This document shows positions 1 through 64,000 of a stretch of DNA of 64,000 nt, one piece after another. How positions within the stretch are numbered: position 1 is the first letter of the stretch; every line of letters starts with the position of its first letter. The notes under the pieces were generated by a model. The model worked only from the letters and a program-made list of their open reading frames with translations. It was not told the origin of the DNA and searched no databases. Source of the stretch: Macrostomum lignano (Eukaryota); contig NIVC01002764.1 of NCBI GenBank assembly GCA_002269645.1, positions 38,755 to 102,754 on the forward strand. Reading direction: 5' to 3'. The translations under genes and the position numbers were made by a program.

Positions 1-565
<565 letters not shown>

Positions 566-586
566 CCCCTCTGCACCCCAACTCAC

Positions 587-3013
587 GCTAGTGATCACAT
601 ACAAGAAGGTACTCCAGTACCGGATAAATTTGTTATTATATCGCAGCTCCAGGTACTGAAATGTTAAGTGGATTTCGTACGTCTGATTTGATGAATTCTA
701 TCTTTTGTTTATAATATCGTCTATACAGAAAACTGTCTCTAAAAGATTTTCGGGGGTCACTTGACAGATCGGAAAGTCTCAAATCCAGTTTGGGACATCT
801 TCTGGGCGTTAAGAGGGTGCAGCGTCTCTTGACTGTTTGGACAGGTACCTACAGGGGTGCCAGGGATAACTTCGGTGGAGCCTTGGGAATGTCTAACGCA
901 GCTCTGAGCAAACAAAAGCGAAGACAACAATACCTCGTAGATGCTGGTGATCTGCAGCGGGTAGAACAGCGGCACGAACGTGAAGGCGCTGACTAAGCAG
1001 GCCAGCGCGATGCCGATGCCAGTGAGGTTGTAGTAGCTGCCGAAGTAGAATATCTCTGCTGGCGAGCCTGGCAGGGTGTGGGTTGGAGCAGGTCGTCTCA
1101 GGATAATTCCATTGCAATATTATGGCAATGCGCTGCCTTAAAAATATGGGTTCAAGCTTACTAAATTCGCTCTGTTTAATTTTGTATACGGCTTCGTAAT
1201 CTTAATGCCATAATTTATCTCCTCAGGTTTTTAACTGGCTGTCTGTCAACATGTACCTGTTAATCTATCTACCTGCTCATCTATCTACCTGCTTATCTAT
1301 CTACCTGCTTATCTATCTACCTGCTTATCTATCTACCTGCTTATCTATCTACCTGTTTAATCTATCTACCTGTTTATCTATCTACCTGTTTATTTATTTA
1401 CCTGTTTATCTATCTAACTGTTTATCTATCTACCTGCTTATCTATCTACCTGTTTATCTATCTACCTGTTTATTTATTTACCTGTTTATCTATCTAACTG
1501 TTTATCTATCTACCTGCTTAGCTATCTACCTGTTTATCTATCTACCTGTTTATCTATCCACCTGTTCATCTATCTACCTATTTGTGTATCAATCTACCAG
1601 TCGCACCATTCCTTAAGCACATTGGAGTGTCAGAGTTTCCGGTCCAGAGCATTCAGAAGTCCCTGGTTCGCACTGGTAAAACACTAATTAGGTCACATGA
1701 GAGCATGTCACATCGAAACATTTTTAAACGCTTTTAATTAGCCATAATGAAGTTTCTCCGCTGCAGAATATTTCATATAGCTAAGCTTTAAGGATGCCAC
1801 CTTGGCCTCGGGTGCACACCAGCTCATGGTTCCACACAGATAAAGCACGAACCGGGGCACATTGCTCTGATTGCGCTTCAAACAACAGAGCCAGAGATAA
1901 GAGACCCCCCTCACTGTCAGCGTGGTACCAGCAAGTAGAAAAGCTTTTGAAACACGAAAGACGTTCAAGTAGCAGGCAGTTTAGAGAGGAATCCTGCAGC
2001 ATGTAAAATGATCCCTAACGCTCTCTATTGGGGCGAAAATGCACCCTGTGTACTCAAACGAACAACCTACGTATGAGTTGAGAAGAATATTGCCCACCCC
2101 AGAATACTCAGTGCACTGCAGACAGGCCGCCTACTCTCAGCCCAGGCTTCTCACAGTTTTCTCAAGCTTCTAAATTTAGATTGAGCAGTCATTAGAACTG
2201 GCTGTCTCCTTCCCGCCTTGCCTTCAGTGTACAATGAATGTCACTTTTAAAGAATTTTGCTACGCAGGCTGGCTTAGTATTTTTACAGCTAGCAATACTG
2301 ATCATGCTGAAGAACTGCTTTAGACTGCTCATACAGGTGGCTGCGACCGCAGTGTATACAGTAGCATCACACCTAGAGACTGATGGAGATCAGGATTGTG
2401 ACACCAAGGAGGGAGAAAGAGAAGGAGAGGCGACGGTAGGAGGGGTGAGAGAGTAGAGGCTGTGAGTAGAATGTTTAGGGAGAGTCAGCTGCTGGAGGCT
2501 ATGAGAAGAGTCGACAGGGGTGAGAGTCGACAGGGGTGAGAGTTGACAGGGGTGAGAGTTGACAGGGGTGAGAGTCGACAGGGGTGACAGTAGGCAGGGG
2601 TGAGAGTAGGCAGGGGTGAGAGTAGGCAGGGATGAGAGTAGACAGGGGTGAGAGTAGACAGGGATGGGAGTAGACAGGGGTGAGACTAGGCAGGGGTGAG
2701 AGTAGGCAGGAGTTGAGAGGGGTGAGAGTAGACAGGCAGGGGTGAGAGTAGACAGGGGTGGGAGTAGACAGGGGTGGGAGTAGGCAAGGGTGAGAGTAGA
2801 CACTACTCGACAGTACTAACCCAGCAGAGCCACAGCGGACCAGAATGACACCAGAATGGAGATGGCCACGGGCAGCAGTCTCATCTGCCTGTTGCCCATA
2901 ACGTACTCCTTGGTGGATTTCTGCCTGCCGCCAGTGCAGGAGGTGACGATGCCGATGCCGACGGAGGCCAGGCAGATGACCGCGATGAACGCATAGTCCA
3001 CTGGGTGCATCAT
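587..3013 (-). CDS. SLC5-family sodium:solute symporter (SMVT/SMCT-like), first three coding exons; gene continues beyond window start
   Basis: Exons 3013-2821 ([21 protein letters not shown]...[32 protein letters not shown]), 1067-934 ([13 protein letters not shown]...[15 protein letters not shown]) and 655-587 ([23 protein letters not shown]). All introns are GT..AG with consistent phases. The motifs EY.MG.R.M...P...S....S and F.P.FY.L..TS.YEYLE.R are characteristic of SLC5A6/A8/A12. The exact paralog cannot be assigned. Confidence 0.93.
1240..1600. repeat. Compound TCTA/TACCTG(C/T)TTA low-complexity tandem repeat
   Basis: Repeated atctatctacctg(c/t)tt units; explains the spurious ORF 1251-1616. 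Confidence 0.9.
2455..2810. repeat. About 16-bp G-rich minisatellite (gacaggggtgagagta) in SLC5 intron 1
   Basis: Roughly 20 degenerate copies beginning about 10 nt from the splice donor at 2820. Confidence 0.9.
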
Positions 3014-3577
3014 GGCTGAGCGTTGTGTCTCTGAGGTGCTGAGTTTTCAATGACGGATTCGGGAAATAAGACGATTAGATATAGAGCGATTGCAATGGCC
3101 AGACACTTTGTATTGCCCGGTGAGCCATTAGAATCTGCCATTGGCTCCCAGCCTTGCAGCAAATGAGGGGCCAGCAGAGAAAAAATGCCTGTTCCAATCC
3201 AGACAGCAAGTTAATAATTACACACGAAAAAAGTACTGCGCGTCCAAACCAACGGAGGAGAGACTGCTGCTGGGAGCCACTTCAGATGCAATCGTCTCAG
3301 ATATGCTTCATCTGGCAGCGAGTTGTCTTCCACAGAAATTATCTTGGGGAGTCGTGCGGTGAGAGCACTCAAGGGTCAGCGCAATGGGCATGACTGCTAA
3401 CCACCGTTGCATTTGCAACACTTTTCAGCAGCCACCTCGAGTACCGACTTTTATGAACTAAAATGAAATATTTTAAGCAGCTTTTATTGGGGCTTTAAGT
3501 CATAAAAATGTCTAGGCCTGCTTGGATTTTCTATTTGAAAAATTCCTATAGACTCTCTGGGTGCCCGCGAGAGCCTC

Positions 3578-3775
3578 AACCCCACTCCATTTCCTCACTC
3601 TTGCACACCCAGCCCACTCCATTTCCTCACTCTTGCACACCCACCCCACTCCGTTTCCTCACTCTTGCACACCCACCCCACTCCGTTTCCTCACTCTTGC
3701 ACACCCACCCCACTCCGTTTCCTCACTCTTGCACACCCACCCCACTCCATTTGCTCACTCTTGCACACCCAGCCC
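3578..3775. repeat. 32-bp minisatellite (cccactccgtttcctcactcttgcacacccac), about 6 copies
   Basis: Direct tandem copies visible in the sequence. Confidence 0.9.
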
Positions 3776-4980
3776 ATATGCACGCGGTTGTTTTGTCTTC
3801 CGCAATCTAGTTTTCCCTTTCTGTTTTTTGTTCTCGCTAATTTTCTCTATCTTTTCGCATATTTCTTCCATTGTTCTCAAACCGTACCCCTATCTACCAG
3901 ACTCCCTGAGTGATGTCACATCCTACCTGAATTCACCCACCACCTCGATTTCTTTTTTTTTAATTTTGCACGCGATCCCTCGTAAAATTTCCTTTTTAGC
4001 ATGGCACAGTGACGCCAGACTGTGAGTAGCAAATCGAAGAGAGCTGACACGGCAACGGCTTTGGAGGGCGTCACGTGACCGACCATGGCACTCTATTTTT
4101 AAAGCTAAGGATTCACTGTTGACCATCCCAGCATCAGCTTCATCAAGACAGCAGCGACAGCCTGCTTGCAGTATCAGAATCAATTGCGGGGATGCTAAGG
4201 ATTCATTGGTATTTAGCTCTGGAGATTAAAAAAATTAATAGAACTTGAAGGAGAGCAGTTTCCTATGTCCGGTTGGGATTTTGGAATCAAAGGATTCTAA
4301 GAAAATTAGCGCTGACAGTCAGAAGTCAAGTATTTTTGCTTTTCTCTTAACTGGTAAACGATGAAAAGGACGCAACCACAGACAGTGCGGCATTTCGCTC
4401 AGACTAGCAACTTTATTGCCACGGTAGAACTCAGTGCATAAAAACAAAACAAGAGCCACAATCGCTGCTAACTGCAAGCAGAAGAAAAGCTGGCGGACAG
4501 AATAAAGAAGAAAACACAAAACAAAAATAATACAGCTTATAATCAAACAGGATGCGGGCACGAGGCATTTTGATTAATAAGCATTTTTTAAACTAAAAGC
4601 AAAAAACAACATGTCGTAAACTCTACTCGCTACTCGGACAGTATAGTAGAATAATACGCTTTTTTGTTAAAACACGGAAGATTTGTAAAACAATGCTGGC
4701 AGAAAATAAACAGAACAGCCAATTTCGAAAACGAAATAATAAACCGCAAGGGCGGCCTTGAAGCAGGTGGTGCGTATGCTTTGAAACTGACAGATTTTAA
4801 ACAAACTGGCTCTACTTTAATTGGAAACTTGACTAATGAAGTTGATTGAATAACTGCGATAAATCCTATAAATTACTCTTATTATCACCAGCTCATAATC
4901 TGCGAATAACTGAATAAGAGATTAAACAAAATATAATGAGAATGAGTAAAACTGAGAGACAGGGGATGAAGAGGGTGAGG

Positions 4981-6335
4981 AAGAGGGGGGGGAGAGGGGG
5001 AGGAAAAGAGGGAGGAAGAGGGGGAGGAAGAGGGGGAGGAAGAGGGGGAGGAAGAGGGGAAGAAGAGGAAGGGGAAGAGGAGGAGGAGGAGGGGAAGGGG
5101 AGGAGGAGGAGGAGGGGAAGGGGAGGAGGAGGAGGTGGAAAAGGGGAGGAGGAGGAGGAGGAGGGGAAGGGGAGGAGGAGGAGGGGAAGGGGAGGAGGAG
5201 GAGGAGGGGAAGGGGAGGAGGAGGAGGAGGGGAAGGGGAGGAGGAGGAGGAGGGGAAGGGGAGGAGGAGGAGGAGGGGAAGGGGAGGAGGAGGAGGAGGG
5301 GAAGGGGAGGAGGAGGAGGAGGGGAAGGGGAGGAGGAGGGGAAGGGGAGGAGGAGGAGGAAGGGGAGGAGGAGGAGGAGGGGAAGGGGAGGAGGAGGAGG
5401 AGGGGAAGGGAGGAGGAGGAGGAGGAGGGGAAGGGGAGGAGGAGGAGGAGGGGAAGGGGAGGAGGAGGAGGAGGGGAAGGGGAGGAGGAGGAGGAGGGGA
5501 AGGGGAGGAGGAGGAGGAGGGGAAGGGGAGGAGGAGGAGGAGGGGAAGGGGAGGAGGAGGAGGAGGGGAAGGGGAGGAGGAGGAGGAGGAGGGGAAGGGG
5601 AGGAGGAGGAGGGAAAGGGGAGGAGGAGGAGGAGGGGAAGGGGAGGAGGAGGAGGAGGGGAAGGGGAGGAGGAGGAGGAGGGGAAGGGGAGGAGGAGGAG
5701 GAGGGGAAGGGGAGGAGGAGGGGAAGGGGAGGAGGAGGAGGAGGGGAAGGGGAGGAGGAGGAGGAGGGGAAGGGGAGGAGGAGGAGGAGGGGAAGGGGAG
5801 GAGGAGGAGGGAAAGGGGAGGAGGAGGAGGGGAAGGGGAGGAGGAGGAGGGGAAGGGGAGGAGGAGGAGGAGGGGAAGGGGAGGAGGAGGAGGAGGGGAA
5901 GGGGAGGAGGAGGAGGAGGGGAAGGGGAGGAGGAGGAGGAGGGGAAGGGGAGGAGGAGGAGGAGGGGAAGGGGAGGAGGAGGAGGAGGGGAAGGGGAGGA
6001 GGAGGAGGAGGGGAAGGGGAGGAGGAGGAGGGGAAGGGGAGGAGGAGGAGGGGAAGGGGAGGAGGAGGGGAAGGGGAGGAGGAGGAGGAGGGGAAGAGGA
6101 GGAGGAGGAGGGGAAGGGGAGGAGGAGGAGGGGAAGGGGAGGAGGAGGAGGAGGGGAAGGGGAGGAGGAGGAGGAGGGGAACGGGAGGAGGAGGGGAAGG
6201 GGAGGAGGAGGAGGGAAAGGGGAGGAGGAGGAGGGGAAGGGGAGGAGGAGGAGGGAAAGGGGAGGAGGAGGAGGGGAAGGGGAGGAGGAGGAGGGGAAGG
6301 GGAGGAGGAGGAGGGGAAGGGGAGGAGGAGGAGCA
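4981..6335. repeat. About 1.35-kb near-pure polypurine tract, (GGA)n-GGGGAAGGG units
   Basis: Almost only G and A on the + strand; produces the spurious G/E/R-rich and P/S/L-rich ORFs. Confidence 0.97.
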
Positions 6336-7529
6336 GGGGAAGGGTAGCAGAACAGAAAAAGAGAAGAGAGGATTAGATGAACCGAAAGAAAAGGTAAAGG
6401 AACAAATTAAAAAGGAAGATATGTGAAGAAAATAGGGTGAAGAGAAATATAACACAGTTCAGCAAAAAATTATGCAAAGGTTGCCTCCATATTATACGGT
6501 GTAAGTTAGACCATAGACCAATAATAGACCAACATTTTAACAGTAAACAGTTATTCACTACACTGGGCAAGAATACATAAAATACCTGTGCTCAGGCTAT
6601 AATTATCAATACTACGACACAACAAATTTACTCTGATTGACAAGCATTCATACGATTTCAGACAGACAGACAGAGGGCATGGGTGGGACAACTATAAAAG
6701 CACAAAAAGACACAAAGTAAGGATCATGCACGCAATTTTAGACACAACATTGAGAAAACTACTGCTTGATCTTCCCTTGGTGGCACAAAATTACCTTCAA
6801 CCTTAATTATTAATTGCGATTAAATCACATGACCTGTTTATGCACTATATAACCGCAAATAGATCGCGTGTCCGTACACACAAGTCTTAGAGATCACCCA
6901 GTCGTTTCTATTGGACGAGGCAGTTGTCACGTGATCACTCAGAGCCAATAGCGACGTTTGTTGACACTATTTTGCTAATATAGATAAACAACTGCACGTA
7001 CTTTAATTAATATTGTACCATTGATCAGTTCAGACCATGTGACCTTTTGTTGACAGACAGATCAATAGATTAGGAAAGTAAAATAGCTTGCGTACGCGTA
7101 GATTAATATAGGAACAATGAGTATTGCGACTCGTATGATTTATTTCCACAAGTTATTTGATCAAGTGAACTGTAAATAGTCGATCAATATTAAATAACAT
7201 GCTAACTAGAGGCCCACTAAGTTGTGACTTACTGGTAAGACGGCTTGTAAAATGCTAATAAAATTATCAAGGGAAAAAGCAATAGCCAATAAACTGATTA
7301 TCGACGGTTTGAGAAATTAAAACAAAACGTGTTTACCCGTGTAACCTTAAAAACAAAAAACAGAAGAGATGCTTAGACTAGTTAAACACAAGCAGATCAT
7401 TAGATAAACATCTCAGATAGCACATATTAGAGATAATAACGTATGATTTGATTCGATTTAATTGGCGACAAAAATCGATTACATATTTTCAGATTAGCCC
7501 CGCCAGGGTCCTTTGCTAACACGCCTGAC

Positions 7530-8150
7530 CCCGGCCCGGCAGCACAGTCAATTAGAATCGGCCGCCAACCCGTAAATCGTGCATAGCCAATTAGAATCGG
7601 CCAACAACCCCAAAATTGGGTATAACCAATTAAAATCGGCCGGCAACCCCTAAATCAGGCACAGCCAATTAAAATCGGCCAAAAATCCCTAAATTGGGCA
7701 CAGCCAATTAGAATCAGCCGCCAACCCCTAAATCGGGCCCAGCCAATTAGAATCGGCCGCCAACCGTTTAATCGGACACAGCCAATTAGAATTGGCCGCC
7801 AACCGTTTAATAGGGCACAGCCAATTAGAATCGGCCACAAACCCCTAAATCGGGCCCAGCCAATTAGAATCGGCCGCCAACCGTTTAATCGGACACAGCC
7901 AATTAGAATTGGCCGCCAACCGTTTAATAGGGCACAGCCAATTAGAATCGGCCACAAACCCCTAAATCGGGCACAGCCAATTAGAATCGGCCGCCAACCC
8001 CTAAATCGGGCACGGCCAATTAGAATCGGCCGCCAACCCCTAAATCGGGCACAGCCAATTAGAATCGGCCGCCAACCGTTAGCCCCCGACAGAACCAATT
8101 AGAATCGGCCGACGGCCGCTACCCCAAATCTAATCAGAGCCAATCAGGGA
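7530..8150. repeat. 39-bp minisatellite (gcacagccaattagaatcggccgccaacccctaaatcgg), about 14 copies, downstream of the SCAMP stop
   Basis: 13-aa periodicity in the translated ORF (GWRPILIGCARFR); each unit carries AGCCAAT. Confidence 0.93.
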
Positions 8151-8174
8151 AGCAGTCAGCACACGATTGTCAAA

Positions 8175-11100
8175 TTAATAGCGACCGCCGCCACCGCCGC
8201 TACCGCCACCGGTGAAGGCGGACCGGGCAGACACGGCGGCGGCGTCGGCAGCAGCTCCGCGAACAGCTTCGTTGGCCAGCACGCCTTGACTGAACTCCTG
8301 GCGCGCTTTGGCAAAGCTGGCACCGGTGCTTCGGTAGATGCGGTGCACCTGCAGAGCGGGCAGAGCGGGTTGCTCAGATAGAGAGTGAGGAGAAGACAAG
8401 GTACATGAAAAGGTTGAATGCTCAATTAAGAGCCGAGGCCTCACCCGGACCAGCAGGGCCATGTCCAGTCCCGCTAGGGCAGTGAAGCACAGCGCAATGA
8501 GCAGCATGAACATGCCAACTGCTGTGCTCTGCTTCATCATGACGAAGGCGTTAATCCAGCCGCAGCTGCCCAGATAGTCGAGGCCCAAGCACTGGATGGC
8601 CAGGATGCCAAACTGGACGAAGAACATCACGAAGAATAGAAAAAAGTTGAAGCTGCTGTCGTTTCTGAAATGGTGGTTTTTTATTCGATATAAACCAGTT
8701 AGGATCAGTAAGGACTTTACGAGGACTCTATGCTCAACTAGAGGATTCAGATTTTTTATTGAGGGTTTAAGATAAAATTGAGGATGACAACTTCCCAGCA
8801 ACTGAGAATTTGGAAGGAGGGTGACGGTGGCCCAGCAACTGAGGATCTGAGAGGGTGGCGGTGGCCCCAGCAACTGAGGATCTGAGAGGGTGGCGGTGGC
8901 CCAGCAACTAAGAATCTGCGAGGGTGGCGGTGGCCCCAGCAACTGAGGATCTGCGAGGTTGGCGGTGGCCCCAGCAACTGAGGATCTGCGAGGGTGGCGG
9001 TGGCAGACCAGCAACTGAAAATGATCCAGTGAGGGAATCTGAGAGTCCGGAAACTCAGCCTGAGCGCTCACTTAAAGGCCTTGTACAGCGGGCGGAACCA
9101 GCACACGTAGGAGGCCGGTACGAATGCTACGCAGACGATTAGAGACACGCCAAAGACGGTGCCAGCGTTGGTCTTGCCCGCCTGCACGCCAATGAAATAG
9201 GCCAGCGTGCCAAGAATGTTCACCAACAGTAGGCACACGTGTGCCAGCCACAGGTAGTAGGACAGGCGCACCAGGGAGCGGAACTCCGACGGGATGTCCA
9301 CGTCGATGTCCTGGTAGAAGCAGGGGCCCACCGGGGAGAAAGCTGGCAGCGGTGGCCAGTTGTTCTGCCGAACTGCGGGGATTCGGGATGGTGGAGAAAG
9401 CAATCAACAGTATATATTTTCTTTGGCTCATTAGGCTGCAAGATTTTCATGATAAGTCGCCTGTTTTTAAATGAGAAATGATTGGCGAGTCATCGCTGAG
9501 AATCTGAGAAATGATTGGCAAGTCATGCCTGAGGATCTGAGAAATGATTGGCGAGTCATGCCTGAGGATCTGAGAAATGATTGGCAAGTCATGTCTGAAG
9601 ATCAGAGAAATGATTGGCAAGTCATGTCTGAAGATCTGAGAAATGATTGGCAAGTCATGTCTGAAGATCTGAGAAATGATTGGCAAGTCATGTCTGAAGA
9701 TCTGAGAAATGATTGGCGAGTCATCGCTGAGAATCTGAGAAATGATTGGCAAGTCATGCCTGAGGATCTGAGAAATGATTGGCAAGTCATGCCTGAGGAT
9801 CTGAGAAATGATTGGCAAGTCATGTCTGAAGATCTGAGAAATGATTGGCAAGTCATGTCTGAAGATCTGAGAAATGATTGGCAAGTCATGTCTGAAGATC
9901 AGAGAAATGATTGGCGAGTCATCGCTGAGAATCTGAGAAATGATTGGCGAGTCATCGCTGAGAATCTGAGAAATGATTGGCAAGTCATCGCTGAGAATCT
10001 GAGAAATGATTGGCAAGTCATGTCTGAAGATCTGAGAAATGATTGGCGAGTCATGCCTGAGGATCTGAGAAATGATTGGCAAGTCATGTCTGAAGATCTG
10101 AGAAATGATTGGCAAGTCATGCCTGAGGATCTGAGAAATGATTGGCAAGTCATGCCTGAGGATCTGAGAAATGATTGGCGAGTCATGCCTGAGGATCTGA
10201 GAAATGATTGGCAAGTCATGTCTGAAGATCTGAGAAATGATTGGCAAGTCATCGCTGAGAATCTGAGAAATGATTGGCAAGTCATGCCTGAGGATCTGAG
10301 AAATGATTGGCGAGTCATGCCTGAGGATCTGAGAAATGATTGGCAAGTCATGCCTGAGGATCTGAGAAATGATTGGCGAGTCATGCCTGAGGATCTGAGA
10401 AATGATTGGCAAGTCATCGCTGAGAATCTGAGAAATGATTGGCGAGTCATGCCTGAGGATCTGAGAAATGATTGGCGAGTCATCGCTAAGAATCTGAGAA
10501 ATGATTGGCAAGTCATGCCTGGGGATCTGAGAAATGATTGGTGAGTCATGCCTGAGGATCTGAGAAATGATTGGCAAGTCATGTCTGAAGATCAGAGAAA
10601 TGATTGGCGAGTCATCGCTGAGAATCTGAGAAATGATTGGCAAGTCATCGCTGAGAATCTGAGAAATGATTGGCGAGTCATGCCTGAGGATCTGAGAAAT
10701 GATTGGCGAGTCATGCCTGAGGATCTGAGAAATGATTGGCGAGTCATGCCTGAGGATCTGAGAAATGATTGGCGAGTCATGCCTGAGGATCTGAGAAATC
10801 ATTGGCGAGTCATGCCTGAAGATCAGAGAAATGATTGGCGAGTCATGCCTGAAGATCTGAGAAATGATTGGCGAGTCATGCCTGAGGATCTGAGAAATGA
10901 TTGGCGAGTCATGCCTGAAGATCAGAGAAATGACCAACGAGTCTCTCACATCCGCCAGCCGGACCGCCAGGACCAGATGAGGCCATCTCAGCTTCCCTCC
11001 GTCGCTGCTCCTCTTCGCGGCGCTCAAGTTCGCGCGCTTTCGCTTCTAACTCTCGCTGGCGCCGCTCCAACTCCTCCGAGGTGATGCGCTGCTGAGCGCT

Positions 11101-12231
11101 GGCGCTGTAAGCTGGGGGCGGCTGTGGCTGTTGCTGCTGCTGCGGCTGGTAAGGAAGAATAGCCGGCTGTGGCTGCTGCTGGGGCTGTGGCTTTTGCTGC
11201 TGCTGCTGCTCAGCGCTGAATGGACTGAACTCGTCCATGGCAGCGCGTGTAGACGAAGGCTGAGAACCTCTGGCCTGCTGCACAGATGGGTCCTGCATTT
11301 GAATGTTGAGATCTATTAGGTTACTAATTTATACATTTAAAATATAGTTTCAAAAAGTTAGCATAGGTATACATACTCATTTTATTGATTTGATTGATTT
11401 TGAGTAATAAAGTATTTATTTCAGATAGAGAATCAACAAATATCAATCAAATTTGAAATAAAAATAGGTAAATTATAACTAAATATTAATAATTTTAAGA
11501 TAATGATTATTCAAATGTGTAAGTGACAAAAAGTTGATATATTTTGTCATAGAAATATAATGGCTCAATCCCATAAAACATTGATTTGATATTATTCTCA
11601 CTAGCTAAAGAATATGTGTTCAAAATTATTTATTGTAAAAAAATTATTTTTAAATATTATATAGGCTAGTATCCTATGCTTTATAAAATTTTTTGAATCC
11701 AATATATTGAAACTGACATAAAAATATTGAAATATATTTTGTTTATATTTAGCTGCAATGTAAAATATTGGTAAAAGCAAGATAAATGGTTAAAATATAA
11801 TAATTACAAATAATATTTGGCAAACTTATAGGCCTAGATATATTTATATTTTATACCTTTTATCAACATCTTTTATTATTTGAATATCCATCTACTTATT
11901 GTAAAATAGAAAAAATACACAATCATAACCCAGATTGAATTCAATAGTTATAAAGAAATTCAATTCCAACCAAATTATGCACATCCAAGACTAGTCCAGA
12001 CTACTTTTATACAAATGAAAACTAGTCTAGACTCCAGACAGGGACCAATGCAATATTTAAAAAATATTGTATATTATGCACTTATGCATTATAAAAAATA
12101 ATCAGATACGCTGTTAAAATTATAATAGAAACCTCCTATGAAGTAAAAAAACTTACCGAAAATGGACTTGTATTTGTATTTGCTTGCATCTGTTTATTTG
12201 GGTCAGCAAAGGGATTGTCAAAGTTAGACAT
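8175..12231 (-). CDS. SCAMP: Secretory carrier membrane protein (SCAMP), complete, 5 coding exons, 370 aa
   Basis: Exons 12231-12157 (MSNFDNPFADP...SPFS; missed by the ORF track), 11292-10950, 9372-9072, 8664-8445 and 8348-8175; total 1113 nt, all GT..AG with matching phases. Contains the NPF motif, a coiled coil (EELERRQRELEAKARELERRE), NNWPPLP, PCFYQDI, the E-peptide CWFRPLYKAF, NDSSFNFF, four TM segments and VHRIYRSTGASFAKA.QEF. Confidence 0.96.
8790..9020. repeat. 34-35-bp minisatellite (ggcggtggccccagcaactgaggatctgagagggt), about 6 copies, SCAMP intron 3
   Basis: Direct tandem copies. Confidence 0.9.
9470..10935. repeat. 33-bp minisatellite (ctgagaaatgattggcaagtcatgcctgaggat), about 44 copies, fills SCAMP intron 2
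   Basis: 11-aa periodicity (LRNDWQVMPED); three interspersed unit variants; the array ends about 15 nt from the donor at 10949. Confidence 0.97.
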
Positions 12232-13149
12232 AATACCGTTTCCGAGGTACGTTTAGGTATAAGACGAAGTAAAGTATGAATATGTTTCGAGTATTTACTG
12301 CGCAAAATATTTAATGTTTAAATACTTGGACATAGATTTGAACATAGAATACGAATGAGAGGAGAATAATTTTCTAGTTGCTTTCAGGTGAAATCTACAT
12401 GAAAACAAAAAGTTAAAATCTAAATTGTACAATATAACAAACTTTCTTAACATTTAAAGAATTTAAAGTGAATAGCGTTTTAAGAAGTTCATGAAAATGT
12501 GTTTTAAACTGTTAAATCTCGTCCTCTTAAAGATTATTATATTAAGAGCCATGTAAGTGCGATAATTGAAAATTTTGTGGGTTCAATATTGAATATCCAA
12601 TCTGCATCAAAATCGCAAATACAAAATGCAAATAAAAATCACCCAATATACTAAAAAGGAGTCATCTGCTAAGATCATCAGAAAGAGAGACTATCTTGTG
12701 ACTCTCTTAATATTATATTTAGGCTGTTATAAAGCTTCGTTCAGCAATTCACAAGCCCTTTCGTACATACTATAAATTAGTATTTAGAATGTATTCTATT
12801 TTATGCCTTTATACTAAGGAGTAACTTCGAATAGACTGTTGTTAAATATAAATTATTTTACCTTATTTTCTCAGCCTGTTCAAATTAGTTCGTTTTTTAA
12901 ACGCGATTTATCAAGTTTTTTAAGTTTGTAGCAAATTAGCTTTTATTGCTTAGTGCTTCAATAACTATCTATGAATTTTATGGTTATTATGGTCGTTACA
13001 TATACCTTCAAACGTGTCTATGCAAGGGGTTGGCATATCTGAAGCATACGCTTCATATTACTTGGTCGCTCTAATAGTTAGTTTCAGAATTTTGGTTTTC
13101 CAGTCTACTATTCATTATTTGTTTTTTGATTCTAAGATTTATTGATTAA

Positions 13150-22392: not shown

Positions 22393-25127
22393 ACAATTAT
22401 CGCGAATTTCAGGCCTCTGAATTTGTAAATAATGCGTATCGAAGTAATGCCAGACAGTATAGTAACAGCAGAACGCATGCCGAATTCAATAAATTTCACA
22501 GAAAACCAAATAAAAATTTTGCACCTCGTGTACATATGCCGCTTGCACCTAGTCATGCGTCTGCTAGCCACAGTAGGCCGAATAATAAAGTACAAAGTAC
22601 AGTAATTCCGAATGAGCATTCGAAGAGAGAATTCGAAGAAGATACGGAGAGAAAAGGACGAGAAGCAGTCGTCAATGGAATGCTAAGAAACCGAAAGGTC
22701 TACTTCTTGCTAGACACAGGAGCTGGACATAATTTCCTAAGCAAGAGTACTTGGAAAAAGATGTTCAGAAGTGATGAAATTGAGTTGACTACTCGAAGAG
22801 TGACTACGTTTGACGGATCAAGTGTGCGAATTGAAGGAGAAGTCAGAACGAAAATACGATTCGGAGAGATAGAGATTGAGACAGAGTTCCTGCTGTGCAA
22901 TCACGAGTGTGACGACATACTCGGGATGGAGTTCTTCATGAACTTCTGCGACAGCATCAGCCTTTCCAGAGGAATGCTTGTATTAAAAGAAGGAACCTGC
23001 ATCCCAATTCAGTTTACAAAATTACCCGTACGGGTTTGCCGAATCTACAGCCATAACAGCGTGACTATACCAGCGAATAGCGCTCTTCGAATTCCAATTA
23101 GAATGACTAAAGGATCAGAAGCCAACTATGGAACGCCAATGGTCATTGACACCATTGGAGGCCAAGTGACTACGAAGAGAAATTCCTTAGAGATGATTCC
23201 TACTCTAGTGACCATGAACGATGGAACAGGAGTAGTGGAAATAATCAATCGACAGAATGACGATATCAGACTGACAAGATCTACGCTGATTGGAGTGGCC
23301 AAACCCTTGAAGCCAGGAGGCCTGGCCTACTCTATTAACAGCAAAGGTCAAGCCAGTTCAGATGATACAATTAGGACAGTGAAGAGTGAAGAGAGTGAGT
23401 ACAGCTGGATAAACGAGATCGATTTAGGAGAAGAGCTAACATCAGAACAGAAAGGACTAGTGATCGATTTGCTAAAGAAGAACAAGGAAGCATTTTCGCA
23501 GACCAACCAAGACATGGGTCTCACCCATCTTGTGACTCATGAAATATCTCTAAAAGATACCACACCGGTCAGGATTCCAACACGCAGAATTCCACCACAT
23601 CTGCAAAAGCAAGTAGATGAGCAACTTGACGACATGCTTGCTAAGAACCTGATCCGACCGTGCTATAGTACTTATTCGACGCCGCTAGTGATAGTTCCTA
23701 AGAAGGATGGATCCATAAGAATCGTCAGTGACTTCAGGGTCCTGAATTCGAGAGTGAACTATTACCCATATCCATTACCGAACATACAAGAGACTTTCGC
23801 TCAGTTATCTGGAAGCAAGTACTTCAGTAGTCTAGATTTAAACTCTGGATACTGGCAGGTACCTATCAAAGAGGAGCACAAATTTATGACAGCCTTTTCC
23901 ACCCTTACCAGAGGCCAGTTCGAATATCAGGTCATGGCACAGGGCTTGTCTAACGCTCCTGGTACATTCCAGAGACTCATGAATTTGGTGCTGATGGGAA
24001 TACAGCACAAATTCGCAATGTCGTACATAGATGATATTGTGACATACTCAGAGAAATTCGAAGATCATCTCGGTCATCTGCAAGAAGTATTTCAAAGACT
24101 AATCTCAGCAGGACTAAAATTAAGACCAAAAAAGTGCAACTTGTTTCAGAAAGAGCTAAAGTACTTAGGGCATATCGTAGGAAGAGAAGGGATTAGAACA
24201 GACCCAGCTAAGATCGAAGCGATACAGTCATGGCCTACGCCGAAAGAGGTCAAAGAACTGCGAAGCTTCTTGGGGTTGTGTAACTACTACTGCAGATTTG
24301 TAAAGAATTACGCAGAGGCAGCGCATCCGCTATTTCAATTAACTAAGAAAGGTATTCAAAACTTTAGGGAAAAGTGGACCAAGAAACATGACGAGGCTTT
24401 CCAGCAGTTGAAGCAGAGAATGACATCGACCGAAGTACTCGCGTACCCAGAATTCTCAGAGAACGAGAATGTTCGAATGGTATTAGACACCGACGCAAGC
24501 GAAGACCGAATTGGTGCTTGCCTGGGTCAAATACAATCGGACGGGGTTGAAAGACCCATTGCTTACTTCAGCAGAGCAATGAAAGAGTCTGAGAAAAGAT
24601 ATCCGATTACCAGAAAAGAGCTATTAGCGCTAGTAGATGGCATGAAACACTTCCGATTTTACCTAATTGGCAAAAGGTTTCTGGCCCGCACAGACCACAA
24701 GGCAATTCTATGGTTACTGCGCCAGACCGAAGCCCAAGGAATTCTCGGAAGATGGATTGAAAGACTGAGTGAGTTTCAATACGATATTGAGCACCGCAGT
24801 GGAGCCAAACATTCCAACGCAGATGGATTGTCACGGCGACCCTCGGAACCACCAGTTGAACAGAAAGATGCTAAGATCAAAGAGAATGAGGCCGAAATTC
24901 CTAAGATGACAATAGAAACCAGCGCTGTGAAACAAGTCGTGACTAACAGCGTGAAAGATCAGAGTTGCCAGACCGACTTCACAGAAGAGTATGAATCAGA
25001 TTCCGAAGACGAATTCGCAGATGATGAATACGAAGATGCCAGTGATCAGTTCGAAGATATGATGACATCTATGAAGATGCAAGAGACTATTTCGAAGAGG
25101 AAGAGACAGTGTGCAGAAAGCTTCTGA
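22350..25127 (+). CDS. pol: Pol part 1: aspartic protease, reverse transcriptase, RNase H (entered by frameshift)
   Basis: Frame is open from the slip site; motifs LLDTGA (PR), LDL.SGYWQ / GLSNAP.TFQR / YIDD (RT), LDTDAS / ELLA / TDHKA (RH). Confidence 0.95.
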   Translation: MSSEGRFARPRPSSNNYREFQASEFVNNAYRSNARQYSNSRTHAEFNKFHRKPNKNFAPRVHMPLAPSHASASHSRPNNKVQSTVIPNEHSKREFEEDTERKGREAVVNGMLRNRKVYFLLDTGAGHNFLSKSTWKKMFRSDEIELTTRRVTTFDGSSVRIEGEVRTKIRFGEIEIETEFLLCNHECDDILGMEFFMNFCDSISLSRGMLVLKEGTCIPIQFTKLPVRVCRIYSHNSVTIPANSALRIPIRMTKGSEANYGTPMVIDTIGGQVTTKRNSLEMIPTLVTMNDGTGVVEIINRQNDDIRLTRSTLIGVAKPLKPGGLAYSINSKGQASSDDTIRTVKSEESEYSWINEIDLGEELTSEQKGLVIDLLKKNKEAFSQTNQDMGLTHLVTHEISLKDTTPVRIPTRRIPPHLQKQVDEQLDDMLAKNLIRPCYSTYSTPLVIVPKKDGSIRIVSDFRVLNSRVNYYPYPLPNIQETFAQLSGSKYFSSLDLNSGYWQVPIKEEHKFMTAFSTLTRGQFEYQVMAQGLSNAPGTFQRLMNLVLMGIQHKFAMSYIDDIVTYSEKFEDHLGHLQEVFQRLISAGLKLRPKKCNLFQKELKYLGHIVGREGIRTDPAKIEAIQSWPTPKEVKELRSFLGLCNYYCRFVKNYAEAAHPLFQLTKKGIQNFREKWTKKHDEAFQQLKQRMTSTEVLAYPEFSENENVRMVLDTDASEDRIGACLGQIQSDGVERPIAYFSRAMKESEKRYPITRKELLALVDGMKHFRFYLIGKRFLARTDHKAILWLLRQTEAQGILGRWIERLSEFQYDIEHRSGAKHSNADGLSRRPSEPPVEQKDAKIKENEAEIPKMTIETSAVKQVVTNSVKDQSCQTDFTEEYESDSEDEFADDEYEDASDQFEDMMTSMKMQETISKRKRQCAESF

Positions 25128-26854
25128 CAGATTACCTCTCGGTTCCATTGAAGAAAGAGCAGCTGACTTCAGCGCAGCATGCTGATCCTTCTATAAGAAC
25201 CTTGATGGACTGGAAGCAGAAGAAAGTGCGTGAGCCGAAGTTGCCAGAAAATGCATCCGGAGAGTTGAAGAAGATGGTTAAGTTCTACGAGCAGATGAAA
25301 ATCGAAGATGAAATGCTGACAGTCAGTGAAGACGGTAAACGGAAAGTAGTATTGCCAGAAAGGATTGAGAAAGATGTATTCAAAGAGCTGCATGACAGTC
25401 CGCTAGCAGGCCACCTAGGTCGGGACAAGACGCTACAGCGAGTCCGAGACCGATTCTGGAGGCCGGGGTTAGTGACTGCAGTTGAAAAGTACATCGCAGA
25501 ATGCATCCCGTGTCTGGAAAGTAAAAGCGGAAATAAAGTACGAGCACCGGTGCAGACCTTTCCGATATGCGAGCCATTTCATCGGCTGCACATAGATTTG
25601 ATCGGTCCAATATCAAAGGAAAGCAGAAGAGGACACCGATATGTACTTACTGTCGTAGATAGTACAACAAAGTTCCCATTCGCTTTTCCGGTTCGGAATC
25701 AGAAATCCGCGACTGTTATCAAAACGATACAAGAGAGAATTTTCAGCGAGTATGGCCAGTGTCAATGGATACACACTGATAATGGCAAGACTTTTGTAAG
25801 TCACCAATTTCAGGCATTCTGTACCCTATACGGCATTAAGCATACTTGCACTACGCCTTACCATGCTCAGAGTAACGGGCTTGTCGAAAGATTTAACAAG
25901 CAAATTAAATCGATTGTAACCTGTTTGATTGAAAAGGATCATTCAGATTGGGATCTGCTCATACCCGCCGCTCTGGTAGCTGTGCGAACCAGTGTTAATC
26001 AAACTACTGGGTTCACACCACACTACTTACTATTCGGGAGAGAAGCAGATTTGCCAATAGATAGCATTGTGAAAAGGCCAAGACTATACCGAGACTATCC
26101 TAGCTATGTGCTGGATCATGCGAAGAGAATCGAGGAGACAAAAGCAATTGTGCGAAGACAACTCGAAAAGGTGCGAGAGAAAAGGCAAGAGGACGAAGTT
26201 GAGAATCGTCAGCCTAAAAATGTGCCAGTTGGCTGTCTCGCTCTCATCAACAATCCTCAACTTCACCAAGAGGAGAGCCACAAATTTCATCGAAAGAAAA
26301 GAGCAGCCTATCGAGTTCTTGCGAAGATATCTGATACAGTTTTCCGTGTGCAAAGAGAAATCAATGGCGAAAGGAGCGGAGAAAAACTATTAGTACATAG
26401 AAATAATCTGACTCCAGTGCCGAAATCCGAAATTGATTTACCAGAGGAAATTAATAATAATTTAAAACCAGCACCAGTGCCAACTAAGAAGAAAGAACAG
26501 CCGAAGCCGAAGAAAAGAATTTGCCATAGACAAAAAGAAGTTAGAATTCCAGAAGTTCAAATTTTAGAGGAGGAAAGCTCAGACGAAGAAAACAGAATTC
26601 AATGGAGAGTATTCGCAGATCCGAATTCGCAGAGTGAAAACGAAGGAAATGAAGAAGTAAACAGTGAAAATACAGAGAGAGCGACTGACTCAGATGAGCC
26701 ATCAGAAGAAGAAGAAGGAGCATTAGAGTTAGAGGAGGAACGAGTTCAGCCAGAGAATAGGTATAACTTTAGGATGACTCAGCGAAGGAGAGAAAGAGAA
26801 GGCGCGACAGGATTTGTGCCCCGAAGGCGCTACGCGAAATATTTAGCACCTTAA
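25046..26854 (+). CDS. pol: Pol part 2: integrase (HHCC zinc finger, DDE core, acidic tail), out of frame (-1) with RT/RH
   Basis: HDSPLAGHLG..CIPC, RLHIDLIGP, HTDNG..F, NGLVERFN; frame open from 25046 (after TGA 25043-25045). Confidence 0.93.
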   Translation, partial: SVRRYDDIYEDARDYFEEEETVCRKLLTDYLSVPLKKEQLTSAQHADPSIRTLMDWKQKKVREPKLPENASGELKKMVKFYEQMKIEDEMLTVSEDGKRKVVLPERIEKDVFKELHDSPLAGHLGRDKTLQRVRDRFWRPGLVTAVEKYIAECIPCLESKSGNKVRAPVQTFPICEPFHRLHIDLIGPISKESRRGHRYVLTVVDSTTKFPFAFPVRNQKSATVIKTIQERIFSEYGQCQWIHTDNGKTFVSHQFQAFCTLYGIKHTCTTPYHAQSNGLVERFNKQIKSIVTCLIEKDHSDWDLLIPAALVAVRTSVNQTTGFTPHYLLFGREADLPIDSIVKRPRLYRDYPSYVLDHAKRIEETKAIVRRQLEKVREKRQEDEVENRQPKNVPVGCLALINNPQLHQEESHKFHRKKRAAYRVLAKISDTVFRVQREINGERSGEKLLVHRNNLTPVPKSEIDLPEEINNNLKPAPVPTKKKEQPKPKKRICHRQKEVRIPEVQILEEESSDEENRIQWRVFADPNSQSENEGNEEVNSENTERATDSDEPSEEEEGALELEEERVQPENRYNFRMTQRRREREGATGFVPRRRYAKYLAP

Positions 26855-27080
26855 ATCATGACGTAAGCAATTTCCCATAAGAAACAGTGTTAAATAGTTA
26901 AAATTCCGTATTAGAATTACTTATCTGCTTATAAAATTTGACATGCTGTACATAGAGCGAATCTGTAAATACCATATTAATCTACAAAATGCGATCTTTA
27001 ATTTGATACTTTACTCAAGAAAATCTATCAAAAAATAAAAAAGTTATAAAAAGAAATAGAAAATCCATAAAAATTTAGTT

Positions 27081-27243
27081 GTCAAATCTGTCAAATCTGG
27101 CATGCCCCGCCCACGCGCGAGGGGAGTGCTTCGAAGAGGTCCAGTTTTTCGGCCCGCCAGCCTATAAATACGAGCACCCTGCAGGCCCCACAGATCCCAT
27201 AGCTCACTGCTAGCTTCCTTTCTATTCTAAGAGCCATTCGCAG
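27081..27243 (+). promoter_or_regulatory. Candidate internal Pol II promoter and/or splice acceptor for ORF3
   Basis: GC box gccccgccc (27104-27112), ggcccgcc (27151-27158), TATAAATA (27163-27170), a CA dinucleotide about 29 nt downstream, and a pyrimidine tract plus AG at 27212-27231. Confidence 0.6.
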
Positions 27244-27253
27244 AGAAATCAAA

Positions 27254-28135
27254 ATGAACAACTCTATTGATATCTTGGACGAGTTAATTGGCAATCTGTC
27301 AGACGATATGGAGCCCCAGCCAGCGCCCAACACCGACGAAAATGAGGCACCGCTTCGATGTGCAACACGTCCAAAGGCGCCTGGTGTATCCAGCAAACGG
27401 CCAAGAACATCATCGCCAGCTTCATCGCCTTGCCGCCAAATGAGGGTCGAAGGCCCCGAGCAGAAGCGCGCCGCCCTGGTGGCAGCACAGGCAGCTGCGC
27501 CCGTGCGCTCCTATGTTGTCAAGGCCACGCCAGGATCGTCGACATCAAGCCGAACGCAGCAGTTGGTGTCACCGCCAGCTGCCCCATCATCGAGAAAGAC
27601 CCCGGCACCACGGCAGAAGAAATCGACAGCTGCGACACCGCCAGCTCAGCAGCCAGCGTCGCAGCCGAGCCTGCAATCAGCGCAGCAGTCAGCGTTGCAG
27701 CCGAGCCTGCAATCAGCGCAGCAGTCTAGCCAGCCATCAGCACTACAGCCGAGCCAGCAGCAATCGAATTCGCAGAGAGATTTTCATCGCATCGTCCGAG
27801 AACTTGTGGAGACTCGCGGAGCAGAGGTGGAAAAGCTACGCTTCCACATTGAGCAATACGCACTGAAAGTAGCGTACCACCGATCCGACAGCCGACAGCG
27901 CTACCCCCAATGCTCGCAAATTTGGACACCTGAAGTTTCTAAGGGATCAATTCAGTTACCAGGAACCTGTCGCTGTTCTCCAGGACGTCGCCTATCGCCT
28001 CCAGCGGGCTATAAGAGCCAACCCGCCGCCAGCGCTGACGGTCCTCGACGAAGAGTACCGATGGTTTTTCGCTCAAGTCGGCTGGCCCTACTATCGCGAC
28101 CTCCCGGAACCCTGCATGTTTATCTGAACTACTGA
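27254..28135 (+). CDS. Retrotransposon accessory ORF3, not Env-like, function unknown
   Basis: 293-aa ATG-initiated sense ORF between IN and the PPT; acidic N-terminus, S/P/A/Q-rich middle, helical-looking segment; no signal peptide or TM helix. Confidence 0.7.
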   Translation: MNNSIDILDELIGNLSDDMEPQPAPNTDENEAPLRCATRPKAPGVSSKRPRTSSPASSPCRQMRVEGPEQKRAALVAAQAAAPVRSYVVKATPGSSTSSRTQQLVSPPAAPSSRKTPAPRQKKSTAATPPAQQPASQPSLQSAQQSALQPSLQSAQQSSQPSALQPSQQQSNSQRDFHRIVRELVETRGAEVEKLRFHIEQYALKVAYHRSDSRQRYPQCSQIWTPEVSKGSIQLPGTCRCSPGRRLSPPAGYKSQPAASADGPRRRVPMVFRSSRLALLSRPPGTLHVYLNY

Positions 28136-28400
28136 GGTGAACTAACTTTTGCGTTGCCTTTAATAACAATTTTGCCTTTTATAATACTTTTATAATAGTT
28201 CGCTTTGCTTCCATAATAGTTCTCACTTTAATGGTTTACCTACATAATAGTTCTATCACAACCATTTTATGCACCAATTGTTTTAGCACTGAATTGTGTT
28301 TTCTGCACCTTGCTTTGCACCTTTTCACCTGCATTTTCCTACGATATCAATTTTTCACTGTATACATATAATATAGTATTTCGTTCAAAATTTAATATAT

Positions 28401-28412
28401 AGAGGAGGAAAG
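28401..28412 (+). promoter_or_regulatory. Polypurine tract
   Basis: agaggaggaaag, 1 nt before the 3' LTR. Confidence 0.9.
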
Positions 28413-28413
28413 T

Positions 28414-29169
28414 TGTACTAGTGCTATGCCTTTATCATAGTATACTCGAATGTTCTTTCAATGTAATAACTGTATATTCGAATCTTTCTTAGAAACTGAA
28501 TCTACGCGAACGCCAAATAATAGTTTGTTTTAATGCGCGAAATAAATTGGAGAATTATTTTTTTGTTTTAATCGTATGTGGGGGAAATCACTATATATAG
28601 GAGTGGTTTCGCGACAAATATACTCCAACTGTCTTTTACTCGTGAGCAAATAATTGCGAACAGAATAAGCAGTTCAATCTAAACCATTTCAAAGTCTTTG
28701 AGCTAAATAGCGACTTATTTATTTGCAAAACCTGTGAAACGATTCTAAGAAATTTGCTAAGAGAAGGGAATTGGGACTAATTCTTGGAGATATACCAAGA
28801 GAGGCGCCGTGACCCTCTAGTCTCGGTGAACGCCCGATTAGGACTATACACTAATACATATACCAGTACTAGACCGCTCAGGCCATAAGCTACTAGAACG
28901 CTACCAGAAAGCAAGCCATAAGCTACCAGAAACGCTACTAAGAACGCTACTAAGAACGCTACCCAGAAATATTTAAATGAAATTCTAAGAAATAGTTAGG
29001 GAGTAAAAGCAAGTATAATCAGGATAACTGTAGTTGGCAAATCGGTGGGATTAAAATTGATAAAGTAAGAGGTGAAAGGCCTGTAACAACTTTGGTGGCA
29101 GCTCGTAGGATATTTAATAAACACTAATAGTTAGAAGTTTAGAAAGACAGAGCCAAAAGGCCTGTCACA
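28414..29169 (+). repeat. 3' LTR (756 bp)
   Basis: Copy of 20492-21247 at offset 7922. Confidence 0.97.
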
Positions 29170-30924
29170 ATACTTTAGAGATAATTGAGATATAATCAAG
29201 ATTCAAGATTAAGCCTAATTAGCATCTAATAGGTCTATACCTCAATGTGTACAATGATGATAATAGAAGGAAAAGCAATTATACAATATTGTGCTTGTTA
29301 GTAACTTGATATATATCAAATATAAATATTATAATATCATAGTTATCAATTGTATAATCATATTATATGATTATAATCAATACAATACAATCAATTGTAT
29401 ATTGTATAATCATAGTTACAAATCTTGACTTTTTTAGATCTCAAAACTAAGATTAAGATTGAAAAAAGTGCAAGATCTTGATGATCAAGATTGAGATCAA
29501 GATCTTGTCCAACCCCTAGATTTTGAATATATAACATTAGTATAATAAAAATATAAAGGCTATTAGATGTGCGAAATTCAATCCCTTTTTAAAGCTCTTA
29601 AATATGCAATCTCCCTGATTTACACTAGCTATAAGATCTTATTTTTGACCAAAAATGCCATTTACAAAAGAAACAAGCAAAAATCAATGTAATTTTGGGT
29701 AAATAAAAAGAGCAACTATATTGTATTAATAAGGCTAAATGTCGAATACAATTTCTCCATTTTTAGTTGGGCTTTTTTTACTTACTCTGGTAAGGCCCCT
29801 TGCCAAATAGCTAGTTAGACCTGGTCTAATATGTGGCTAGTATGGGCCATAGACAACTCCCATTCGTCATTCTGCGTCATTAGCACCATTTTAAAAGAAA
29901 AAATTTCGCGAACGAAAGTAAATTTACACCTTGAAATTAAATTTAATAATTTATAAATTGAATAGGCCTAGCCAAGACTCAAGACTTCAAATTTAACTTA
30001 CTGAATTCGGTTAAACTTTTTAAAAAACTTAGTAGTTAAACCTGGTTAGGTCTAGACTATATTTAGATTATTTTTGTAGACTAAAACTACTCTAGGCCTA
30101 CCTAAAATCTAGGCCAGCGGCCAGGTAGGCGGCTAGGCCTAAGTTTCTACTTTATTTTATAGGCCTAGTCTAGACATCAATCAGTTATAAAGAGCTTAGG
30201 CCTAACTTGAATCTATATAACGAAATATATAGGCCACTGGTAGGGAGGGCCTAGTACAATCGTAATAATCAACTTTAAATTCAATTCAAAATTACGTTAT
30301 AAATTGCTATTCATAACATAACACTTGATTAAATTTACTCACTGAGCTTAAACGTACGTTTTAACAAAATCTGTATGATTTTTTGGACTTGGTGCAGGAT
30401 ATGAAGAATTGAAAGTTTCTTAACACTTTTTATTCTTATTTTTTATATTTAAAAATTTTTTGCTTGTGGTAACAGACTGCAAGATTACTTTAAAAAGGCT
30501 GGCTCTAAATTTTTTCGCGCATGAAAGTCAACGCAACGCGAAATCTTTCAGTCTGAGATTTTTACTTTGTTTCATTTGTCCAAATTAAGTAAGTGTCTTT
30601 TACATTTTTTTTCTAATTGTGTTCTTCTTTGATCCTTGCGTTTTTAGATCTAATCGTTTCAACATTACTATTAAATAAAGAAACCATTGTTTTCCTTTAA
30701 CATTGTTTTTCACCGCCGAACGAAACCTAAAGCTTTCCAAGCACAGTTTTTTGAAAATTAATTTCTTCGACTATAATTTTTCGTAATATCTTTTTTTACA
30801 CAATAGGCTTGTCTCTTGGTCTCTTTGCAACAGTTAAGTTGGTTTATAAATTCTAAGACGGGGTAGTATCACGTTTTAAAATATAAAAGCAAGTAAAAGA
30901 CATTTACCCTTTAATTTTATAAAT

Positions 30925-32484
30925 TTGATGAAACTTCTAGACGGCTCCACACTAAGAAATAATTCAGACCGAAGCCAGCAGATGAACTCCAAGGTTAATC
31001 CGGCGTGGCAGCCGGCTTCAACACCGCTGCAGTTGCCTTCGCCAAGTAGTGGGGATCTAGCGAGCCTTCTACAAGCGCTAGCGAACCAAACTGCGCAGAC
31101 GCAAGCAATGCTAACAGCTCTTATGACTCAGTCTTCGCAGCCTCAAAACCAGACGTCGACAGCTATTAGCATGAGTCAAAGCAACCCGGAGGCACTGCTG
31201 AAAGCACTGATGGCAGAGCTGCAACAGACTAGCCAGGGATTGCCAGCATCAGCTCCACAGGTTGATAACAAGCGGCTTAAAGTTGCCACAGTCTCTTCTA
31301 TGTCTTCATCGTCTCCTGGCAGTTCGCCATGCACTTCGCCAAACCTGGATGCAGATCTTCGCTCTACCCGTCAACTAGTGAGTAGCTTCCCATACGGAGA
31401 TGACAGCAATAGCGGCGCTAGCGGCGGTGTCGGCGGCGTCCCTGGAGGTAACGCCGGAATCATCAAGAGCGCCGTCGGCAGCAGCACGACCGGGATCATT
31501 GGCGACCAAGGAGTTCTTGCAAGAGATATAAATGGCATCACGGGTGTTCGTGAAGCAGTGAGGTATGCTTGCAGTTTTTGCTATTATGTGAGTGTGAAAT
31601 AGCCACTTCCACTCTCCCCAGTTTTACACATTCCCCTGACATTTCATCGCAATGCTCTTTCGTATGCAAAGCATTTTTCTTTTCATTTCCGCGGTCAGAA
31701 CCTTCGGCGGGCATTGGCAGAGCAACTGCATGGGAATGTGCTGAACAATGCAACCAAGGTATTGGTATAAAAATACATGGTACTGTACGTTCTAATGCTA
31801 TAGGTTCTTCGTGAGCTTCAGCTTTGATATGTCTGATTGATGCATTGTTTATGAACTGAGTTACAGTTTGTTTGGTTGAGTTGAGTTTGAGCGTGAGAAG
31901 ACTGTAAGTCACACTGACATTCAAGTACAATGGTGCTTCTAAGCTACTGAAATGCTCGACAGGACAGGAATCTGTTTGAGTGTCTGGTTCACGTTGAAGA
32001 TAGTGAAATATCTGCTTGGCTTTTCTAAAAGCATTTACGGGCAAAAACATTCGGCCTTATTTTGATATATAGCAGCAAAAGCTCGTGCACAGCAGATTGT
32101 GCTTCGGTTCGGTCATCTTTGATCGCCGGCAAAGATTTTTCAGTTATTCATAAAACCTGTTATATTAATCGCAGTATAGCCAGTTCATCAACAATTTTTT
32201 CCTGTGATATAAAACCCAATTTAATGGAAAACTTCAACTGCCTACCGTTATGCTCAATTTAAAATCCCCTATCCGACACATCAAAAGGCACGCGAATTCG
32301 TCTTGCTCAGTTATTAAGCTAAATTTCACCTCTTGTTCGTGCTTCAGTATCTGGTTGCAAAGGATACCACCCTAGGTTGCTAATTTGTAACTTTCCTCCA
32401 CGCCATTACAGGGGTCTGAAGAGACCACACCAGCATCAGTACGATCAGCATCAACAACAGCAGCAACAACAACAGCAACAACAA

Positions 32485-32521
<37 letters not shown>

Positions 32522-32580
32522 CAGCACTCAGGCAGACCCAGTTTCCAGCCACATGCTCGCTACTGAGTGGTGTGAGTGCT
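30925..32580 (+). CDS. Probable 5' low-complexity exons of the NFAT-like gene
   Basis: S/Q/P-rich ORF 30925-about 31557 with donors near 31558/31563; candidate exon about 31699-31758; CAA/CAG-rich exon about 32410-32572. Same strand and upstream of the RHD exons; linkage and phases unresolved. Confidence 0.5.
32449..32521 (+). repeat. (CAA/CAG)n trinucleotide repeat
   Basis: About 24 CAR triplets. Confidence 0.9.
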
Positions 32581-34202
32581 GTGCAGGGTACAGCAGCCAC
32601 TTCCACATGCACTGTTGTCACGGATGCGTAAGAGAAGCCGCGTAGGCATTAGTCAAAAAACAGTTCACGGACCCTCACCGATTGATTCGGCAATGCGAGC
32701 AGTGAAATTCTAGGTCAGAGAGATTAGCGGCATCAGTTTGGATGCCTAATTCGTTCCAAACTGCCAATAGAGTTCCTGGCTTTGCATGGCGCCAGCTTTG
32801 TAAAACAGGAACCCTTCTGGAGTAGGGACGCTTAAATTGAATTTGAATTATTTATACTATGGCAGCTTGTTTGTGGAATGATAGGAGCACAATGATAGCA
32901 GATTGATGACGCCGCATTGTCTTAGCTGCAATCAATCCTTGTGGGCCCGTGCGCGGCTTCTGTTATATTGAAAAAGCACGGCCCTACGCAGCCCCAACTT
33001 GGATGCAAATTCCGCGATGTGAGAGGGAGAGGCGCCCAATGAATGCCAAGCCGACTCCGGCTGGGAACCCAACTTCGGTTTGGTCGATTCGGTTGGTCGG
33101 AGCCTGAGGATGCTCATGCGCTAAGCATGCGAAACATGTACGGGCTTGAATTCAATTTGAGGACATTGCTGTAACTACTCGTAATTTCGAATAGCTGAGG
33201 ATTTACGCTCGTACTGTAATCAATATTGTCGTCGTTACATTGCATAGTATTGTTCTGCGGTCTGCTGCCATATCTCCTAACTCTGCAGCTACAAAAGTTC
33301 TGCTGCTTCTAAATGAGCTAAGCTTCTGTGTCTCATTTTTCTCTCGCGTGATCTCCTGTCGTCTACCTGTGCAGATCCTTATCTCTCCCCCAGGTCGGGC
33401 AGCCTGCTGGGTTGAAAATGACAACCTCCCGCCCGCCTCTTGCTAAGACTGAACAGGATATAGAGCCATGAAAATGCAGGTTTGTTATAAAACAAACGGA
33501 CTGACCGACAAACCTAACTGGTAAACCGCCGCAAGGCATAACTAGGTTGGTGTTATTACTTGCACGTGGTCTGAGATTGTTTATCAGCTTGTCCCGGGCA
33601 ACACTCTGGCCCAGGGCTTATCATACTAAATAAGCTTAGGCTTTGCCAATGAAGCGTCAACATTAGGTGCTAACGTGTTGTGCTTTTCAGCTTACAAAGT
33701 ACAGCTGTGATCATTCCAGTCTGGTTGGAAATTTCCATAAGAACTGGCTAACCGAATTGCAAGAAGCCACCGCTGGCTGGGGGAATTTTATTACTGCTTT
33801 CCAGTCCCTTTTAACTGTCGAAAGCACGCGAGCTGGTCGTGATATTAGCGCAATGGAAAACCTCGAGCGTCACGTCCAGTTCTGCTGTCATTTTCGGTCA
33901 CCTCACAATAATAGCTGTAGTGTTTTTCTTTAGAAGATTTAAGGTTACCTATGAATTGATTTACATGACTGCTTTACCTGACTCGAAGGAAGAACTCTCT
34001 TTGGAAAGAGAGTCGGTCAGTCAGTCAGGTTGGTTAACCCCCGGATGAGGGTGAACTCGCCTGGACCCGACCACCCGAATCTGGTAAAATGCGAGTCATG
34101 TGCTTCTTTCTACCCGATAAATCCACAGTCGAAAGCAGAATTTAATTTTGCATTGACTTGCATCAGCAATATTCGCTTTATTTTCAATTTTCTTGCGTAC
34201 AG

Positions 34203-36549
34203 AGAAAGGCGCGGGTTGCAGGAGAGCAAAGCGGAGACTGCAATCAGCGACAGTCGCTACGGACCCTACCAGCTGTTGGTGGCGGCCCAGCCCGAGCTCA
34301 ACCACCGGGCCAGGTATCTCACTGAGGGCTCAAGGGGCGCAGTTAAGGACCGCTCACAGACTGGGTACCCGGCTGTGCAGGTGAGAGGGTGATTGCTGAC
34401 CATATTAATTAGAATTACCAAATACCCAACCGACCAACTTGATTAAGCTTTTCTGAGGTTAAACGCGAAACTTGAACCAGTTTCAACCTCAGACAGCAAC
34501 AAACAGAACCCTCAGACAGCAATAAACAGAACCAGTTTCCACCTCAGGCAGCAACAAACAGAACCAGTTTCCACCTCAGACAGCAACAAACAGAACCAGT
34601 TTCCACCTCAGACAGCAACAAACAGAACCAGTTTCCACCTCAGACAGCAACAAACAGAACCAGTTTCCACCTCAGACAGCAACAAACAGAACCAGTTTCC
34701 ACCTCAGACAGCAACAAACAGAACCAGTTTCCACCTCAGACAGCAACAAACAGAACCAGTTTCCACCTCAGACAGCAACAAACAGAACCAGTTTCCACCT
34801 CAGACAGCAACAAACAGAACCAGTTTCCACCTCAGTCAGCAACAAACAGAACCAGTTTCCACCTCAGACAGCAACAAACAGAACCCTGAGACAGCAACAA
34901 ACAGAACCCTCAGACAGCAACAAACAGAACCAGTTTCCACCTCAGACAGCAACAAACAGAACCCTCAGACAGCAACAAACAGAACCCTCAGACAGCAACA
35001 AACAGAACCTGTTTCTCCAGACAAGTAGTTGACCATCAATCTCATCCGAACTGCTTTCAGTTGCTAGGCTGGGCGCAGCCAGTGGAGCTCTGCGTCTTTG
35101 CCGGCTCGGACACTGGCAGTCGGCCAAAGCCCCACGGTTACTATCAGGTGTGCCGGGTGGCTGGCCGTCACGGCTGCTGCGAGGCTCGCGAGGTGGTGCA
35201 GGACGGAACGCGAATGCTGCTGATCCCTCTGCAGCCGAGAGACGGAGCTGTTATCAGGTAAACAACACTAGCGACTTCATCTGGAACTTCATTGTTTCAA
35301 TAAAAAGATTTCACGACTCCTTACATTTCTTCCAGCCTCGATTGCATCGGCATTCTGAAGCTGCGCAATGCCGACGTTGATTATCAACAGCAGCAGCAGC
35401 CGCTGTACCAGCAGCGCTCGTCCAAGCTGTTACGATCAGGCCGCTCCGCTAATGGCAAACGCAGCTCCAAGGTCCGCCTGGTGTTCCGGGTGGTGTTGCC
35501 GCTTAGCGATGGGACCCGCGTCACGCTGCAGACAGCCACCCAGGCCATCGAGTGCTGTAAGTCTCTGTTTCCCTTCGTAAACTTGCTTTCGGTTCATTGA
35601 AGAACCGTCTTTGCGATTGCTCGTGGGAAAGCTTGTCAGGTGTATGTTCAAACTGGATGGCACCTAACGAGGCAATCTCTGCCAGAACCTGAATAGAGAG
35701 TACTGGAAGTAGTCAGTGAAGCACTCTGTTTGCTGCGAACACTTGATGCTTGATAACCGGCTTTACAGGTCAGCCAACCGGCCAGCCGGAGATCCACCGG
35801 CTGTCTACGCACGAGTCGTCCGCCCGCGGCGGCGGCGACCTGTTCATCATCGGTCGCAATTTTAGCAAAGGCGCTCGAGTTCAATTCCGCGAAGCGGTCC
35901 CGCGCAACGGCCGCGACGCCAATTGGGAGACCTACGCAGCCATGGAGTCGGAGTTCAGCGCCGCCAACCATCTGGTTTGTCGGGTGCCCGCATTCGGCAG
36001 CGACGGCGCCGACTATGACGACGAAGACAGCAACAGCAGCGGCGGCCAGCATGCCGGACGGGACCTGCCGGTGCTGACCGAGCCTGTTCACGTTCTGGTC
36101 CAGGTCGTGTGCGGCGAGAAGTCGTCCGAGCCAGCCTGCTTCACCTACCTGCCAGGTAAGCGGAGATGGGACCCAGAAGAAGACAGATTAAGCCGGAAAT
36201 TAGATAGAAGCGATCGGATAGGCTGCGAAGCTTCGCTAATAGAGTATTGCCTATCCCATTCCTCATCTGCTTTGAAGAGTATGGAACAGCAGACCCGAGC
36301 CTCGTGCCCCTGGCGCTGCCTGGCCAGTCTCAGCCGCTGCAGCAGCATCAACAGCAGCAGCAGCAGCATCAGCAGCAGCAGCAGCAGCAAGCCCATATGG
36401 TCGACTTCTTCGCTGACTCTAGCCGCGACCAGCACCAGCAGCAGCAGCTTGAGCAGCATCAGCGACAGCTGGACCTCGACGCGGCATTCTTGGACTGCCA
36501 AGACGCTGACGCATCTTCGTCCATCATGGGACCGATTGGACCTTGGTGA
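34203..36549 (+). CDS. NFAT5: NFAT5/TonEBP-like Rel-homology transcription factor, RHD-IPT exons and Q-rich tail
   Basis: Exons 34203-34380 ([31 protein letters not shown]), 35061-35257 ([13 protein letters not shown]), 35336-35556 ([13 protein letters not shown]...RLVFRV...TLQT), 35769-36155 (IPT: PEI..LS..S...GG.LFIIG.NF) and 36278-36549. Phases are consistent. [11 protein letters not shown] and ILKLRNADV are NFAT5-type signatures. Confidence 0.92.
34465..35010. repeat. 32-bp minisatellite (gaaccagtttccacctcagacagcaacaaaca) with deleted variants, in an NFAT intron
   Basis: 12 units contain tttcca; several shorter units lack it. Confidence 0.95.
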
Positions 36550-37344
36550 TTGCTGAGGGCGAGTTTAACCTAACAGATTAGCAGAATGATTGCACTGAAC
36601 GCACGCCGTGGGTAGCTTTTTAACGTTTAGCGTTGAAAAAAAAAGAACTGCAGACTAGTCTGCCGCTCAAGTCTTTTAACAGTCGAAAGACTACGAGTTG
36701 GAAGTCTTTCGACTGTAAATTCCAGAGGGAGAATCCCCTTATTGCATTTTATTATCCTCCCAATACTTGTGCGGGAATCAGATTTGGCAATTTCCTAGAG
36801 ATCGGTTAGACTAAAACAAAAATCTACGGCCTGAGTTCTCACAATTGCTATGCCGACTGGTTTGTCGCGAACTGTACGAACTAGCATATCCATTACTAGT
36901 ACACACATACGAGCTATTACTGTGCGATAACACTAATGACGGTGATTCGTTGAGGTCGCATAGCAATAAGTCTTTGATCGTACAGTATTTTGTTTTGCAA
37001 TAAAGAACTTGGCACCAATTTAAACATTAGCTCGAATACATTTAATGCCAGTATTCTAACATTCGGACAATATTTCTATGTACAAAAAGTACATTGCTCG
37101 TTACCAATTTTCATCTCCTCCCATTTTTTTGTCCTTACTGCACTGTGAAATTAACCAAATCACTTTGGACATCTTCATACGCGCTTAGCTTTATTAGGCT
37201 ATTGTATGAATTTTACAAGTGCAAGCGTACTGTACGTCTCCGCCTATTGATTAGCAAGGTGTATTATTTACCAGTAAAATACATTCTAAACACCAAAATT
37301 AACAAATAATTGGACTTTTCTGTGTTTCTATTGTATGTATCTGT

Positions 37345-38420
37345 TAGTGATAGGGATAGTGATGGGATAGTGATGGGGATAGTGATGGGATAGTGATGGG
37401 ATAGTGATGGGATAGTGATGGGGATAGTGATGGGATAGTGATGGGGATACTGATGGGATAGTGATGGGGATAGTGATGGGATAGTGATGGGGATACTGAT
37501 GGGGATACTGATGGGGATAGTGATGGGGATAGTGATGGGGATACTGATGGGGATACTGATGGGGATAGTGATGGGATAGTGATGGGATAGTGATGGGGAT
37601 AGTGATGGGGATAGTGATGGGGATAGTGATGGGGATAGTGATGGGGATAGTGATTGGGATAGTGATGGGGATAGTAATGGGGATAGTGATGGGGATAGTG
37701 ATGGGGATAGTGATGGGGATAGTGATGGGATAGTGATGGGGATAGTGATGGGGATACTGATGGGGATAGTGATGGGATAGTGATGGGATAGTGATGGGGA
37801 TAGTGATGGGGATAGTGATAGGGATAGTGATGGGATAGTGATGGGGATAATGATGGGGATAGTGATGGGGATAGTGATGGGATAGTGATGGGGATAGTGA
37901 TGGGATAGTGATGGGGATAGTGATGGGGATAGTGATGGGGATACTGATGGGGATAGTGATGGGATAGTGATGGGGATAGTGATGGGATAGTGATGGGGAT
38001 ACTGATGGGGATACTGATGGGGATAGTGATGGGATAGTGATGGGGATAGTGATGGGGATACTGATGGGGATAGTGATGGGATAGTGATGGGATAGTGATG
38101 GGGATAGTGATGGGGATAGTGATAGGGATAGTGATGGGGATAGTGATGGGGATAGTGATGGGGATAGTGATGGGGATAGTGATGGGATAGTGATGGGGAT
38201 AGTGATGGGATAGTGATGGGGATACTGATGGGGATAGTGATGGGGATAATGATGGGGATAGTGATGGGATAGTGATGGGGATAGTGGTGGGGATAGTGAT
38301 GGGGATAGTGATGGGGATACTGATGGGGATAGTGATGGGGATAGTGATGGGGATAGTGATGGGATAGTGATTTGGATAGTGATGGGGATAGTGATGGGGA
38401 TAGTGATGGGGATAGTGATG
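37345..38420. repeat. 11-12-bp G-rich minisatellite (GATAGTGATGGG/GGGG)
   Basis: About 90 units; source of the spurious PSLS/HYPH/ITIP ORFs. Confidence 0.97.
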
Positions 38421-38865
38421 AGCAGCTCAGAGACTGGGCTGCGGGGCAAATCTCGATCTGCAGACGATTCCTACCAAGCCATTCATTCATGCAAGTAAAT
38501 TTGTGCCTATAATGGACTGACCAATCCAGCGCTACGCATTCTTGCATTCTTGGCACTTCTGATTCACCTCAGGCAACCTCTGGCATTCGCGGACTCTCAG
38601 CTGCGCAGCGCATACGCAAACGAAAGCGGACACCTGGCAAGGCCAGAATGGATGCTGCGCGCTTTTAATGCCTGCGAATTGGACTGCTGAGGGCGTGTGG
38701 GCCCTGCATGGTCTTTGAATAAATACTGAGGCTTTTGGGTCAAACACAAACACTTGAACAATGGGATAAATTTTTCGGAGTTTGACCAAGCAGTCCAGCG
38801 TCCGTTTAGCTTCATCTCACTGGAGAAGCGCGCCACCCCTGCTTTGAAACAGATTGGAGCAGCTG

Positions 38866-41800
38866 ATGATGAGGCCTTCGTCGAAAATGCTTGCTCTCGC
38901 TGCCTGGCTCTGGTGGTGCTGCTGGTGCAGCGGCTGCACGCAACTTGTCGCGTCTCTGGCAGGTGAGAGCCGTAGAACTGACAAAATTTAACATCACCGA
39001 AGCTTTTACTCAGCTGCTTCACTATAGAAGGTTTCCTGTTCATTTTTAGCACAGAATTTACAACATCTTACCATAAGACCTTCCGAATTGCAGGTGAAGC
39101 CAGTATGCGTTTTGTGCACTGACAAGCTTGATAAGATAACTTCTCGAACCTCTGATCAATGCACTGGTTTCGTAGTGTGTAATTCCTAAAATATGATAAA
39201 TAATTTATCACATCCGCGTACTCGCCAAGAGTCCAAGCAGTATCGAGCTGGGATTCCCCATTACATGTACAACCGCCGGACCAAAATTCAAAATCTTAAA
39301 CAACAAATCTGAATTTGTTTTAAAAAATTCTAGAAAGAACTTCCACTTCTGTGGTCTGTCACTTGTTCTCGATACAGTCAAATAGCATTTTTAGTATCCT
39401 TTATCTAAAATAAACTTTGTCACTTTGCACAATTGTCGACTTACAGTAGCACCGATTGAAAGTCTTCCGACTGGGCAGCAGAAAGTTGTTTATTCAAGCG
39501 CGAAGGCCCCGAGAGCTGCTGACCAGGAGCCGCACCGCGTGGACACCCGCGTAGTGGAAATTCGTTATTACGTGCAGAAGATTCACAGCATGGTTAGAGA
39601 CTATTTTCTATTCAGAATGTGCTCAATTTTATTCTGCTGAAAACAGTTTCACTCATCAATTTTAGGATGTAAGCAGTCAAACGTTCTACAGCAGCGGAGT
39701 TTTGGCACTGGTGAGACAAAGTCCCTATATACTGTCTTGCACTTGTACTACTCAAGATCCCTGAGTGAGTAGTACAACAGCTGAAAAGTGAGCTTACTTG
39801 TAGCACCTTGTACTCCGAATAATTTCTCTGATACCCAAACATCACTCAGTCTCAAAATCACTATCACTCGGTAGTGAACACCCACCGAACACCCACTGTC
39901 CCTCGGCATCTGGTGCCCGAACACCCACTGTCACTTGGCATCTGGTGCCCGAACACCCACTGTCACTTGGCATCTGGTGCCCGAACACCCACTGTCACTT
40001 GGCATCTGGTGCCCGAACACCCACTGTCACTTGGCATCTGGTGCCCGAACACTCACTGTCACTCGGCATCTGCATGGTCCCCGAACACTCACTGTCACTC
40101 GGTATCTGCATGGTCCCCGAACACTCACTGTCACTCGGCATCTGCATGGTCCCCGAACACTCACTGTCACTCGGCATCTGCATGGTCCCCGAACACTCAC
40201 TGTCACTCGGCATCTGCATGGTCCCCGAACACTCACTGTCACTCGGCATCTGCATGGTCCCCGAACACTCACTGTCACTCGGTATCTGCATGGTCCCCGA
40301 ACACTCACTGTCACTCGGCATCTGCATGGTCCCCGAACACTCACTGTCACTCGGCATCTGCATGGTCCCCGAACACTCACTGTCACTCGGCATCTGCATG
40401 GTCCCCGAACACTCACTGTCACTCGGTATCTGCATGGTCCCCGAACACTCACTGTCACTCGGCATCTGCATGGTCCCCGAACACTCACTGTCACTCGGCA
40501 TCTGCATGGTCCCCGAACACTCACTGTCACTCGGCATCTGCATGGTCCCCGAACACTCACTGTCACTCGGCATCTGCATGGTCCCCGAACACTCACTGTC
40601 ACTCGGCATCTGGTCCCCGAACACTCACTGTCACTCGGCAATCACAAGCTCCCACACCCGCTGCAGCGCTGGAATCTGTCCGCCGACAGCCCGGCGCACT
40701 GGCAGCCCAGGCTGGCCCTGTGGAATGCCGAAATTGCCGACCCCGACCGACAGGCGCTGCATCCGCAGCATCGACTTCGCATGGAGCGACACCCGTCAAC
40801 GGGACGGCTGATGACCGCATCTACGGAGCTCATTCTGCAGCCAGTGGGCCACTGCGATCACGTCAACTTTGTGCACTTTCCCAAAGATCGGCATAACTGC
40901 AGCTTTCAGGTGAAGGTCGCATTGCTTGATGCTCATTGTTCCTGGTCGGCCGTTTACTTTGTTCTCTGTTTACACCTGTGTAAATACAGTTACCCCTAAA
41001 GCTGTCCAAAATGTCTCGAAAGAGGTGTTAAATGTAAAACTTAATGGAATTTGTGCTACATTTTTGTAACATTGCAAACTTTCGAAACTAAAGAGTAACT
41101 GAGACCGCCTGGAATGTCAACAAGGCCCGAAGCTTCTTGTTGAAGTCGATTTAGCTCCCAACCACCGTCTCAGGTATTTGTATAAATTCTCAAGCTAAAA
41201 GACTCGCGTATGTTAGTTACAATTTTCGGTAGAAAACGTTGGAAGACTAGAGGTCTCTCCCGCGAACAGTCTGGGTCAACTGGAGGTGCCGGACGGCCGT
41301 AGCCCAGTGGTCTGGCGCGGCGCTCTGATTCGCCAGCGGCCCAGGCTCGATTCCAAGTGCAGTCGCATTAACTTGGGGCTAATTTGGAATCTCGGCTTGG
41401 CTCTGCTAGTGCAATTAAAGCCCTTGAAGGCCAACCCCAAAGTGCAGTGAAGTGTACATGCCTAACGATAAATAAAGTTAGGGCCGCTGTACACTCCTGT
41501 GTGAGTGTGTGCCTGCGTACGTATCCGCGCGCTTGTGAGCCTGCTCAGAGGAGTCGGCGGAATGGGCACACAGCCACCTGGCTCTTAATAAAAATTAAAA
41601 CTGGAGGTTGCTGAATTAGGACTTTGCCCTGATCATCCCATTGAATCTTCCCGCCCTTCATCTCCTCGCCGCAGGTGCTATTCGCCGACAGCCTCTCGGA
41701 CTCGGAGGCCCGCTTCGAGCTGCGCACCACCAACGATGGCCCGGCCGACTTCCTGGCCGGCTGCAACGGCGGCTGGCAGGTGCTGACCGTGGCGGACAGC

Positions 41801-42528
41801 GTCGCCGCAGTGGCCTGGCCAGGCGGGTACCGCCGCTCGGTGTACACCTTCTCAATTAGCGTACGCCGGGAGCACCGGTACTACCTGGTGAGCATGCTGC
41901 TACCTGTGCTCTACCTGGTCCTGCTGCTGTTCATGGTGTTCTCACTGCCGGTGTCTAACGGGTCGGAGAAGATTCAGCTGTCGCTGACTGTGCTGCTGGC
42001 GTTCACAGTCTACCTCATGCTCACCGATCAGATGATGCCTAAAATCAAGCAGGTGCCAGCTCTGAGTGAGTTTTCGATGATTAATTTATACCGAAAAAAT
42101 CAGTCAGTTGCTAATCTTCGGCCTGAAGGTTACATCTTTTTACATCAGTTTGATGTTTTATTCAGTAGTACGCCAAGACACGTATCATCCCCATAAAGTC
42201 CTATCTGTAGTTCAAACTCTATCGACTAACCTTATGTCCTATTCCTTGAAAACCATTGTCAGGCCACTTCCTCAATGGCCTGATGCTGATCGCCTCTCTC
42301 TACGTCTGCGCCATCGCGGCCACCAGCCGCCTGGTCGGGTTGTCCGGCGACGACTCATCCAGACTGAGCTGGAAGCCGTTGCGGGCGGCGCTTCGGGCGG
42401 TAGGGACCGATGCCGACTGTCCGCAGGCGATGAAGCGGCTGGCGACGCGCATCGACCAGGGCCTGATGACCGTCGGCGTGCTGGCGGTCATCCTTCTGTT
42501 CATTGTGCTGGTGCTGCCGCTGCTCTGA
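38866..42528 (+). CDS. Cys-loop pentameric ligand-gated ion channel subunit (divergent, nAChR-like cationic M2), complete, 395 aa
   Basis: Exons 38866-38962 (signal peptide), 39447-39592, 39666-39710, 40667-40909 (WQPRLALWN; CDHVNFVHFPKDRHNC), 41675-42065 (RR...YY...M1; SEKIQLSLTVLLAFTVYLML M2) and 42263-42528 (M3, short loop, RIDQ M4). Total 1188 nt, all GT..AG, phases consistent. Confidence 0.92.
39885..40640. repeat. 32/36-bp minisatellite (tgtcactcggcatctgcatggtccccgaacactcac) in channel intron 3
   Basis: About 5 copies of a 32-bp form followed by about 15 copies of a 36-bp form. Confidence 0.96.
41295..41600 (+). mobile_element. tRNA-derived SINE family A, near full-length copy in channel intron 4
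   Basis: Head ggccgtagcccagtgg (A-box) ... ggctcgattcc (B-box); body shared with two other copies; A-rich tail aataaaaattaaaa. Confidence 0.8.
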
Positions 42529-42597
42529 CACTGACAACGGGATGAGTTGAGCTCAACAAGGTTCAAACGAGAATCTCTAGTGGCATAAAATAAAATT

Positions 42598-42907
42598 TAT
42601 AATAATAACTGATTACACCTGCCCCAATTGGGCCAGATGTGCAACCGACAGCTCAGCCGCAGCTATTGCGCGGCGCATCTGAAGGCTGCGTACGGCTGTT
42701 CAGTCCAAGGACTGGGGGGGTCGCCACACACAGCCTCAATTACCCCAGCTAATGCTGGCACCCATTTTACAGCTGGGTGAACTGAAGCAATGCAGAGTCA
42801 AGTGTCTTGCTCAAGGACACAGATTGTTCCGAGCGAGTAAGGTCGAGAATCGAACCCGCGACCTTCAAGTCGTGAGTCCGACGCTCCAACCACTAGGCTA
42901 CAACTCC
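42598..42907 (-). mobile_element. tRNA-derived CORE-like SINE family B, copy 1
   Basis: Reverse strand: GGAGTTGTAGCCTAGTGG (A-box), GGTTCGATTC (B-box), then tgtgtccttgagcaagacactt...cagttcacccagctgtaaaatggg resembling the CORE domain, and a (TTA)n tail. Confidence 0.88.
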
Positions 42908-43757
42908 TTCTGAGCTGTTTTTTGGTTTAATGTTAAGTGGCAAAACTTCACTAAATGCTCATTTTAAAAGACTGGCTCAAGTTTTCAGAATTTAAGTTAG
43001 GTCAAACCAAATTCAATTAAAACCAAATTTCACACTGAAATTCAAAAACCTTGGTTGTATAACCATTGATTTTTCTGCGGGACAACCTTTTTTCCGTAAA
43101 TTTTTTCTTTCAGAAGCTCAAAAAACAGCTCACATTGGCTACCAACTCAAAACTCCACGATATTAATTAAAATGAGATTCGGAGAATTGCATTGACCAAA
43201 AAAGTTGTTCAATTGGGAGTTTGTACTCAAAATAATTGGTACTCAAGCTTCTTGACCAAGTTTTCTCGGTTTAAAGGTTCAACGACCAGGGCCTATTAAA
43301 GTGGATTCTAAGATACTGTAGTTCATTCTAAGAAACGAATAATTTACTCAAATATTTGTAACTACTGTGAATATTCTCCATCCTTTCTTATGATTAGCTG
43401 TAATTCGAAATTGAACTTTATGTATATATTGCTCCAAAACTGACTGAATTCTAAACTATTTTCACCTCCAAGTTAATGCTCCGTTTTGCGGTCTTTAATA
43501 AAATTTTGCTTACTACTTTTGAGTAGTAAAGCTTTTGATCTGTAAACAATGTAATTCTAAGTTAAAAAGCGCTTGATTTATTATAAGCAATTTATTAAAA
43601 GAATTTTAAAAGTTGGTAATACATTATTTTCGTTTCACAAATATGAATTTTCGAGAAGTAAACATATGGTATTTTTACTTGCATTTAATTGGACATTTCA
43701 GTACAAGGGCTCGCTTTCAAAGCTCGAAATATTACATCGTCGTAGAGGCCTGTCTGT

Positions 43758-44033
43758 CACTTCCATTTCGGGACCTTCGGGAACTTCGGGACCTTCGGAC
43801 CTTCGGGACCTTCGGGACCTTCGGGACCTTCGGGACCTTCGGGACCTTCGGGACCTTCGGGACCTTCGGGACCTTCGGGACCTTCGGGACCTTCGGGACC
43901 TTCGGGACCTTCGGGACCTTCGGGACCTTCGGGACCTTCGGGACCTTCGGGACCTTCGGGACCTTCGGGACCTTCGGGACCTTCGGGACCTTCGGGACCT
44001 TCGGGACCTTCGGGACCTTCGGGACCTTCGGGA
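43758..44033. repeat. (GGGACCTTC)n 9-bp array, about 28 units
   Basis: Near-perfect tandem nonamer. Confidence 0.97.
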
Positions 44034-44651
44034 CATGTAAATTGAAAATTACATGTGCAGTCTGTATAAAAATATTGTGGAACAGTGGTGTAACACTGCA
44101 ATGAAGTTCCATAGTGTGATCGTACGCTCGTAATACAAGTACAGGACCGTCAATTAACCACTCCTTAGTAGCAATTGTCTATCAACAATAATGGCGAGCA
44201 AGTTTACATTGATATTATCTAATGCGAAGCAGGCATGCATAAGATAAAGTAGACTTACAGTGTAGAAAATACAGTATTTAACACAATGGTAGATTGTGTA
44301 TATGATTTTGGAGGTGCGCACTTTCACCATAATTTAAATAAAAAAACTTGAATTTTGTTCATTAAACTAGCTTACTTAAATATGATTCACGGAATACGAA
44401 CTTCACGCTGGGGTGTCAGGCAGAATTAAACAAATCAAATAGATTTAAGAGCAGCATTGGGATGGGACTCAAATGATAAGGGAGAATTTGAATTTGAAAT
44501 TTGAAAGACAGGTTTGCTTCCTTTTAATCCCGCGGCGAGATCGAAGCTGGTGGTATGAAATGTTACATATAGAATATATATGTTTAAGTATAGAGGTACA
44601 GACAGAGCAAAACAGGAAGCTGAGGATTAAGGTGAAGTTAAAGAAAAGTCA

Positions 44652-44885
44652 AGTGGAAGTAGTGGAGGGCACTGGGACCTCCTGGAAGTAGTGGAGGGCA
44701 CTGGAACCTCGCTGGAAGTAGCGGAGGGAAGTGGAACCTTGCTGGAAGTAGCGGAGGGAAGTGGAACCTTGCTGGAAGTAGCGGAGGGAAGTGGAACCTT
44801 GCTGGAAGTAGCGGAGGGAAGTGGAACCTTGTTGGAAGTAGCGGAGGGAAGTGGAACCTTGCTGGAAGTAGTGGAGGGCAGTGGA
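44652..44885. repeat. 30-bp minisatellite (ggaagtagcggagggaagtggaaccttgct), about 8 copies
   Basis: 10-aa periodicity in the overlapping spurious ORFs. Confidence 0.93.
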
Positions 44886-45172
44886 AGCCGGGTCAAAATA
44901 GTGAAGGTTATTAAAGCCAAGTTTAGAATGATGTGTAAAGCGCTGTCATCGGCCGGACAACTGGGTTTCGGCTCAATGAGAACTGTTATTAAGCAAATAA
45001 TGAAATGGAAGGTCATTTGTCGGAAGTGAAAAAATTTACAGAGTTACATGTACATACAATATGGGTGAAGATTCAAGTACAAAATGAACAATGGGAGCTG
45101 CACTGCTAGGCGCAAGGGAACTTACTGGTTCGCATGGATCTCATATGCACGCATAAATGGAACACAACAAAC

Positions 45173-48100
45173 TCAAACTTTGCTCTCAAATTTATTCCTG
45201 GCGTACATTGCAATGGCGTTCTTCCGCCGGAAGGACACTTTCCGCAGTTTGGCCCGGTAGTGGTCGTTCTCGATCTCGCGAACGTGGCTGGCCAGGAACC
45301 AGCCGCGCACGTTGGGATCTGCGAGCCTGCTGCCCAGCAGCCAGCCTGTTGATGAAGCGATAAGCATGAGGTTGATGTGTGTCCAAATCGTTCGAAATGA
45401 TTTGTATTGGGAGGGGTTCTAAAGATTTTCCATAGATAGACCAACAGATGTGTCGGAAAATAGAAGACTGACATTTAATTCACAACTATTGAAACGGTCA
45501 ATCATTAAATTTCAATCGTCTTTTTCCTTGGCTTGGGTTCGCGAATATCTACGTTCGAACCAAGGACTACTACTCAAGAAGAAGGATGGGAAAGTATGTT
45601 TCTAGGAAAATTTTAGGATGCAGGCTTTACCGAAAAAATTGTAATTGCTTTTGATAGCGGGCAGACCCAATTTGCATCTTTTGATATGAGTTGCCTTTCT
45701 TATAAGTAGTCCTTGGTTTAAACCTTTTTTTTCAATTGGTTAGTTCGAATAATTTCAATATTGTCGTCCTTGATAAGAGGTGCAAAACAATTAGCTAAAT
45801 TATTTATTAAAAAATATTGCCTTCATTGAAGAAAAAGAACGAGAATTAATTAATTAGTATAGTTGATTACACCTGCCCCAATTGGGCCAGATGTGCAACC
45901 GACAGCTCAGCCGAAGCTATTGCGCGGCGCATCTGAAGGCTGCGTACGGCTGTTCAGTCCAAGGACTGGCGGGTCGCCACACACACCCTCAATTACCCCA
46001 GCTAATGCTGGCACCCATTTTACAGCTGGGTGAACTGAAGCAATGCAGAGTAAAGTGTCTTGCTCAAGGACACAAATTGTTCCGAGCGAGTAAGGTCGAG
46101 AATCGAACCCCCGACCTTTCAGCCGTGAGTCTGACACTCTAACCACTACATCACCACTACCAGGCTACAACCCGGGTACATAACGAGGAAAAACACTGAA
46201 ATTTGCCGGTGCACTTTGGTCATACATAGCTTCACGAAAAGTTTAACTACCTAAAAATAGCGTCAGTATCGTATCCTGCTCCAATCTCCATCAGTAAAAA
46301 GTGACATCATAAATTATAAGCTATTATATAGACCGTGGACGCAAGCACCGGGGTGGCAATCGCATTTGTATTTTTACAATCAGCTCCATCAAACTCGAAA
46401 GCGTTTTTTACTTTGAGATCCTCCGTGATGCATGCGGCTTTATTGACATTAATTTATCCAATCCAAACATTTACTGAATTGGTACTGAATCTTGTGGTTT
46501 GTACGAGACTCATGAAAAACTTATATTGAATAGAATAGTTGAACTGTCTTGGCGCAATCAATCATGCATTAAAACAACTTACAGCGGTTTTGTTGAGACT
46601 AAACTGAAAAATGCTTCCCAGAATGGGTAGCTTGTTGAGTATGGAAAAAACCGGTTAGTGACCGTTTTTACGCGTAATAGCTAGGTGTCTTTTGACTGGG
46701 TGTTGATGTTAAAAAATTCTTAGTGATGAGCAAGTTTGTGCAACTGCCACCCCAAATGCGATTACTTTTAGAAACTTCAAAAAAGGATAAGAAAAAATCT
46801 TTGACTAGACGGAACTGAAGCTCCAGCAGAAATTTATTAAAAGCGGTGCAATCTACAGTTGGCCTCATCGCCATTAAAGTTCAAGTTTGTGTTTATACCT
46901 TAGATATGCCCTCCCCATGTGCGACCTACCTGCGATAGAATGTGCAACACCATCCCCAACAGCTATAGTCTATGGCCCACTATGTGTGAAACACCATCCC
47001 CAACAGCTATAGTCTATACTATGTGTGCAACACCATCCCCAACAGCTATAGTCTATGGCCCACTATGTGTGCAACACCATCCCCAACAGCTATAGTCTAT
47101 GGCCCACTATGTGTGCAACACCATCCCCAACAGCTATAGTCTATGGCCCACTATGAGTGTAACACCATCCCCAACAGCTATAGTCTATGGCCCACTATGT
47201 GTGCAACACCATCCCCAACAGCTATAGTCTATGGCCCACTATGTGTGCAACACCATCCCCAACAGCTATAGTCTATGGTCCACTATGAGTGCAACACCAT
47301 CCCCAACAGCTATAGTCTATGGCCCACTATGAGTGCAACACCATCCCCAACAGCTATAGTCTATGGACCACTATGTGTGCTACACCATCCCATCCCCAAA
47401 AAACTATAGTGTATGGCCCTGCTGTGTTCAATGGTCTATTTAACTATTGTAAGCACAACCACATAGTTGTTTCAAAAATGCGAGTTTCTACGAGTTTTTC
47501 TTACGCGATACAGGCACACTACTTGTGACTATATGAAGCTCAAGTTGCTGAAAATGAGTACGATCGTAGCACTGGCAAGCTAAAAAGCATCACAGATTTG
47601 GCCGAATCAGCACTAAGATAGCAAGCTGGGGATGGGTCATATAATGAGCAAGACTAACCCTGTGACTCACCCTCCTCAGTCTTCTTGTAGATACTGACAA
47701 TTTCTCCCTCACGCAATTCAAGGTCGTCCTTCTGCTGCGCCCTGTAGGCTTTCACCACCTTGGCCTGTGGACAGTCGTCCGGGTCGTACACCGGGTCGCC
47801 GAGTTCGTCTCTCGGGCTGAATATCATCAGCCAGCGGTCGGCTTCTTCGCGGGACTTCGGCTCAAGGAGGAGCGTCACCTGAGCCGGGGAGGCAAAATGC
47901 ATTTGTGAGACGGGACTAACATATTTTTTAAACTATTTCTGATCCTTTCTGATCCACTTCTGGACCTCTAATAGTGATAATAAGAACTGATTACACCTGC
48001 CCAATTGGGCCAGATGTGCAACCGACAGCTCAGCCGCAGCTATTGCGCGGCGCATCTGAAGGCTGCGTACGGCTGTTCAGTCCAAGGACTGGGGGGTCGC

Positions 48101-50405
48101 CACACGCACCCTCAATTACCCCAGCTAATGCTGGCACCCATTTTACAGCTGGGTGAACTGAAGCAATGCAGAGTTAAGCGTCTTGCTCAAGGACACAAAT
48201 TGTTCCGAGTGGGATCGGGGATCGAACCCCCGACTTTGAAGTCGTGAGTCGGACGCTCTAACCACTAGACTACAACCCCCTAAAACCTATCTGGACCTGG
48301 GCTGAAGAGCCTATGAAGCCAGTACAGTATGTAACGCTAGGTAGTTTCAGATTACAAGCTATAAGCTTTACTTTTAAAAAAAAAACTTTACTGAAGCTTT
48401 GAAAGTAGCCGAAAGGTAAGCAGAATTGCAGGTTTTCAGACGTTTATGAGCTGAGGTAATATAGTCCATTAGCTAGTGCTGAAAAACTGGAAGACTGCTA
48501 CCATCTTGATAGTTCAACTTAAAGCAAAATTGATTTTTCAACGATATTTTAATAACATATTGACGCATTGCGTACATTTTCGTCTTTTCGGAGTACACAG
48601 CAAGTGATCAATCAAAATCAGAACTGCAAAGCCGCCTGCTCACCTCCGGCGTTCCATCGGATCTGTCGAGAATGCGCAGCCGAAGGGTCCACCTCTGAAG
48701 TGAGCTCGAACTACCGCTGAGACCTGCTCCACCGCTGGCGCTGGCGCTGCCGCTGCTTCCGCCTCCTTGCACCGGAGCGCAATCGGCGTCAACAAACGAG
48801 CGAGGGCAGTGCTTCAACACCTGGAAGCCTTGATCACTGCAAAGTAAGTAGCAAGTAGTGGTAAATTGAAAAGTAAGAGAATTTCAATTTAAAACTCACC
48901 ACAGTCTAAACCAAGCCTTTGCTCACCCTTTCGGTTTGGACACGATCAACAGGTCCGAGAATGCGTGCAACTGCAGGTAGGTCTTTCTCAGAGACATCTT
49001 GCTCACAAAGCCCTGCGTGTTGGGCACGGCGTTGATCACTCGCATTTGGCCCTCCTTGATCAAATGCCGGTTTCCTCCCCAGCAGCCGACTTTCTATCGA
49101 GGCAAATGGCGAAGTTAAGCGATTGAGTTCGATTATCTTGAAAGTACGAATCTTCAGTTCGAAAGTACACCTGAGTTATGCAAGCAAAACAAAACAAGAC
49201 AAAGAATTGTCGACAGTCTATTCTGACGCACCTTGACTTTAGAGAAGCACAGCTGGTTCTGCAGCTTCAGCATCTGCTCTTTCTCGGACATCATTCGCGA
49301 CTCCTGGTCGCATTCTCTGGCCAAGCTGAGCAGCTGGCCCAGCGCCCGCATGCCCAGGCTGTAGCGGTGCGAGTTCTCCGGCATGCGGCGCATCACGGCG
49401 TCCATGAGCAGCTGGAGGCTCATCGCGCGCTTCATCGGCATCTCCAGGTAGCTTTGCAGCGGGATCATGCGGCATTCCGGCCGCCTCTCCAGCTCGGTGA
49501 GCTGCGCCACAAATTCAGGATTGGTGCGCAGCTTCTCCAGAGTCTTTGTCTGGTAATAGAAGTTGCGGCAGTAGACTTTGTACACCTTCAGCTTCTCAAT
49601 GTGATCTAGAATCACCTGGCTGACGGAGTCCATTATGACTGTTTTCTTCCACTCGTCTTCAAGGGACTTCAGGAATCTGTAGAATGCAAATTTGCTTGCT
49701 GTATGCTTGACTAAAACAGCTGCGTAGTTTGAAATCAATTCTATTCTCAAGAACTCACGTTGCTGAGCAGTCAAATATGTCAACAATATTTGAGAACAGA
49801 TAATGCTTGTCCAAGGCTCGGACAATAGCATTGGGCCGCGTGTGATCGAAGAGTGGACTATTGTAGAACACATCAATCACGACCATGAGACTCTTGTAGT
49901 AGGTGGCTTCAGTTGTTATCACTTCAAATTGCGCCTGTGCGGTGTAATAAAACAATTGTAAACTGCGTTCTTACGTAACGGCTAATCGAATAATAAAAGA
50001 ATTAGCAGCTAAAACAACCTCTTGCAGTTTGACCTCCTCCTTTGATAGCTTTGAGAGCAGTCCGGAGGCCTCCACCTCCTGCATGTTGCGCCACAGAGTG
50101 CGGCCAGGCCCGCTGCCTGTGAACCGGCCAGTCAGCTCCTCACCGCCCTGCTCCTTGGCCGCCTTCTGAGCAGTCTTTTCTCCTTCCTCTGCCGATTCTT
50201 CGTCTTCTTCCTCTTCGAGAAACGATATGCGTAGCACGTCTGAAGATGGGCAGGATTGCAGGTAAATCTGTAAGCAACAACTGATGAGATTACGTATAGT
50301 AATGTCTTCATTGGTATTACCGTGCACCTCCTCGTAGTCGACTCCTACTCTGTCGTCGAACATGGATTTGTATTTACTGCGATCCTGCAGTTTCACCGCT
50401 TGGTC
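45173..50405 (-). CDS. Ephexin/SGEF-type Rho guanine exchange factor (DH-PH-SH3), 3' exons; 5' end not found
   Basis: Exons 50405-50328, 50267-50019 (LW..M.EV..SGLL..LS.EE.KLQE), 49934-49759 (A.FEVITTEATY.KSL), 49676-49232 (DH core), 49093-48927 and 48836-48644 (PH), 47878-47671 and 45345-45173 (SH3: DDLEL.EG...GWL.G.R....GWF...HV.EI). Phases are consistent. Confidence 0.92.
45558..45719. mobile_element. Small MITE-like element with a 14-bp perfect inverted repeat
   Basis: aaccaaggactact (45558-45571) and agtagtccttggtt (45706-45719), with partial inward extension; no TSD seen. Confidence 0.5.
45860..46173 (-). mobile_element. SINE family B, copy 2
   Basis: Highly similar to 42598-42907; the head carries a short insertion. 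Confidence 0.88.
46940..47400. repeat. 44-bp minisatellite (ctatgtgtgcaacaccatccccaacagctatagtctatggccca), about 10 copies
   Basis: 44-nt period (aacagc at 47041 and 47085). Confidence 0.94.
47976..48278 (-). mobile_element. SINE family B, copy 3
   Basis: Highly similar to the other two copies; intact A/B boxes. Confidence 0.88.
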
Positions 50406-50559
50406 CTATAAGACAGAAGCAATGAAATATGTACATGTAGATAGGAACACGGAGCATTAACTCCTTTGACAGTATGCTCTTGTGCCACTCAAAAAATTCA
50501 AATTCTGCAGAATAACAAATTTGCTAAGTTGTCAAGGCTCGGAGAGAATTGCTATGCTG

Positions 50560-50830
50560 TAACTCTTGGAGAAAATTACTAAGATGTCAGGGCTTATGGG
50601 GGAATTGCTGAGACGCCAAGGCTTATGGGGGAAATGCTGAGACGCCAAGGCTTATGGGGGAATTGCTGAGACGCCAAGGCTTATGAGGGGGGGAATTGCT
50701 GAGACGCCAAGGCTGAGCTGATGGGGGGAATCACTGAGATGCCTAGGCTGATGGGGGATTGCTGAGATGTCAAGGCTGATGGGGAGAATTGCTGAGATGT
50801 CAAGTCTCATGAGGGGATTGCTGAAAAGTC
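50560..50830. repeat. About 30-bp degenerate minisatellite (gggggaattgctgagacgccaaggcttatg)
   Basis: About 8 diverged copies. Confidence 0.85.
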
Positions 50831-51857
50831 AAGAATTCTGAAATGCTGTGGCTCATAGGGGTTACTCGGATCCTTTGAGCCAAAGCTCACAGGGGATGCT
50901 GCTACCGTAGTCTAGATGGCTCTTTCAGATCGGATTGCTTTCTCACTTCTGACACCATTTCCTTAAAAAATCAAGTGGTGACTGTACAAGGTGACTGGAC
51001 ATGTAGTTTATTAATTTTTTATTTCTTTCTTTCTTGCCTCCAAAAAAGGTGGGCGAGGATTGCTGGTTACCAATTTCTATAAAGCTGCAAAAAGCAGAAA
51101 GCAATATCGGATTCATATACTTGGTTATTGAGTGCCATAGATTTTTAGCAAGAAAAACCAAGTTTTGAGTAGTATTGTAACACGATTTATATTTCTCGTG
51201 CATTAAATGACTCCAGGCAATACGCGATCACGAGCCATTTAAGCACGCTTTTAGCGTTTAATGCACGCTTTTACACTTTTATATCGTGTTACAATAGTCG
51301 AGCACTCGGGTCATTAGCCAGATTCGCAACTAGGAATTGCGCACCACTGCACGAGAGAAAGTCGCACTGGGGGCAACGGAGGAAATCGCTAATTTCTAGG
51401 GGCACAGAACCAGTTCGTCTGTAATATTAGCAAGGCAGATCTGTACAGTGAATTAAATTGCTTCGCGCCTAAGAGACAGTGCAAGAGAGAACCTCCTATA
51501 CATTACTTAATAGATTGCAAAAAAATTGCTTGGCACAGTAAAAAATAAAGAGAAACGATTCTAGAGCAAGCATAAAATATGATGAACCTGCTCTCCCACA
51601 CTTCTGTCTAGCTTTTAGATTGCAACTGAAAGCGTACTGTAGACTTGCCACATGTCTAGTTGCTGGTAAAATGTGGCTGGATAGATAGCGCACTGCTAGA
51701 CCACGAGTTTTACGCACGCTCGTAGCTTAACAAACTAACTCAACTTCGTAGGATTGCAATTCACTTTAATTATTAATCGATTCTAAATAATGACTTAGAA
51801 TTTCAGTTAAATACCAAAAACTCTCAGCGGCTAACCCTGGAAATACTCACAAGACTG

Positions 51858-54800
51858 GAATGGTACTACCAACAGGTCATTCGATGGAGCTACCCACAGG
51901 TCCCTCGATGGAGCTACCCACAGGTCCCTCATTGGAGCTACCCTCAGATTCATCCGATGGAACTACCCTCAGATTCATCCGATGGAGCTACCCTCAGATT
52001 CATCCGATGGAGCTACCCTCAGGTTCATCCGATGGAGCAACTCACAGATTCATCCGATGGAGCTACCCTCAGGTTCATCCGATGGAGCTACCCTCAGGTT
52101 CATCCGATGGAGCTACCCTCAGGTTCATCCGATGGAGCTACCCTCAGGTTCATCCGATGGAGCTACCCTCAGGTTCATTCGATGGAGCTACCCACAGGTC
52201 ATTCGATGGAGCTACCCACAGGTCCCTCGATGGAGCTACCCACAGGTCATTCGATGGAGCTACCCACAGGTCATTCGATGGAGCTACCCACAGGTCATTC
52301 GATGGAGCTACCCACAGGTCATTCGATGGAGCTACCCACAGGTCATTCGATGGAGCTACCCACAGGTCATTCGATGGAGCTACTCACAGGTCATTCGATG
52401 GAGCTACCCACAGGTCATTCGATGGAGCTACCCACAGGTCATCCGATGGAGCTACCCTCAGGTTCATCCGATGGAGCTACCCTCAGATTCATCCGATGAA
52501 GCTACCCTCGGGTTCATCCGATGGAGCTACCCTCAGGTTCCTCGATGGAGCTACCCACAGGTCATTCGATGGAGCTACCCACAGGTCATTCGATGGAGCT
52601 ACCCACAGGTCATTCGATGGAGCTACCCACAGGTCATTCGATGGAGCTACCCACAGGTCATTCGATGGAGCTACCCACAGGTCATTCGATGGAGCTACCC
52701 ACAGGTCATTCGATGGAGCTACCCACAGGTCATTCGATGGAGCTACCCACAGGTCATTCGATGGAGCTACCCACAGGTCATTCGATGGAGCTACCCACAG
52801 GTCATTCGATGGAGCTACCCACAGGTCATTCGATGGAGCTACCCTCAGATTCATCCGATGGAGCTACCCTCAGGTTCATCCGATGGAGCTACCCTCAGAT
52901 TCATCCGATGGAGCTACCCTCAGGTTCATCCAATGGAGCTACCCTCAGGTTCATCCGATGGAGCTACCCTCAGGTTCATCCGATGGAGCTACCCTCAGGT
53001 TCATCCGATGGAGCTACCCTCAGGTTCATCCGATGGAGCTACCCACAGGTCATTCGATGGAGCTACCCACAGGTCATTCGATGGAGCTACCCACAGGTCA
53101 TTCGATGGAGCTACCCACAGGTCATTCGATGGAGCTACCCACAGGTCATTCGATGGAGCTACCCTCAGGTTCATCCGATGGAGCTACCCTCAGGTTCATC
53201 CGATGAAGCTACCCACAGGTCATTCGTTGGAGCTACCCACAGGTCATTCGATGGAGCTACCCACAGGTCATTCAATGGAGCTACCCACAGGTCATTCGAT
53301 GGAGCTACCCACAGGTCATTCGATGGAGCTACCCACAGGTCATTCGATGGAGCTACCCACAGGTCCCTCGATGGAGCTACCCACAGGTCCCTCATTGGAG
53401 CTACCCTCAGATTCATCCGATGGAGCTACCCTCAGATTCATCCGATGGAGCTACCCTCAGATTCATCTGATGGAGCTACCCACAGGTCATTCGATGGAGC
53501 AACTCACAGATTCATCCGATGGAGCTACCCTCAGGTTCATCCGATGGAGCTACCCTCAGGTTCATCCGATGGAGCTACCCTCAGGTTCATCCGATGGAGC
53601 TACCCTCAGGTTCATCCGATGGAGCTACCCTCAGGTTCATCCGATGGAGCTACCCTCAGGTTCATTCGATGGAGCTACCCACAGGTCATTCGATGGAGCT
53701 ACCCACAGGTCCCTCGATGGAGCTACCCACAGGTCATTCGATGGAGCTACCCACAGGTCATTCGATGGAGCTACCCACAGGTCATTCGATGGAGCTACCC
53801 ACAGGTCATTCGATGGAGCTACCCACAGGTCATTCGATGGAGCTACTCAAAGGTCATTCGATGGAGCTACCCACAGGTCATTCGATGGAGCTACCCACAG
53901 GTCATCCGATGGAGCTACCCTCAGGTTCATCCGATGGAGCTACCCTCAGATTCATCCGATGAAGCTACTCTCGGGTTCATCCGATGGAGCTACCCACAGG
54001 TCATTCGATGGAGCTACCCACAGGTCATTCGATGGAGCTACCCACAGGTCATTCGATGGAGCTACCCACAGGTCATTCGATGGAGCTACCCACAGGTCAT
54101 TCGATGGAGCTACCCACAGGTCATTCGATGGAGCTACCCACAGGTCATTCGATGGAGCTACCCTCAGATTCATCCGATGGAGCTACCCTCAGGTTCATCC
54201 GATGGAGCTACCCTCAGATTCATCCGATGGAGCTACCCTCAGGTTCATCCAATGGAGCTACCCTCAGGTTCATCCGATGGAGCTACCCTCAGGTTCATCC
54301 GATGGAGCTACCCTCAGGTTCATCCGATGGAGCTACCCTCAGGTTCATCCGATGGAGCTACCCACAGGTCCCTCGATGGAGCTACCCACAGGTCATTCGA
54401 TGGAGCTACCCACAGGTCATTCGATGGAGCTACCCACAGGTCATTCGATGGAGCTACCCACAGGTCATTCGATGGAGCTACCCACAGGTCATTCGATGGA
54501 GCTACCCACAGGTCATTCGATGGAGCTACCCACAGGTCATTCGATGGAGCTACCCACAGGTCATTCGATGGAGCTACCCACAGGTCATTCGATGGAGCTA
54601 CCCTCAGATTCATCCGATGGAGCTACCCTCAGGTTCATCCGATGGAGCTACCCTCAGATTCATCCGATGGAGCTACCCTCAGGTTCATCCAATGGAGCTA
54701 CCCTCAGGTTCATCCGATGGAGCTACCCTCAGATTCATCCGATGGAGCTACCCACAGGTCCCTCGATGGAGCTACCCACAGGTCATTCGATGGAGCTACC

Positions 54801-57800
54801 CACAGGTCATTCGATGGAGCTACCCACAGGTCATTCGATGGAGCTACCCACAGGTCATTCGATGGAGCTACCCACAGGTCATTCGATGGAGCTACTCACA
54901 GGTCATTCGATGGAGCTACCCACGGGTCATTCGATGGAGCTACCCACAGGTCATCCGATGGAGCTACCCTCAGGTTCATCCGATGGAGCTACCCTCAGAT
55001 TCATCCGATGAAGCTACTCTCGGGTTCATCCGATGGAGCTACCCTCAGGTTCCTCGATGGAGCTACCCACAGGTCATTCGATGGAGCTACCCACAGGTCA
55101 TTCGATGGAGCTACCCACAGGTCATTCGATGGAGCTACCCACAGGTCATTCGATGGAGCTACCCACAGGTCATTCGATGGAGCTACCCACAGGTCATTCG
55201 ATGGAGCTACCCACAGGTCATTCGATGGAGCTACCCACAGGTCATTCGATGGAGCTACCCTCAGATTCATCCGATGGAGCTACCCTCAGATTCATCCGAT
55301 GGAGCTACCCTCAGGTTCATCCAATGGAGCTACCCTCAGGTTCATCCGATGGAGCTACCCTCAGGTTCATCCGATGGAGCTACCCTCAGGTTCATCCGAT
55401 GGAGCTACCCTCAGGTTCATCCGATGGAGCTACCCACAGGTCATTCGATGGAGCTACCCACAGGTCATTCGATGGAGCTACCCACAGGTCATTCGATGGA
55501 GCTACCCACAGGTCCCTCGATGGAGCTACCCACAGGTCCCTCATTGGAGCTACCCTCAGATTCATCCGATGGAGCTACCCTCAGATTCATCCGATGGAGC
55601 TACCCTCAGGTTCATCCGATGGAGCTACCCTCAGATTCATCTGATGGAGCTACCCACAGGTCATTCGATGGAGCTACCCACAGGTCATTCGATGGAGCTA
55701 CCCACAGGTCATTCGATGGAGCTACCCACAGGTCATTCGATGGAGCTACCCACAGGTCATCCGATGGAGCTACCCTCAGGTTCATCCGATGGAGCTACCC
55801 TCAGGTTCATCCAATGGAGCTACCCTCAGGTTCATCCGATGGAGCTACCCTCAGGTTCATCCGATGAAGCTACCCACAGGTCATTCGTTGGAGCTACCCA
55901 CAGGTCATTCGATGGAGCTACCCACAGGTCATTCAATGGAGCTACCCACAGGTCATTCGATGGAGCTACCCACAGGTCATTCGATGGAGCTACCCACAGG
56001 TCATTCGATGGAGCTACCCACAGGTCCCTCGATGGAGCTACCCACAGGTCCCTCATTGGAGCTACCCTCAGATTCATCCGATGGAGCTACCCTCAGATTC
56101 ATCCGATGGAGCTACCCTAAGGTTCATCCGATGGAGCTACCCTCAGATTCATCTGATGGAGCTACCCACAGGTCATTCGATGGAGCAACTCACAGATTCA
56201 TCCGATGGAGCTACCCTCAGGTTCATCCGATGGAGCTACCCTCAGGTTCATCCGATGGAGCTACCCTCGGGTTCATCCGATGGAGCTACCCTCAGGTTCA
56301 TCCGATGGAGCTACCCTCAGGTTCATCCGATGGAGCTACCCTCAGGTTCATTCGATGGAGCTACCCACAGGTCATTCGATGGAGCTACCCACAGGTCCCT
56401 CGATGGAGCTACCCACAGGTCATTCGATGGAGCTACCCACAGGTCATTCGATGGAGCTACCCACAGGTCATTCGATGGAGCTACCCACAGGTCATTCGAT
56501 GGAGCTACCCACAGGTCATTCGATGGAGCTACTCACAGGTCATTCGATGGAGCTACCCACGGGTCATTCGATGGAGCTACCCACAGGTCATCCGATGGAG
56601 CTACCCTCAGGTTCATCCGATGGAGCTACCCTCAGATTCATCCGATGAAGCTACTCTCGGGTTCATCCGATGGAGCTACCCACAGGTCATTCGATGGAGC
56701 TACCCACAGGTCATTCGATGGAGCTACCCACAGGTCATTCGATGGAGCTACCCACAGGTCATTCGATGGAGCTACCCACAGGTCATTCGATGGAGCTACC
56801 CACAGGTCATTCGATGGAGCTACCCACAGGTCATTCGATGGAGCTACCCTCAGATTCATCCGATGGAGCTACCCTCAGGTTCATCGATGGAGCTACCCTC
56901 AGATTCATCCGATGGAGCTACCCTCAGGTTCATCCAATGGAGCTACCCTCAGGTTCATCCGATGGAGCTACCCTCAGGTTCATCCGATGGAGCTACCCTC
57001 AGGTTCATCCGATGGAGCTACCCTCAGGTTCATCCGATGGAGCTACCCACAGGTCATTCGATGGAGCTACCCACAGGTCATTCGATGGAGCTACCCACAG
57101 GTCATTCGATGGAGCTACCCACAGGTCATTCGATGGAGCTACCCACAGGTCATTCGATGGAGCTACCCACAGGTCATTCGATGGAGCTACCCACAGGTCA
57201 TTCGATGGAGCTACCCACAGGTCATTCGATGGAGCTACCCACAGGTCATTCGATGGAGCTACCCTCAGATTCATCCGATGAAGCTACTCTCGGGTTCATC
57301 CGATGGAGCTACCCTCAGATTCATCCGATGGAGCTACCCTCAGGTTCATCCAATGGAGCTACCCTCAGGTTCATCCGATGGAGCTACCCTCAGATTCATC
57401 CGATGGAGCTACCCACAGGTCCCTCGATGGAGCTACCCACAGGTCATTCGATGGAGCTACCCACAGGTCATTCGATGGAGCTACCCACAGGTCATTCGAT
57501 GGAGCTACCCACAGGTCATTCGATGGAGCTACCCACAGGTCATTCGATGGAGCTACTCACAGGTCATTCGATGGAGCTACCCACGGGTCATTCGATGGAG
57601 CTACCCACAGGTCATCCGATGGAGCTACCCTCAGGTTCATCCGATGGAGCTACCCTCAGATTCATCCGATGAGCTACCTCGGTTCATCCGATGGAGCTAC
57701 CCTCAGGTTCTCGATGGAGCTACCCACAGGTCATTCGATGGAGCTACCCACAGGTCATTCGATGGAGCTACCCACAGGTCATTCGATGGAGCTACCCACA

Positions 57801-60800
57801 GGTCATTCGATGGAGCTACCCACAGGTCATTCGATGGAGCTACCCACAGGTCATTCGATGGAGCTACCCACAGGTCATTCGATGGAGCTACCCACAGGTC
57901 ATTCGATGGAGCTACCCACAGGTCATTCGATGGAGCTACCCTCAGATTCATCCGATGGAGCTACCCTCAGATTCATCCGATGGAGCTACCCTCAGGTTCA
58001 TCCATGGAGCTACCCTCAGGTTCATCCGATGGAGCTACCCTCAGGTTCATCCGATGGAGCTACCCTCAGGTTCATCCGATGGAGCTACCCTCAGGTTCAT
58101 CCGATGGAGCTACCCACAGGTCATTCGATGGAGCTACCCACAGGTCATTCGATGGAGCTACCCACAGGTCATTCGATGGAGCTACCACAGGTCATTCGAT
58201 GGAGCTACCCACAGGTCATTCGATGGAGCTACCCACAGGTCATTCGATGGAGCTACCCACAGGTCATCCGATGGAGCTACCCTCAGGTTCATCCGATGGA
58301 GCTACCCTCAGGTTCATCGATGGAGCTACCCTCAGGTTCATCCGATGGAGCTACCCTCAGGTTCATCCGATGGAGCTACCCACAGGTCATTCGATGGAGC
58401 TACCCACAGGTCATTCGATGGAGCTACCCACAGGTCATTCGATGGAGCTACTCACAGGTCATTCGATGGAGCTACCCACGGGTCATTCGATGGAGCTACC
58501 CACAGGTCATCCGATGGAGCTACCCTCAGGTTCATCCGATGGAGCTACCCTCAGATTCATCCGATGAGCTACCTCGGTTCATCCGATGGAGCTACCCACA
58601 GGTCATTCGATGGAGCTACCCACAGGTCATTCGATGGAGCTACCCACAGGTCATTCGATGGAGCTACCCACAGGTCATTCGATGGAGCTACCCACAGGTC
58701 ATTCGATGGAGCTACCCACAGGTCATTCGATGGAGCTACCCACAGGTCATTCGATGGAGCTACCCTCAGATTCATCGATGGAGCTACCCTCAGGTTCATC
58801 CGATGGAGCTACCCTCAGATTCATCGATGGAGCTACCCTCAGGTTCATCCATGGAGCTACCCTCAGGTTCATCCGATGGAGCTACCCTCAGGTTCATCCG
58901 ATGGAGCTACCCTCAGGTTCATCGATGGAGCTACCCTCAGGTTCATCCGATGGAGCTACCCACAGGTCATTCGATGGAGCTACCCACAGGTCATTCGATG
59001 GAGCTACCCACAGGTCATTCGATGGAGCTACCCACAGGTCATTCGATGGAGCTACCCACAGGTCATTCGATGGAGCTACCCACAGGTCATTCGATGGAGC
59101 TACCCACAGGTCATTCGATGGAGCTACCCACAGGTCATTCGATGGAGCTACCCACAGGTCATTCGATGGAGCTACCCTCAGATTCATCCGATGGAGCTAC
59201 CCTCAGGTTCATCCGATGGAGCTACCCTCAGATTCATCCGATGGAGCTACCCTCAGGTTCATCCATGGAGCTACCCTCAGGTTCATCGATGGAGCTACCC
59301 TCAGATTCATCGATAGCTACCCACAGGTCCCTCGATGGAGCTACCCACAGGTCATTCGATGGAGCTACCCACAGGTCATTCGATGGAGCTACCCACAGGT
59401 CATTCGATGGAGCTACCCACAGGTCATTCGATGGAGCTACCCACAGGTCATTCGATGGAGCTCTCACAGGTCATTCGATGGAGCTACCCACGGTCATTCG
59501 ATGGAGCTACCCACAGGTCATCCGATGGAGCTACCCTCAGGTTCATCCGATGGAGCTACCCTCAGATTCATCCGATGAGCTACCTCGGTTCATCCGATGG
59601 AGCTACCCTCAGGTTCCTCGATGGAGCTACCCACAGGTCATTCGATGGAGCTACCCACAGGTCATTCGATGGAGCTACCCACAGGTCATTCGATGGAGCT
59701 ACCCACAGGTCATTCGATGGAGCTACCCACAGGTCATTCGATGGAGCTACCCACAGGTCATTCGATGGAGCTACCCACAGGTCATTCGATGGAGCTACCC
59801 ACAGGTCATTCGATGGAGCTACCCTCAGATTCATCCGATGGAGCTACCCTCAGATTCATCCGATGGAGCTACCCTCAGGTTCATCCAATGGAGCTACCCT
59901 CAGGTTCATCCGATGGAGCTACCCTCAGGTTCATCCGATGGAGCTACCCTCAGGTTCATCCGATGGAGCTACCCTCAGGTTCATCCGATGGAGCTACCCA
60001 CAGGTCATTCGATGGAGCTACCCACAGGTCATTCGATGGAGCTACCCACAGGTCATTCGATGGAGCTACCCACAGGTCATTCGATGGAGCTACCCACAGG
60101 TCATTCGATGGAGCTACCCACAGGTCATTCGATGGAGCTACCCACAGGTCATCGATGGAGCTACCCTCAGGTTCATCCGATGGAGCTACCCTCAGGTTCA
60201 TCCGATGGAGCTACCCTCAGGTTCATCCGATGGAGCTACCCTCAGGTTCATCCGATGGAGCTACCCACAGGTCATTCGATGGAGCTACCCACAGGTCATT
60301 CGATGGAGCTACCCACAGGTCATTCGATGGAGCTACCCACAGGTCCCTCGATGGAGCTACCACAGGTCCTCATTGGAGCTACCCTCAGATTCATCCGATG
60401 GAGCTACCCTCAGATTCATCCGATGGAGCTACCCTCAGGTTCATCCGATGGAGCTACCCTCAGATTCATCTGATGGAGCTACCCACAGGTCATTCGATGG
60501 AGCAACTCACAGATTCATCCGATGGAGCTACCCTCAGGTTCATCCGATGGAGCTACCCTCAGGTTCATCCGATGGAGCTACCCTCAGGTTCATCCGATGG
60601 AGCTACCCTCAGGTTCATCCGATGGAGCTACCCTCAGGTTCATCCGATGGAGCTACCCTCAGGTTCATTCGATGGAGCTACCCACAGGTCATTCGATGGA
60701 GCTACCCACAGGTCCCTCGATGGAGCTACCCACAGGTCATTCGATGGAGCTACCCACAGGTCATTCGATGGAGCTACCCACAGGTCATTCGATGGAGCTA

Positions 60801-63800
60801 CCCACAGGTCATTCGATGGAGCTACCCACAGGTCATTCGATGGAGCTACCCACAGGTCATTCGATGGAGCTACCCACAGGTCATTCGATGGAGCTACCCA
60901 CAGGTCATTCGATGGAGCTACCCACAGGTCATTCGATGGAGCTACCCTCAGATTCATCCGATGGAGCTACCCTCAGATTCATCCGATGGAGCTACCCTCA
61001 GGTTCATCCAATGGAGCTACCCTCAGGTTCATCCGATGGAGCTACCCTCAGGTTCATCCGATGGAGCTACCCTCAGGTTCATCCGATGGAGCTACCCTCA
61101 GGTTCATCCGATGGAGCTACCCTCAGGTTCATCCGATGGAGCTACCCACAGGTCATTCGATGGAGCTACCCACAGGTCATTCGTGGAGCTACCCACAGGT
61201 CATTCGATGGAGCTACCCACAGGTCATTCGATGGAGCTACCCACAGGTCATTCGATGGAGCTACCCACAGGTCATTCGATGGAGCTACCCACAGGTCATT
61301 CGATGGAGCTACCCACAGGTCATTCGATGGAGCTACCCTCAGATTCATCCGATGGAGCTACCCTCAGGTTCATCTGATGGAGCTACCCTCAGGTTCATCC
61401 GATGGAGCTACCCTCAGGTTCATCCAATGGAGCTACCCTCAGGTTCATCCGATGGAGCTACCCTCAGGTTCATCCGATGGAGCTACCCTCAGGTTCATCC
61501 GATGGAGCTACCCACAGGTCATTCGATGGAGCTACCCACAGGTCATTCGATGGAGCTACCCACAGGTCATTCGATGGAGCTACCCACAGGTCATTCGATG
61601 GAGCTACCCACAGGTCATTCGATGGAGCTACCCACAGGTCATTCGATGGAGCTACCCACAGGTCATTCGATGGAGCTACCCACAGGTCATCCGATGGAGC
61701 TACCCTCAGGTTCATCCGATGGAGCTACCCTCAGGTTCATCCGATGGAGCTACCCTCAGATTCATCCGATGAAGCTACTCTCGGGTTCATCCGATGGAGC
61801 TACCCTCAGGTTCATCGATGGAGCTACCCTCAGGTTCATCCGATGGAGCTACCCTCAGGTTCATCCGATGGAGCTACCCTCAGGTTCATCCGATGGAGCT
61901 ACCCTCAGGTTCATCCGATGGAGCTACCCACAGGTCATTCGATGGAGCTACCCACAGGTCATTCGATGGAGCTACCCACAGGTCATTCGATGGAGCTACC
62001 CACAGTCTCGATGGAGCTACCCACAGGTCTCATTGGAGCTACCCTCAGATTCATCCGATGGAGCTACCCTCAGATTCATCCGATGGAGCTACCCTCAGGT
62101 TCATCCGATGGAGCTACCCTCAGATTCATCTGATGGAGCTACCCACAGGTCATTCGATGGAGCTACCCACAGGTCATTCGATGGAGCTACCCACAGGTCA
62201 TTCGATGGAGCTACCCACAGGTCATTCGATGGAGCTACCCACAGGTCATCGATGGAGCTACCCTCAGGTTCATCGATGGAGCTACCCTCAGGTTCATCGA
62301 TGGAGCTACCCTCAGGTTCATCGATGGAGCTACCCTCAGGTTCATCGATGAGCTACCCACAGGTCATTCGTTGGAGCTACCCACAGGTCATTCGATGGAG
62401 CTACCCACAGGTCATTCATGGAGCTACCCACAGGTCATTCGATGGAGCTACCCACAGGTCATTCGATGGAGCTACCCACAGGTCATTCGATGGAGCTACC
62501 CACAGGTCATCGATGGAGCTACCCACAGGTCCCTCATTGGAGCTACCCTCAGATTCATCCGATGGAGCTACCCTCAGGTCATCCGATGGAGCTACCCTAC
62601 AGGTCATCGATGGAGCTACCCTCATTCATTCGATGGAGCTACCCACAGGTCATTCGATGGAGCAACTCACAGATTCATCGATGGAGCTACCCTCAGGTTC
62701 ATCCGATGGAGCTACCCTCAGGTTCATCCGATGGAGCTACCCTCAGGTTCATCGATGGAGCTACCCTCAGGTTCATCCGATGGAGCTACCCTCAGGTTCA
62801 TCGATGGAGCTACCCTCAGGTTCATTCGATGGAGCTACCCACAGGTCATTCGATGGAGCTACCACAGGTCATTCGATGGAGCTACCCACAGGTCATTCGA
62901 TGGAGCTACCCACAGGTCATTCGATGGAGCTACCCACAGGTCATTCGATGGAGCTACCCACAGGTCATTCGATGGAGCTACCCACAGGTCATTCGATGGA
63001 GCTACCCACAGGTCATTCGATGGAGCTACCCACAGGTCATTCGATGGAGCTACCCACAGGTCATCGATGGAGCTACCCTCAGGTTCATCGATGGAGCTAC
63101 CCTCAGATTCATCGATGGAGCTACCACAGGTCATCGATGGAGCTACCCACAGGTCATTCGATGGAGCTACCCTCATCATTCGATGGAGCTACCCACAGGT
63201 CATTCGATGGAGCTACCCACAGGTCATTCGATGGAGCTACCCACAGGTCATTCGATGGAGCTACCCTCAGGTCATCCGATGGAGCTACCCTCAGGTTCAT
63301 CGATGGAGCTACCCTCAGGTCATCGATGGAGCTACCCTCAGGTCATCCGATGGAGCTACCCTCAGTCATCCGATGGAGCTACCCTCAGGTTCATCGATGG
63401 AGCTACCCTCAGGTTCATCCGATGGAGCTACCCACAGGTCATCGATGGAGCTACCCACAGGTCATTCGATGGAGCTACCCACAGGTCATTCGATGGAGCT
63501 ACCCACAGCGTCATTCGATGGAGCTACCCACAGGTCATTCGATGGAGCTACCCACAGTTCATCGATGGAGCTACCCACAGGTTCATCGATGGAGCTACCC
63601 TCAGGTTCATCCGATGGAGCTACCCTCAGGTTCATCGATGGAGCTACCCTCAGTTCATCCGATGGAGCTACCCTCAGGTTCATTCGATGGAGCTACCCAC
63701 AGGTCATTCGATGGAGCTACCCACAGGTCATTCGATGGAGCTACCCACAGTCATTCGATGGAGCTACCCACAGGTCTCGATGGAGCCTACCCACAGGCCC

Positions 63801-64000
63801 TCATTGGAGCTACCCTCAGATTCATCCGATGGAGCTACCCTCAGATTCATCCGAGCACCCTCAGGTTCATCCCGATGGAGCTACCCTCAGATTCATCGAT
63901 GGAGCTACCCACAGTCATCGATGGAGCAACTCACGTTCATCCGATGGAGCTACCCTCAGGTTCATCGATGGAGCTACCCTCAGTCATCGATGGAGCTACC
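51858..64000. repeat. >12-kb satellite of two related monomers: A gatggagctacccacaggtcattc (24 bp) and B gatggagctaccctcaggttcatcc (25 bp)
   Basis: Alternating runs of A and B with recurring variant monomers; runs past the end of the window. Confidence 0.99.

Follow-up and report, generated by a model that had tools for sequence, protein, structure and literature searches.

A Non-Env Third Gene with a Putative Promoter of Its Own in a Young Gypsy-Type Retrotransposon of Macrostomum lignano

Introduction

Additional ORFs that are not env and lie between pol and the 3′ LTR are reportedly present in plant LTR elements, where they are said to be modular and exchanged. Further systems are described in the accessible parts of the articles cited here. 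In foamy viruses, Tas and Bet are expressed from an internal promoter that lies outside the LTR, and Tas trans-activates (PMC12789967). The Oikopleura elements Tor3b/4b are Gypsy-like, contain a spacer after pol and express their third gene, which is Env, from an internal promoter (PMC4402516). CERV of the C. elegans element Cer1 is a non-Env nuclear accessory protein that is made from spliced RNA, shares exons with gag, functions in the export of RNA and contains the domains H, M, and G (PMC10309623). The ORF3s of bdelloid elements are extra ORFs between pol and the 3′ LTR that encode recognisable enzymes or Env (PMC5408684), and VANC proteins are anti-silencing factors of plant VANDAL DNA transposons with a MAIN-related fold (PMC13547354). 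A role is known for few of the non-Env accessory proteins that animal LTR retrotransposons encode. Here we describe a third gene in a Gypsy-type element of Macrostomum lignano, its relatives in the same genome, and the readings of its function that these comparisons allow.

Organization of the Host Element

The window is the whole stretch of 64,000 nucleotides that was analyzed (contig NIVC01002764.1). At 20,492–29,169 it contains a Gypsy-type LTR retrotransposon with the order PR-RT-RH-IN in pol, which hosts the third ORF. This is a young element, as a sequence-only reading of the window had proposed: its two LTRs of 756 bp each are 100% identical, and a 4-bp target duplication, a polypurine tract and a primer-binding site, which we take to be of the tRNA-Leu type, are present. 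A database protein showing 100% identity to the RT region in the window comes from Macrostomum lignano, as does one identical to the third-gene product of another copy (L072). The element is organized as follows:

20492..21247, + strand, 5′ LTR of 756 bp, TG...CA, with the 4-bp target duplication outside
21250..21268, + strand, primer-binding site
21349..22353, + strand, gag, 334 aa, with a CCHC knuckle
22305..26854, + strand, pol (PR-RT-RH-IN), in two frames in this copy, split near 25,058
26395..26854, + strand, integrase tail, start of the sequence shared with the pol-less partners
26855..27079, + strand, A-rich spacer, its AATAAA (27,034) at chance level
28401..28412, + strand, polypurine tract
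28414..29169, + strand, 3′ LTR

A second copy in the assembly (L129; G000:C882), whose flanks match those in the window, has an open pol, an LTR pair that is 12 bp shorter, and a third gene carrying the indel of the window copy as well as a second one. In the 3′ part of the LTR (29,042 and 29,093 in the window), here and in most families, decayed copies of the junction between LTR end and primer site were detected, up to five of them in L064; they look as though the LTR grew by capturing the primer site several times over. At 28,899–28,962, CGCTAC units occur in tandem and vary in number, and this motif recurs in the LTRs of distant families. A host gene starts approximately 1.3 kb past the 3′ LTR (30,494–31,602), and one sequencing run contained a junction from 30,588 to 30,943 with GT..AG ends. 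Tandem arrays are numerous in the window (1–800, 4,900–6,300, 9,300–11,000, 37,400–40,800, 43,700–44,100, and 51,800–64,000), and a 24/25-nt array spans its last 12 kb.

The Third ORF and Its Frameshift in the Window Copy

The third ORF lies between the spacer and the polypurine tract and reads as follows in this copy:

27254..28135, + strand, third ORF as read here, 293 aa, out of frame after approximately 27,925
27254..27298, + strand, N-terminal helix, acidic and amphipathic, retained by every family
27338..27553, + strand, basic middle block (EAPLR..TRP, KR, KRAA.L..QA..P), predicted to be disordered, with a putative NLS role
27554..27769, + strand, S/Q/A/P low-complexity linker whose length varies, containing a 36-nt repeat
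27770..28127, + strand, conserved domain of approximately 120 aa and five helices, in two frames in this copy, split near 27,925

The ATG at 27,254 and the 293-aa ORF reaching to 28,135 are both present as previously read. The third ORF is real, and its 293-aa version in the window is a frameshifted copy. This length is peculiar to the window copy and is not the form of the gene: due to a small indel near 27,925 the last approximately 70 residues are out of frame, and the conserved C-terminus continues in the other frame, ending at 28,127. The frameshift was missed in the sequence-only reading, and therefore so was the folded domain, the most conserved part of the protein. Among the 30 closest copies, 16 were open to the conserved C-terminus (ORFs of 275–291 aa), 13 including the window copy were broken by indels, and one was cut off. 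The open majority form was found in contigs of five out of seven sequencing runs (X4, X6, X8, X10, and X13) and, by depth, partly in X17; the contigs of X11 do not reach the place of the frameshift. Such indels are general to these copies, since pol is broken as often: it is open as a single 1516-aa frame in three and broken in five of the eight complete copies examined.

A Conserved Protein Family under Purifying Selection

The last 120 residues of the protein matched 150 scored places in the genome (out of 229 candidates) with identities of 26–100%, and a distant family member used as query found further families. Forty of the 150 loci were picked for divergence and long frames; in 16 of these the domain follows a complete gag-pol, in 13 it follows gag alone and lies between LTRs, in two it follows a partial pol, and nine were relics or in other contexts. 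Nineteen aligned proteins and an outside homologue (P0012) share a three-block layout, in which P/Q/A/S linkers of widely differing length connect an acidic amphipathic start helix, a basic block in the middle and the domain at the end. The acidic N-terminus noted earlier was confirmed: in each of 19 full-length proteins, the net charge over the first 39 residues was −5 to −12, and the tile of highest acidity lay at the N-terminus. The terminal domain is rich in arginine (10–19 Arg), yet its net charge is only 0 to +8. It was modeled as five helices (pLDDT 88.8, pTM 0.84), and the full-length model predicts an N-terminal helix and a disordered middle in addition to the same five-helix domain.

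The absence of a membrane-spanning helix, already suggested for the window copy, held for 20 out of 20 family members (best 19-residue hydropathy at most 1.11). By hydropathy no signal peptide was detected either, the best 10-residue value among family members being at most 1.48 and the N-terminus acidic. Since no member has a membrane helix or a signal-like start, the product is not Env, and a degenerate env does not account for it.

Purifying selection on the third gene was shown by codon comparison, dN/dS being far below 1 and not near it. For whole ORFs, dN/dS was 0.06–0.33 in 12 out of 14 pairs (two were saturated); for the domain it was 0.03–0.25 in nine of 16 pairs, with the remaining seven at saturation. 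Where dS was close to 0.1 (four pairs), dN/dS was 0.13–0.33. That the ORF is a passenger, i.e., a captured host fragment or a decayed env without current role, would agree with the 13 broken copies among the 29 readable close ones. We nevertheless regard this as extremely improbable: dN/dS is at most 0.33, pol is broken to the same extent, membrane helix and signal are lacking, no host donor was found, and the only relative at a host locus keeps the promoter of the element (see below), so that it would be element-derived.

A broken relic of the domain (70% identity) was found at L100, L117, and L118, 1.8 kb past pol in a distant Gypsy element (RT 32%) and with neither promoter motif nor LTR pair; this may be either nested debris or the result of a transfer.

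A Candidate Internal Promoter Upstream of the Third Gene

The region between the spacer and the ATG contains the following elements:

27080..27097, + strand, TGTCAAATC, two copies
27120..27153, + strand, conserved 34-nt promoter-like motif with a GGTCCAG core at 27,138, once per element and absent from the LTRs
27163..27170, + strand, TATA box of the putative internal promoter
27196..27201, + strand, initiator-like CCCATA, putative start region

GC-box-like sequences at 27,105 and 27,153, TATAAATA at 27,163, an AG at 27,230–27,231, and AATAAA at 27,034 had been pointed out before, and all of them are present. Two of the roles given to them were rejected. AATAAA as an upstream poly(A) signal is at chance level, as it arose in 69.5% of 2000 shuffles of the A-rich stretch, and the pyrimidine tract plus AG that had been read as a splice acceptor was found in only two of 18 families.

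The 34-nt motif is located 104–135 nt before the ATG in element copies and was found in 23 out of 32 sequences overall; the most distant group contains TATATAA and CCAAT in its place. TGTCAA is present at a like position in six of 18 families, as well as in the stand-alone copy at host loci described below, and CCAAT at −160 to −247 in 11 of 18. An initiator-like site follows the TATA box by 36–37 nt in five of the seven sequences examined. A TATA box at −115 to −60 was detected in 11 of 18 families compared to a shuffle mean of 0.42 and a maximum of 3, which is beyond chance, although 12 of 18 were likewise counted in an AT-rich control window (−340 to −285). By itself the number of TATA boxes is thus not decisive, and the weight of the promoter rests on the motif and the spacing. 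The putative internal promoter of the third gene is, on this basis, well supported by conservation. A capped short RNA would very probably start near 27,190–27,200 and end in the 3′ LTR.

Contigs of seven sequencing runs cover the third gene. No joint from the LTR to 27,232 is listed in these contigs, which show presence only. In run X10 the depth rises from 10.7 to 42.5 at 27,204, X17 (DNA-like) breaks there without a step, and in X4, X6, X8, and X13 one contig runs straight through this position; we place no weight on the step in X10, because contig depth cannot rank parts.

These data also bear on the idea that the product acts on RNA in a CERV- or Rev-like manner, exporting or stabilizing the full-length RNA, with the acidic leucine-rich helix serving as export signal. 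CERV of Cer1 offers a Gypsy-type precedent (PMC10309623, accessible part), and the Arg-rich domain and the basic patches would suit an RNA-acting protein. Besides, the families appear by eye to retain short motifs (CCGCTC, CGCTACCA) in the 3′ half of their LTRs; these motifs could serve as RNA signals. However, no intron or splice joint of the element for which an export factor would be required was seen in the contigs, and CERV arises from a spliced RNA and has other domains. We consider an RNA-acting role unlikely, if worth pursuing.

Pol-Less Partners and Exchange of Third-Gene Alleles

The integrase is absent upstream of the third gene in 16 of the 30 close copies. All eight of these pol-less copies that were fetched in full turned out to be 5-kb LTR elements consisting of a short gag, the integrase tail and the third gene; retention of the third gene in pol-less partner elements was shown by this composition. 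Pol-less LTR elements of approximately 5 kb (L061, L064, L074, L080, L122-L128, and L137) contain, besides the third gene, an ORF for a 190-aa Gag-derived protein (35–39% identity to Gag) with a Cys/His C-terminus of its own. One of them also carries an unrelated 701-aa ORF (L061, 3948–6053).

Elements whose RT regions differ by a dS of only 0.03–0.06 contain third genes that differ at a dS from 1.7 to saturated. Identity was scanned from −670 to the stop codon, and pairs qualified when the two families had the upstream region, but not the gene, in common; the break was located at −105 to −6 relative to the ATG in all 26 qualifying pairs (out of 136), which correspond to about eight independent events. 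Past the swapped gene, identity often returns inside the LTR. Related families therefore appear to swap third-gene alleles as whole coding units. The short third-gene RNA might be co-packaged, with copying reaching its 5′ end before a switch to genomic RNA, and the position of the breaks would then follow from template switches near the 5′ end of this RNA. A promoter that forms the last island of homology explains the position of the breaks too, and at higher map resolution several breaks lie within the core promoter, upstream of where the start would be expected.

In one element (L062), an LTR of the window type (98% identity) is joined to an allele at a dS of 1.7, which speaks against a strict lock-and-key relation between protein and LTR; such a relation is not supported. 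Repeated 7-mers of the LTR were absent from the internal promoter in 22 out of 22 elements; with the 34-nt motif being absent from the LTRs, no element common to LTR and internal promoter was found.

Deeply diverged alleles on a near-identical pol, exchanged as whole coding units, are what might be expected if the protein were an antagonist of host defence that interferes with small-RNA or chromatin silencing by protein contact, old alleles being kept by an arms race. The clean swap of the gene without the LTR in L062, the retention of the gene by pol-less elements and the modest net charge of the domain would agree with such a role. On the other hand, every pair has a low dN/dS and, at this resolution, shows no sign of positive selection, and the conserved acidic helix and basic block fit a transcription regulator equally well. 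An antagonist of this kind has, in our estimate, a small but real chance of being correct.

Sister Lineages and a Stand-Alone Host Copy

Three sister lineages (RT 55–60%; L138-L141, L151, and L143) contain a disordered ORF with a terminal helical domain, located 5–14 nt past the pol stop or in frame with pol. In lineage B (RT 60%) the ORF starts 5–7 nt after the pol stop, and its profile score of 29.7 over 95 columns exceeded those of the controls, namely 30 block shuffles (maximum 16.0) and the reversed sequence (15.4); this ORF is probably related to the third-gene domain. As it lies so close to the pol stop and no TATA box was found within 200 nt, the family can seemingly work without a promoter of its own. 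In lineage C a helical domain is in frame with pol, in frames of up to 2215 aa. Lineages C and D scored 14.5 and 11.9, which is below their control maxima of 19.3 and 15.3, and homology of their domains to the third-gene domain was not accepted.

It could be argued from lineage B, where an ORF scoring above controls abuts pol, and from the in-frame domain of lineage C that the domain was once a C-terminal appendix of pol serving integration or particles, e.g., as a chromatin tether or packaged cofactor, and is now a separate gene. The scores of lineages C and D speak against this, as does the fact that a tether needs neither its own promoter nor an acidic helix, and we judge such an origin and role to be distinctly unlikely.

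A stand-alone gene of 118 aa, which contains the helical domain only, was found at three syntenic loci (G000:C846:44212, C3012:52820, and C2203:58541; L107-L110). It keeps the 34-nt motif and the TATA box. Both the acidic helix and the basic block are missing from it, as is the last conserved motif. Neither gag nor pol nor an LTR was found within 7.7 kb upstream of it, nor within 9.4 kb downstream at C846. Comparison of the three loci showed four synonymous versus two replacement codons (p 0.04) and no indel in the coding part. Judged from these sequences it is a candidate domesticated copy, which presumably derives from the element and not the reverse, as the promoter of the element is kept.

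Family, Fold and Literature Searches

No Pfam family was assigned to the protein: the best E-value of a single member was 0.013, and 13 families were each hit by one of 23 members. A PDB sequence search gave one match (E 0.38), and a word-indexed protein search gave no match with one query and one match (P0004) with another. The nine matches of a full HMMER scan comprised five proteins from the same flatworm, one homologue, and three TPR-like repeats, the latter rejected as chance matches. Foldseek searches against PDB and viral structures gave none at E ≤ 0.001. In the ESM Atlas no usable feature match was obtained (best TM 0.51), a blank that shows neither novelty nor absence. The best VIA-align matches were AppA SCHIC (Z 8.0, rmsd 2.3, 81 aligned residues) and Gle1 (Z 7.5, rmsd 3.2–3.5, 111–120 aligned); these scores of the modeled structure lie within the background of helical bundles, so that neither a match nor a new fold follows, and the N-terminal part is hardly covered. 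Tas was not among the matches listed in the family, PDB, and fold searches by sequence or fold, and absence from such lists does not exclude homology; the MAIN-like (VANC) fold was not among the matches listed in the fold searches.

No published account of this gene family was found in the literature covered, which did not extend to subscription journals, repeat databases or the supplements of PMC12801592, the last of which may annotate these families. The accessible main text of the latter contains no mention of "ORF," "non-autonomous" or "internal promoter."

Discussion

We tentatively prefer the reading that the third gene is a conserved non-Env gene of a Gypsy clade, that it likely gives rise to a short RNA through an internal promoter of its own, and that it encodes a protein with a predicted nuclear location and a predicted role in activating or de-silencing the LTR in trans, although the chance that this holds in full falls somewhat short of even. 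The separately transcribed or spliced accessory gene of the sequence-only reading thereby keeps its main part, i.e., a non-Env gene under purifying selection with a promoter-like region of its own, and loses the splicing alternative, for which no support was found. The combination of acidic helix, basic patches, flexible linker, Arg-rich domain and an LTR-independent promoter fits a nuclear trans-acting regulator. Nuclear location by way of the KR patches is probable. Binding of the helical domain to the element or to a chromatin factor, together with recruitment of a host co-activator by the acidic helix, is a possibility that we put forward with some reserve. Several observations count against a trans-activator. 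A published activation-domain rule (PMC10550315, accessible part) applies to the acidic N-terminus of only two of the 19 proteins, the net charge of 0 to +8 is weak for a DNA binder, LTR and internal promoter have no element in common, L062 joins an LTR of the window type to another allele, and nearly half of the readable close copies (13/29) are broken.

The stand-alone host copy, without acidic helix and basic block, could act as a competitor, which seems unlikely at present. If true, the domain-only copy would have been taken up by the host together with its promoter and would serve as a dominant-negative restriction factor. The whole would then amount to a foamy-virus-like circuit built independently by a Gypsy clade, with internal promoter, a trans-activator from a helical family not described before, a packaged short RNA that leads families and their pol-less satellites to swap activator alleles, and a domain-only dominant-negative copy in the host; taken together, we hold this to be quite doubtful.

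Within one genome, the gene is found in a series: directly next to pol, downstream of a putative promoter of its own, on pol-less satellites and, in shortened form, at a host locus. An LTR reporter assay has been run in Macrostomum lignano (PMC12801592, accessible part), and it is therefore directly testable whether a retrotransposon produces an activator, or an antagonist of silencing, for itself and whether part of this protein is used against the element by the host. Internal promoters are known for Env third genes and non-Env third ORFs are known as well; no description of this family was found in the literature covered.

Compared to the known systems, the third gene resembles VANC as an element-encoded accessory factor that diversifies between families, but it belongs to an LTR retrotransposon of an animal, and no link to the VANC/MAIN fold was seen. 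Like the extra ORFs of bdelloid elements it lies between pol and the 3′ LTR, is modular and is exchanged, whereas its domain, unlike those of bdelloid ORF3s, matched no library searched. Like foamy virus Tas, it is non-structural and is placed after the structural genes and before the 3′ LTR; its putative promoter lies outside the LTR, and a role as nuclear regulator in trans is proposed for it. It differs in that the host is a Gypsy element without env, in which no common response element of LTR and internal promoter was found and no sequence link to Tas was seen, and in that trans-activation is here predicted. With Tor3b/4b it would have in common the internal promoter for a third gene, and it shares the spacer between pol and this gene; the Tor3b/4b gene encodes a membrane glycoprotein Env, in contrast to the product described here with neither signal peptide nor membrane helix. 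Finally, the protein is similar to CERV in being non-Env, lineage-restricted and, by prediction, a nuclear accessory protein, and in combining folded domain with flexible linkers, but it is encoded by one exon, behind a promoter-like region of its own, and contains a single helical domain.
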